64,000 nt of DNA from Macrostomum lignano (lineage: Eukaryota), in contig NIVC01002314.1 in the NCBI GenBank assembly GCA_002269645.1, forward strand, positions 120,491-184,490. Reading direction: 5' to 3'. The position numbers were made by a program, and so were the translations under genes. Positions 1-64,000 of the stretch are shown piece after piece. Each line of letters begins with the position of its first letter. Positions within the stretch are counted from its first letter, which is position 1. The notes beneath the pieces were generated by a model. The model had not been told where the DNA came from, did not search any database, and worked only from the letters and a program-made list of their open reading frames with translations.

Positions 1-40
1 TCAACAACCTTGTCCACAGCTACAATTTGATTCGAGTCTC

Positions 41-376
41 TCAGTCGAACAGGCCGAATCCCATGTCGTCATCCTCTGACTCGGACTCCTCTTTCTTCTC
101 CTCTTTCTTGGCCTCCGGCTTTGCTGCCTCGGCGGCCGCAGCGGGTGCAGCGGCGGCCGGACCAGCGGCGGGCGCGCCAGACGGGACGCTGGCGAGTTTC
201 TTCTGACCGGCCTCGATCATCTCGTCGATGCTCTTGCCCTTGAGATCGGCGAACAGTTTGTTCAGCCGGTCCTCTTCGCAGTCGATGCCGACTGAGCCGA
301 GGATTTTCTTCACGGACTCCTTGGTGGGCTCCTGGCCGCTCATTGCGGACAGCAGGAAGGCGGCGATATAGCGCAT
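41..376 (-). CDS. RPLP2: 60S acidic ribosomal protein P2, copy A (111 aa, CDS uninterrupted)
   Basis: N-terminus MRYIAAFLL (P2-type MRYxAAYLL), Ala-rich hinge and the conserved acidic P-protein C-terminus [16 protein letters not shown]. Confidence 0.96.
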
Positions 377-1346
377 GGTTGGCTGCTAGGGCTGGAATGC
401 GTTGAAGGGGAGTTGCCGAGATACCAAGGCTCAATCGGGAAGTTGCATGGCACCTTACGCTGAAGGCCTGGGATCTGCGATGGCGAATGCTTTTTAGAAC
501 TCTGCATCTGCATGCCTTACTCCCAAGAAACCAATAATAATGACTAAACAAGACCTTCGTAAACGTAGCTGTCTGTATTAATATTACTTTACTTGGTGCC
601 GCCCCAGCGGGGGGTTAAGATTGCTAGTCCAATATACTAAAATAATTAGAGCTTTACATGACAGCACTAACTGGCGTAGCCTGAGCAATATGAGTTCCCA
701 ATGAGGTTAGTTCAAACGATAGTCATCATATACTAAAATGTCTACTTGCTTCCCCGATAATAGACAATTTAAAGTTATACCGATCTATAAAACCATTTAG
801 ACTATATATTGAATGCAATTCAGAGGACTGCTTCAAGGTGAGGTTAGTTCACCACCCTCAACATGAACGATGGGATACAAAACCCGAAATTTTGCACGAA
901 TATTTTAATTCATATTAATTTCGCTCATGGCTGAGTCGAGATAGACTGTAGATGAATTGAATAATTTTTAATTCATTTTATACTCAATTGTTTAAATAAA
1001 TTTTTATAACAGATAAAGATATGGATCATTTTTAAAAAGAAATTTTACCGAAGATTTTGCAGGCATTGTCGATTGTCGTCTCCTGCTAGTAAATAACTAA
1101 CCTTTTCACACTGAGCTAAAACGTTAATAAAGCGATTTATTACTTACTTAACTGAATAAAAAAGTTACAAGTAAAAGACAGTAATATAATTCCATCCGAC
1201 GCTCTTGAGGCGCAATATATGCTGAAGTTTGCATTTATTTTTACTATTATTTACTACGATAAAGCAATCTTGCCCCTTAACTAACTCCTTCAGTCCGAGC
1301 TATCAACTCAAAAAAACATTCAAGAAATGCCGCGATGGTTCCGTTC

Positions 1347-1682
1347 TCAGTCAAACAGGCCGAATCCCATGTCGTCATCCTCTGACTCGGACTCCTCTTT
1401 CTTCTCCTCTTTCTTGGCCTCCGGCTTTGCTGCCTCGGCGGCCGCGGCGGGTGCAGCGGCGGCCGGACCAGCGGCGGGCGCGCCAGACGGGACGCTGGCG
1501 AGTTTCTTCTGACCGGCCTCGATCATCTCGTCGATGCTCTTGCCCTTGAGATCGGCGAACAGTTTGTTCAGCCGGTCCTCTTCGCAGTCGATGCCGACTG
1601 AGCCGAGGATTTTCTTCACGGACTCCTTGGTGGGCTCCTGGCCGCTCATTGCGGACAGCAGGAAGGCGGCGATGTAGCGCAT
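1347..1682 (-). CDS. RPLP2: 60S acidic ribosomal protein P2, copy B (111 aa, same protein as copy A)
   Basis: Same translation as 41..376; three synonymous nucleotide differences; candidate AATAAA on the minus strand near 1236. Confidence 0.96.
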
Positions 1683-2706
1683 GGTTGGCTGCTAGGGCTG
1701 TGTAGCTGCAACAGATAATTTTGGCAAAATGTTCGCATTATCCTACTGACATTCGATGAATTAAGTAGAGACGTAAGCAAATATCAAGGTAAATTTAATC
1801 GCTGAAAATACAAAATCTGAATTGCCAAACGACGGACTTTTCAGATGATTTTTAAAAAGCCTAACCGGTATTAAAAATACCGCATAGAATGAAAAACCTA
1901 GTGCTTTATGTCTACTGTCAGTAATATATACGTATCTAATTATTTTCCTAGTTTACATTAAAAATAATTACTCAAAAAATCAAAGCCAGATTTGTCAACA
2001 ATGCCTTCATTATCTGTATTTTTTTCTGAAAAACAACAACGCAACAAATGAACAGATTGCAATGCACGAAACCTTCTACTTACAGCTAGTACTATCATTA
2101 CAATCATAATTTGCTATGGAAAGTCAAGACATGAATGAGCATTTTAGCGCACCGAAAATTGAATGCGCGTAAAAGAAAAAAAATAGACAAGAATAATGCA
2201 CTAGGATAGATTTCCTTGACAACAAGGGGATTCTGCTATGCACAAAAATTTTAGAGATTTTATAGGAGAACAATAAACCCATCTTTGAAGTCTAGTTGTA
2301 ACCGCACAGATATAAATATTAATAACAGTCACAACTTGGCGCATTGGCGGCACAGTTAGACAGAAATATATATATATATGAGCAAAATTGCATCCACTTT
2401 GTTATAATAAAGACGGATAATTTTTAGCGGCGGCAGTCTCTGTTTGTGTGTTTGTGTATCTGTGTGCGCGTGTGTTTGCTGGTGAGCAGAATTCGGACAA
2501 GAAAACATAACATACCGATACACGAGTGCAGTGCATTTATCAAATAATAAGTAATAAATATTTTCTTACAAAAAATAACATAATGTCAACGTGTCAGTTT
2601 TGTCAGAAGTTTAAGTCAGATAATATATACATCTAAACTTTGATAGAAAGTAATTATATAGAGAGTGACGATAAACTTTCACGCAATATCCTGCGCACTT
2701 TAAGGG

Positions 2707-3382
2707 TAGGGTGAGATACTTCTGAGTAGGCTCAGAGAATAGGGTGAGATACTTCAGAGTAGGCTCAGAGAGTAGGGTGAGATACTTCAGAGTAGGCTCA
2801 GAGAGTAGGGTGAAATACTTCAGAGTAGGCTCAGAGAGTAGGGTGAGATACTTCAGAGTAGGCTCAGAGAGTAGGGTGAGATACTTCAGGGTAGGCTCAG
2901 AGAATAGAGTGAGATACTTCAGAGTAGGCTCAGAGAGTAGGGTGAGATACTTCAGGGTAGGCTCAGAGAATAGAGTGGGATACTTCAGAGTAGGCTCAGA
3001 GAGTAGGGTGAGATACTTCAGAGTAGGCTCAGAGAGTAGGGTGAGATACTTCAGAGTAGGCTCAGAGAGTAGGGTGAAATACTTCAGGGTAGTCTCAGAG
3101 AATAGAGTGAGTTAATTCAGAGTAGGCTCAGAGAGTAGGGTGAAATACTTCAGGGTAGGCTCAGAGAATAGGGTGAGATACTTCAGAGTAGGCTCAGAGA
3201 GTAGGGTGAGATACTTCAGAGTAGGCTCAGAGAATAGGGTGAGATACTTCAGAGTAGGCTCAGAGAGTAGGGTGAGATACTTCAGAGTAGGCTCAGAGAG
3301 TAGGGTGAGATACTTCAGAGTAGGCTCAGAGAGTAGGGTGAGATACTTCAGAGTAGGCTCAGAGAGTAGAGTGAGATACTTC
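2707..3382. repeat. 33-nt minisatellite (AGGGTGAGATACTTCAGAGTAGGCTCAGAGAGT), about 20 copies, intergenic between FNIP and RPLP2-B
   Basis: Direct tandem repeats; produces the RVRYFRVGSES pseudo-ORFs. Confidence 0.95.
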
Positions 3383-4865
3383 GGTACAAGATTAAGAGAT
3401 GGGATTAACAGAGGCTCATTATGGCATGAAAAAGCAGGAAATTAAAATGATTAAAAGGACTAGCTCTGTTCTTGAAGTAGTTGAAAATATTCACACAGGC
3501 ACAGGCCGTATTATAACAAGCAGAATAAGCGGTCGCGCAAATCTAAACGGGTTTGGGTTAAAAAGAAAGTACGAAGCAGACACCCAAACACCGGAATAAT
3601 ACAACTGGATGATGAGATATTTTTTATCATTGACAAACACAAAATAAAAAAATTAGATTAGATGAGCAACAAAGGGGGCAGCGGATGCTAAAAATGAGGA
3701 ATAAATAAATGAATAAACAAATTGATACATGCACAGCAAGGCGCAGCAAATAAAATTGTCAAATATAGTAAATCAACGCACAGTTTTTGGCAACTATAGG
3801 AAATGAAATATTTATACCAAGTAAATATCGATATAACCTGCCAGATGAAAACGGGGCACCCAGGCCAAGAAACGCCAAGTAAAATGGGAAACACGTGACT
3901 CTACACTACAACTCTAAAACGACAAGATTTCAACGAGTCGCTTAAAAGTCAATTTGAGGCGTTCTATTGTCTGCCAATCTGATGCCCTTCTATAATGACT
4001 TCTGCAACACACGTGATGCGCTCGTGACTTAACAATCGTCTTCTCAACGGGTTGGAAAATTATAGTTAATTTACACATCATAACATTCATGTATAAAATA
4101 TTAATAACTCAATCAATAATAGTTTACAGAAGAAATAGAACCACTATTTACAATGCATTCTGTGATCAATTAATAAAGTGAACAAGTTGATTGTGATAGT
4201 AGTTACATATAGCATTATATATATATGAATATATATTATTTACATTATTAATATCAAAGAAATCAACATTCTTGATACAGAATGGGGGACAATAGACAAA
4301 ATACTAAGATGTAAAAGGTTCGGGATTTAGTAGCTTTTGTTTAAAAAAAGATGGGTGTTAAAACGGCCCTTTTTAGACGCGAGTTTTGCTATACTTTTCT
4401 TGTTCTTATTAATATTTAGAATTTACTAATATATATTTTCTTGTTTTCTTTACCATTACCTGCAGCTTAAACTTGGGAGTCTGTTTCAAGGACTCCTGAA
4501 ACAGCAAAGCATTGTTCTTGCTTTCGATAGGAGGCAGAACCAATGCTCATCTTTTGATATGTTGTGCCTTTCAATTGCAATAGCAATTTTTGTGGTGAAA
4601 AAATGAAATACAAAAATGCTGCGTAGTGTATTTTTCGGCGAAAACCGGCCTTTTATGAAGCATTTTCTAAGAAACATAGTGTCCCGTCCTACTTGAGTAG
4701 TCCTTAGACTGTTTCCGTAGAATATATTACACGAGTGCACAAAACGGCCCTTTTAAGGCACCCTGCAATTTTATAAAATGTGCTAAACTAACTTTAATCG
4801 AATGCTATATAGTAGAATAGATAACTACGATTAATATAAGGCAAAGCGTGCAATTTCTTTTTATC

Positions 4866-9155
<4,290 letters not shown>

Positions 9156-9929
9156 ATCGGTAGTTATTTAAATCTGATTTTTCGGGCGTTAAAAATCGAT
9201 ATACTATTTTTAGTGGTTAAAGCAAGATTGTTTATAAAACACAATAGCGGCTTCACTTTACTGCTGGCATTGCTGCCGTTGCTGTCTGTTGCCGCTTTTA
9301 ATGCAGCTGAAAATGCGGGAACAGATAATTTTTTTGCTGTTTTAACACGAAAATTACATACTACTTATAGTAGAACAGTAAATAATTGAAAACAAAAGAA
9401 AAATGATGAGAAAAATGGATCACACAGACTTATAAAACGATTGTATCGAGTCTTCATTTACTGTTTTGACAGAATTCAGACAACAGTTGTAGCTGACAGA
9501 TTAAACGGTTGATCAATTGTTTCTTACATGAGTAAGAAAGATCCATAGACTGTTTATACTAAACATGCAATAATAACAGAAGCTAAAAAATGATACAAAA
9601 AACTAAAAAAATAAAGCTAAAATCAAGTCGAACAGACTTACTGCTAGTAAACAATGTAATTGGTCAGAAAGAATAAACTTCTCTGCAAACCGGGCCAAAA
9701 TGTCACAATGTCACTAGCCTATTAAATCAGTTAGTTACGAGCCAATACGCAAATGGCCATTCTCCATATTCGGGTTACAGGTCGTTAACTGTGATTTTCT
9801 CTAAATAGTTAGTTAGGTAATGAATCAGGGAATTAATTGATGTGCCAGCGGCCCAGGCTCGATTCCAATATTTGCGGCTCGGCCGGCTTGGGTTTGCTTG
9901 TGAAATTAACGGCCTTGAAGGGCCAACCA

Positions 9930-10015
9930 ACCCCCCAAGGCACAGTGAAGTGTATAAATGCCTAACGATAAATAAAGTTAGGGCCGCTGTACACTCCTGT
10001 GTGAAAGGGTGCACA
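9930..10015 (+). mobile_element. Partial copy of a dispersed non-coding repeat (family A), downstream of the SHPRH stop
   Basis: CCCCCCAAGGCACAG..AAAGTTAGGGCCGCTGTACACTCCTGTGTGA aligns by eye with 13845-14030 and 57515-57720. Confidence 0.6.
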
Positions 10016-10056
10016 CACAACCTCCTGTCAATAACTAATTAGGTAGAGACCCAGAC

Positions 10057-13000
10057 TCAAGCCTCCATAATATCGTCAGTGTCAGCATCGGGACTGGGAC
10101 AAAGCAATTCTGTCAGCTGGTCAACAGTCAGATTGCAGGATTGCGAGGCCGCATTAGCAATGGTGGAGCTGTCATTAGAGGTCCGCACAGCCGACCAGAG
10201 CGCCTCCTCGATAGTGTTGGACACGAGAAACCGGTGCACACAGGTTGGTTTAGTCTGACCAATGCGGTCAATCCGACCAATAGCTTGCAACTCTTGAGCA
10301 GGATTTAGCTGCGGCTCAGCCAATAGCACGTGATTAGCTTCAATCAGATTCAATCCATTAGCACCGTAGTTGATTGACAGCAGCAGGACAGTCAGTCTGG
10401 CTTCGGATTTGAATTTCTCAATGCCAGAATCGCGAGTCCTGCTATCCATAACGAATGCGTGCGGTATGCCGTTGATAATTAGAGCAGAGCGGAGCAGTTC
10501 GAGCATGGCTGGGAAAGAGGAGAACACGAGCACTTTTGCGCCTGGCTCGCTAGCTTCGATGCTTTTCAAACAGCGAACAATGCCGGACACTTTGGTGGAA
10601 TAATCGCCGTAGCAGTCGAATTGGGACAGGCTGTCCGAGTGGCTGTCCGGTGTTGATGAAGACTGGTGATGCTGACTTGACAAATTCGGTCTTGAAAATA
10701 CGGTTTTGATGTCGGATTGGAGACTAGTCTGAAATATAATTATGGGCATTTCAAGATTGATTATTATATCTGATTTATGCGAGTTCCTAACATTAAAAAC
10801 TCAGATCGGTGAACTAACCGCTCCCAAATCTGCTTAACTATCTTTGTGCTGATCTAAGTAGCTAGCGACTTGCATAGCAAATACCTAGTACCCAGTTACA
10901 CCAAACCCTTTAGAAGCTACAATCGTGTTTAATTGCCGATATGTTGTGACAGAGAGATAATCCAAAGACCAGAGATTAGAAATCCAGATCATACTTCTTC
11001 CCAATATAGATTAGCAATCCATCCTACTTCTGCCCAATGTACACACAGGCTAGATTAGCAATCCATCCTACTTCTTCCCAATGTACACACAGGCTAGATT
11101 AGCAATCCATCCTACTTCTGCCCAATGTACACACAGGCTAGATTAGCAATCCATACTACTTCTGCCCAATGTACACACAGGCTAGATTAGCAATCCATAC
11201 TACTTTTTCCCAATGTACACACAGGCTAGATTAGCAATCCATCCTACTTCTTCCCAATGTACACACAGGCTAGATTAGCAATCCATCCTACTTCTTCCCA
11301 ATGTACACACAGGCTAGATTAGCAATCCATCCTACTTTTTCCCAATGTACACACAGGCTAGATTAGCAATCCATCCTACTTCTTCCCAATGTACACACAG
11401 GCTAGATTAGCAATCCATACTACTTCTTCCCAATGTACACACAGGCTAGATTAGCAATCCATCCTACTTCTTCCCAATGTACACACAGGCTAGATTAGCA
11501 ATCCATCCTACTTCTTCCCAATGTGCACACAGGCTAGATTAGCAATCTATCAAACTATGATAACTCAAGTTGCATCTAAAGCCATCTTAACCAGCCATGA
11601 CTCACCTGCCGACACACGGGGCACACTAAGCGGTTACATTTGAGCAGTCGGCGCAGACAGTTTAAGCAGAGCTGGTGAGCGCACCCGAGCACGTGCCATC
11701 TTGAGGGCAGAGATCGCCGACACACGGGACAGTCCTCCTGCTCCGATCCCCGATCTGCCGCAGCGCTAGCAGCTGATTCAGCAGCAGCCTTGGCTGCTCG
11801 ATCAGCTTTGACGTTGATCAGATATTTCAATCGGCCGAGCTCTCGAGCTCGAGTGGCTGAGCAGATGGCTTTGTCGGCCAAGTAGCGCTGCTTTTTCTCG
11901 TCGAATTCTAGGCGACTGTGGACAAAATTCTTGGTCATCGCGTCAGTCTGCAAGATGGAGAGAATTGGTGATGAAATGAGGGAACTTGCCTCATTACAGA
12001 GGGAACTTGCCTCATTACAGAATTAGCGATTTTAGCAAAATTTTAAATGTTTGCGACAAACTGGAGGAAATCCATAAGAATACGGAGGGAATCTATAGTA
12101 AACCGAAGGGTTGTATCAGAAACCGGAGGAAATCTATGAGAAACCAGAGAGAATCTTTGAGAAACCAGAGGGAATCTCTAAAAAACCGGGAGGGGATCTT
12201 TGAGAAACAGGAGGAAATAAATGAGAAACCGGAGGTAATAAGTGAGAAACCGGAGGAAATAAATGAGAAACCAGAGGTCATTTGTAAGAAACCGGAGGAA
12301 ATAAATGAGAAACCGGAGGGAATCTTTGAGAAAGGGGGTAATCTATGAGAAACCAGAGGTCATTTGTGAGAAACCGGAGGAAATAAATGAGAAACCGGAG
12401 GGAATCTTTGAGAAAGGGGGTAATCTATGAGAAACCAGAGGTCATTTGTGAGAAACCGGAGGAATCTTTGGGAAACCGAAGGGAATCTATGAGAAACCAG
12501 AGGTAATTTATGAGAAACCGGAGGAAATAAATGAGGAACCGGAGGGAATACATGAGAAAACCCTTAGAAACATTAAGTTACAAGAATATGAGATCATGAA
12601 GGAAATGAAATCGATTTTTTTTCTGAAATCGATCACGTAGATATCTAGATAACGATAAACCATTTTAGTATATACTTGTAGATTACATACTACAAAAACA
12701 GGTAACGCAGCAGACGCAATTACAGCCCTATTTACCTGTTCTCCAGGCTGCAACAGTCGCAACCTGGTCAGTGCCTGGTCAATCTCATCCTTAACAGACT
12801 GCAACTGGCCCAATTCAATCCACAAATCGTGCAACAGATTGTACTCGCGTCGCATTAATTTTAGCGAATTTAATTGACTAGTTAAGTCGGCAATAGCGGC
12901 GGGATCGTTCTGGACGAAACGCACTAGCCGGCTAAGCAGGCTGTCAATCAGAGGCGGAAGGCGTTTGTCTTCTACGAAACCGGCTGGCAGGAATACGGCC

Positions 13001-16000
13001 TGCGGGTTGAAGGAGCATCATTTTATTGGAGTGTTTAGGGAGATTCATTGAGTGTTTAGGGTGATTCATTGGGGTGTTTAGGGTGATTTATTGGGGTGTT
13101 TAGGGTGATTTATTGGGGTGTTTAGGGTGATTCATTGGGGTGTTTAGGGTGATTCATTGGGGTGTTTAGTGTGATTCATTGGGGTGTTTAGGGTGATTCA
13201 TTGGAGTGTTTAGGGTGATTCATTGGGGTGTTTAGGGTGATTCATTGGGGTGTTTAGGGTGATTCATTGGGGTGTTTAGGGTGATTCATTGGGGTGTTTA
13301 GGTTGATTTATTGGAGTGTTTAGGGTGATTCTTTGGGGTGTTTAGGGTGGTTCATTTGGGTGTTTAGGGTGGTTCATTGGGGTGTTTAGTGTGATTCATT
13401 GGGGTGTTTAGGGTGATTTATTGGAGTGTTTAGGGTGATTCATTGGGGTGTTTAGGGTGGTTCATTTGGGTGTTTAGGGTGATTTATTGGGGTGTTTAGG
13501 GTGATTTATTGGAGTGTTTAGGGTGATTCATTGGGGTGTTTAGGGTGGTTCATTGGGGTGTTTAGTGTGATTCATTGGGGTGTTTAGGGTGATTTATTGG
13601 AGTGTTTAGGGTGATTCATTGGGGTGTTTAGGGTGATTTATTGGAGTGTTTAGTGTGATTAATTGGGGTGTTTAGTGTGATTAATTGGGGTGTTTAGGGG
13701 ATGATTCATTAGAATTTTAGGGTGATTTATGAAAGCGTTTAATGGTGATTTGTGTAAGGTTCTCTAGGTTGGTTATCTGAGATGTGTAAAAACAACTCTT
13801 GGGATGTTTTGGGACGATTCAATGGAGCTGGAGGGCGTTTCGATTCGTGCAATTTACACCCTCGAGAGCCAGCCCCCAAGGTACAGAGTGTGCATGCCCG
13901 AAGATTAGAAAGTCACCGGGCCGCTAAATACGCACACCCTGTACACAGGGCGATTCTGAGTACAGTATTGGCGCGCTTTTGTGCTCAGGAATGAGCAGAA
14001 TCGTCTCAGCTCTGGTGCTGTGGGGCGTTGTAACTTTAATTATTATCATGAAAAAGAGTATAAAATTCGTCCATACCTTCTTATACTCATTAAAGAGCTG
14101 TTCGCAGCTGCACCAGCGACAAGAGTCCAGACCCTCGGCGCGGCGCAGACAGTGCATGACGTACTCGCGAAACTGCTGTTCAGTCCAATCACCCTCTATC
14201 TCAGCCATAGCGGCTGTTAACTTAGCCCTAGTTGACTTCAATCGATCCAATTCGCTGTGCAAAGCCATGCCAACCCCAGCCGGGGTGGAACAGGCTCTCA
14301 GCTGACCAGCTAATCGGGAATTATCGTAGCACAACAAATCGGTCAGGCTGTCAGCCAGTGCGCTAGTAGAATTAGGCCAGTGCCGATGCAACAGGTCTAC
14401 AAGCCAGTCCTCGTTCAAGGCTAAGCGAGATTCTTCGGCCGCGATATTCTCGCTAACAAGGTTTGCTTTGGAGCGGGCTTGGGCCACTACTGACTGCTGG
14501 TTAGCTACCATGCGATCGCGTAGGACCGTCTCTCTGAGGTGCGAGAGCGACGGGTAGGCATTGTAAGTTAGCACTTATGTTTATTATTCTATCGAAACAC
14601 ATTTATAAAGACCATGTGGCAGTTTTAAATTCCAATCTTACATATAATTTATTTATCAGCATCATTATACTCGTAACCTCAGCTGGACTCATGCCATCTT
14701 ATCTCACCTTTGAGATGAAGACTTAGAATTTCACCTTTGAGATGGCAGATCTACTCATAGAATCTAACCCCCGAGATCAGAGATCTAAATTCGCACCCCT
14801 CAGATAACAGGTCGATAATCTCACCCACTAGATTTAACAGGTTAGAATCTCACCCCTAAGTTAACAGGTTAGAATCTCACCCCTAAGTTAACAGGTTAGA
14901 ATCTCACCCCTAAGTTAAGAAGTGTAGAATCTCACCCCTAAGTTAACAGGTTAGAATCTCACCCACTAGATTTAACAGGTTAGAATCTCACCCCTAAGTT
15001 AAGAAGTGTAAAATCTCACCACTATGTTAACAGATAGAATCTCACCACTAAGTTAAGAAGTGTAAAATCTCACACCTAAGACAACAGGTTAGAATCTCAC
15101 CCCTAAGTTAACAGGTTAGAACCTCACCCCTAAGTTAAGAAGTGTAAAATCTCACCCCTATGTTAACAGATAGAATCTCACCCCTAAGTTAAGAAGTGTA
15201 AAATCTCACCCCTATGTTAACAGATAGAATCTCACCCCTAAGTTAAGAAGTGTAAAATCTCACACCTAAGACAACAGGTTAGAATCTTACCCCTAAGTTA
15301 ACAGGTTAGAATCTCACCCCTAAGTTAAGAAGTGTAAAATCTCACCCCTAAGTTAACAGGTTAGAATCTCACCCCTGAGTTAACAGGTTAGAATCTCACC
15401 CCTGAGTTAACAGGTTAGAATCTTACCCCTAAGTTAAGAAGTGTAGAATCTCACCCCTAAGTTAAGAAGTGTAGTATCTCACCCCTATGTTAACAGGTTA
15501 GAATCTCACCCCTAAGTTAACAGGTTATAATCTCACCCCTGAGTTAACAGGTTAGAATCTCACCCCTGAGTTAACAGGTTAGAATCTCACCCCTGAGTTA
15601 ACAGGTTAGAATCTCACCCCTGAGTTAACAGGTTAGAATCTCACCCCTGAGTTAACAGGTTAGAATCTCACCCCTAAGTTAAGAAGTGTAGTATCTCACC
15701 CCTATGTTAACAGGTTAGAATCTCACCCCTAAGTAAAGAAGTGTAAAATCTCACCCCTAAGTTAACAGGTTAGAATCTCACCCCTAAGTTAACAGGTTAG
15801 AATCTCACCCCTAAGTTAACAGGTTAGAATCTCACCCCTAAGTTAACAGGTTAGAATCTCACCCCTAAGTTAACAGGTTAGAATCTCACCCCTAAGTTAA
15901 CAGGTTAGAATCTCACCCCTAAGTTAACAGGTTAGAATCTCACCCCTAAGTTAACAGGTTAAATCTCACCCCTAAGTTAACAGGTTAGAATCTCACCCCT

Positions 16001-19000
16001 AAGTTAACAGGTTAGAATCTCACTCCTAAGTTAACAGGTTAGAATCTCACCCCTAAGTTAAGAAGTGTAGAATCTCACACCTAAAACAACAGGTTAGAAT
16101 CTCACCACTTAGATAACAGGTCCCTCCTGAGATTTGAAGTTACCATATAAATATCAGCTATTAAGACTAAAACAATGAGCATTAAACATAACAATGCAAT
16201 ACCTTTGAGGCAAGCTATCATCGCTAACAGCCCTTGGCAACTGTTTAGCCTTATCCAATTCTAGCACCTCGTGCAACCAATGAATAGCGTGCAGCTCCTG
16301 AGCAGAATCTGTCTTAACAAACTCGCAATGATAGGCGATTGAGTCCAGGGCTTCCCTATACAGTTGGGCTGCTGTGGTTGGGCAGTTGTCAACGTTAAAT
16401 GCTATGGCTGCCAAGCCATTCACCGCCATTAGCCATCGGCGATGCTCTTCTTTCAGCGATATGCGAGTCTTCTGGATCAGGCTGTCAAGCACCTGTCAGA
16501 TGGTTTATATGGGGAATATATTTAGCGATTAGTCTTCAGGAAAGTTTAGAGTGATTCTATAGGATAATTCAGCGGCGATTCTCTAGGATACTTAAAGGGC
16601 GATTCTTAAGGATGATTCAGGGGCGATTCTTAAGGATGATTCAGGGGCGATTCTTAAGGATGATTCAGGGGCGATTCTTAAGGATGATTCAGGGGCGATT
16701 CTTAAGGATGATTCAGGGGCGATTCTTAAGGATGATCCAGGGGCGATTCTTAAGGAAGATTCAGGGGCGATTCTCTAGGATACTAAAGGGCGATTCTTAA
16801 GGATGATTCAGGGGCGATTCTCTAGGATACTAAAGGGCGATTCTTAAGGATGATTCAGGGGCGATTCTCTAGGATACTAAAGGGCGATTCTTAAGGAAGA
16901 TTCAGGGGCGATTCACTAGGATACTAAAGGGCGATTCTTAAGGATGATTCAGGGGCGATTCTTAAGGATGATCCAGGGGCGATTCTCTAGGATACTAAAG
17001 GGCGATTCTTAAGGATGATTCAGGGGCGATTCTCTAGGATACTAAAGGGCGATTCTTAAGGATGATTCAGGGGCGATTCTCTAGGATACTAAAGGGCGAT
17101 TCTTAAGGATGATTCAGGGGCGATTCTCTAGGATACTAAAGGGCGATTCTTAAGGAAGATTCAGGGGCGATTCTTAAGGATGATCCAGGGGCGATTCTCT
17201 AGGATACTTAAGGGGCGATTCTTAGGGATGATTTAAGAGCGAGTGTTAAGGACGATTCAGAGGCGATTGTTAAGGATGTTTCAGGGGCGATTCTCTAGGA
17301 TAATAAAGGGCGATTCTTGATGATAATATAGGGGCAATTCTTAAGGATGATCCAGGGGCGATTCTCTAGGATACTTAAGGGGCGATTCTCTAGGATACTT
17401 AAGGGGCGATTCTTAGGGATGATTCAGGGGCGATTGTTAAGGATGATTCAGGAGCGATTGTTAAGGATGATTCAGGAGCGATTGTTAAGGATGATTCAGG
17501 GGCGATTGTTAAGGATGATTCAGGGGCGATTCTCTAGGATACTTAAGGGGCGATTCTTAGGGATGATTCGGTAAAAATGAACTAAATCAGTAATAAGTCG
17601 GTAATAAGATTTAATCAATATAAACTTAAAACTACCTCATCCATAGTCATGTACTCGCCGACTCCCACATAGGCACTAGGCGGAAAGTTCATCTGGCCGC
17701 CTGCGGCAGTTCCGCCAGTAGCGGCAGCGGCGGCGGCAGCAGCAACAGCAGCAGTAGCGGTCCCTTGGTGGTGCACTCGCACCGATCGCATCAATGCAGG
17801 GAAATCGCAAGCCTGTCGCATACAGCTTAGTGGGCCTAGCAACTGTTTTAGTAGGGCTCGATTGATTTCATCTAAGCGCAGTGAGCGGGGCAGTGCCAGT
17901 CTGGAATTGAAGAATTACAGTAGATATCATTGAGAGTAAATGATTGAATGTCTAATGGTACCCACGTGTCACCGTGTAGGTCTTGAAAGAGGTAAAACCA
18001 CGAAGGAGTGAAAATGAGGTGAGGAGAGGGGCAGCAGAGGCGGAGAGGGCGGAAGAGGCGGAGAGGGCGGGAGAGTTGGGGGCGGAAGAAGCGAAGGGGT
18101 GGAAGAGGCAGAGGGGGCAGAAGAGGCGGAAGAAGCGGAAGGGGCGGAAGAAGCGGAAGGGGCGGATGGAAGGAAGAACGCAGGGGAGGAAGAAGCGGAG
18201 GGGGCAAAAGAGGCGGAGAGGGCGGAAGAGTTGGGGGCGGAAGAAGCGAAGGGGCGGAAGAGGCGGAGGGGGCGGAGGGGGCGGAAGAGGCGGAGAGGGG
18301 CGGAAGAAGCGGAAGGGGCGGATGGAAGGAAGAACGCAGGGGAGGAAGAAGCGGAGGGGGCAAAAGAGGCGGAGAGGGCGGAAGAGTTGGGGCGGAAGAA
18401 GCGAAGGGGCGGAAGAGGCGGAGGGGGCGGAGGGGGCGGAAGAGGCGGAGAGGGGCGGAAGAAGCGGAAGGGGCGGATGGAAGGAAGAACGCAGGGGAGG
18501 AAGAAGCGGAGGGGGCAAAAGAGGCGGAGAGGGCGGAAGAGTTGGGGGCGGAAGAAGCGAAGGGGCGGAAGAGGCGGAGGGAGCGGAGGGGGCGGAAGAG
18601 GCGGAGAGGGGCGGAAGAAGCGGAAGGGGCGGAAGGAGCGGAAGAAGCGGAAGGGGCGGATGGAAGAAAGAACGCAGGGGAGGAAGAAGCGGAGGGGGCG
18701 GAAGAGGCGGAGAGGGGCGGAAGAGGCGGAGGGGGCGGAAGGCGAAGGGGCGGAATAGGCGGAGGAAGAACGGAGGGAGCGGAAGGCCGAGGGGAGGAAG
18801 AGATTCACACAGCCCATCGAACACACTTGAATACAATAACAAATGCAAAACTCAATCTACCTATCAAGCGTTCTCCGCCAGGCGCTTCTCTCGCTCTCCA
18901 TCCTTAGCCGATAATAGAGCGACTCGATACCGCTAAAGCTGAGCCGATAGACCCGCTCGGTCAGGGGCGGAATGCCAATCTGATCGGCTACCCGAGATTT

Positions 19001-22000
19001 AGTCTGACGCCACAGTAGGCTGGCAGTGAACTCCACCAGCGGCTGATAGCTGCCAGCCTGATACGGATAGAGCAACAGGTGTTTAAACCAGCGAGAGCAT
19101 TGGGCTACAGGTGCGCCAAGGAACTGGAACAGGCCGTGCAGATCAGACAGGCCGGTTTGCACCGGTGTACCGGTGACGCACCAACGATTGACAGCTGATA
19201 AGCGATTGGTCATGCCAGCTAATTGCGTGTTGCTAGAGCAGATAGTCTGAGCTTCATCCAGCACAATGCGCCACCAGTGCACACAGGTGAGCGGACTAAT
19301 ATGCCCGGGATACCTGGCCGACCGGTTATACCGGCGCTGACGTTGATGCTTCTCGTCAATTAGGTCAGTTAAAACAAATCGACTTTCGCGTTGCAACACG
19401 CCGTAGGTTGTGACAACAACGTCTGATTGGGCCAAGTCCATTGGCTGAACGTAGCCGTGCTCAATTCCTGAGTACACTGTCAGATTGAAGTCTGGGCGAG
19501 CCGTGTGTCTGACAAATTCTAATTTCACCTGAAGAGGAGAGGGGAAGGCTGGTGTGTGTTTTTAGCAATTTTTTTAATGTCTCATCTTACTCTTCAGCAA
19601 ATCTATTTTCTTCAGTCTCATATTTAAAAAAGCTACGAGGCAGTTGTTATTAAAATCTCTACCTCTTAGCAAGATCTTCAAAATCTCAACCTCTGAATAT
19701 GACCTTCAAAATCTCACTCTCTAGCCATGACCTTCAAAATCTCAACCTCTAGCTATGACCTTTAAAATCTCACCCTCTAGCTTTGAGCTTTGAAATCTCA
19801 CCCTCTAGCTTTGAGCTTTGAAATCTCAACTTCTAGCATTGACCTTCAAAACCTCACCCTCTAGCTTTGACCTTCAAAATCTCACCCTCTAGCTATGACC
19901 TTCAAAATCTCAATCTCTAGCTATGACCTTCAAAATCTCACCCTCTAGCTTTGACCTTCAAAACCTCACCCTCTAGCTTTGACATTCAAAATCTCACCCT
20001 CTAGCTATGACCTTCAAAACCTCACCCTCTAGCTTTGACCTTCAAAATCTCACCCTCTAGCTATGACCTTCAAAATCTCACCCTCTAGCTTTGACCTTCA
20101 AAATCTCACCCTCTAGCTATGACCTTCAAAATCTCACCCTCTAGCTATGACCTTCAAAACCTCACCCTCTAGCTTTGACCTTCAAAATCTCACCCTCTAG
20201 CTTTGACCTTCAAAATCTCACCCTCTAGGCTAAAACGTCACCTGAAGTAACTAAAACTTCAATTTTACCCTAAAGTTGAGAATCATAAATCACCTGTTCC
20301 AGCAGTATAGGCGGCACAACAAACAGCGTAGCCCGACCAGGCACTGGCGGCTGACGCAGCAGGCACACTGGGCACAGGTAGCCTCGTTCGCTTTGACGTC
20401 GCAAATTTGAAGACGCAGCCAAACCAACGCAGCGTCGATGCTGCACGTCGCCGCAAGAGTCGCAAACGACATAGTCTAGTAGAATAATCGGATTGGTGCG
20501 TTGACGTCGACCATAATTCATACCGATCACTTCTGCGTTGTTGCACAGACAATAGAGTTGTCGGCCAATCGGACTCTTCGACTCAAGCTGCTCAGCGTCC
20601 TCTCTGTCAATAATATTAGTACAGTCTTCGTTCGCAGGCGGCGACGGCGGCGGATGGGCCAAGATCAGGGCGATCATCTCCACAGTCTTGCCGAGGCCCA
20701 TCTCGTCGGCTAGGATGCCTCCTCTGCGTGAAAATTTAAAACACCAATATGAAGACTATTTACGGAATGGAATTCAACTCTACGAGTGCCAGCTATTTAT
20801 ACAATTTCAAGCCTGAGATTACAGATCTAGAATTTGACCCATGAAACCACAGGATGAGAATCTCACCCATGCGACCACAGGATGAGAATCTCACCCATGC
20901 GACCACAGGATGAGAATATCACCTATGCGACGACAGGATGAGAATCTCACCCATGCGACCACAGGATGAGAATCTCACCTATGCGACCACAGGATAAGGA
21001 TCTCACCTTCGAGATCACAGGATGAGAATCTCACCCATGCGACCACAGGATGTGAATCTCACCCATGCGACCACAGGATAAGGATCTCACCTTCGAGATC
21101 ACAGGATGAGAATCTCACCCATGAGACCACAGGATGAGAATCTCACCCATGCGACCACAGGATGTGAATCTCACCCATGCGACCACAGGATAAGGATCTC
21201 ACCTATGCGACCACAGGATAAGGATCTCACCTTCGAGATCACAGGATGAGAATCTCACCCATGCGACCACAGGATGAGAATCTCACCCATGCTACCACAG
21301 GATGAGAATCTCACCCATGCGACCACAGGATGTGAATCTCACCCATGCGACCACAGGATAAGGATCTCACCTATGCGACCACAGGATAAGGATCTCACCT
21401 TCGAAATCACAGGATGAGAATCTCACCCATGCGACCACAGGATAAGAATCTCATTTATTGAGACGACACAATTAGAATCTCATCACTGATAACAGTTATA
21501 AAATAAAATAACTCACCTAGCTATCGAATTAGCGCCCAATTCTTCAGTGGAATGCTTCTCCCAGGCGGGCAGTCGCAGCACAAAATGATTATGATAGGGT
21601 GAATAATACACAGCGGTAGTGCTAGTACTACTACTCATAACAGTAGGATCTTTAGTGGCGTAGGCGGCTTTGGCGGTTGGCAGTTGAATTTCTCTGTAGG
21701 CTTCTCGCAGCAGTCCGCCAACAATTCCTGTAGCCAGCTGGGGCTCCAGTTCGCGTCTGGCTGCCCAGGCTAGCGCCATGCGTTGATAGGGACGCAGTTG
21801 GGAGTGCATGCCGAGCTTGTCCATAGCAACTAGTTCTGACTGAGTATGGTACCAGCTGATTAGGGCCTCGGAGCTGCCGCTGCGACCTAAATTATTGTCC
21901 ATTACCTGGACAGACAGGCACATGGTTAACTGGTTGAGTAGCTCTGCATTTTAATCCCTTAGTTGGGTAATCTGATCCCTGAGATGGAGATTCTGATCCA

Positions 22001-24502
22001 TGAGATGGGGATTCTGATCCATGAGATGGGGTAATCTGATCCCTGAGATGGAGATTCTGATCCATGAGATGGGGATTCTGATAAATGAGATGGGGTAATC
22101 TGATCCCTGAGATGGAGATTCTGATCCATGAGATGGGGATTCTGATCCATGAGATGGGGTAATCTGATCCATGAGATTGGGATTCTGATCCATGAGATGG
22201 GGATTCTGATCCATGAGATGGGGCAATCTGATCCCTGAGATGGGGCAATCTGATCCCTGAGATGGGGATTCTGATCCATGAGATGGGGATTCTGATAAAT
22301 GAGATGGGGCAATCTGATCCCTGAGATGGGGATTCTGATCCATGAGATGGGGATTCTGATAAATGAGATGGGGATTCTGATCCATGAGATGGGGATTCTG
22401 ATAAATGAGATGGGGATTCTGATCCATGAGATGGGGATTCTGATCCATGAGATGGGGATTCTGATAAATTAGATGGGATTCTGATAAATGAGATGGGATT
22501 CTGATAAATGAGATGGGGTAATCTGATCCCTGAGATGGGGATTCTGATCTATGAGATGGGGATTCTGATCCCTGAGATGGAGATTCTGATCCATGAGATG
22601 GGGATTCTGATCCATGAGACGAGGATTCTGATCCATGAGATAGGGATTCTAATCCCTGAGATGGGGATTCTGATCTATGAGATGGGGATTCTGATCCCTG
22701 AGATGGAGATTCTGATCCATGAGATGGGGATTCTGATCCATGAGACGAGGATTCTGATCCATGAGATAGGGATTCTAATCCCTGAGATGGGTATTCTAAA
22801 ACCCGAGTTGGAGATTCCGTTTGAGTTTTTTAATCAATGAGTTGGGATTCTAATTAACTACTGTTGCGGCAACAGAGCACAGGAATGTAGATCTATAAGA
22901 ACATACTGAAGTAGCATTACTGATCAATGGTCACACAAACCTGATCAAAAAACAGCATGAGATTCTCCCGACCAGACGAAGCGGGCACGGGCTGCACGGA
23001 CCTGTCAGTCAAGCCCCAGTCGAGCTGCACCAGATGAGCTAGGCGTCGGCACCAGACGCCTCTACTAGTTGGCCAATCGGCTGGATCATCGCCAAGACGA
23101 TGCCGACTAGACGACGAAGCTGCCAACAGGCGCTCAACTCGGAGACAGGCAACGATAATCAACGGCTTGCTTAGCGAAGTCTTACCAGACGAAGCTAAGT
23201 CGGTTAGACAATCCAGTAGATTCTGCTGTCGAGCTGTCAAACAGAGCTTACTGGGACAGTTCAAACAGCCAAGTTTGCCTGATTGATCCGATAGCAGGTA
23301 GACAGCTTCGCGACTGCTTTGGTTGCTATGGGAACGGGAAGACAGTCTGACGTGTAGAAATACCTGAGGAACAATAGGGAATGTTGAGCATTGCAGTTGT
23401 AAATGCAGTTGCACTAGAGAAGTTAATGAGCTATATAAAAGACTGACAGAAGCACAATCGAATATACTGAACTTTTCTTTAATACTCTACTGATAGTAGA
23501 AATATAGGGATAATACGCTAAAATTAGAAAAATAAAATAATCAATAATTGATTACACCTGCACCAATTGGGCCAGATTTGCAACCGAGAGCTCAGCCGCA
23601 GCCATTGCCATTGCGCGGCGCATCTGAAGGCTGCGTACGGCTGTTCAGTCCAAGGGGGTTGCCACACCACACATCCTCAATTACCCCAGCTAATGCTGGC
23701 ACCCATTTTACAGCTGGGTGAACTAAAGCAATGCAGAGTAAAGTGTCTTGGTCAAGGACACAAATAGTTCCGAGTGAGCAGAGATTTGAACCCCGGACCT
23801 TATAGTCATGAGTCCGACGCTTTAAACACTAGGCTATGACATCTGTAGTCATAAAAACTCATAAAAAATCAAACCCCAAGAAACTGGTTATTTCAATTCA
23901 AAACAAAGAAAATCTAAAAGGCTGCACAGCAAAGCGCAAAGACCCAATACAAACGAGCCTCTGAAAACATGTACATGAGCACTTGTATGTGCCCTCAGTG
24001 CTGGCTGGTTGTGGGACGATGTCACCCAAACGGGCACCAAAAGTTATAAAAACCCACACAGAATTCAAACAAAAAAGGGTCTCACCTGCTCGCAAGAAAA
24101 CAACAGACAGGCCTCTAAACCGGAGTCTACCAGCTCATCATGAACTGTATCAGCTGTTGAATTCTTTATTAACATCGGCATCAGCTCCGCTCTAGTCAGC
24201 GGAGAATTAGACGCGGGCAAAATCTCATCAACTAACACGGTGGCTAGAGCAGCTTGATGATCACCATCTTCAACTGTCGGCAACCAATGCAATTTTACAG
24301 TACTATTAGCCGACTTCTTTATAAGGCTTAACGGATCATTCGCACCCTTTCTGCCAATAAGTTTTTGACGCTTAACAACCGGTTGTGAATCGGTAACTTC
24401 ATCCGTAATGGAAGTGGAACTAGCAAGCCAGCTGCACTGCCAAGACCGACTGGACTGTTCCGCTAGCACCAATCTGACCGGTTGCGACTGCTTTCTCTTC
24501 AT
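10057..24502 (-). CDS. SHPRH: SNF2 helicase / PHD / RING E3 ubiquitin ligase SHPRH, 11 exons: 24502-24086, 23363-22941, 21905-21517, 20723-20294, 19528-18861, 17900-17636, 16492-16203, 14533-14077, 12999-12736, 11947-11606, 10728-10057; about 1538 aa
   Basis: Spliced product has RGGILADEMGLGKT (motif I), a PHD finger inserted in the ATPase lobe (LYCLC..CDSC..QHRRC..CPVC), WWRIVLDEAQ (motif II), WCVTGTPVQ (motif III), MRQACDFP, EEHRRWLMAVNGLAAI, RING CPVC..CAHQLCLNC..CPVC, helicase C (STKV, KVLVFS, GANGLNLIEANHV, QAIGRIDRIGQ). All ten introns are GT-AG with matching phases. Confidence 0.93.
11030..11545. repeat. 44-nt minisatellite (CCCAATGTACACACAGGCTAGATTAGCAATCCATCCTACTTCTT), about 12 copies, SHPRH intron 10
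   Basis: Direct tandem repeats. Confidence 0.95.
12080..12560. repeat. Degenerate minisatellite of about 21 nt (GAGAAACCGGAGGAAATAAAT and variants), SHPRH intron 9
   Basis: Recurrent GAGAAACC(G/A)GAGG units. Confidence 0.85.
13022..13725. repeat. 22-nt minisatellite (TGTTTAGGGTGATTCATTGGGG), about 32 copies, SHPRH intron 8
   Basis: Direct tandem repeats with alternating GGG/GGGG runs. Confidence 0.95.
13845..14030 (+). mobile_element. Dispersed repeat family A copy in SHPRH intron 8
   Basis: Shares ATTCGTGC, CAGCCCCC, AAGATTAGAAAGTCA, AGTATTG, CAGAAT and CTGGTGCTGTGGG blocks in the same order with 57515-57720. Confidence 0.7.
14820..16110. repeat. 27-nt minisatellite (AAGTTAACAGGTTAGAATCTCACCCCT), about 48 copies, SHPRH intron 7
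   Basis: Direct tandem repeats with an AAGAAGTGTA variant; degenerate copies extend to about 14700. Confidence 0.95.
16590..17570. repeat. Minisatellite of interspersed 24-nt (ATGATTCAGGGGCGATTCTTAAGG) and 22-23-nt (ATACTAAAGGGCGATTCT..AGG) units, SHPRH intron 6
   Basis: Direct tandem repeats. Confidence 0.95.
18020..18800. repeat. Purine-rich (GGCGGAAGA-type) repeat with a higher-order unit of about 156 nt, SHPRH intron 5
   Basis: Marker ATGGAAG(G/A)AAGAACGCAGGGG at about 18166, 18322, 18477 and 18660. Confidence 0.9.
19670..20228. repeat. 28-nt minisatellite (GACCTTCAAAATCTCACCCTCTAGCTAT), about 20 copies, SHPRH intron 4
   Basis: Direct tandem repeats. Confidence 0.95.
20830..21460. repeat. 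28-nt minisatellite (GACCACAGGATGAGAATCTCACCCATGC), about 22 copies, SHPRH intron 3
   Basis: Direct tandem repeats; variant unit contains the hairpin GATCTC-ACCTTC-GAGATC. Confidence 0.95.
21965..22800. repeat. 21-nt minisatellite (CTGATCCATGAGATGGGGATT), about 40 copies, SHPRH intron 2
   Basis: Direct tandem repeats. Confidence 0.95.
23555..23845 (-). mobile_element. tRNA-derived SINE with a CORE/MIR-like central domain, SHPRH intron 1
   Basis: Minus strand: A box TAGCCTAGTGT (23836-23826), B box GGTTCAAATC (23792-23783), then TGTGTCCTTGACCAAGACAC..CCCAGCTGTAAAATGGG resembling the MIR/CORE consensus; a second copy lies at 60690-60990 in the opposite orientation. Confidence 0.8.
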
Positions 24503-24629
24503 GGTCTCTTTGCAAACTCGATCGAATCGTCTTGTCTAGCCATTAACCCCCATTAGGTTTTCCATCTAGATCTGCAAAATGTAAATATAGTTTTATTCAT
24601 TGACTTTAGAAGTTATGAAAAACTGACTG

Positions 24630-25590
24630 GTCATGGTCATACACCCCTACAGTCCTTCAGATAGCCATCGTTATACATCCCTAAAGTCCTTCAGATAGCC
24701 ATGGTCATACATCCCTAAAGTCCTTCAGATAGCCATGGTCATACATCCCTACAGTCCTTCAGATAGCCATGGTCATACATCCCTACAGTCCTTCAGATGG
24801 TCATGATCATACATCCCTACAGTCCTGGTCATACACCCCTACAGTCCTTCAGATAGCCATGGTCATACATCACTACAGTCCTTCAGATAGCCATGGTCAT
24901 ACATCCCTACAGTCATGGTCATACACCCCTACAGTCCTTCAGATAGCCATCGTTATACATCCCTAGTCCTTCAGATAGCCATCGTTATACATCCCTAGTC
25001 CTTCAGATAGCCATGGTCATACATCCCTACAGTCCTTCAGATAGCCATGGTCATACATCCCTACAGTCCTTCAGATAGCCATGGTCATACATCCCTACAG
25101 TCCTTCAGATAGCCATGGTCATACATCCCTACAGTCCTTCAGATAGCCATGGTCATACATCCCTACAGTCCTTCAGATAGCCATGGTCATACATCCCTAC
25201 AGTCCTTCAGATAGCCATGGTCATACATCCCTACAGTCCTTCAGATAGCCATGGTCATACATCCCTACAGTCCTTCAGATAGCCATGGTCATACATCCCT
25301 ACAGTCCTTCAGATAGCCATGGTCATACATCCCTACAGTCCTTCAGATAGCCATGGTCATACATCCCTACAGTCCTTCAGATAGCCATGGTCATACACCC
25401 CTACAGTCCTTCAGATGGTCATGATCATACAACCCTACAGTCATGGTCATACACTCCTACAGTCCTTCAGATGGTCATGATCATACACCCCTACAGTCAT
25501 TCTGATGGTCATGGTCATACACTCCTACAGTCATTCAGTCCGTCATAGTGGTACACCCCTACAGTAGCTCAGATAGTTAATGGTCATGCA
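24630..25590. repeat. 34-nt minisatellite (GTCCTTCAGATAGCCATGGTCATACATCCCTACA), about 25 copies, upstream of the SHPRH 5' acceptor at 24572
   Basis: Direct tandem repeats; minus-strand acceptor TTTTGCAG at 24574-24572 suggests a 5'UTR intron or outron. Confidence 0.93.
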
Positions 25591-26308
25591 CTCGTTACAA
25601 TCACTAATTAGGTCACTAACCGCTTGAATCAGGTATCTAAGGTCCAGAGGGAGCTAAGCTTGCTAAGCTAAATATGATATTAATTTCTATTAATTGGCTA
25701 GTCCGCTAGAATTAGATAGCTCTTATTTGACTAGATATATTATTTCGCTTAGTAAACTAAATTGACTTTTTTGTGTTGCACAAATAAAAAAACTCAATAA
25801 ACATTTTGCTCCAACTGGCAAAAGGTACTTTATACATTTTATCAATTGTTTACTATCAACTTTTTTCAGGACAAAAAAGCGTCTATAAAAACGCTAAGCT
25901 GATGTACTACTTGTACTACTTTGTACATGCAGTAGTATTACTTCACATTAATTGCTGGATGCAAACCGGTATGTAATATGTACATGCAATTAAACATGAA
26001 CGAAAGAAATAATGAATTACATAAGACAGGGTTTAAATAACATCCCTAAATCTCACAATTTACCTTACAAATCCTCACATACGTAGATATGCTGAGTTAT
26101 TCTACACTCTTACTTACAAAAGAATCCCATTAAGTCTAGGGGAGGGGGTCAGAATCCCAACTGATAAGAGTAATACAATTCCCATCTGAATTATAAGGGG
26201 CTCAGGTACTAAAAACCTTAATCGGCACATGCTGACTATATTAATTAATAAACAGAAGCTAGATCGAGTAAATGTTCTAGAATAGCAAACTTCGTTTAGA
26301 TCACTGAG

Positions 26309-26751
26309 ACTAGAATAACTAGATGGGCCACTCAGGCATAAATACTTAGTAAAACAGCTTTCTACTTTCAGTTCAGTAGCAAAGAAGAATACATAAGCTA
26401 TTTTATAAAAATAAACACAGCCGAATTGATAAGTTTGATAGTTTTAGGAGCCCACACAAGCTTGCAGGCGTAAACAGCTTGCTAATTGGTTCAGCCATAA
26501 TGTACATTAGCCAGCCCACTGAAATGTACATGGCCGCTTTACGCTGGAATTCGGATAAAGGCAATAAAAATTGGGGCGGGCGGCGGGTAGTGTGGAAAGG
26601 CGCGGTTGGAGGGTTTAAGCTGGAAGGAGGGTAAGAGCCAATAAACGAGCCTTGACTTTAAAATACATTACAATGTTTCTGTTTAACTTGCTACTGAACT
26701 GAAAGTAGCTTACACGCAAATGTGCTGAGTGGCCCATCTAATTATTCTAGT
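26309..26751. mobile_element. MITE-like element (about 440 nt) with 27-nt terminal inverted repeats just downstream of the PAF1 stop
   Basis: ACTAGAATAACTAGATGGGCCACTCAG (26309-26335) vs CTGAGTGGCCCATCTAATTATTCTAGT (26725-26751): one mismatch. No clear TSD. Confidence 0.65.
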
Positions 26752-26829
26752 ATGTGGTTCATATTAAAACTGTTGCTCCAATTAAAAACAACAAGGCGTG
26801 TTATTGGAAACAAAAAAGGATAATTCTCG

Positions 26830-28212
26830 TTACTCGTCAGCAGGCGGTATATCCTCTTCCTCTTCATCGGCCCCCTCTTCCATAAGCTCCTCCTCCTCCT
26901 CTTCTTCATCATCGTTCGCAGCCTCTCCCTCTTCTTCTTCTTCATCATCATCGTCTTCCTCAACCTCCTCGGCTGGCTCCAGCGCGGCCAATCTGGCCGT
27001 TCTGTCGGCCAATTCGGCCGGATTGAAATCGCGATGTCGGACAACCAGTTTAGTTTTCGTAGTCGGCGCACCGCCGGGCATGCCGATTTTTCTACGCTTA
27101 CTCAATCGAACTCGGGTCTCTAATTCGTTATAATAGACGCCGCCTTCTCTAAATACAAAGAAGTAATTCTCGTCGTAGCCTTTCATACTCTTATTCTTAA
27201 CGTTCCAATTGTACTCTCTGTTAAGTTCGTACTCGTAGACATCCTCGGCTACGTAGGGTAGGCCAGCCTCCTGATCGCGCTTCCGCTTAGCTCTGGTCTC
27301 CCTAGTTGGCAAGAAGTAAGCAACGAACTGATCGCCAGACTCGTCGACCATGCCTCGAATCATTGCCTGGGTTACATCGTCGGATAAACCGGACTGATCC
27401 TTCGGAGTCGGATCGGTGTCGAAGATCACCTGTGCGCACGGGTGCTGCCAGAGTTGAAAGTCTGGCAGCAGAGGCATCACCTGGACGGCGTGGACTCCGC
27501 GACGGCTATAATGCTCCTCTACTGGTCGCTTGGTGGCTTCGAATGTTTTCTCAATAGCTTCAATCTGTTTCTCCTTGGTCTTGTAAATATCTTCGGCCTC
27601 GCTAAATACTTTGTTCTTAAGATTGATCTTCGATTCAATCTTATCGCTAAACACCTGGTTCTGTCGATTAGCCTCATTAGAGATGTACTCAGTCTTGCGC
27701 AGCCAGGAGGCTTTCATCCTGTCGTGCCGGGACGCACGCTGGTGCAAACCGCCAGGTCCGGTCTCGTCGGCAACCAGAGCCTCATCTTCGGGATCTGGCT
27801 TAGCAACTAAAGATGTTTGATAAGTGTCCGGATTCACTAAGTCAATGTCGATGCCTAAGTCCAGCTCAGTAAGCAGTTCGTGCTTATATTCTTTCTCTAA
27901 CGAGGTCGTATTGTACTTTACAAATCGACCGGTCTCAAACGGATAGGCTAAGAATTTCGGATCAAATGGAATGTCTGGCAAGCTGTTGCAATAGCGAACC
28001 CGACAGATTAGACCACTCTCCTGCTTGCGCTGGCTGGCTTGTCCGCCAGAAGAGGCCGACGAAGGTGCAGGAGAAGCGCCTAGCGAAGACCTGCTAGAGG
28101 AGCCGCCAATGGAACTGCGATTCTGCTGCTGCTGCTGCTGATGTTGACGCCTCGATCCACCACCCGGAGTGGTTGCCGGAGACGCGGTCGCGCCAACAAT
28201 AGTCGGTCCCAT
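26830..28212 (-). CDS. PAF1: RNA polymerase II-associated factor 1 (PAF1 complex subunit), intronless, 460 aa
   Basis: MGPTI start (cf. MAPTI), ICRVRYCNSLPDIPFDPKF, TSLEKEYKHELLTELDLG, SWLRKTEYIS, HPCAQVIFDTDP, NREYNWNVKNK, YYNELETRVRLSKRR and acidic tail. The ORF-track start at 28233 is TTG; the first ATG is 28212. Confidence 0.96.
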   Translation of the reverse strand: MGPTIVGATASPATTPGGGSRRQHQQQQQQNRSSIGGSSSRSSLGASPAPSSASSGGQASQRKQESGLICRVRYCNSLPDIPFDPKFLAYPFETGRFVKYNTTSLEKEYKHELLTELDLGIDIDLVNPDTYQTSLVAKPDPEDEALVADETGPGGLHQRASRHDRMKASWLRKTEYISNEANRQNQVFSDKIESKINLKNKVFSEAEDIYKTKEKQIEAIEKTFEATKRPVEEHYSRRGVHAVQVMPLLPDFQLWQHPCAQVIFDTDPTPKDQSGLSDDVTQAMIRGMVDESGDQFVAYFLPTRETRAKRKRDQEAGLPYVAEDVYEYELNREYNWNVKNKSMKGYDENYFFVFREGGVYYNELETRVRLSKRRKIGMPGGAPTTKTKLVVRHRDFNPAELADRTARLAALEPAEEVEEDDDDEEEEEGEAANDDEEEEEEELMEEGADEEEEDIPPADE

Positions 28213-28852
28213 TGACAACCAGTAATAAACCAACTATAATTTAATTCGATTCTAAATACAAGTTTATATTTAGTTGTTTGCAAGGGTATAAATAGGACAG
28301 CTGAATTGACCGTTGAAAAACAGAGCTGAAATGTTGAAAACAGACAAATTCTCAGTTATTAATAATTAAAATCACGTGAAAACTTTTAAACAATCTTACA
28401 CTGAAGGTACATTTCTATAGGGACTTTAGTTTAGGCTACAGTTACACTTTAATCTAGGAGCAAGTAATTGATCTTTTTATCAAAACTTTCAACTAAAACT
28501 TGCGTTATCTAATTCAGCTTTGAAGGTCATATTATTTCTGTTAAACCTGTTCACTAGCAAGAGAGTACAGCTCTATCTAATAAATGTAGGCGGGACACTA
28601 AATAGACAACAAAACAAGCAGTGAATTATTGAATTAATTTATATATTTGTTTTCAGTTAAGGTGCAAAATTAAGCGTCTTTAATTGGCGTCATCAAGAAA
28701 ACTAAAAAATGGCGGATGGGATGAGCTAGCTAGCTCTGCAGTCAACAAAGTTGCAAGCCAGAGCAAAATGAATAAACTCAATACATTTAATAATGAAAGA
28801 AAATGGACCAGGAGCCAATGCAAGCGATGCCTTATTCAACTATTATCACAAA

Positions 28853-29404
28853 TCACAGAATCCTAGCATCGGCTACATCATTGGGCACTTTAATAACCCA
28901 ATCCTGCATGTCCGGAGTGACAACAATCTGACAGCCCAGTCTGGATGTGTCGCTCAATTCGTAGGCCATGTCCAGCATATCCTGCTCCTCTTCCGTCACC
29001 TTATTAGGCAGCGAGTCGTAATTAGCTTTGTCAAATATGAGATGACAGGTGGAACAGCTGAGAGTGCCGCCGCAGGCGCCGAATCCGTCAATATCGACAT
29101 TCTGATCGATAATTATGTCTAGCAGGTTGTCGCCAACTCGACAATCGACGCGAACTTTTGACCCGTCGCGTAGTATAAAATATATTGGAACAAAATCTGG
29201 CTGGTACTTCTGTTTGCTGCTAGAAGTAGCCGAAGCAGAATTATTACCAGACATATTTACGGTTGACAGCCATCGGTTGCGTTGACATTCACTGACGCGA
29301 CAATTCACAACTGATGCAAAACGTGGCGCACTGGAAAAGCCACTGGCAGCTGTGGCCGACACCAGTCGGCTAATGGTGCGGAGACAATTCATAAAAGTTA
29401 ACAT
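28853..29404 (-). CDS. FDX1: Mitochondrial adrenodoxin-type [2Fe-2S] ferredoxin (FDX1-like), intronless, 183 aa
   Basis: Basic/Ser-rich presequence, DIDGFGACGGTLSCSTCHLIF, EEQDMLDMAY and SRLGCQI (four Cys ligands). DGFGAC.GTL.CSTCHLIF is the FDX1-type signature rather than FDX2 (ACEASLACSTCHV). Confidence 0.88.
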   Translation of the reverse strand: MLTFMNCLRTISRLVSATAASGFSSAPRFASVVNCRVSECQRNRWLSTVNMSGNNSASATSSSKQKYQPDFVPIYFILRDGSKVRVDCRVGDNLLDIIIDQNVDIDGFGACGGTLSCSTCHLIFDKANYDSLPNKVTEEEQDMLDMAYELSDTSRLGCQIVVTPDMQDWVIKVPNDVADARIL

Positions 29405-30665
29405 TAATTAAATTACTTTGTAAAGCATTCTCTGTATTTCAATACTATTGAGCTGTTGCATAAATGAAAAATGATTAAAATGTATTTTTTATCAAACTTC
29501 CAATCTCACTTAAATATCCACAAAAATTTTGATCTTGTCCAACCTCTACTGTGCATCTGCATCATTTAGGCACAAAAACCCAAGTGAGCCATTCCTCTAG
29601 AATCTCTCTATTGTTATTGACAGTGTATATTTCTAAAAACTTTCATCCAGGATTGATTGCATTGGCATTGAGACTGAACGGAAATAAAAGATAAATGGTT
29701 CCAGAAAGTTGCGTTTCACCTGATTCTCACACTTGTACAAAACTCCTGGACACTATACAAGAAATGTGGTGGGACAACCAAATTTTTAACTTTCCTAGAA
29801 AATAGCATCAAGACGCTGATCTGCGACTTAGGACTGGGATGCGCTTGGCTACCGACTCAGGTTCAAACCCCTATGCAGGCTAACCGTCCAACTCATTCAC
29901 CAATGAGACTCCCAGCAATAGAAGCCCAGGCTTGCCCAAGCAAACGATGCAAAATGTGCTCTTTAAAACCTGAAATTCCAGCTAAGAATACAGTATTTTG
30001 CTGCAGCCAATGTCCCGGAAATCCTGATTAATCTAGATAATTTCTTATAACTTATTATATTGTAGGTACTTTTTTAGAAATGTGTTTCCTAGGAGATAAA
30101 GACTTGGTTTGTTTGTATTCAGAACTCAGAACAATTACATGATTCTATAATTTAGTGCAAAATCTGCATGAAATATGTTCAAAACAACCCACAATCTAAT
30201 ATTCAAGCATAGCAGCAAAAAATAACATTTTCAATAGCCAAAGGTTAATATTCTTAGAAAAATATATATATAGAAAGACAGTATATATAGAAAGCTCTAA
30301 GAGCATTAAGCACAAATTGTCTTTACAGAAATGCTATAAAATGGATAAAGCATATAAATATTACTTGCTAAGCAATGCTAAAAAATATAGGCAATAGAAA
30401 ATTAGCCATTTAGCAAGAAGTAAACATACGAGTTCCCCACAAATTTTGTAGGGTTAAAAGTTGAATATACAATGAAGTTAGGGGGAATTCCCATTTTATG
30501 GGTGGTAATCTATTGGATGTACTAAAAACCCAGACATTAATCTTGTGACACTTTTTTCCCATATATAAGTGATTTAAAAAATTAAAAATTCTAGTTTGTT
30601 AATATTCCAAATTTAGGTCCGTGATCTTTTTATCTGAGCTTTTGGAATATTTTTAAAGTCTCATA

Positions 30666-31770
30666 ATGCAAGCTGCCTTAAGCCTGTCTGGCCATAGCAA
30701 TTTTCAAGATAAATTGCAGGAGGATATAATTCTGATTGGTATCAATACTCCATCATATATTTTTGTAGTGTTACCCACTAGTGGCAGCAAGAGCCTCTGC
30801 TACCACTTCCTGGCTATGCTAATGCTTGGGGTAATGCTAGTTATCTCACCTCTTCTTAGCCTGATTGAGGATCAGCTGTGGAATCTGCCGAAGAGTATTA
30901 AGGCCTGCAGCATATTAGTCATACATGCGCAACTGCTGGCCGACCTGGCCGATCTGGCCACCGTAAATTGTGGTGGACCAGGGGTAAGTCGCAAAAATGC
31001 CACCCCAAAGAATACGGACATAGTACTAATTAGATGCCGAGGCATTTAGGCCTGATAACACAGTCATAGTTACTCCTGCCGTTTACCCAAATAAGCGTTA
31101 ATTTTGCTTTAGGGTTTTTTTTCACAGGTAAGTCGCATTTTTGGTCAAAAAGTAAGTCGCATGGCCAGTGTAAATCAGGGGGGGTTGCGCATGTATGATA
31201 TTAGTGGCAAGTGCAGATCTGAGTTTTGCCTCAACCTATACACTGGTATACTGCATACCAGAGAAGGCAGAATTGTTAGCTGAGACCCAAGCCTTCATTG
31301 CCCACCTTGTCAAGCTGCGCTAGCTTGTCTGCATCATCCTAGATGAGGCACACTGCTTAAACAAATGGGACAATGACTTTAGGCTGGCCTACCTGAAGCT
31401 CAGAGGCCTCTGTGACAGCATGCCATTGGTGCCATGGATGGTGCTAACTGCAACATTAACAACCACTGACTGCATCAACATTGCAAATTCCTTTAGATTG
31501 TGTGATTTGGTTTTGTTCAGAAAAAGCACCCTGTGCTCTAATATCAGTCTTTGTGTATAACCAACCCAATTCTAGTCTTTGGCTACAATTTTGGATGTGC
31601 CAAAATATCTAATAGCTTCATCAATTGTGCCAATCAATTGGAACAACCATCTTGGCGGAGACCATTTGCAAGGTAAGTCTAATTTCATTGTTCATGAAAT
31701 ATAAAAAAAGTTTCTGTGTCTGCAATCATAAAAATGAGTCAGAAAAAAGAATCCTGTGATTTACCATTCA
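30666..31770 (+). pseudogene. Decayed RecQ-family (SF2, DEAH) DNA helicase
   Basis: VVLPTSGSKSLCY (degenerate motif I, cf. PTGGGKSLCY), LVISPLLSLIEDQ (Ia), IILDEAHCLNKWDNDFRLAYLKL (II, cf. DEAHCISQWGHDFRPDY), VLTAT (III). In-frame TAG at 31321, TAA near 31558 and an unrelated insertion at about 30950-31200. Confidence 0.8.
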
Positions 31771-33387
31771 CACAAATTTACATTGTTAGCAAATTTACCC
31801 CCTTTTTAACAATAGACTTTAGCACTCACTTGAATTTAGCTATCTTTAGCTATACCTTAGTTGCCTTTAGCTGCAATATTGTCTTGTTTTTTTTCTTTCC
31901 TTTCATTTTTTCTTTTTCTTTCTATTTTTTTCTTTTTTTTACCTATTTTGTTTTCCCCTTTTGTCAATTTTTTTAGGTTAGCTTTTTTGCAATTTATCTT
32001 AGCTATACTTTTTGACACCAAGTTGAATTGGCCAAGTTGGCCATTGCCAGATATTAAACATGTATGCCCAAGGCTTCTAATATTCTAAACTCTTTAAATA
32101 TAAACTTCTTAGTCTTTATTTCCTTTATTCCTATGCAGCATAATTTTTCCTTTGATTTGTCTTAAAAACTATATAAACAACATTATGAACTATATTAATA
32201 CTTAACTTGACTTGTTCTAAATCTTTGTTTTTATATTAAAATGACTATTTGGTATTTAGATTATTAATTTTTCAATTACAATTTAAATTTAATATTTAAT
32301 TACATTAGTTCAAAAATAAATATTCCAAATATTTGTTTTAGCTTAGCTTTAATCAGAGCATTAGAAAGCACAAAACTATATTAGGTTTTAACACTGTAGA
32401 GATTACTTAACTTATACTTTAATATAAGCTATGTTACTTTTTTGACTAAAGGTGGTATAGCTTATAAGCACTAAACAAGGCAAGAAAATAGGACTAGAAA
32501 GGCAAGATAAAGCAAGCAAGCAAGGTTAGATAGATTTATATTTGTTTTGTATCCAATTTTAGGTTTCATATATATAATTTGCAATGTGATTTAAATAATA
32601 TTTATTACTATATTATAAGATATTAACAATAAGCTTACCTAGTTTTTTAGTCAAAAGTAAACTTGTTAATAGGCAAATTTGACTTGTGAATTAAGGCACT
32701 TGTTATTTATATGGTACTGTATAAAAAGTAATGTTATTATTTACATGGTAATTAAAAAAGACTAATTTTATTATCTTCTATATATTGTATAGTTTTTATA
32801 GCTATTTTCCAATTACATTTGACCACAAATCTATCCTTTTGAAAGCAAAGAAGTTATATTCTCATTTGTTTCTTTTGAAACACCTTTTATATATTGCATT
32901 AATTATAGTATGAGTAATACTATGAGCCAATGAAAAATGCTAAGCTATAAACATATAAATCAAGCCTAAACTCTATCTATCTACTTGCTTTAGTTAGTTT
33001 AAACTCATTATGAAAATAAAATATATAAGGACAAATATTGAGTAGTCTGTAATAGGCTAACTATTTATAAGGACAAGGTATTTATTTTAGTGGCAATCGT
33101 TAACTTAATTGTGTTAAATTATTTTTATGCTTTCATAAACTTCTTAGCCTATCTAATGATTGTCAAATGGCTAGGAGGCCTAGAACACTAATTACTATTA
33201 TACCTAAGGCTGATTTGAAGTCTGTAGCCAAGCTTTATAATATCAATGTAATAATGCATAAGCTGGTACTATTTATGTTAGATGGCATGGCAACCATGCA
33301 CTAGCTAGCCACTTTTAGGCTTGCGTACCATGCCCAGATGCTTTAGCTATGCATCAATTATCTAATGCAATAAAATAAAATATACAT

Positions 33388-33540
33388 GCGCAACCTTGGG
33401 AATCACTTGGCCATTTCTATTGGCAACATAAACATGTAAATTGCTATTGGCTGAGAGCAGTCATGCGACTACTATTCTGTCAAATAGTGACTTACATATG
33501 ATTTAAAATAGAAATGGCCAAGTGAATCCCAAGGTTGTGC
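33388..33540. repeat. 153-nt fold-back element with 32-nt inverted arms
   Basis: GCGCAACCTTGGGAATCACTTGGCCATTTCTA vs TAGAAATGGCCAAGTGAATCCCAAGGTTGTGC: two mismatches. Confidence 0.8.
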
Positions 33541-34070
33541 CCAAGCATTAAATAAAATATTGCTATTTCAGTTACTATATAAATAACACTGGCAATATTT
33601 ACATGGTACCATGCAAATAATCATTGTTATAAATTGAATATATTATTTTTTGTTAATATTTTGACTTTATATTTTCATTTTTTATTTATTTTTAAATTAA
33701 TTACTTAATTAAATTAATTAACTTTTAAAATATATTTAAATAACTTTTGATAGAATATGAGACTATTTCAAAGCATAAAAAATCTAATGATTAGGGCATA
33801 TTTGAGTTTGAGTTTTGAGAATTGGCATTTTAAGCATTGGGCCAAAAAGTTTTTGTTTCTAAATAATATTTTAAGCCTAAAGCATATGCCTATATACCAT
33901 GTTCCTTAATATTGGGTACTGAGGCCTAACACTAACACTAAGGCTAAGGTTTAAAATTAGAGATGGGAATATTCTTTAATTTGAAAGTAATAAAAGGCAG
34001 CTTTCCTGACAATACTGTGTCAATAATAGCAATATAACCTTTTATAGCTAAATTATAATACATATAGGAA

Positions 34071-34755
34071 GTAACCGGTCATTTTGTCCATAAACTGTTT
34101 CTGCCATGGACATTTCACCCCTAGACCATTTTGCCCATATACTGTCTTGCCCACAAACTATTTCGGCCATGGACTATTTCGCCTCTAATTTGGACCAGGG
34201 TTGAAATGAACAAAGTCATGAGCTGAGAATATGCGAGATGAGACATAAGTGTCAAAAGCACTGACAACCAATGATATGATTTATTATAAGCAAGGTTCAA
34301 TAGTAGCCACCCCCACTCCAGGGGCTAAAACACCAACAATCCAAATATACTAAATCTCTAAGGTTTGTATGTCTATACTGCTCTAGTACAAATATTTCTG
34401 GCCTAATACCTAGCCTTATAACTTTTCAAAGGAATGACTTAAAAAACTTGTAATAATTCACAATCGTAATAAACAAAATTGCAATAATGCAATAACACAA
34501 TTGTTTTGGCAACAATTCAGATCATATTTTGTTGAACATTAAAACTAAAAATTAGCATTGAAAAAAAGAAAATAAAGATACATGTACAGCTATATCTCTA
34601 GTTAATACATAATAGTACATTAATACCCATGCCTAAATTGGAGGCGAAACGGTCCATAGCCAAACTGGTTTATGGACAAAACAGACTATGGGCGAAATGG
34701 TCTAGGGGCGAAATGTCCATGGCTGAAACAGTTTGGGGGCGAAACAACTGGAATT
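34071..34755. mobile_element. Non-autonomous DNA transposon (Mutator-like MITE) with inverted arms of about 125 nt and a 10-nt flanking direct repeat
   Basis: Arms 34071-34195 and 34631-34755 align as inverted repeats with internal CATTTCGCC subrepeats; CATATAGGAA at 34061-34070 and 34756-34765 fits a 9-11 nt MULE-type TSD. Confidence 0.75.
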
Positions 34756-34780
34756 CATATAGGAATGGGCCTGCTACTCT

Positions 34781-34872
34781 CTCTTAGCATGTGCCATGCC
34801 AACAACAATATAATGGCGCCTGCATTAAAATGTTTTCAATAGTTAGGCATGGTGGATGGCACATGCTAAGAG
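34781..34872. repeat. 92-nt hairpin element with perfect 17-nt inverted ends
   Basis: CTCTTAGCATGTGCCAT (34781-34797) and ATGGCACATGCTAAGAG (34856-34872). Confidence 0.75.
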
Positions 34873-35468
34873 TAATAGTCTGTAAACTTTAGGGCCTAGG
34901 GCCTTGGCCTATAACTAATAAATTGTTGATTCATAGGCCCCTATTCATAATTTTGCAGTGTTTGTATATAGTATTTAGGGTAATACGTCTAAAAGTCGAA
35001 AAAAACTTTTTTCTAATCGTCTTTATCAAGCGTCACGTCCATGATGAAATAAGACTGAGTCTCACAGTCTGAGATAAAAAATTAAAATAGAATCTGCCAA
35101 TCTAAAGACGAAAGCAAATAATGAAGATTTGACTCAATCGTGCTGTTTTCGCTTTGTTATAGTCGCTAAGCTTCGTTCGCTTTTTGAATTAGTGCTGAAA
35201 GTTTATTAATATTTACAACAAATATTCCGGCGATGTTCAAAATATATTGTAGCAAGATTTTAAATCTTTTTTTAATTTGCTTTTTTAGGTTTTAACACAT
35301 AAAAAATTAAGCAAAACTTTAATCTTATATTTAGATTTATCTCAGCACCATAGTTAATGCAAATTTCAACTTGAATAAATACGTACAGTTTTATTGCTAG
35401 AGATTAGTGTGCTCCTCGTCGCAGCGAACTAATTCTTTATTCAGATATTACAACTTATATTTTTTCAA

Positions 35469-37416
35469 ATGGCAACGGCGCTTGCTCAGCAGCCCAATGA
35501 GGGCAATACATACACCTTTTCGAGTCAGCCCAGAGCTGTTCCTAACCGACGAAAATACCGAGATCAGTTTGCACAGCAGTGAGTCAACCATCGAATGCTT
35601 GACTTTACTAATTAATTTTTTTTCAACTGTAAACCATAGCGAGTTCTAGTAAAATCTAAGGTTTGATGCTTCAAAAATTAATAGCTAGAATTAATCCGCT
35701 GAATGCAGACAGTTTTTGTTCTTGGGAAAGTATTGCAACTGATATACTACGCTCGTATTTACTCTGCTTTTGCAACATTTGACGCCAAAAAACTAAAGCA
35801 ACTGCATATAATCGAAAAAATAAGAAATTAATTTACGTTTTTTATGCGAATAGTCATTTTATTATCTGGTAACCGGCTAACCGCTTCCTTTATTGAGGTT
35901 ATTTTATTCGATAATCAAGACAATTTTCACTATACTCGCGCAGGAACTCGGATGAGGTGCCGCATCACGGCAACTTGATGTACGACAGGCGAGTCATTCG
36001 GGGCAACACCTACTCGCAGCATGTGCTGCCTGCAGTGGCGCAGCCCGATCCGGTGGAAATTCAACGCCAGCAGGAGATGCGAAGGCGCGCCATGGCTAGG
36101 AAGCGCGCACGCGAGCAGCTCCGACCAAAGTCGCCAGAAGCCGTCGAGGGCAGGAAGCACATTGACATCCAGACGGAGCTGTACCTAGAAGAGCTGGCGG
36201 ACCGAATCGAGGAGGCCGACGTTCAATGCCAAACTGACGACTTCCTTGACAGGCCCCCGTCGCCGCTGTTTGTCCCAGCTAAAAGCGGGGAAGACAAGGA
36301 GACTCAGATCCTTGACAACGAGGTAAAGATTTGGCGCAATATTTATTGCCTAATTTCTGACTTGCTACCAGAGTATCATCAACCATTGACCTCACTTCCC
36401 CCTCCCCCTGTTTCGATGCAGCTGTTCAACTTCGACATCGAGGTCAAGCCCATCCTGGAGGTGCTAGTTGGCAAAACCATTGAGCAGTCACTGCTGGAGG
36501 TCTGCGGCGAAGAGGAGCTGGCCAACCTGCGGGCCCAGCAGCGCGCCTTCGAGGAGCTGCGCAACGCCGAGCTCGTCGAACAACAGCGACTGGAAGAGCA
36601 GGACAGGCGCCATCGCGAGGAGAAGGCGCGCCGTGTTCAACAACAGCGCGAGGTGCAAGAGAAAGAGCGCGAGACGGCGAACAAAATCGCGGCGCGAGCT
36701 TTCGCCCAGAGCTACTTGGCCGACCTCGTGCCGTCGGTGTTCGGCACCCTGGCAGAGCACGGATATTTCTACGATCCCGTGGAGCGCGGTGAGTCACTTT
36801 TCCATCATCGTCACTTGGAATTGGTCATTTGGATTGGCAGAAGAACGTTCTTTACGTTAGATGAGGAGTTTCTACTCGTAACGGTCAGGCATGTCATGTT
36901 GTCTCGGCACATTCACGTCACGTATTTTGACTCCGTGGACCTAAGGAGATAACAAGTGGCATTTTCTCCTTGATCTGACCTCTTCTAGACGTGGAGAGCG
37001 GCTTCCTGCCCTGGCTGGTGGATGCTGTCAACACCGACATCGATTCCTCCGTGCGCGCCCGCGCCCTACTCGACGGCCTGCTGCGCGAGGTGATTCGCGA
37101 CCGGCACACCGCCTACCGCGCCCTGGAGACGCGAATCGAGCAGCAGCGCATGGCCGAGGAGGACCGGCGCGCCATGGTTGATCCATCAGCTGCCGCCGCC
37201 TCCGAGACTCAGTCGCAGCCGCGAGACGAAGACGAAAACGACGCGATGGCCAACCTGGAGGCGACCGGCGCGCCAGGCGATGCGCCTGATGCCGATGCCG
37301 ACGATTCAGCGGCCGCTAAGGAGGCTGAGGATGCCGGCGATGCCGACGCCGAGGGCGAAGCCGACGGCGAGGGCGAGGCAGACGCCGACGGAGGCGACGG
37401 CGAGGACGAGAATTAA
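35469..37416 (+). CDS. RSPH3: Radial spoke head protein 3, 4 exons: 35469-35578, 35944-36322, 36422-36788, 36989-37416; about 427 aa
   Basis: TYTFSSQPRAV, HGNLMYDRRVIRGNTY, EAVEGRKHIDIQTELYLEEL, QTDDFLDRPPSPLFVPAKSG, LFNFDIEVKPILEVLVGKTIEQSLLEV, and YFYDPVER|DVESGFLPWL across a phase-1 intron; GT-AG junctions in frame. Confidence 0.95.
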
Positions 37417-38097
37417 AAAAAGCGAGGATAAGAAACCTGATTTTTCTTGGTATTGAATATGAGACTAAAATTTATAGAACTATTAAATCCAACAAGTCCA
37501 AAAACACTCCGGCAACTGTGTAATTTAATTTCCCGAAATGGTTCGTCTCCCGCTTTTTGTCCTTGATATTTATAATCGAAGTGAATATATCGGCTAAAGT
37601 TAAAATGATTATAGCATCTCCGATCATGCTCTGCTGTTGCTTCTTTCTTTGATTTTTAACAAAGACGCGCAGTCTGAAGTGTCCCCGATTGCAGCAGGAC
37701 CTACCAGATTTCCCATTTCGACTTAACTCGTATCTTTTATATACCGTAAAGTGACCTCGTTAATTACGATGCTTAAAAAACAAAGCCGGGAAACTTCGGC
37801 TGTGCTTTTTGTACCTTCTTAAACAAGGACTTCAACTTGTGGTTGCTTACATATTATTCGTTGCTTATTTTCTATCCTTAATTGCTAACTTAACTTTTTT
37901 GGACACAAATATTTTTTGTTTCAAACTTTTGTTGCCTAACGCGCGTGCTGCCTTCGATTTGATGTCAGGATTTAATTAGTACCGGTTTCAGGCCGGGTAT
38001 TTTTGGCACTATAGTGGAATAAAACTCTGCCACATAAGACACTACTGTTGAGTAGCATGTTTTGCCTGTTTAATTTCATTCTGTGTAATTTATATTA

Positions 38098-38767
<670 letters not shown>

Positions 38768-39156
38768 TAAAAACGTTTCTTCTGACAATACATGTAGTTG
38801 CCAATAGCAATTTCTTGAAGTACAAAAATTGATATTTCAGCTAGTGGATCAATGCTATTTTATTTCATTCTCATTATATTGGTTTGTCTTTCAAGAGTAG
38901 CAGACACCTGTGCGAATTTTTCAGGCCTCTCGAAAGGCGAGCCCCCCTTTGCGGTAAAACTGAATTGCAACGGCTGCAGCTCTAAGACAGCTAGACCTGT
39001 GTGGGTGCAGGTGTGGTAGCTGAGAGAGGTGGAACTTCTGCTGATTGTTCAATAACTGGGAAGGTTGGTCGGGCAGTCTTGATCAGCTTTCAGTGCTCCA
39101 ACACACGCATGCATTTATTCTCATTTCTTCTTGCCGCAAAGAATATGCGCTTTCGG

Positions 39157-39455
39157 AACCATGGAGTTCTAGAGAGTCATCTGGTCTGGAGTCTGGAATG
39201 GAGACCTGTAGCGGCTGAACCACAGAGTTCTAGAGAGTCATCTGGTCTGGAGTCTGGCATGGAGACCTGTAGCGGCTGAACCATGGAGTTCTAGAGAGTC
39301 ATCTGGTCTGGAGTCTGGCATGGAGACCTGTAGCGGCTGAACCATGGAGTTCTAGAGAGTCATCTGGTCTGGAGTCTGGAATGGAGACCTGTAGCGGCTG
39401 AACCATGGAGTTCTAGAGAGTCATCTGGTCTGGAGTCTGGAATGGAGACCTGAAC
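39157..39455. repeat. 61-nt tandem repeat, about 5 copies
   Basis: GAACCATGGAGTTCTAGAGAGTCATCTGGTCTGGAGTCTGGAATGGAGACCTGTAGCGGCT repeated. Confidence 0.92.
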
Positions 39456-40224
39456 CAAGGAGTTGTAGGTGCAGAATCATCGGGAGTGGATAAAGAAGTT
39501 TGTAGACTCTCAGATATTTAATTAGTTATATTCCTTAAATGTGTTTCGACTCCAGACTCAAGACTCAACTGTCCTTGGCTCTGTAATCAGACGGGACTTT
39601 CTTAACACCCCCAACTTTTCTCTCAAACTAAAATAGAGACAAAAATTGAAAAAAAGACTCAAAAAAGACGGGGGGTCAGTGTAGAGCAGATAAAATTGCC
39701 CAAGTGAAAATTCTCCCACTGCTGCTGCTGCTGCTCAGTGTCCCCCCCCCCAGTAAACGTCTGTCAGGTTTTTGTTTACTTTGCTTTTGCTTTCTGTCCT
39801 GTCCCCTGAGTCCCTATATGCTTAATCTGGCCCCTCTCGTTTTGAGAGGGGTGGGTATGATTCCCGCTAATTCGGTTTGCTTTTCTCCTCAATTTGGACA
39901 TAGAATTAGGGGTGCTGGGTCAGTGCGATCACACAGTTCCCTCTGTTGCAGATTCTTATGGTTCCTTCTGGTCTGTCTAGGTAGGCATTTCTGAGAATCT
40001 TTTCGAAAGAGGATCCTTTTTAAACGGCTTTGTGTGTGTTTGTGTGTGCGTTTCTTGGAAAAGTCTTTGTGGACCGGTGAGATGACAGGCCTTCTGGATT
40101 CCACTTGAATATAAACTGCTTTCTTCACAAAGACCAGTGATCTTAGTTGTAAATGTTTTTAATTTTGCTTCTCGCTCGTCTCTGCCGTTGCTTGCAATGA
40201 CGTTTGACTAAGTGGGGTTATTAG

Positions 40225-41580
40225 TGAGTTCTTGAGTGAGTTCATGAATAATAAGTTCATGGGTGAGTTCATAGTAAAGTTTATGAGTGAGTTCATCAGT
40301 GAGTTCATGAGTGAGTGAGTTCATGAGTGATTCCATATTTGAGTTCATGAGTGATTCCATAGTTGAGTTCATGAGTGATTCCATATTTGAGTTCATGAGT
40401 GATTCCATAGTTGAGTTCATGAGTGATTCCATATTTGAGTTCATGAGTGATTCCATAGTTGAGTTCATGAGTGATTCCATATTTGAGTTCATGAGTGATT
40501 CCATAGTTGAGTTCATGAGTGATTCCATATTGAGTTCATGAGTGAGTGAGTTCATGAGTGATTCCATAGTTGAGTTCATGAGTGATTCCATAGTTGAGTT
40601 CATGAGTGATTCCATAGTTGAGTTCATGAGTGATTCCATAGTTGAGTTCATGAGTGATTCCATAGTTGAGTTCATGAGTGATTCCATAGTTGAGTTCATG
40701 AGTGATTCCATAGTTGAGTTCATGAGTGATTCCATAGTTGAGTTCATGAGTGATTCCATATTTGAGTTCATGAGTGATTCCATAGTTGAGTTCATGAGTG
40801 ATTCCATAGTTGAGTTCGTGAGTGATTCCATAGTTGAGTTCATGAGTGATTCCATAGTTGAGTTCGTGAGTGAGCTCATTGGTGAGTTCATGAGTGATTC
40901 TATATTTGAGTTCATGAGTGATTCCATAGTTGAGTTCAATGAGTGATTCCATATTTGAGTTCATGAGTGATTCCATATTTGAGTTCATGAGTGATTCCAT
41001 AGTTGAGTTCAATGAGTGATTCCATAGTTGAGTTCATGAGTGATTCCATATTTGAGTTCATGAGTGATTCCATAGTTGAGTTCATGAGTGATTCCATATT
41101 TGAGTTCATGAGTGATTCCATAGTTGAGTTCATGAGTGATTCCATAGTTGAGTTCATGAGTGATTCCATATTTGAGTTCATGAGTGATTCCATAGTTGAG
41201 TTCATGAGTGATTCCATAGTTGAGTTCATGAGTGAGTGAGTTCATGAGTGATTCCATAGTTGAGTTCATGAGTGATTCCATAGTTGAGTTCATGAGTGAT
41301 TCCATAGTTGAGTTCGTGAGTGAGTGAGTTCATGAGTGATTCCATATTTGAGTTCATGAGTGATTCCATAGTTGAGTTCATGAGTGATTCCATAGTTGAG
41401 TTCGTGAGTGAGCTCATTGGTGAGTTCATGAGTGATTCCATATTTGAGTTCATGAGTGATTCCATAGTTGAGTTCAATGAGTGAGTTCATTGGTGAGTTA
41501 AAGACTCATTGGTGAGTTAAAGACTCATTGGTGAGTTAAAGAATGTATGAGCCAGCTCATGAGTTCACGAGTGATTCATA
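40225..41580. repeat. 24-nt minisatellite (GAGTTCATGAGTGATTCCATAGTT), about 50 copies with degenerate ends
   Basis: Direct tandem repeats. Confidence 0.96.
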
Positions 41581-42029
41581 CTGAGTCCTGGATCCCGACA
41601 ACCTGTTGCAGAATTCAAGCGAGCAATTAATGTTGTGCCATAAATCTTCATTGACACATAATTCCTCAACCAAGTTTGGATCTGTCCATAGAAACTAATT
41701 TGACTCAATTGGACACTGTAGGCTGCGAGCGTGACTAAGTGGACAAATGTCTTTACTGCTAACGAGTTGCTGAGTACACTATCAGTGTTTGACTGACTGT
41801 ACAATAACTGACACGTGCTCAAGCGAGCTGTTATTAATTAAAGTGTTTAGCAAACAGTCTACTTTCGCTTCAAGTGAAATCGCGCTCCCCAGACAAGGTT
41901 AAAAGAGGATTCGATGTCAGTTTCGGGGAACATTGGTGCTTGTTGCTGTGGCTGCAAAGTTGGGCCCATTTTTTGAATATTTCGAAGTATAGGTTTGAGC
42001 ATGGGTGATAGAAGAGCGCTTCTTCAGAG

Positions 42030-42398
42030 TTTTAAGGTTTAGTGTCTAGTGTTTATTGTTTGGTGTTTAGTGCTTAACGTTTAGTGTTTAGTGTTTACTA
42101 TTTAGTACTTTTATTGCTTAACATTTAGTGTTTAGTGTTTAGTGTTTATTGTTCGGTGTTTGGTGTTTAGTTCTTAACGTTTAGTGTTTAGTGTTTACTA
42201 TTTAGTACTTTTATTGCTTAACATTTAGTGTTTAGTGTTTAGTGTTTATTGTTCGGTGTTTGGTGTTTAGTGTTTATTGTTCGGTGTTTGGTGTTTAGTG
42301 CTTAACGTTTAGTGCTTAGTGTTTAGTGTCTATTGTTTATTGTTTGGTGTTTAGTGCTTTAGCGTTTAGCGTTTAGTGCTTCATGTTTAGTGTTTAAT
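42030..42398. repeat. (TTTAGTG)n-type simple repeat with an internal 100-nt duplication
   Basis: Visible heptamer runs; TTACTATTTAGTAC at about 42095 and 42195. Confidence 0.85.
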
Positions 42399-43499
42399 GT
42401 AAAAAAATTCGGTTAAAAAAATCTGCACTAGAAAACTCTCTGATTTCTTTAAAGCAAGGGGTGAGAAGAAAAGAGAAGGAATAGACGAGACGAGAAGAGA
42501 GATGAGAGGATAGAAGATGAGAAATAGAAGGGGAGAAGAGATTAGAGAGAGAAGATGAAAAAAGGTCGGAAAGGGAGATAGGACTGGAGATGAGAAAAGA
42601 GAGTTGAGAAGAGAATTAAACCTCGAGCATGCCGGATTGCTATCAGGTTAGGACGCTTCAAAAGGCCGGGGGTTGCTGACCACTTCTCTAGATCGAGCAT
42701 ACTATAGCAACTAATCGAATTGTAATCCTCAGGCATGTACAGTCACTGTGCCTGGGGGGGGACTTGCCCTTGATGGCTGTGAATCGCAACGACAAATCCA
42801 GCATGAATTCGATCCAGTCCTCACACTACGAGTATACAGAAAGTCATTCTTCACTTTCATGTTGACTGGGACTCAAGACGTTGTGTCCACTCGGGAGTCA
42901 ATGTCATGGCCTGGTTAGTAGCCATAGCCTCTATTGAATCGCGAAGATGATGGATGCTGCTACTCAGTTTGAATATTTTCCTCATCTCACCTGCAGCGGC
43001 AGTTTCTATTTCTCCCTATACAATCTATCAGCTCAATTCGAAAAAGTGAGAGCACACAAAGCCGACCCAATGCTCAAGAAATGTCAAAGAGAGCCGCTCC
43101 CGCTAACATCTGCTGCTTCCATTTTTGTGCTGTGTGTGCTAATCGGTAGATGGAAGCGCAATGCGAGCGAGGCTTAATGGAGCCTAGGACGGCCCCTCCT
43201 TGCTGAGCAAATATTGAGCAAGTCATATGGAGCCAGCGCATTGCAATAATAAATTCATGCCACTGATGCCACTTCTTCTCTGACCGGATCCTCTTATAGG
43301 CACAATATATGCTAAACTGGACAACTCTTCAGCGAAATCTTTTGATGAAGCGACACTGGAGGAGGTCCCGGCCGGGGTGTTTGTGTGCTCAAGCCAAGGA
43401 GGCTGCAAACTGAACTGCAACTTGGAGAGGGTAAGCAGCTCAACTCCACTCCACTGCCACAAAAATCCCTTTGTTTTAATTCACGAATACACTAATAAA

Positions 43500-43817
43500 A
43501 CTGCATGGTCCACCATCCTACGCCGGCGGCGACTTCAACTGGCGGGCCACGTGATCCGAGCCGAGGGCTACTGCCCCCTAACGTGCGAAGGACGTCCTGC
43601 TGCTCACCTTCCAGGGCCCGTTCAGGCGGGGTCAGGCCCGAACCAGTCGATACGTGGACTGCCTGCTGTGCGACTCTGCTGTGGCGCCCGACACTGCCAA
43701 CGGGGTGAACTTCGTCCACTCTCAGGCTCTGCGGCGCGCCATCTGATGCGCCCTGCTCTCACTGTGACTTGCATGAGGGGCTGCGTACTTTGCTGTTGAT
43801 TTTGTTGCTGTTGTTGG
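43500..43817 (+). mobile_element. 5'-truncated non-LTR retrotransposon 3' end (RTE-like), frameshifted
   Basis: ILRRRRLQLAGHVIR followed in another frame by VLLLTFQGPFRRGQARTSRYVDCL, typical of the region after the RT domain in RTE-type LINEs; ends in a (TTG)n-like tail. Confidence 0.7.
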
Positions 43818-44454
43818 TAAGGACTTTCTTCACCTTGGTGAGATAAGCTCAGTCAAGTCTCTAGATGCCAAGATGGAGAACTTTGTCATCGGCAAGGTCC
43901 ATGTTCCAATGCAGCTGGACCACGGGACGAAGCAGTCACCGTCATCTCATCCGCCAATGTAATTGAGTCACTGCAGTTTTTAAACTCCAAGTTCTAGCTT
44001 TCGGTCTCCTTGACCCAGGCCGCTCGTGCGGGGCTCTTCATTCTCGGGAAGGAAGGGGGCGAACGAATCTCAAAAAATGTTGATGATGCAAGCTTGAAAT
44101 TGAAATTCTGACGGCTCACAAGTGGCATAACTTCTCCCCCTGAGTGTCTCTTCCTGTTGCTTATATAATTGCCCTTACCTTTGGACAAACTGCCATACTC
44201 TTCATCAAGTAGATAAGGCTCGTGTCAATTTTAATATCAAGCCCCGACAAGTGTGCACACGTCGACTCCCCGTTGCTCACGCGCCGCTCAGAGTCCAGCA
44301 ATCAAAGTGGATCTCAACTCGATGCCGAAAGGCGGGGCATCTTTTTTTAAAGGGAAAAAACTCATTTTTAATTGTCTGTTCCAGCTCAATTACAATTATG
44401 AGATTAAAATTGTGAAGAGTGAAATTTAAGGAACTAATTTTAATTGCTCGCACC

Positions 44455-44880
44455 TTGACCCGTCAGCCTGACCAACCAGCCTGACCCACCGGCTTGATCC
44501 GTTAGCCTGACCCACCAGCCTGACCCACCAGCCTGACCGACCAGCCTGACCCACCAGCCTGACCCGTCAGCCTGACCCACCAGCCTGACCCGTTAGCCTG
44601 ACCCACCAGCCTGACCCACCAGCCTGACCGACCAGCCTGACCCACCAGCCTGACCCGTCAGCCTGACCCACCAGCCTGACCCGTTAGCCTGACCCACCAG
44701 CCTGACCCAACAGCCTGACCGACCAGCCTGACCCACCAGCCTGACCCGTCAGCCTGACCCACCAGCCTGACCCGTTAGCCTGACCCACCAGCCTGACCCA
44801 CCGACCGCCTGACCCAACCAAGCCTGTGACCCACCAGTGACCTCACCCTTCAGCCTGATCAAACATCCTGACCCACCAGC
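44455..44880. repeat. 13-nt minisatellite (CAGCCTGACCCAC) organised as a 91-nt (7-unit) higher-order repeat
   Basis: The GTTAGCCTG variant recurs at 44501, 44592, 44683 and 44774. Confidence 0.93.
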
Positions 44881-44902
44881 GTGAACTTCCAATTTCAAAT
44901 GC

Positions 44903-45257
44903 TATGGGCGCCACTTTCTAATCTGATGGGCGCCACTTTCTAATCTGATGGGCGCCGCTTTCTAATTTGATGGGCGCCACTTTTTAATCTGATGGGCGCC
45001 ACTTTCTAATCTGATGGGCGCCACTTTCTAATCTGATGGGCACCACTTTCTAATCTGATGGGCACCACTTTCTAATCTGATGGGCGCCACTTTCTAATCT
45101 GATGGGCGCCGCTTTCTAATCTGGTGGGCGCCGCTTTCTAATCTGGTGGGCGCCACTTTCTAATCTGATGGGCGCCACTTTCTAATCTGATGGGCGCCAC
45201 TTTCTAATCTGATGGGCGCCACTTTCTAATCTGGTGGGCGCCACTTTCTAATCTGGC
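44903..45257. repeat. 22-nt minisatellite (TGATGGGCGCCACTTTCTAATC), about 16 copies
   Basis: Direct tandem repeats. Confidence 0.95.
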
Positions 45258-47340
45258 CACTTACTTCCTACCGCATTCCCTTGTCTCGAGTTTCAAATCA
45301 CCCACTGTTGAACTGCAAGACACTGCCGAACTGAAGGGCCCCGTTCACACCCCCACAGCCATGGTCAGATGGCCCGGTCATAACTCAACTCAGCTTGCCA
45401 ATTAACTTCGTGCTCAAGTGGCTCAAGTGGCCACACGGCAGGAGAGAATATCCTCTCCGAGGGGAGCAGGGAGGGTAAGGGGAAAAGGGGAAAGGGGAGA
45501 TGATCTCCTGGATCCTCAGGGGCGCCGCATACCACTGAGTATAATATATAACATAGTCAGAGTCCGAGACGCAGAAGACACCACAGAATGAGTATAAGGG
45601 GAATTTTTTGTTGAGAATTTTCCCTGTTGATTCCCACGGACTCAACGCATGTTGACTCAAGCAAGCCGCCACTCTCAGTTCAACTCAATAAGAAGGAGGA
45701 AGCAAATTTAGTGAGGTGGGGGTTGGTGGTTTTTGAGCAGTTTTTGACGGCTATAGTCCCAGTTTTCTACCCATAGTCCCAGTGTTGAGAACCTGTTGGG
45801 CAGTCTGTTGCTGCTCTAGACTGGAGCTCCCCGTGTTCTCATGCCAGTGAGAATCGAACCCGATGTTTCTCCAGCTCAAACCCTTGGAAGACATTGGGAA
45901 ACTTCAAGACTCAGCTAACCCCTGCTGCCCTCCCGCAGCTGAAGATCGCCTGTAATTTAAGGCAGCGATATGAGGATCTTATTTCGAGTTTCAACTCTTA
46001 TATACATACATACCTGCAGTGTGGTTTCTGAGAACCCAGTAATGCTTTGCTCCATTTTTTTCTGCTTCCGTGCAAGAGAGAACATGTAGAAAAGAAAAAA
46101 TTGTTTTTGAGAATCCAACCCATCTGTGACATCTCATTGTTCCTGTCCTCTCTCCTCACCCATGCTTTCTCCTGTCTAAGCTGCATGGCTAATTGATTAG
46201 GCACAACAAGCAGCTTACCTGTCTTAGCTCAATTCTTAAACTCAATTGCGCTCGAGTCGGAGGACGACAGTAAAAAAACTTAATCCCTTTGACAGGCCTT
46301 CTCAAGCTCTTGAATTGTTTTGTTGCCAGCTTGACTTAGCACCATGCCTCCCCAGTTCAACAAGTCTCAAGCCTTTAGTCCAACCGCTAAGGGGGGTCGC
46401 GTGCCAGCCATCACCCCCCCCCCCTTGTCAAACGGTTTCTCATTCAAACCGTTCAAAGTTGTTTTTTGCCAGCGCGTTCCGGTCCTGTGAGTTCTTCCGA
46501 GTCTCTCTGATGGCCGGAATCGGTTTTTGTTGCCACTTTTTTCTCTCTTCGGTAGTTCGCATCCTTTCTCTTATTATATTTAGTCTGCCTGCTGATCTGG
46601 GCAATTCGCCACTTTCCCTGTCTGAGTCGTGTTCTCATCTCCGCATAGATACAAAGACTCTCTCTCTCCCCAGCCACACAAACAATTTATAGGGAAATTC
46701 CCTTGTCTTGTTGCCACCCGGACTGAACAAGACTAATACTGCAGTTGAGGAGGAGGCTCTATTGAGACTCATTGTTGCACACCTCGACTTTGCCCGAGTC
46801 GAGGCCGGCCGTGTTTGCACTCTCACGCACACCGCGCGGACAGCAAGCTGAATCTAACTTATTCAAGATAATTATGCGAACCATTTTGTGTATAGAAGAT
46901 GCTACATTGATGGCACAAGTCACGCCTCCGAGTCTGTATATATATATATTTATATAGATTGGATCAATAACTATCCTTATACTGTAGTATCCAACGGAAT
47001 TGAACTTCCGGAAGTGCAAACTGACACCAACTAAACTGTCTACACAGCATCCCTGATCCTCATACAGCATGGCCTTAAGAATGTCGAGAAGAATTCATGT
47101 GTTTTCTCACTGTGCACACATTAATGGTGAGCTGCTGGCCAAATAACTGCGGGTCTATATCGCCTCTATCGTCAATAGGTACGAGTGTCAATGCAGTTTT
47201 CAAAACGGGAGAACTTCTGACACCGCCAAGCATAACTCTATGGCCAAAACTGACTGTGTTTCTATTTGTGTTCACTTTCTTCTTTTTAGGTGTGTGAGCA
47301 GCTCAATTTAATTTCTATTAAGCCATTCTGCGTGCAAATT

Positions 47341-48105
47341 AGGTGCGCCAAACACAGGAGCGCAAGTTTCAGGTGGCGCCAAACACAGGAGCGCAAGTTT
47401 CAGGTGGCGCCAAACACAGGAGCGCAAGTTTCAGGTGGCGCCAAACACAGGAGCGCAAGTTTCAAGTGGCGCCAAACACAGGAGCGCAAGTTTCAGGTGG
47501 CGCCAAACACAGAAGCGCAAGTTACAGGGGGGTGTGGCGCCAAACACAGAAGCGCAAGTTACAGGGGGGTGTGGCGCCAAACACACTAGCGCAAGTTACA
47601 GGGGGGTGTGGCGCCAAACACAGAAGCGCAAGTTACAGGGGGTGTGGCGCCAAACACAGAAGCGCAAGTTACAGGGGGGTGTGGCGCCAAACACAGAAGC
47701 GCAAGTTACAGGGAGGAGGTGGCGCCAAACACAGGAGCGCAAGTTACAGGTGGCGCCAAACACAGGAGCGCAAGTTACAGCACAGGGAGGAGGTGGCGCC
47801 AAACACAGGAGCGCAAGTTACAGGTGGCGCCAAACACAGGAGCGCAAGTTACAGGTGGCGCTAAACAGAGGAGCGCAAGTTTTAGGTGACGCCAAACACA
47901 GGAGCGCAAGTTACAGGTGGCGCCAAACAGAGGAGCAAAAGTTTCAGGTGGCGCCAAACACAGAAGCGCAAGTTACAGGTGGCGCCAAACACAGGAGCGC
48001 AAGTTACAGGGAGGAGGTGGCGCCAAACACAGAAGCGCAAGTTACAGGGAGGAGGTGGCGCCAAACACAGGAGCGCAAGTTATAGGCGGGGATCTGGCGC
48101 CAAAT
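47341..48105. repeat. 31-nt minisatellite (GGTGGCGCCAAACACAGGAGCGCAAGTTTCA) with longer G-rich variants, about 23 copies
   Basis: Direct tandem repeats, with variants clustered in blocks. Confidence 0.93.
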
Positions 48106-49435
48106 AACAGATCTATAATACATGTATTCTTCGGTCCATTCGGTCACTTCATAACTGCATTCAATGCGTAAGCCACTTCAATGGCTTCCTCTATTCCAAC
48201 TCCGGCCCGGCCCGTCCCGCGGCAGAGTGTAAAATGAGAAGGGGTGCCCCCGCAGTTTGATACACGAGAGCTGCTGCAACTCTTACTGCAGTCACTCCAC
48301 TCCTCAAACTGAACTGAGCAACTTGAGCTTGCATTACATTCCTTTATTCCTCCATTCCCCCCCCCAGCGAGTTGAACACCAGAGTGAAAGTAGAGAGAAA
48401 ATGACTGTCCGGTGGATTGCAAGCGAGAGAATCGCGGCAATATTTGAGAGCTGCACCACGTGTGTCGCAGATGGCGTCTCTTGTAGGGACTTTCACCCAC
48501 CACCCAGCCGCCCGCCACAGTAAAATGCATGCTGCGCGGCCTCTTCAATATAACAGTCGCACCTCGCTGCAATGTGCATGCTCACTTAAAAAGCTGCCTG
48601 CACACCCCGTCCCTCAATCAAACGGTGAATAAAATGGTTGTTTCGGATTGGGAAGAATGTCAGCGAATGCAAAAAAAAGTTTCCCAAAAAAATTCATTTT
48701 TTTCTCGCAGACCAAAACTCAACATATACTGCGTTGAGCACCTTCTCACTCCCCCCCCTTGAGTCTATATTTTCCGCGCTGCACTCAACTGACTCGCGGT
48801 CACCAAGCAGGGGTTCCAGCAGTTGATCATGGGGCAAGGCAGGTATAGCCAGAGGTGGTGTCGGGTGCTGCACTGGGGGCCTCTTAAATTACCAAATAGC
48901 CGCACACGGGCGCGTTTTCCTCTCGAAGTTTTTCTTAAATATATTCCATTGGCCGGCTCAACTTCACGAACCCGCAAGGGCGGTCGCGAGCAACATCTGT
49001 TGTTGAATGTCTTCGCTTTCCATTGCTCTGCTCTGCTCTCTCTCTCTATCCCATGCCATGCCTGTTTGCCTCACCAGTGACTGCCTATAGAGTTGACTGA
49101 AGTATGGCTCTAAGTATACGGCTAGCAAAGTATAATCTATAAAGGAATTGAATTAAAACTAATTTATAAAAAAGCACACGGCAGCGCATAGCTAATACTG
49201 CAGACAGATGTGCATTATAATAAGAACTAAGGGTCATGGCTATTGATCTTAGATTCTTAGAATTCATTCGGTTGCAAGGTCAAAGAATATAACTATAGAA
49301 GTTTGCCTACATAGATGTTTATTCTGTTGTTTTTTGCACAAGTTTCTCAAATTAATGCTGTATTCATTTTGAGTTGATTTTTAACAGTCGAACAAACACG
49401 ACTTCACGTTTATATGACTCTCTGCTTCAGTCAGC

Positions 49436-50250
49436 AATACCTGTCTACCAGTCCATACCTACCTGTCTACCAGTCCATACCTACCTGTCTACCAGTCCAT
49501 ACCTACCTGTCTACCAGTCCATACCTACCTGTCTACCAGTCCATACCTACCTGTCTACTAGTCCATACCTACCTGTCTACCAGTCCATACCTACCTGTCT
49601 ACCAGTCCATACCTACCTGTCTACCAGTCCATACCTACCTGTCTACCAGTCCATACCTACCTGTCTACCAGTCCATACCTACCTGTCTACCAGTCCATAC
49701 CTACCTGTCTACCAGTCCATACCTACCTGTCTACCAGTCCATACCTACCTGTCTACCAGTCCATACTTACCTGTCTACCAGTCCATACCTACCTGTCTAC
49801 CAGTCCATACTTACCTGTCTACCAGTCCATACCTATACCTGGTCTACCAGTCCATACCTACCTGTCTACCAGTCCATACCTACCTGTCTACCAGTCCATA
49901 CCTACCTGTCTACCAGTCCATACCTACCTGTCTACCAGTCCATACCTACCTGTCTACCAGTCCATACCTACCTGTCTACCAGTCCATACCTACCTGTCTA
50001 CCAGTCCATACTTACCTGTCTACCAGTCCATACCTACCTGTCTACCAGTCCATACTTACCTGTCTACCAGTCCATACCTATACCTGGTCTACCAGTCCAT
50101 ACCTACCTGGTCTACCAGTCCATATCTTCCGGGTCTACCAGTCTACACCTACCGGGTCTACCTACCAGTCTACCTACCAGTCTACACCTACCGGGTCTAC
50201 CTACCAGTCTACCTAACAGTCTACACCTACCGGGTCTACCAATTTATCTA
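49436..50250. repeat. 22-nt minisatellite (ACCTGTCTACCAGTCCATACCT), about 31 copies decaying at the right end
   Basis: Direct tandem repeats. Confidence 0.95.
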
Positions 50251-50899
50251 CCTAAACAGTCCACAACTACCACCCTATCATTCCATTTACCATAGTAACA
50301 GATTTTGTTCAGAAAAAAATTAGAGTCTATATTACCAAGCGTAATGCAAACAGAGTAATCTATAAGCACAAAAAATACGTACGAGTATAACAGACACAGG
50401 ACTATAGCACAGATTATTTAGGCTAAACTGTCAAAGTCACTCTACATAATAAGATTAAGACTGGTGCCCAGCACCGAATATTGTTGTATAACGTATGTAT
50501 ATCATAAATTCTTCACTGACAACACAACCGACAACCTGAGCTCATTGTACGCTCGTATATTCATTCAGGACAAGCTTCATAGTATGGGGGGAACCATACC
50601 TTTCTGAACCAAAAGTATGTACATAATTAGCTCTTCACCCACCCCCCCCCCGAGGGACTTTGTCTCACTGTCAAGTGCATAGCACTCTGGCAATAAGGGG
50701 ATTATTTTCCCAAACAATACTCTGGCTTAGCTAGACTGGGCCGGATTAACAAATCCACGAGGCTCACTCACTGCTCCCCCCCGCTCACGAGGAAGCAAAT
50801 TCCCAAAATGTGGACAAGCACCTCACCTCACCTCATCCCAAATATGATCCCAAATCCCAATGAAAATTATGCTTCTCCAGTCTCCCGATCCCTCGGAGA

Positions 50900-51177
50900 C
50901 GCGGCATCGTGAGCTGCACGAAAATTTCCCCAGCGGCACTCGTCCCCATTGGACGGGATAAATCTCCCGCCAGCCAATAGGAAGAGGCTAGCGGGGATCG
51001 GCTGAGGGTTCGGGGCCTCCTCCCCGACTCTGTTTGGGATTTATTAGCCGCCCAGCTGGGGAGCGATCGATTCTCCCACCAACATCCCATAAAAATCCCA
51101 ACAACTAAAGAGCTCCTCCCACAGCCCACAAAATATCCACAAAGCTTGTTCCTAAATATACACAAAATAATCTGAGA
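50900..51177 (+). promoter_or_regulatory. GC-rich putative PRDM13 promoter/5' region with CCAAT-type boxes
   Basis: ATTGG near 50948 and GCCAAT near 50973 in a CpG-rich segment just upstream of the ATG; inference only. Confidence 0.3.
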
Positions 51178-53452
51178 ATGCAGAAATCCCACAGCAAGCG
51201 GCTCGCCCCGCCAGAGGCCTGTCTGGCCGGCGTGGTGGCCGCCGAGGCCATCCCGGAGGGCCAGCGGACCGGACGGCTGGCCGAGGCGCCGCAGTTTGCC
51301 CGGACACTGCGCGACGAGCGACAGGTCGCGAACTTTGTAGCGGTAAGTCTTTTAGTTGGCGTTTTGGGTAACAGACGAGAGTAACTTGACTAAATATCCC
51401 TGCGCTTAGATGGGGGGGGGGCGAACTCCGGCCCGCGAATCCTCTCTATCCGGCCGTCGGGTCCTTTGAAACTTCACAATAGCAATCTGGCCCGCTCAAG
51501 GTTCGTCTCTTCTCTCCCCTCTTCTCTCCTCTTCTCTCGCCTCATCTCACCCCTCTTCTCTCCCCTCTTCCCTCCCCTCTTCTCTCCCCTCTTCTCTCCC
51601 CTCTTCCCTCCCTCTTCTCTCCCTCTCTCCCCCTCTCTCGCCTCATCTCACCCCTCTTCTCTCCCCTCTTCCCTCCCCTCTTCTCTCCCCTCTTCTCTCC
51701 CCTCTTCTCTCCCCTCTTCTCTCCCCTCTTCTCTCCCTCTCTCCCCTCTTCTCTCCCCTCTTCTCTCCCCTCTTCTCTCCCCTCTTCTCTCCCCTCTTCC
51801 CTCCCCTCTTCTCTCCCCTCTTCTCTCCCCTCTTCTCCCCTCTTCCTCCCCTCTTCTCTCCCCTCTTCTTCTCTCCCCTCTTCTCTCCCCTCTTCTCCCC
51901 TCTTCTCTCGCCTCATCTCACTTCTCTTCTCTCCCCTCTTCTCTCCCCTCTTCTCTCCCCTCTTCTCCCCTCTTCTCTCGCCTCATCTCACTTCTCTTCT
52001 CTCCCCTCTTCTCTCCCCTCTTCTCTCCCCTCTTTTCTCCCTCTTCTCTCACCTCATCTCTCCCCTCTCTCTCCTCCTCTTCTCTACCCTCTTCTCTCTC
52101 TCCTCTCTCCTCTTTTCTCTTCATCCCATCTCTCGGCCCTCTCTTCTCTTCTCTCTCATTTTCAATTCCCTTCCCTTATCTGCAGGCATGAGCTGAATTC
52201 TTTATCTATAGCCCTTCAGGTAAAAAGGTTTGTCCGGGTAAACGGCGTGAGTAACTATTACTACTTTATGATATTTAAATGCTCCGTCATCTAAGTAGCT
52301 AAATGCGAATGCTTCCACCAGGTCCGCCCGGTGTTCCGTAAGCAGTCGACGGATGTCGGAGGCATCGTGGACGAGCAGGGCGGCTTGGCCTGGGTCACCC
52401 GGCTGCAGGGGGCGCGCGACCGGGCCGAGCAGAATCTCGAGCTGCTGCTACAGGAGGATCCGACTGAGGAGACGCCGGAGGGAACTCGGAGGGGATTTTG
52501 GTTGAGAGCGACTCGCGAGATTCGACCCGGAGAGCAGCTGCTGGTCTGGTTTTCCGACGCTTGCGCCATGCAGCTGGGAGTTCCCGTGCTGTCTGTGCTC
52601 AACATCAGAGGTGAGCGAGATGGGATCGGAGATGGGATCGGAGATGGGATCGGAGATGGGATCGGAGATGGGATCGGAGATGGGATCGGAGATGGGATCG
52701 GAGATGGGATCGGAGATGGGATCGGAGATGGGATCGGAGATGGGATCGGAGATGGGATCGGAGATGGGATCGGAGATGGGATCGGAGATGGGATCGGAGA
52801 TGGGATCGGAGATGGGATCGGAGATGGGATCGGAGATGGGATCGGAGATGGGATCGGAGATGGGATCGGAGATGGGATCGGAGATGGGATCGGAGATGGG
52901 ATCGGAGATGGGATCGGAGATGGGATCGGAGATGGGATCGGAGATGGGATCGGAGATGGGATCGGAGATGGGATCGGAGATGGGATCGGAGATGGGATCG
53001 GAGATGGGATCGGAGATGGGATCGGAGATGGGATCGGAGATGGGATCGGAGATGGGATCGGAGATGGGATCCTATTTCGGAGATCAAATCTCAACATGAT
53101 CAAATTGTTCCCTTCACCAACCCGCAGCGCATCACTGCTACCAGTGCCACCTGTGCCAGAGGAAGTTTCTCCACCCGAACGTGCTCAAGGCGCACCTGAT
53201 GCACGCATGCACCAGCGACTCGCTGCACCAACATCAGCAGCACCGCCTGGCCCCTCCACCGCTCCATCTGCCGTCGCCGCACCCGCTGCAGCTTCAACAG
53301 TTGCAGATGCAGCTCCAGCTGCAGCTGCAGCTTCAGCGCGGCATTCTCGAGTTCGCCGCCAACCATCGGGTCGCTCCTCCGCCGGACCTGCTCGCCCTGC
53401 TCCGCCGGTTCGGCCAGCAGCCTCCGTCATCTGCACCGACGCTGCCACCGCC

Positions 53453-53483
<31 letters not shown>

Positions 53484-54158
53484 CAGCTGATGTCGAAGCC
53501 GCGCCATCGCCGACCCTGGGAGGAGGATGATGACGTCATTGTCGATCACAACGACGACGAGATGCAACAGCAGCAACAGCATCAGCATCATCGTAATCAT
53601 CGGCACACGACCTCCTTCGACTGCAGCGTCGCGGGTAGCACAGCATCAACGTCCACACCTTCGTCGACGCCGAAAAAGTTGGAGCCCCCGACTGTTGATC
53701 GCCAGCAGCAGCAGCAGCAGCGTCAGGAGAAGGACGAGGAGATGGCCGAGTCGCCGCTGATGCTCCGTGACGTCAGTCCGACTCTGTCCGCTGTCGCTGC
53801 GCCGTCAGCCATGGAGCTGCCCAGCGACGCGGAGCCTCTGGACCTGATCCCGCGCTCGCTGTACACCTGCAAGTCCAACAAGGGCCACCTGTGCATCTAC
53901 TGCGGCAAAGTGTACTCGCGCAAGTACGGTTTGAAAATTCACCTGCGAACTCATACCGGCTACAAGCCGTTGAAATGCCGCGTCTGTCTGCGGCCGTTCG
54001 GCGATCCCAGCAACCTGAACAAGCACATCCGCTTGCACGCCGAGGGCGACACGCCGTATAGGTGCGAATTCTGCGCCAAGGTGCTGGTCCGCCGGCGCGA
54101 CCTGGAGAGGCATCAACGCTCGAGGCATCCGGACCGACTGATTATGATGGGGAAATAA
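51178..54158 (+). CDS. PRDM13: PR-domain zinc finger protein 13, 3 exons: 51178-51342, 52322-52610, 53128-54158; about 494 aa
   Basis: PR/SET domain ([39 protein letters not shown]), first finger [24 protein letters not shown], and C-terminal fingers [72 protein letters not shown], characteristic of PRDM13; GT-AG junctions in frame. Confidence 0.93.
51503..52165. repeat. Polypyrimidine tract built on a 12-nt unit (CTCCCCTCTTCT), PRDM13 intron 1
   Basis: About 660 nt that are almost exclusively C/T on the sense strand. Confidence 0.93.
52617..53071. repeat. Perfect 12-nt minisatellite (GAGATGGGATCG), about 38 copies, PRDM13 intron 2
   Basis: No variant units seen within the array. Confidence 0.97.
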
Positions 54159-54536
54159 GCTCCAGAAACCTTGATTTCTACTTATATGAGTAGCATAGTT
54201 AGTAAAACTTTATTTAACTTCCTTGAGAAGCTTATCAATAACTTTTTTAAATTATAACAATCCCTTTCATTATTGAAATTGCAACAAGACTCTAATAAAA
54301 AAATTTAACCAAGCATCCGTGCGTACATGTCTCTTGCGTGTTTTTGCTTTCAGTTCTGCTTGCTTTTCGTCACGTTTAAAATTATTGATCTCTTAAATAT
54401 ATGAAATTTAAATTAATAATAAATTAGCAAATGCACGATCATATTATTTCAATGCTATGCTATGCATGTCAATGCTTCTTACCGATCAACATCCAGCGGC
54501 TTGTACTTTAATTTTCTGGCTTGAAGAAAATATCCA

Positions 54537-55769
54537 TTCTGTAGCAGTAGGTAGGGATTCTGTAACAGTAGGTAGGGATTCTGTAACAGTAGGTAGGGAT
54601 TCTGTAACAGTAGGTAGGGATTCTGTAACAGTAGGTAGGGATTCTGTAACAGTAGGTAGAGATTCTGTAACAGTAGGTAGAGATTTGTGTAACAGTAGTT
54701 AGGCATTCTGTAACAGTAGGTAGGGATTCTGTAACAGTAGGTAGGGATTCTGTAACAGTAGTTAGGCATTCTGTAACAGTAGGTAGGGATTCTGTAACAG
54801 TAGTTAGGGATTCTGTAACAGTAGGTAGGGATTCTGTAACAGTAGTTAGGGATTCTGTAACAGTAGGTAGGGATTCTGTAACAGTAGGTAGAGATTCTGT
54901 AACAGTAGGTAGGGATTCTGTAACAGTAGGTAGAGATTTGTGTAACAGTAGGTAGAGATTCTGTAATAGAAGGTAGGATTCTGTAAGAGTAGGTAGGGAT
55001 TCTGTAACAGTAGGTAGGGATTCTGTTATAGAAGGTAGGATTCTGTAACAGTAGGTAGGGATTCTGTAACAGTAGGTAGGGATTCTGTAACAGTAGGTAG
55101 AGATTCTGTAACAGTAGGTAGGGATTCTGTAACAGTAGGTAGAGATTTGTGTAACAGTAGGTAGGGATTCTGTAATAGAAGGTAGGATTCTGTAAGAGTA
55201 GGTAGGGATTCTGTAACAGTAGGTAGGGATTCTGTAACAGTAGGTAGAGATTTGTGTAACAGTAGGTAGGGATTCTGTAACAGTAGGTAGGGATTCTGTA
55301 ACAGTAGGTAGGGATTCTGTAACAGTAGTTAGGCATTCTGTAACAGTTAGGTATGGATTCTGTAACAGTAGTTAGGGATTCTGTAACAGTAGGTAGGGAT
55401 TCTGTAACAGTAGGTAGGGATTCTGTAACAGTAGTTAGGGATTCTGTAACAGTAGGTAGGGATTCTGTAACAGTAGGTAGGGATTCTGTAACAGTAGTTA
55501 GGGATTCTGTAACAGTAGGTAGGGATTCTGTAACAGTAGGTAGAGATTCTGTAACAGTAGGTAGGGATTCTGTAACAGTAGGTAGAGATTCTGTAACAGT
55601 AGGTAGGGATTCTGTAACAGTAGGTAGAGATTTGTGTAACAGTAGGTAGGGATTCTGTAATAGAAGGTAGGATTCTGTAAGAGTAGGTAGGGATTCTGTA
55701 ACAGTAGGTAGGGATTCTGTAACAGTAGGTAGGGATTCTGTAACAGTAGGTAGGGATTCTGTAACAGTA
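54537..55769. repeat. 21-nt minisatellite (GGGATTCTGTAACAGTAGGTA), about 58 copies
   Basis: Direct tandem repeats. Confidence 0.96.
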
Positions 55770-56259
55770 AGTGCAGGGCATTGTTGAAAGACTTCAACAA
55801 TGTGAAATTTCAAGCTTTTAAGTATCGAGCCAGTGAAAATGGCCTGCTGAATGATTTGGCAGTCTTGTCTTGTGTCTAATTTGTCTATGGCTGAAACCCA
55901 CCGAAGGTAATACCGCTGTTCATGGGCGAATTGATTGCCAACGAAAGCTTTCTCGCGAACTATTGTTATACAGCAATAATTTAACTTATATAAATTATAA
56001 CAATAATTTATTGTTATAATTGAAGGATGGCACGTCAACATGACAAGCCGAAGTACTCCACCATGTGGGGCATGGAGTACACTCACAACGGTAATTTAGT
56101 CACACTGCGCAGTCATACGCCTAGCGTAAGATTTCGCGTTATTGGCGAGTCTCAAACGGAGACCAGGGATGCATTTGAGACTTTTGCGGTGCCCAACAAG
56201 CAACGATCTCTGCCTGTGGTGAGTCTGGGGTTGCGGCGAATGCAATGTTAGAGGGGCCT

Positions 56260-56580
56260 GCAAGAGCCGCCAGCAAGAAGCGCCAGCCGAAACTGGCGCC
56301 ACCATAAGAGAGGCGCCACAAGCAATGAGGTGGCGCACACAGTAGTGAGGGGTGCCACCCAGCAATGAGAGGCGCCACCAGCAATCAGAGGCGCCACCAG
56401 CAATGAGAGGCGCCACCAGCAATGAGAGGCGCCAACAGCAATGAGAGGCGCCAGCAGCAATAAGAGGCGCCACCCAGCAATGGGGGCGCCGCAGACAATG
56501 AAGGGCGCCAGCAGCAATGAAGGGCGCCAACCAACAATGAGGGGTGCCACCCAGCAGTGAGGGGCGCCATAAGCAATGAG
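56260..56580. repeat. 19-nt minisatellite (GAGGCGCCACCAGCAATGA), about 16 degenerate copies
   Basis: Direct tandem repeats. Confidence 0.88.
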
Positions 56581-56712
56581 GAGCGTCACAGGAACGAAGA
56601 TGAAGGCAGTAAAAATAAAAGAGCTGCATTGACGTATGCTATTCAGCAGAAACATTATATTTATGATGCCTGATATACAAGCTACTAATGATAACAATTT
56701 ATGCATTTTTAG

Positions 56713-57356
56713 TAGAGAGAATGTACGAGCAATTTGGCATCCTGTTGAACTCACCCACCCGCAAGCAGTCTGAAGACGTCGCGTCGCCATTCCCGGACAT
56801 CAAGCCCCAGAACTACGCCGCGCTGCTATTCAACTGCTACTACAAACGGCAGAGCGACAGGCGCCGACAGGGCGGCAGAAACCACAAGCACAACGAGCCG
56901 AAGCTGTCCGAGTCGGAGGTTGGCAGATTTTTGCGCACCTTCCACGGCGGCCTGTCGGCGCAGCGGGTGGCCACCATGGTCTCGTCCGCTACTGGGGCCG
57001 TAGTGAATCAAGTGGGTCGCAACGAGTTTAATATTCTATGCTCGGCTTACCTACCGGTGATTCCGTGCCTAGATTACCTGTTGGAATACCTGGAGGCTGA
57101 CGCTGACGAAGTCGGCATCATCAACGGATCGGTTGCCGCGCAGCTGCTCGAGCGTCACGGCTTCCTTGAAGCTGCCCGTTGGCTTCGACGACGAAAGGAG
57201 CCGTCGGCGACGCCGATCGCCTATCCGCAGCTGCTGCACCTCATGGGCCTGCCGAGCTGCTCGCCTTGGAGCCAGCGGAGCTCGTCCGGCACCACTGGGA
57301 CAACAGTATCCACCAACGGCATGGCGCCAGTGACGGTGACCTGCGATCGGCCTTGA
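56713..57356 (+). CDS. Uncharacterised protein with degenerate EF-hand-like helices; probable last exon, with a candidate first exon at 56027-56090 or 56027-56218
   Basis: GC-rich 214-codon open frame after a TTTTTAG acceptor; LSESEVGRFLRTF, VGRNEFNIL and EADADEVGIINGSVAAQLL resemble EF-hand E/F helices; AATAAA at 57450. Exon structure unresolved. Confidence 0.45.
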
Positions 57357-57514
57357 ATGAAGGCGCTTGGTTGCTGAGATTCAGAGCTGCTTTAGGAGTT
57401 GATTAAGAGGCTGAACCCGGATTGTAACCAATATCGGACTGTTGTTTCAAATAAAAAAATAAATCAATTGCTTCTGTGAGTGGCCCCACATTCAGTTGGG
57501 TTTTGCGTACAAAA

Positions 57515-57720
57515 ATTCGTGCGATTCCCACCTACGCTCGTACAGCCCCCAGGGCACAGAAAGTGTACATGCCTGTCAAGATTAGAAAGTCAGGGCGGGC
57601 TGTACACCCTGTGTGAGCGTGTTTGGGTGCTGTGCCTGCTTATAGTATTGACACGCTTCGGGAGTCAGCAAAATAGGCAGAATTGCTCCAGCGCTGGTGC
57701 TGTGGGACGATGTGGGACGG
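57515..57720 (+). mobile_element. Dispersed repeat family A copy
   Basis: Colinear similarity to 13845-14030 and 9930-10015. Confidence 0.7.
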
Positions 57721-58925
57721 TGCTTCGTAAGACCATTGTTAGTGAACTTCTAGTCTTCTGGTATACTCAAATCATGTTGAATGGTTTTCTAAAAAAGGCC
57801 CGCAGCAGCATTAGTTCAGTATCCAAAACCGAATACTAAGCTCTAAGGGCTTGCGCTTAGGTTTAATCGTCACAAAATCTTTATGCATGTCGTTTAATCG
57901 CGGGTTCCATGGCAACAATGTAAACGCAATTTCTCGCAGGGTGATAAACATAAACTACAACTGCGTAATTTGCTTAATAAATAGCTGCTGCAGGTAGAAA
58001 TTGATCTCGCGCGTAAATTGCCCGTGTAAGAGAAAGGAAACTTCAGTACTGTGAAAAAGGAACTTCACATCAGTTAAAATATTGTGATGCCCTAAAAAAG
58101 TAGGGTTCCAATACACGCTCGTAAAACTAGTTTTAAAACGTAATAAACGCACGTCGTGTAATGTCTTCAGACGTGCGTAATACTCTTACCGCGTATGTGC
58201 ATCCAGAGCGTCAATCTGATACGAAACTACGTGCGCAAATATGCATGTAATCTCCAGCGTGAAACTTATGCGCGTCGTTTACGCTGCAATTACATGTGTA
58301 ATACGCTCTGCGGCAGAGACTGAAAAGCACTCGTGGAAGCATAAGTAGGCTCGTAGAAGCTTCAGCTAGGGCTCCGCGCTCACCCGTGATGGGACAAGCC
58401 CCGTACTTTATAAGCAATTGCTTTGCTGTGCGCTTGTTTTGCGCGCTATTTTTCAGGAAAGAATCGGTAAGCCAGAAATTGCAACCTTTTGTAACCTGTA
58501 AATTTACAATGTAGTTGTAAATTAGCTTAGCTTGTTCTCCATGTTGCGCAACGTATAAATTTTAATATCAATATTTCATCCTATATAGTATAGATCGTAA
58601 TTGAAGTTTTGATTTATGTTCTCTTCATTTTGAGATATTTTGAGATTAAATCATAAGTATTAATCAAATCAGAACTAAGAACTCCCTGGTCCTATCTCGA
58701 AGCTTGTATTGGAATGAAATGAATTGATTCTAGGCTCCATGGGTTCGTGTTTGTCCCCTTACAATTACCTCGTATTTAAATATCCTTGTGAGATGGTATT
58801 TATAGTCCTTTTGTTGGCGTAATGCATAGAATAGTGCAGTTTTAGTATAGAGGCATTTGCTACACTTTTTAATAATTCCTTTTAAACTTTATGAATTTTT
58901 AAAGGAAGCTAAGAAGAAGACAAAG

Positions 58926-60375
58926 ATGAACATCGCGCTCTCTCACCATTCCTGCCGTTGGTCATCCATTCACCCTTGGTGTGCTGTACAACAGCAGGAC
59001 CAGCCAAATCATCCCCGGAGTCAAGTTATTCACCACTGAGCAGATGCAGGCTATGCTGACCGAAACTAAGAAAATTAGCATGGAGACCGATATCGTCACA
59101 GAAACGTCAGCGAACAGCAAAAACCTGAGCACAAAAGTGACTGGAAATCTGTCGCTGTCAATTTTATCGGGACTAGTTTCGGCTAAAGGCTCCGGGAACT
59201 ATCAGACTGCATTAAAAGAGAAGAAAGAGACGGAGAGTGCCATATATCGATTGCAAGTTCAAGGAAAGTATTGGGAACTTGTTCTCCCACCAGATTGGAA
59301 GCTGAAGAGCTCAGCGAGCTACAAAGATGCGACTCACGTAGTAATGGGAATTCAGTACGGCGGAGCCGCACTGTTCTTCTTTGAGCGGGACAGAGAAGAC
59401 TCCGCAACGAGCGATAAAACCGGAGGCCGTCTGCAAGCTGATATTGGCAAGTTTGCATCGGTGGTCAGCATCTCTGGAGCTGCCTCGCTTGACATGACGT
59501 CGGAGGAAACAAAAGTCCTGCAGAAGATCCGGGTTGCCTACAAAGGAGACTTCCACCTGGCCAGCCCACCGACCGACTTCATTGAAGCCATGAAGTGCAT
59601 TCAAACAATCCAAGCGGCTGAAGCTAGATCGCCACTGACGGTCACTCTGCTTCCTCTGTCACTGCTGGTTGAAGACGCTCCACCAGCTCCCCTGCCACTA
59701 CCGCGCACGTGCATCTCTAAAACTGTTCGCTGCTACGATGTGCTGAAAGAAGCTCTGACTACTCTGGAGGAAATTACTTACAAGCTGAGACCGACAGCGT
59801 GGACTCACGTGGTGAAGAAGCTGGAAGCGGAACTTCGGGAGCTCGAATCATTCAAGTCTTCCCTTGATGATGTTGTGAGGGAAGCTGTTCTAGATCACAC
59901 GGCTGAGCCTGCTAATCGTGCGAAAAAAATTGAGTTAAAAACTGGCCTTTTTGACGCTGGAAAAAAGTACGCTTACCTACAGGAATGGGCCACCGCAGTC
60001 GCCGATGCCGGTGACGTTCTGGTTGTGATTTCCAATAAGTTCCGGCAGTCTGGCGCCCAGATAATTAAAAGCCAGGCCCAGAGAGCCGAATTCATCATGA
60101 GAAGCATGACAGAACAAAAGCAAAAGATGTACTGCCTGTCTTGCCCAATGAAATTGTTTGAACTGCAAAACTTCAAGCTCCAAGCTGGACTGAAACTCTG
60201 GAGCGATGAAGAACTGGAGAAGAAGTTTTACAAAGCGTTGGTAAAATACTGCCCCAGGCCAGGAAATCAAAAACAGAAATTTGAGCAATCTCTAGCGGCT
60301 GTTGAGCAATCCGAGGTTTCTGATTCTGATGCATCCGGAGTGCAGGTGATCTTCCAGAACCTCTCATTAAATTAA
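58926..60375 (+). CDS. Stonustoxin/verrucotoxin-like pore-forming protein 1 (about 480 aa); ATG out of frame by +1 with the conserved N-terminus (pseudogene or indel)
   Basis: PAVGHPFTLGVLYNSRTSQIIPG (cf. AALGRPFTLGMLYDAR..LIPG), LSGLVSAKGSGNY, ATHVVMGIQYGGAALFFF, YKGDFHLASPPTDFIEA and PLTVTLLPL; then a helical region and a short THX-like region, with no PRY-SPRY. ATG at 58926 reads ATG-A-ACA. Confidence 0.8.
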
Positions 60376-60689
60376 AATTAAATTGGTGACACCTCCGTTC
60401 GTGAGTAACGACAATATTTGATTGTGAAAACGTGAACTACCGAGTTTGCAAACTAAAGCGCAAACTTTTAGACAAGACCGGAAAGTAGACTATATTTGCC
60501 TTACACATTTTCTCACCTTTCTATACCAAGTGGAGATAGCTTATGGATCTGTTTATATGTGCCTTACTCCTTCGCGATAAATGATTAATTTGTTTTATTT
60601 CCCTCTCATTAATTGATTCTTTTTTGTTTTCACTAAATATTCAGATCCGCTTTGCTTTACATTTTCTACTCACGTGTACTTATTCAGTA

Positions 60690-60990
60690 GGAGAGTGGAG
60701 TCTAGGTCTGTAGCCTATCGGTTAGGCGGTTAGCAACCCACTAAGAACAATTTGTATCCTTGAGCAAGACACCTAACTCTGCATTGCTTCAGTTCTCCCA
60801 GCTGTAAAATGGGTGCTGCATTAGCTGAGGTAATTGAGGGTGTGTGTGGCGACCCCAGCCCTTGAACTGAACAGCCGTACGCAGCCTTCAGATGCGCCGC
60901 GCAATAGCTGCGGCTGAGCTGTCGGTTGCACATCTAGGTAGGTGGTATCAATTAAAATAATAATAATTATTATTATTATTACTATTATTG
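60690..60990 (+). mobile_element. CORE-type SINE copy with eroded tRNA head and (TAA/TTA)n tail, between the two SNTX-like genes
   Basis: TCCTTGAGCAAGACACCTAACTCTGCATTGCTTCAG..CCCAGCTGTAAAATGGGTGC..GAACTGAACAGCCGTACGCAGCCTTCAGATGCGCCGCGCAAT matches the reverse complement of 23555-23845. Confidence 0.8.
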
Positions 60991-61492
60991 CTATTATCAT
61001 TAATATTATTATTATTACTAATAGTCGTAAAATACACTCTAATTAAATGTTAATTGGAATCAGATTGGTAAAAGTACTATAAATACGATTTCTCATTGTA
61101 CTCGTAATATATACTCTCAGTTCTAGTAACAAAATCTTTACATAGTACGAGTACTATTAAAATATTTATGAATATGAAACAGGCATATTTTGTTCGCTGT
61201 CACTAAACCTTAAGTATGTAATCCAGCTTCTTTTTTTTCAATAAAAGTTAATAAAAAAATACGGATTGTTAAACAAAAAATGTTTTTCTTCTTCTTTTTT
61301 GGATTAGTGCACTAGGAATCATATCAGCGGCAGTCGATAGCTTGTATCTTCTTCTTAGTATAATTTTAGTACTCTCGAGATAAAACATTGACCCTTATTG
61401 GAGAAGTTGCTAGTAGGCTTATTAAATGGCGGAACTCGCTCTAACAACCATCGGCCAAACATTTCAGCACAATCCTGACGAACGACTTCAAC

Positions 61493-63519
61493 ATGCAAAC
61501 TCAACCGGAGTGCATCCTGTCTCTGGGCCGGCCGTTTCAGCTCGGACAGCTGTACGACATCCGACAGCACCGGATCATTGCACAGTCGGCCTGGCCATCT
61601 GATCGAATTCGGAAAATGACGACTCGGCTGGATGATGCGCCCAGCGTGAGGTTTTCTCTGGACTACGAGTACAGCTCGAAACGCCGAGCGGAGCAGCTGG
61701 GGCTGAACGCCCAGCTGAGATTTTGCATTGAGTTCAAAGCGTTGTGGTGGACAGTGTACGAGAAGACAATGACAGGATCAGCAAAATACGTCACGAGGCA
61801 AGCTCCACCGAGACCAGTGGAAGCGTCACTTTGCAGTACGACGTGAAGAGTGCGTTTGAGGAGCTTCAGTACTGCAACGAGCCTGTAGACAATGAGAAGA
61901 AGTTACTAAGCATTGGTGCAACGCACGTTGTGACAGGAATCAGGTACGGAGGCAAGGCGTTCATTGTCTGCAAAGGCTGGTCCAATGCGTCCAGCTTCTT
62001 CGAGCGAGCAACATCTGACTGTCATGAACTGGTAGATTGGAAGGTGGAACAGTGGATCAGAGATGCTGGGCAGTCTGCCAGATCGTTCGCTCAGTTTGGC
62101 TTGCCGAACCGCTCTTCAAGTTCTGGCAGTTATCAGATCGAGTGTCACACAGACTTCAAGCAGCCAAGGAAGACAATGAGAGAGCCACCGGATGTTTTAG
62201 AGTATTTTAAATCCTTGGATTCGAGGGATGCGAATCAAGCAATGGAAATCCATCTCACTCCATTGTGCTACTTTTGCCCGTCGGTTCCAGCTTCAGTCCC
62301 AATGACAAAAACGCAACATCTGGAAGATGCCTGCCAGTACCTTCAAGCGTTGAAGGCTGGCTTTGAACATTCCGAGCAACTTTTGGACAAGATTAGCCGG
62401 GAGGCAGAGTTGAACATTTCAATCGGAGAGACACTGAACGGATACAATAGAGACCTGGACACTCATGTAAACGAGTACACACAGCGGATGCAACAAAGTT
62501 TTGTGAATCATCGCACTTCGGACGAGTTTGCTGAAGCTCATCACGCCGGCAGTTTAGACAGCGTCTTCACCTACACCAGCATGGACACCTCTTTGAACAT
62601 GTTTGGTCGCCAAACTACCGACCTCTGCGATTTAAGTGCAAAGCTTCGACAGGGTATTGACGCTACAAGCGCTGAAGAACTTGAGATGAAAGCAGAAAGA
62701 TTGGCAAAGGAAATAGAGGACCTTTTTAGCATACACAACTCAAGCAAGCAGCTTGAAGAGCAAATGTCCCCAGGACAGAGCAACTTTAGAATTAAGCGCA
62801 CCAGAATCGAAGAAAGAAGTCGGGATGATCGGTCCTGCATCACTTGGTGCATCAGGTGTCGAAGTACGTGCCATGAAGACTGTGGCTATTCCAATAACGA
62901 GGATAAAGCAAAGTGCTGTGCCATGAACAGTGATGGATACTGTAAAGAGTGCGGCTGCTACTGGAGACTTCACCGAAACACCAGCACCGAACAGAGGGAG
63001 TTTGAATACTACGAATCTGTTCCCATTGACAAAGTGAGCAAGAAGTATGGAGAAAATACAAACCAGCGCGGTGCTGCGAGGCGTCTCAAGTATCACCTAG
63101 GAATGGACGCGAAGATGGCTTTGCAGAAAACGGCCTACAAACTCGTGAGTGCTCACAGGTGCTTGAAAGGCCTGCACCAGGACGTCAACTTGGATCAGTT
63201 CATTAGAGACAAGCTTCGGTCCAAGCGGCTGGATCCGGAAGATTCCTCCAAGTTGATTGAACTGACCAAAGCTATCGATGCACGAGTTGAGGATAGAACC
63301 GATTACGCTAGGTTTGAATGGCAGTCACGACTGCCGGAACGTCCGACAACGCCGCCGACATTTGGTGCAGTCGGTGCAGACAGTACAGGCAGTGGTACGG
63401 CTCGTATTGGTGCAGCAGTCTTTGGTGCCGGTTCATCCGATTTGTATCGTTCTTTGTACGGTGGGCGACAAAATCGGGATTCAAATCCCCAGTCTGATCC
63501 GGATTGCACTATTAGTTGA
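61493..63519 (+). CDS. Stonustoxin-like pore-forming protein 2 with a C-terminal Cys-rich module and CaaX box (about 675 aa), interrupted by a 1-nt frameshift near 61791
   Basis: Frame 1: LSLGRPFQLGQLYDIR..GSAKYV; frame 2: HEASSTETSGSVTLQYDVKSAFEEL, ATHVVTGIRYGGKAF, ECHTDF and MEIHLTPL. Restoring one base gives GSAKYVHEASSTETSGSVTLQY, matching the spacing of SNTX GSAKYL..VTLQY. Ends DCTIS-stop. Confidence 0.8.
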
Positions 63520-64000
63520 ATTTGAATTCTATAATTGTATACGAGTTGACAATTCAATTTAGATTGATCGAAAAGAAGGCAAATAGGACGTTACTTCCGA
63601 ATACGAGCTTAGTAGAATCGAATTATTTAAATTTAACTGGCTATATATTAGTAATAGCATACGTAGTACCGTCCTGTTTGCAAATGAATCTTATATAAAC
63701 TTTAGAGACCCAAGAACGATTACTAACCACTATTTTAGCTATCAGTATTCACCCATGTAATTTATATTATTGAACGTAGCTTATTCGCATCTTACGCTAA
63801 TGTTTTACTCTGTAGCTTATATATATTACGAGCAAATCGCACGGTTTGTTACTCTTTTTCAGTATTCGGGTTATAAAATTAGTATTCGGGCGCAATAAAT
63901 CACTGTTTCGATGGCGTGTAACTTGGGGTGCATAAAGTGGTCCATTCTAAGACGCTGTCAGGTATAGGACACCGTGTGGGCACCGTTTGGGGCACCGTGT

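Follow-up and report, generated by a model that had tools for sequence, protein, structure and literature searches.

Two neighbouring genes at the end of a contig of Macrostomum lignano are best explained as unannotated single-exon members of the stonustoxin (SNTX)-like branch of the MACPF/CDC (perforin-like) family. In this assembly the frame of each is broken once, and neither is an uninterrupted start-to-stop ORF. We consider that they are most likely copies, recently disabled or silent, from a family that evolves by birth and death, a status to which we give about an even chance; assembly error is a close alternative.

The locus and its SNTX-type domains

The window, by which we mean the whole 64-kb stretch of DNA analysed, is the final 64 kb of contig NIVC01002314.1 (assembly Mlig_3_7). 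The Paf1 protein of the window matches a protein of this contig (GCA_002269645.1) with 100% identity. The end of the window is the contig end, and the gene pair (58926-63519) falls within the terminal 5 kb. Both genes are thus at a contig end, a place of low depth. A first-pass annotation of this DNA had described two co-oriented intronless genes 1.1 kb apart in a soft-bodied invertebrate: coordinates and orientation hold, the gap is 1,117 bp and the host is a flatworm. The gene pair thus stands, but not the intactness of its ORFs, as the earlier description had understated the frame breaks (one in each gene). All gene features given below lie on the + strand. The intergenic spacer (60376-61492, no strand) is AT-rich and contains an ATT microsatellite at 60966-61017; homology to the SNTX-like family was sought in it and is absent, and it has no repeats in common with its flanks. 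A segmental repeat or transposon context for the locus was rejected after this repeat comparison. Searches of Rfam with the entire window, and of NCBIfam with all three pieces (gene 1, the N-terminal piece of gene 2 and the main piece of gene 2), gave zero matches. The frame break of a PRDM-like gene, considered as a yardstick for assembly error, was dropped because it is an ordinary intron boundary.

Gene 1 starts with an ATG at 58926, has an ORF of 481 codons and stops at 60373-60375. In the start region (58926-58929), the last two bases of the ATG (58926-58928) are also the first two of a TGA (58927-58929), at which the frame of the main ORF is closed; relative to that ORF the ATG is shifted by one base, and the frame break is a few bases at most from the start codon. 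Alignments with SNTX and other relatives begin at residue 2 of these proteins and at the first residues of the ORF, from which we conclude that the ATG at 58926 is the ancestral start. An intron was rejected as the cause of the frame switch, the gap being 0-1 nt. Flatworms have spliced leaders, and on this background, together with a reading of the sequence, the possibility that a spliced leader supplies the start codon was also rejected, because AG is absent from the right register.

Gene 2 runs from an ATG at 61493 to a stop at 63517-63519. Its N-terminal piece (61493-61846) comprises the ATG, the first strand motif, the TMH1 region and GSAKY; this frame reaches a stop at 61844-61846, and homology extends to about 61795-61830. 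The second part of the domain (61765-62289) is in the main frame and contains ATHVVTGIRYGG, a divergent TMH2 region, TDF and LTPL. A single frame switch is confined to 61790-61824, an interval free of long homopolymers that measures 35 nt against 12 codons in relatives; an intron was rejected here too, as 35 nt is too short. Relatives align colinearly with both genes, and intron-sized gaps are absent.

Assignment to the SNTX-like branch of MACPF/CDC, which had been proposed from motifs, is borne out by profile and structure-sequence matches far above chance. The MACPF/CDC domain of gene 1 (58930-59718, residues 1-263 of the 481-residue piece) matches 4WVM_B with E=1.8e-32 (residues 4-258 versus 5-264), and hhalign against a 94-member family profile returns 100% probability (E=2.8e-39). 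For gene 2, independent and colinear matches to 4WVM come from both pieces (N-terminal piece: 8-77 versus 8-77, E=8.7e-4; main piece: residues 24-263 versus 101-336, E=3.6e-4), with 94% hhalign probability over main-piece residues 22-182. All five motifs of the SNTX N-terminal signature set are found in both genes, as GHPFTLGVLY, GSGNY, ATHVVMGIQYGG, GDF and LLPL in gene 1 and as GRPFQLGQLY, GSAKY, ATHVVTGIRYGG, TDF and LTPL in gene 2. The core signature ATHVVxGxxYGG is intact in each, and 41 of the 68 family columns conserved at >=80% are kept in gene 1 and 34 of the 68 in gene 2. The alignments of both N-termini begin at residue 2-8 in SNTX and in the flatworm sequences alike, confirming that a signal peptide is absent.

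The lengths of the TMH1 and TMH2 regions are conserved (52 and 53 residues in gene 1 and 52-53 in gene 2; family median, 52). Their alternation, a crude measure of amphipathicity, differs between the genes. Within the family, gene 1 falls at the 9th-12th percentile; by the same crude measure, TMH1 of gene 2 reaches the 93rd percentile and its TMH2 is the lowest among 94 relatives, under the shuffle mean. TMH2 of gene 2 looks degenerate, and the alternating pattern of a membrane hairpin appears to have been lost.

The C-terminal regions

Beyond the MACPF/CDC domain the two genes differ, in agreement with the differing C-termini noted earlier: gene 1 ends in a putatively helical tail, whereas gene 2 has a Cys-rich module and the terminal residues CTIS. 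PRY-SPRY had been reported as absent from both, and there is indeed no match to the PRY-SPRY part of any relative. The C-terminal region of gene 1 (59719-60375, approximately 218 residues plus stop) shows, over its first ~130 residues and to residue ~392, a weak but colinear alignment with the FAT region of relatives from fish; the SNTX domain borders (FAT, thioredoxin-like and PRY-SPRY) were taken from the literature (PMC8704401). For the last ~90 residues no relatives were detectable, and the region searched on its own gave zero matches. An alignment-free AlphaFold model of gene 1 is unusable (mean pLDDT 33.8), with helices in the tail at low confidence. The Cys-rich module is absent from gene 1, which we describe as a MACPF domain followed by a short, possibly helical tail.

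In gene 2, a helical and coiled-coil linker (62290-62781) lies between the MACPF/CDC domain and the Cys-rich module; from residue ~283 on, the main piece shares homology with the coiled coil found ahead of this module in long relatives. The Cys-rich beta module (62782-63030) has the pattern TxCxxCxxTCHxxC ... C ... CxxCxC ... H-N, in which every position invariant in the family is kept, and it probably binds zinc. Its beta core is well modelled (pLDDT 82-93). A Foldseek comparison of the model with the PDB found no similar structure (best E=0.86), and a profile search of PDB sequences returned only coiled-coil noise and an insignificant match to a C1 domain. With the helical tail (63031-63504) included, the module matches relatives with phmmer E-values down to 9e-16; the tail itself is homologous to that of the long relatives and then passes into a probably disordered stretch of low complexity.

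Gene 2 closes with CTIS and the stop codon (63505-63519). These four residues are a candidate for a CaaX box with farnesylation: in human GBP-1, CTIS has been proven to serve as a CaaX box (PMC2998424), and four relatives have canonical CaaX ends (CVIM, CSIL, CIIL and CNIL). A family-wide enrichment of Cys at position -4 was rejected as evidence for prenylation, because it derives mostly from the PRY-SPRY ends of fish proteins.

The M. lignano relative P0002 aligns with gene 2 solely over P0002 residues 102-314 and 959-1073. This alignment at both ends only, together with the retained Cys-rich invariants, points to a deletion derivative: gene 2 looks like the long MACPF-FN3-GTPase-Cys-rich form without ~600 middle residues, FN3 and GTPase included. 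A tblastn search with 163 relatives found no FN3 or GTPase segment anywhere in the window.

Status of the two genes

The coding frames contain no stops (the other five frames contain 13-32 each in the two long pieces and 1-5 in the short N-terminal piece of gene 2). The absence of stops from more than 1,150 codons, together with a single lesion per gene, fits intact genes better than long-dead ones, and the retention of all Cys-rich invariants and of most MACPF core motifs likewise speaks against decay. A possible sign of decay is the TMH2 of gene 2, whose apparent lack of alternation would support the disabled-copy reading. Exact-product look-ups found no match for gene 1 (from the first in-frame ATG on) or for the N-terminal piece of gene 2, although they were also blank for the ferredoxin ORF of the window and for an upstream 222-residue ORF. 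No homologue of gene 1 came from a word-indexed search, its relatives emerging from the exhaustive representative search; against 1.84 billion representatives its best match is only 26-37% identical. Gene 2 was also missing from the results of a profile search in which its own tail was included. Judged indirectly, by these sequence searches, neither gene is recorded as a called protein. Selection on both genes was perhaps relaxed after the recent doubling of the M. lignano genome.

Should both breaks be assembly errors, the locus would encode two cytosolic perforin-like proteins, each intact and acting on its own, silent in the laboratory and perhaps induced by infection; the gene 2 product would receive a farnesyl group at CTIS and be recruited to membranes on their cytosolic side. 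We regard this as possible rather than probable. The assembly was made from PacBio reads with Canu and polished with Pilon, for a neopolyploid genome (PMC5730564), and the genes are at a contig end; one indel per gene would yield exactly the observed picture. The stop-free frames, the preserved core motifs and Cys/His invariants, and a proven CaaX box of a kind that recurs in relatives all agree with it. Against this, Paf1 and a ferredoxin gene, the other single-exon genes in the window, are both intact, neither break lies within a long homopolymer, protein models for both genes were not found although the annotation was transcriptome-guided, and TMH2 of gene 2 looks degenerate.

The first-pass annotation had gone further and proposed a two-component effector, with the genes as subunits of a heteromeric pore former like SNTX alpha/beta, acting in defence or prey capture. 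It is true that the genes are adjacent and co-oriented, and that SNTX is a heterodimer of two MACPF subunits with linked genes (PMC10566576, PMC8704401). However, the strong divergence that the same annotation had noticed is here a difficulty: genes 1 and 2 are 22-25% identical, compared with about 50% for the sister subunits SNTX alpha and beta (PMC10566576), and they are each other's most distant family matches (gene 1 ranks 109th of 115 matches to the MACPF part of gene 2, and gene 2 is 162nd of 162 for gene 1). Such identity and ranks imply that they are not a sister pair of the alpha/beta type, and a recent tandem duplication giving rise to both was rejected on the same mutual ranks. Adjacency alone says little, since tandem arrangement is the rule for the fish SNTX family, whose genes form tandem arrays in which frameshift pseudogenes are common (PMC10566576), and is seen also in fused gene models with two to three MACPF domains among the relatives. 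Both genes furthermore lack PRY-SPRY (the membrane-binding domain of SNTX) and a secretion signal, both frames are broken, the proteins are uncalled and the TMH2 pattern of gene 2 appears lost. We conclude that a two-component effector is unsupported and a heteromer very unlikely; the genes appear to be old, distant paralogues with separate domain histories and not a co-evolved pair.

It is also conceivable that gene 2, and perhaps gene 1, is non-lytic, its MACPF domain serving, like that of other repurposed perforin-like proteins, as a scaffold for oligomerisation or membrane binding while the function lies with the Cys-rich module and lipid anchor. TMH2 alternation in gene 2 that is lower than in any of the 94 relatives and below the shuffle mean would suit this arrangement, as would the full conservation of its Cys-rich module and tail, and MACPF proteins are said in a review to have roles other than pore formation. 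The amphipathicity measure is crude, however, TMH1 of the same gene scores high, and the frame break is left unexplained; we think a non-lytic role distinctly unlikely.

Returning to disabled or silent copies, the intact forms from which they would derive can be pictured as acting from the cytosol, because a signal peptide is absent. Once on a membrane, the MACPF domain would form oligomers, and its two helical bundles would convert to beta-hairpins that make a pore. Targeting would fall to the C-terminal modules in place of PRY-SPRY, in gene 2 to the Cys-rich module and a farnesyl anchor. The absence of a secretion signal makes the suggested role in prey capture unlikely, whereas a role in cell-autonomous defence may reasonably be proposed.

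The SNTX-like family is already known from fish, reptiles, annelids, nemerteans and M. lignano, and two unannotated, possibly dead members are an addition of value for annotation that holds little surprise. To our knowledge, the function of the non-venom SNTX-like proteins is not known. The recurrent fusion to an AIG1-type GTPase, the conserved Cys-rich module and the occasional CaaX end suggest a cytosolic, membrane-directed role. Such a putative role is open to testing in M. lignano, a laboratory model in which RNAi and transgenesis can be used. A bolder proposal, which we think unlikely, is that the locus gives a view of a cross-phylum cytosolic perforin-like effector system of which gene 2 is a natural minimal version. 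If so, the long form would couple a stonustoxin-type pore domain, an immunity-type AIG1/GIMAP-like GTPase, a zinc-binding tail and sometimes a prenyl anchor, and gene 2 would lack the GTPase but retain the pore domain and the tail, together with a CTIS farnesyl box of the GBP1 type. Membranes would be attacked from the cytosolic side, for example those of pathogen vacuoles, or the cell's own in cell death, in parallel to the logic of GBPs and gasdermins but built from different parts.

Comparison with known systems

Stonustoxin and neoverrucotoxin alpha and beta of scorpaenoid fish (PDB 4WVM) have a homologous MACPF/CDC domain from residue ~2, are likewise free of a signal peptide, and match both flatworm genes in core motifs and in TMH1/TMH2 lengths. 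Their tandem-linked genes with frequent frameshift pseudogenes also resemble the flatworm locus. In contrast to the fish toxins, neither flatworm gene has a detected thioredoxin-like domain or a PRY-SPRY domain, the FAT-like region is weakly recognisable in gene 1 only, the host is a flatworm, the genes are not sisters and the frames are broken. SNTX-like MACPF proteins were already known from soft-bodied invertebrates as transcripts in nemerteans and Glycera annelids (PMC4986456); these are known solely as transcripts annotated by similarity, and we liken them to the flatworm genes by description. The CaaX box of human GBP-1, a prenylated GTPase of immunity, is identical to the end of gene 2; in GBP-1 it is farnesylated and sufficient to bring GFP to membranes (PMC2998424); homology between gene 2 and GBP-1 is limited to these four residues, and the resemblance is in possible targeting mode only.

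Further counterparts are the long SNTX-like proteins, which consist of MACPF, a helical region, FN3, an AIG1-type GTPase, a coiled coil and the Cys-rich module (M. lignano: PAA60539.1 and PAA80612.1, Gouania: XP_028328301.1, Palaemon: XP_068232724.1; all uncharacterised). They are the best invertebrate matches of both genes, at an identity of only 25-30%. Gene 2 has the MACPF domain, the Cys-rich module and the helical tail in common with them, whereas gene 1 is missing everything downstream of the helical region. The coiled coil, Cys-rich module and helical tail of the gene 2 type are found in addition in AIG1/GIMAP-like GTPases (Macrobrachium, and a Cirrhinus 'AIG1-type G domain-containing protein'), and a family-profile search recovers AIG1/septin-type GTPases with the Cys-rich tail in shrimp and fish with E-values down to 6e-91. 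Those proteins have the GTPase without MACPF, and gene 2 has MACPF without the GTPase.

The tandem genes and their frame breaks

The two stonustoxin (SNTX)-like genes are co-oriented plus-strand coding regions about 1.1 kb apart, as the first-pass annotation had described; the spacer between the stop of gene 1 and the ATG of gene 2 is 1,117 bp long, AT-rich and carries an ATT microsatellite. The pieces of each gene were analysed separately throughout, with frames neither joined nor mended. In gene 1, the sequence reads as an ATG at 58926-58928 (+) whose register differs by one base from that of a long open frame of 481 codons (58930-60375, +), itself closed just upstream by a TGA (58927-58929, +). 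Since the first codons of this frame align with residue 2 of SNTX and of the relatives, we take the ATG at 58926 as the ancestral start and place the break within a few bases of it. Gene 2 comprises a first frame (N piece, +; ATG at 61493, 117 codons, stop at 61844-61846) and a second, longer frame (main piece, +; open from 61744, 591 codons, stop at 63517-63519). In tblastn, the alignment of relatives ends at about 61795-61830 in the first frame and begins at about 61765-61792 in the second. The interruption is one plus-or-minus-one break inside 61790-61824. An intron was rejected as the cause of the frame switch, because 35 nt separate the Y of GSAKY from the V of VTLQY where relatives have 12 codons. 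The two long pieces have no stops in the coding frame against 13-32 in each of the five others; for the short N piece of gene 2, the five others hold 1-5 stops each and the coding frame none.

Membership of the SNTX-like MACPF family, proposed from motifs, is borne out by structure and profile comparisons. The gene 1 piece aligns over residues 4-258 with residues 5-264 of both chains of the SNTX crystal structure 4WVM (E=1.8e-32 and 7.5e-32), and the two gene 2 pieces match 4WVM_B independently and in the correct order (N piece, residues 8-77 to 8-77, E=8.7e-4; main piece, residues 24-263 to 101-336, E=3.6e-4). Compared by hhalign with a profile built from 94 relatives, gene 1 residues 2-263 reach a probability of 100% (E=2.8e-39) and residues 22-182 of the gene 2 main piece one of 94% (E=8.5e-8). 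Of 68 columns conserved at 80% or more in the family, 41 are retained in gene 1 and 34 in gene 2, each N-terminal motif named in the first-pass annotation among them. With 163 relatives as tblastn queries, homology in the window is confined to gene 1 (one frame) and gene 2 (two frames). Both genes lack a signal peptide and PRY-SPRY, as had been claimed, and we regard family membership, tandem arrangement, domain make-up and a single frame break in each gene of this assembly as established.

Annotation status and the origin of the breaks

An exhaustive HMMER search with gene 1 against 1.84 billion representatives gave 867 matches at E<=1e-3, every one at most 37% identical, and gene 1 therefore has no corresponding annotated protein. 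Among the top matches are the M. lignano proteins PAA60539.1 (1,163 aa) and PAA80612.1 (1,211 aa), a protein from a rotifer, numerous fish proteins called 'stonustoxin/neoverrucotoxin subunit-like', and gene models from a fish and the tuatara with three and two MACPF domains, respectively. Two of the relatives, P0001 of Prochilodus (2,668 aa) and P0004 of the tuatara (1,476 aa), are single gene models containing three and two SNTX-type MACPF domains, respectively; annotation has probably joined tandem genes in each. No exact match was found for plausible products of either gene, and gene 2 was not returned by a profile search containing its own C-terminal 312 residues; neither gene is recorded as a called protein. 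SNTX-like genes are already known from nemerteans and Glycera (PMC4986456), and M. lignano itself has annotated ones, to which these two are new additions, both shortened and possibly dead.

The Paf1 ORF (26830-28212, -) is 100% identical to an M. lignano protein on contig NIVC01002314.1 of assembly GCA_002269645.1 (Mlig_3_7), and M. lignano also has a paralogue that is 92% identical. The coordinates of the identical protein give an offset of 120,490 between window and contig positions, so the window end (64000) is the contig end (184,490), and the gene 2 stop lies 481 bp short of it. An SNTX-like array could continue past this point.

We consider recent disablement or silence of both genes slightly more likely than assembly error, given that they have no annotated product, that neither break lies within a long homopolymer, that one hairpin region of gene 2 (TMH2) is degenerate and that pseudogenes are common in the family; fish sntx repertoires are drawn with frameshift or premature-stop pseudogenes (PMC10566576). 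Polyploidy also favours this reading, as it would give the two genes one shared cause of relaxed selection; M. lignano is a recent polyploid (PMC10733133). That both breaks are assembly errors comes close behind: the frames are otherwise perfect, the genes sit at the contig end, where consensus quality may be lower, and the assembly derives from PacBio reads (Canu, with Pilon polishing; PMC5730564). Against such errors stand the same absence of annotated products and of long homopolymers at the breaks.

The window neighbours are housekeeping genes, namely an SHPRH-like SNF2 helicase (10057-24502, -), Paf1, a 2Fe-2S ferredoxin (28853-29404, -) and radial spoke protein 3 (35957-37416, +); no further immune-type or toxin-type gene was found within the window. 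A PRDM-like gene (52331-54158) comprises the last part of a SET-like domain, an intron taken up by a tandem repeat that codes for GIGDGI and, after a CAG acceptor near 53130, a C2H2 zinc-finger exon; its apparent frame switch is this intron boundary. Minisatellite arrays (7000-9200, 17900-18900, 38076-38788, 40208-41012, 47343-48085, 49374-50295, 51466-53100 and 54479-56629; for example a 19-bp unit at 56295-56589) generate long ORFs that are spurious and occupy several frames of either strand, as is typical of the repeat-rich M. lignano genome.

Relationship of the genes and their C-termini

The two genes are indeed very different, with 22-25% identity in the MACPF domain. When the MACPF part of gene 2 was the query against relatives plus gene 1, gene 1 ranked 109th of 115; in the reverse search gene 2 came last of 162. 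Both genes have the long M. lignano proteins among their best matches. By sequence comparison, the genes are not sisters. SNTX alpha and beta are sister paralogues, about 50% identical and defined solely within scorpaenoid fish, and in fish the sntx genes as a rule lie in tandem or in clusters (PMC10566576); adjacency is therefore the family default and no evidence of partnership. As nothing else favours it, we do not uphold the proposed two-component effector.

The C-termini differ, as had been noted. Up to about residue 392, gene 1 shows a weak, colinear alignment to the FAT region in relatives from fish, and beyond that point no relative was detectable; the sole model obtained has helices at residues 264-481 and is too weak to rely on. 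Residues 390-434 (MRSMTEQKQKMYCLSCPMKLFELQNFKLQAGLKLWSDEELEKKFY; 60097-60231) weakly resemble the family N-terminus (hhalign probability 12%) and could be an in-frame remnant of another copy's start, or chance.

Only two blocks of similarity link the gene 2 main piece to the long relatives (on PAA60539.1, residues 102-314, the MACPF domain, and 959-1073). These relatives have, in order, MACPF, a helical region, FN3 domain(s), a P-loop GTPase (GxTGxGKSTLIN, DTPGFGDT), a coiled coil, a Cys-rich module and a helical tail, and occur in one fish (Gouania), one shrimp (Palaemon) and further eukaryotic contigs. Retained in gene 2 are the coiled coil (from about residue 283), the Cys-rich module, in which no invariant Cys or His is missing, and the tail; the approximately 600 residues carrying FN3 and GTPase are absent. 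Shrimps and fish also have proteins of 450-550 residues in which this tail comes after an AIG1/septin/MMR_HSR1-type GTPase domain. In an AlphaFold model of the gene 2 tail with 15 relatives, long helices flank a confidently modelled beta core (pLDDT 82-93), and no PDB structure was alike by fold or by profile. Module (TxCxxCxxTCHxxC...C...CxxCxC...H-N) and tail span 62782-63330 and are also present in the relatives P0002 (PAA60539.1), P0060 and P0284-P0298; in proteins from shrimp, fish and flatworm they follow AIG1/septin-type GTPases, and the module has no Pfam annotation of its own among the matches listed.

Features bearing on function

The hairpin regions (TMH1 and TMH2), the segments that turn into membrane hairpins, are conserved in length at 52-53 residues. 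By two-residue alternation, a crude measure applied with 94 relatives, gene 1 is low within the family range, and gene 2 is high in TMH1 and, in TMH2, lowest of all and below its own shuffles. In SNTX, the MACPF domain oligomerises and the hairpins then insert (PMC8704401). We suggest that intact proteins of the gene 1 and gene 2 type would act from the cytosol, oligomerising and inserting by analogy with SNTX, and that their C-terminal modules would provide targeting.

Canonical CaaX ends occur in 4 of 182 fetched relatives: a long form ends in CVIM, a gecko 'stonustoxin beta-like' protein in CSIL, and one further relative each in CIIL and CNIL; the remaining relatives with Cys at minus 4 have PRY-SPRY ends. 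The more interesting lead lies outside the window, in the uncharacterised MACPF-GTPase-Cys-rich architecture with its occasional prenyl box. Gene 2 itself ends in CTIS (63505-63519), identical to the CaaX box of human GBP-1, for which farnesylation is known and whose CTIS alone suffices to bring GFP to membranes (PMC2998424).

Follow-up and report, generated by a model that had tools for sequence, protein, structure and literature searches.

A flatworm stonustoxin-like protein with a MACPF-type domain, a Cys/His module and a candidate C-terminal prenylation site

Results

The locus and its gene copies

The window analyzed is a stretch of 64,000 nucleotides of Macrostomum lignano DNA. It contains two divergent stonustoxin (SNTX)-like genes that lie head to tail on the forward strand, 1.1 kb apart. 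The upstream gene, SNTX-like gene 1 (58930..60375, +), encodes an SNTX domain and a helical region; its product ends in ...QNLSLN and has neither a Cys module nor a CaaX box, so that a C-terminal anchor is predicted in only one of the two. Gene 1 is disrupted in both of its genomic copies, at different places.

The downstream gene, the subject of this report, is present in the window as two pieces. Its N-terminal 117 codons (61493..61846, +; stop at 61844-61846) are out of frame with a 591-codon ORF (61744-63519), a split that the original prediction had missed. A second M. lignano genomic copy is 98.7% identical to the window copy, collinear with it, and free of the break. This intact copy is a single 2052-nt exon encoding P0001, a protein of 683 aa that is a paralogue or an allele of the window protein, shares 97% identity with it, and has the same C-terminus, DCTIS. 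Global alignment of the two copies shows 27 mismatches and one internal gap column. The single-column length difference lies within 61780-61799 (+), where TMH1, the pore domain's first helical cluster, ends. Because the second copy is collinear and differs there by one column, an intron is ruled out as the source of the frame change, and the break reflects either a lesion in a pseudogene or an indel introduced by assembly. If the break is real, the full-length protein is made by the second copy only. The window pieces were searched separately, without reading through the break, and modelling used the intact database protein P0001.

The N-terminal SNTX/MACPF domain

An in-frame stop lies 17 codons upstream of the start Met at 61493. 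The SNTX/MACPF domain, which starts ILSLGRPFQLGQLYD, begins 8 residues past this Met, leaving no room for a signal peptide. A domain HMM matches the first piece at E 1e-36; its five seeds are relatives, one of them the intact copy P0001. The rest of the SNTX-type MACPF/CDC domain (61800..62292, +) is in the frame of the 591-codon ORF and carries the MACPF signature ATHVVTGIRYGG at 61918-61953, which is of the [YW]-G-[TS]-H-[FYV]-x6-G-G type; the T, H and G are invariant among the 18 SNTX-type sequences of alignment A2. For this part of the domain, a phmmer search of the PDB matched stonustoxin chain 4wvm_B at E 3.6e-4.

Pfam searches returned nothing significant for the two window pieces or for the neighboring gene 1, and PF24674 (MACPF_SNTX) did not match the window pieces. 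The intact copy matched PF24674 at E 3.5e-4 with 20.3 bits, below the curated cut-off of 27, which is passed by the relatives P0046, P0061, P0003 and P0007 in the same alignment. The AF2 model of the intact copy has a pLDDT of 68 and a pTM of 0.67. The top Foldseek matches of this model are 4wvm_B (E 2.2e-13, TM 0.58, 388 aligned columns) and 4wvm_A (E 6.7e-12), with 16-18% identity over the structural alignment, and nine more MACPF/CDC structures follow at E<1e-3. Two helical clusters of ~50 residues each, TMH1 and TMH2, stand between the strands of a bent central beta-sheet; the model has low confidence in parts of the TMH2 region. As modelled, the N-terminal half has the stonustoxin/MACPF fold, and the proposal of a pore domain followed by a helical region is in this respect upheld. 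Many MACPF proteins do not form pores, and pore formation by the flatworm protein is a prediction.

The helical regions and the Cys/His module

Behind the pore domain lies a helical bundle (62311..62658, +), seen in the P0001 model as helices 282-397, where stonustoxin has its helical (FAT-like) domain; a Pfam search of the intact copy did not detect PF21109. It is followed by a long helix (62671..62781, +) that leads into the module and is the counterpart of the helix after the GTPase in full-length relatives. This helix has a weak mitofusin HR2-like (coiled-coil) match.

A long beta-hairpin (62782..63024, +) surrounds the module proper, CITWCIRCRSTCHEDCGYSNNEDKAKCCAMNSDGYCKECGCYWRLHRN, at 62836-62979. 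The module begins with its first Cys (codon 62836-62838) and has 10 Cys and 2 His in 48 aa, confirming the Cys/His-rich segment reported earlier from this position. Its pattern is C-x2-C-x3-CH-x2-C-x10-C(C)-x8-C-x2-C-x-C-x4-H-x-N, and the invariant pattern of the family is C-x2-C-x3-CH-x2-C...C...C-x2-C-x(1-3)-C-x4-H-x-N. The module alignment has 13 invariant columns (7 Cys, 2 His, and T, K and N), and the window protein keeps every one of them. The family HMM, whose seed alignment includes the window sequence, matches the window ORF at E 8e-43. The AF2 model of the C-terminal part has a mean pLDDT of 84.7, with 88-93 over the module.

No Pfam family was found for the module in searches of the window, the intact copy and relatives, and no PDB relative was found by sequence profile or by Foldseek fold search. 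When the module alignment was used as a profile against PDB sequences, the only matches were coiled-coil noise and Nore1 C1 chains (E about 0.6-0.8), and the best Foldseek match of the confident C-terminal model had an E of about 1. Sub-threshold C1_1 matches (E 0.011-1.3) occur in five of ten family modules; the window's own module gave none. The module would probably bind two zinc ions. A C-terminal helical bundle (63025..63327, +) goes with the module across the whole family, and the family's IALxPNPLS loop motif is absent from this bundle in the window protein.

The module family and the missing GTPase

The module family comprises 427 cluster representatives (50% identity) from flatworm, fish, frog, bivalves, coral and ciliates. 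The module almost always follows a septin/AIG1-like GTPase, often with an SNTX pore domain before it, and the GTPase P-loop, GATGxGK[ST], lies about 290 residues ahead of the module. The association of such a module with septin/AIG1-like GTPases in SNTX proteins, put forward in the original prediction, holds: 24 of 29 SNTX+module representatives have the GATGxGK[ST] GTPase before the module, among them P0003 and P0061, which are full-length paralogues encoded in the M. lignano genome itself. The full family plan is an SNTX MACPF domain, a helical bundle, a thioredoxin-like domain, an fn3 domain, a septin/AIG1-like GTPase, the Cys/His module with its bundle, and a variable tail at the C-terminus that binds membranes. 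A word-seeded homologue search recovered only the near-identical copy, and with the module alignment five proteins; it missed known members and was therefore not used for the surveys.

The flatworm protein has no thioredoxin, fn3 or GTPase domain. A motif scan of both gene pieces found no [AG]xxxxGK[ST], relaxed Walker A or NKxD, in agreement with the lack of a P-loop noted before. There was no GTPase, thioredoxin-like (PF18078) or SPRY match by Pfam in the window pieces or the intact copy. The SNTX domain and the module are separated by 141 residues, compared with 650-1080 in the GTPase-bearing relatives; this is the shortest such distance seen, the others being 331-1086. Since 141 residues are too few to hold a GTPase and neither motif nor Pfam searches detect one, the domain is, judged from sequence, truly absent. 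The claim of a GTPase-lacking architecture thus stands as far as the absence goes. It does not stand as to uniqueness, because 5 of the 29 SNTX+module representatives also lack the GTPase. Of the forms seen, the flatworm protein has been pared down furthest, to an SNTX domain, a helical bundle, the module and a CaaX box.

The C-terminal linker and CaaX box

The bundle is followed by a low-complexity linker (63328..63504, +) of 59 residues, rich in G, S, A, T and P and probably disordered, and by the CaaX box C-T-I-S with its stop codon (63505..63519, +). The last four codons occupy 63505-63516, so that both the linker and the terminal DCTIS-stop are as originally described, and the box is identical in the second genomic copy. 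CTIS has a Cys at -4, an aliphatic a2 and, as X, a Ser, one of the residues that select farnesyltransferase (S, M, Q, A, C). It ends a flexible, low-complexity C-terminus of a protein without a signal peptide, the context of a CaaX substrate. The last 20 residues before the protein end contain no polybasic stretch and no second Cys; with no second membrane signal beside CTIS, farnesyl alone would bind weakly, in an endomembrane-type manner.

The tetrapeptide is indeed that of human GBP-1, as originally stated: CTIS is the farnesylated CaaX box of that protein, and GFP carrying CTIS alone localizes to membranes in a farnesyltransferase-inhibitor-sensitive manner (PMC2998424). From these features we infer that the flatworm protein is prenylated.

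Tails were surveyed in 124 relatives with complete C-termini. Cys occurs at -4 in 10 of the 124 and at each other tail position in 0-3, an enrichment of about 8-fold at a tail-wide Cys frequency of 0.94%. With P0001 included there are 11 boxes, and 10 of these carry Ile or Leu at a2. The boxes are spread over separate lineages; besides the flatworm they occur in a group of ciliates, in a frog (CNIL) and in a cnidarian-like SNTX+GTPase protein (CVIQ). Tails rich in Trp/Phe and Lys/Arg were found in 25/124 relatives, against 2.9% of internal 15-mers. These tails and the Cys spike at -4 make C-terminal membrane anchoring look like a recurrent trait of the family. P0001 has the same CTIS, and only 8% of relatives end in a CaaX box. 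The nearest relatives besides P0001 share about 25% identity.

The suggested link between SNTX pores and GBP-like targeting is supported, in sequence, by the shared CaaX box. Kinship with the GBPs is rejected for lack of the GTPase, and the likeness is limited to the predicted lipid anchor; there was no GBP Pfam match in the window pieces or the intact copy, and GBP structures were absent from the Foldseek matches. Nor is the pairing of an SNTX pore domain with a CaaX box confined to this gene, since P0046, an SNTX+GTPase+module protein, ends in CVIQ.

Discussion

We consider it about an even chance (probability roughly 0.5) that the gene encodes a reduced member of the family, in which an SNTX pore domain, a helical bundle and the module with its helices are joined by a linker to CTIS, making a lipid-anchored pore-former. 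The lack of a signal peptide implies that the protein would be made in the cytosol. Farnesyltransferase would modify the Cys of CTIS, -TIS would be removed and the Cys carboxymethylated, and the farnesyl tail would hold the C-terminus on the cytosolic face of a membrane. The raised local concentration would then allow the N-terminal MACPF domain to oligomerize and insert, the lipid tail taking the role that C2 has in perforin and domain 4 in the cholesterol-dependent cytolysins, both of them membrane-binding domains at the C-terminus. A stalk or assembly element derived from the GTPase-bearing relatives may be formed by the Cys module, which would probably bind two zinc ions, together with its helices, and nucleotide control would have been lost. 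The gene thus suggests a membrane-tethered intracellular pore-former, which may act in defence.

It is a serious possibility, with somewhat less than even odds, that the window copy has recently become a pseudogene: one of several redundant copies would have suffered a frameshift and would yield no full-length protein, leaving the CaaX end as a relic. The M. lignano genome is polyploid, and the only internal indel between the window and intact copies leads to a stop after 117 codons. The adjoining gene 1 is likewise disrupted, in both copies and at different positions. The pN/pS between the window and intact copies, about 0.76, gives no clear sign of purifying selection, and its 23 substitutions are too few to decide anything. 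Against decay, the ORF is otherwise open for 591 codons at the high identity given above, and the isolated frame breaks, one in each of 3 of the 4 gene copies examined, might also suit indel errors in a long-read assembly. This explanation is moreover limited to the window copy, the architecture being intact in P0001. That CTIS is a fortuitous C-terminus, and the protein soluble or released non-classically like the stonefish toxin, without a lipid anchor, seems improbable. Stonustoxin-type proteins do act outside the cell although they have no signal peptide, 92% of relatives have no CaaX box, and a polybasic or palmitoylation second signal is absent. Chance does not readily explain a Cys spike exactly at -4 or the near-constant Ile/Leu at a2. 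As in proven CaaX substrates, the box also stands at the tip of a long and flexible linker, and the same tetrapeptide suffices for farnesylation-dependent targeting of GFP (PMC2998424).

The position of the two genes bears on another alternative, that the short protein does not itself lyse membranes but acts as a regulator or partner subunit, recruiting the gene 1 product or the GTPase-bearing paralogues to a membrane or holding them there, and pairing through the SNTX or helical domains. Stonustoxin itself is a heterodimer in which the MACPF domains of both subunits interact (PMC10566576). The product of gene 1 is a possible partner subunit, given two divergent SNTX-like genes so closely spaced, only one with the predicted anchor, and full-length paralogues are encoded in the same genome; the loss of the regulatory GTPase would also fit. 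Against such a putative pairing, the protein retains the MACPF signature as well as both helical clusters, so that nothing marks the pore domain as inactive. We regard this alternative as unlikely.

If the lipid-anchored pore-former is real, its action would be unusual. Perforin-type proteins are chiefly known as secreted or granule-stored effectors that attack from outside, and a cytosolic, lipid-anchored member would attack membranes from the cytosolic side; its possible targets are pathogen vacuoles, cytosolic bacteria or, in a death programme, the membranes of the cell itself. Searches of the literature on the SNTX+GTPase architecture, on MACPF with GIMAP/AIG1 and on Macrostomum with stonustoxin found no description of this large family, in which a pore domain is coupled to a GTPase and a conserved Cys/His module and membrane-binding motifs evolved repeatedly in the C-terminal tails. 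A more speculative and doubtful proposal is that animals and ciliates have in this family a class of cell-autonomous defence proteins not described before, with pore domain, GTPase switch and C-terminal anchor in one cytosolic polypeptide. If true, one polypeptide would join what mammals split between GBPs (targeting) and gasdermins (perforation), and the flatworm protein would represent its naturally minimal form, with pore domain, zinc stalk and farnesyl and without nucleotide control. The gene is compact, single-exon and from a model species, making it a handy start for testing the module and the anchor.

Comparison with known systems

Stonustoxin (PDB 4WVM; PF24674, PF21109, PF18078) is the best structural match of the model. 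Like the flatworm protein it has an N-terminal MACPF/CDC domain with a T-H-x7-G-G signature, a helical bundle after it and no signal peptide, and its two-subunit nature (PMC10566576) recalls the second divergent SNTX-like gene adjoining the flatworm gene. Unlike stonustoxin, the flatworm protein has no thioredoxin-like or PRYSPRY domain and has instead the Cys/His module, a helical bundle, a disordered linker and a CaaX box. The SNTX-fn3-GTPase-Cys-module proteins (P0003, P0061, the fish protein P0007, and P0046) share with it the SNTX domain, the module and the flanking helices, and P0046 also ends in a CaaX box (CVIQ); the flatworm protein differs from them in lacking the thioredoxin-like, fn3 and GTPase domains and the IALxPNPLS motif.

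The likeness to GBPs lies in the box, CTIS being identical to that of GBP-1 and the CNIL of the frog family member to that of GBP-2, and in the underlying principle, by which a prenyl group recruits a cytosolic immune protein to membranes. The flatworm protein differs in having no dynamin-like GTPase, no detectable homology to the GBP helical domain and no polybasic stretch before the box, and its effector would be the pore domain of the same polypeptide. Perforin (C2) and the cholesterol-dependent cytolysins (domain 4) likewise combine an N-terminal MACPF/CDC domain with a C-terminal binder of the target membrane. In these proteins the binder is a folded lipid-binding domain acting outside the cell, whereas the flatworm protein would use a lipid attached post-translationally to a flexible tail, at the cytosolic side.

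Domain architecture of SNTX-like gene 2

The 3' end (62836-63519) of the 591-codon ORF of SNTX-like gene 2 (61744-63519, + strand) encodes a 48-residue Cys/His segment in which 10 residues are Cys and two are His (62836-62979, +; first Cys codon 62836-62838), followed by ~115 residues predicted to be helical, a Gly/Ser/Ala/Thr/Pro-rich linker of 59 residues (63328-63504, +), and C-T-I-S as the final four codons, the stop ending at 63519 (+). A motif search found no Walker A, relaxed P-loop or NKxD motif in either piece of the gene. These coordinates and the motif search bear out every detail of the original prediction: a Cys/His module, a low-complexity linker, a terminal CTIS-stop and no P-loop.

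That prediction did not see that the gene is split. The start Met is at 61493 (+), and its frame carries a stop 17 codons before it; 8 residues past the Met comes the beginning of the SNTX-type motif LGRPFQLGQLYD. This first frame has 117 codons and ends at 61846, with the remainder of the protein encoded in a different one. The Macrostomum lignano genome, from which the window comes, has a second copy at locus L001 on contig NIVC01004600.1, which matches the window at 95.7% identity over 5.3 kb and at 98.7% across the coding part. This copy is an intact single exon encoding a 683-residue protein, P0001 (BOX15_Mlig004669g4), with the C-terminus DCTIS. Between the two coding sequences there are 27 substitutions and one internal length difference of a single column, within 61780-61799; the latter rules out an intron as the cause of the frame change there. 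pN/pS between the copies is ~0.76, based on only 23 substitutions. The two pieces of the window gene were analyzed separately, and modelling was based on P0001.

The N-terminal half resembles stonustoxin

Sequence evidence for the pore domain is weak: the intact copy scores 20.3 bits against Pfam MACPF_SNTX (cut-off 27), and the PDB stonustoxin chain 4wvm_B matches the N-terminal half at E 3.6e-4. The MACPF signature ATHVVTGIRYGG is at 61918-61953 (+). Residues 1-456 of the intact copy were modelled with AlphaFold from an alignment of 18 SNTX-type sequences (pLDDT 68, pTM 0.67); the top Foldseek matches of the model are 4wvm_B (E 2.2e-13, 388 columns) and then 4wvm_A (E 6.7e-12), with Toxoplasma PLP1, pneumolysin, MPEG-1, perforin and C8 lower. 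Two helical clusters of ~50 residues each lie between the core strands of the model, and a helical bundle follows at the position equivalent to the stonustoxin helical domain. As modelled, the N-terminal half of the flatworm protein is stonustoxin-like.

The Cys/His module and its family

The module is a real, conserved and undescribed domain. When 1.84 billion cluster representatives were scanned in full with HMMER, 427 proteins matched at E≤1e-3, with nearly all matches confined to query residues about 300-480. Its pattern is C-x2-C-x3-CH-x2-C-x7-K-x2-C-x8-C-x2-C-x(1-3)-C-x4-H-x-N, and all the invariant columns of a 31-member alignment (T, C, C, C, H, C, K, C, C, C, C, H, N) are kept in the window protein; judging from these residues, the ligands could suffice for two zinc ions. 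The module model (pLDDT 84.7 overall, 88-93 across the module) has a long helix, a long β-hairpin clasping the Cys knot, and three to four helices, in that order. Pfam scans of 30-odd members left the module without a family in every case, and neither profile search nor Foldseek found a PDB relative. Sub-threshold matches (E 0.011-1.3) to C1 (diacylglycerol/phorbol-ester-binding) zinc fingers occur in the modules of five of ten members, not in the window's own; the matching part is the first knuckle, C-x2-C-x3-CH-x2-C, and PDB matches 1rfh_A and 2fnf_X are also sub-threshold.

Family members normally have a septin/AIG1-like GTPase P-loop, GATGxGK[ST], ~290 residues before the module. The SNTX domain is N-terminal in 29 of the 150 best representatives of the 427 (30 with P0019, a weak partial match), and the usual order is SNTX, helical, thioredoxin-like, fn3, GTPase, module. 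Named members belong to fish (Gouania, Toxotes), a frog (Bombina), bivalves (Dreissena, Potamilus), a coral (Porites) and a ciliate (Tetrahymena). Two such proteins, P0003 and P0061, are from M. lignano itself. The originally proposed association of a Cys module with a preceding septin/AIG1-like GTPase in invertebrate SNTX proteins is thus confirmed. The GTPase is absent in five of the 29 SNTX-bearing representatives (P0013, P0109, P0039, P0014 and P0042), which all retain the helical and thioredoxin-like domains (four also fn3); they could be natural GTPase-less forms or exon-skipping gene models. The window protein is the most reduced SNTX-plus-module form, with a SNTX-to-module spacing of 141 residues, room for the helical bundle and pre-module helix and barely more. 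The IALxPNPLS motif found after the module in relatives is missing from it in the family alignment. Nothing closer than P0001 was found among the cluster representatives searched; the next match is at E 2e-15.

C-terminal tails of the family

CTIS is, as originally predicted, the CaaX box of human GBP-1, which is prenylated and leaves membranes when CTIS is deleted; GFP carrying nothing but CTIS localizes to the Golgi, a localization sensitive to farnesyltransferase inhibitors, and GBP-2 and GBP-5 end in CNIL and CVLL (PMC2998424). Tails were compared over the last 20 positions of the 124 family representatives whose C-terminal region is complete; Cys makes up 0.94% of tail residues. It stands at -4 in 10 of the 124, against 0-3 tails at each other position. 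The boxes, P0001 included, are CIIV, CVIQ, CIIF, CSIF, CDLL, CNIL, CTIA, CLIF, CTIS, CQLC and CFAR, with Ile or Leu at a2 in 10 of 11. Their bearers do not form a single clade; they are a ciliate group (P0002, P0054, P0124, P0071), a frog protein, a cnidarian-like SNTX+GTPase protein (P0046), two unplaced proteins and the flatworm.

In another 25 of the 124 (20%), among family proteins P0003-P0150, the last 15 residues abound in Trp/Phe and Lys/Arg (...KKWWQFWC, ...RFKFWGRK; also WWQFW, KFWGRK, WFGFF), versus 2.9% of internal 15-mers, a ~7-fold excess that suggests an alternative, non-lipid membrane-binding tail. Two of the 124 resemble transmembrane anchors. Taken together, the -4 Cys boxes and the aromatic/basic and transmembrane-like tails make C-terminal membrane binding appear a recurrent, selected family property, a trend that CTIS fits.

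Proposed mechanism and alternatives

MACPF/CDC proteins generally combine a pore domain at the N-terminus with a membrane-binding element at the C-terminus. The most likely mechanism (probability about 0.5) is that of a cytosolic protein, predicted to be farnesylated at CTIS, whose flexible tail would tether it to the cytosolic face of a membrane, where the N-terminal MACPF domain could oligomerize and insert. The lipid would substitute for a folded C-terminal membrane-binding domain, and the module with its helices may serve as a stalk for assembly, a legacy of the GTPase-bearing relatives. Prenylation, zinc binding, pore formation and any immune role of the flatworm protein are all putative.

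That the CTIS box is fortuitous seems improbable given the family trend. Speaking against a functional anchor, the 20 residues preceding it in the window protein have no polybasic stretch and no additional Cys, and farnesyl alone, without either, would give weak, endomembrane-type binding. Also unlikely is a non-lytic role of the short protein, as partner or regulator of full-length paralogues or of gene 1, the divergent SNTX-like gene 1.1 kb upstream (58930-60375, +; 7344-8899 in L001). In gene 1 the SNTX domain (E 3e-53, family HMM) is accompanied by a helical region, and Cys module and CaaX are both absent. The gene is disrupted once per copy at different places: in the window the ATG and the SNTX domain are in different frames, in L001 the ATG is in frame but a separate frame break lies mid-gene. 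An isolated single indel is found in each of three of the four copies of the two genes, all otherwise open. This is consistent with young pseudogenes in a polyploid genome but also, in our opinion, with assembly indel errors; that the window copy is a pseudogene is a tentative reading, compatible with the tethered pore-former for the L001 copy.

Other features of the window

Between the two SNTX-like genes is an (ATT)n-type microsatellite with an AT-rich stretch (60966-61017). A 21-bp tandem array repeats the unit ATTCTGTAACAGTAGGTAGGG 58.7 times in the window (54536-55769) and 17.7 times in L001 (1684-2051), a large copy-number difference between homeologues or haplotypes; in the window it sits within a 535-codon minus-strand ORF (54479-56086). 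ORFs of both strands overlap a perfect 12-bp array, GAGATGGGATCG (52617-53071; L001 1-219; 37.9 copies, 100% matches), and a 19-bp array (56295-56589) is found in both genomic copies. Ordinary eukaryotic genes elsewhere encode Paf1 (26830-28233, -; E 5e-130), a folliculin-interacting protein middle domain (6031-7044, -), radial spoke protein 3 (35957-36952, +) and a C2H2 zinc-finger protein (53181-54158, +).

Comparison with known systems

In the literature covered, which is incomplete, we found no description of the SNTX+GTPase+module family, of the module, or of a prenylated MACPF protein. The architecture is genuine, and the pattern of tails across the family stands as a solid new observation; the window copy is frame-broken. 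The flatworm protein belongs to the SNTX branch of MACPF by fold and signature, not by Pfam threshold. True stonustoxins have thioredoxin-like and PRYSPRY domains, whereas the flatworm protein has neither. It shares the module with the SNTX-GTPase-module family but lacks the GTPase. It is not a GBP, and has only the anchor logic in common with GBPs.
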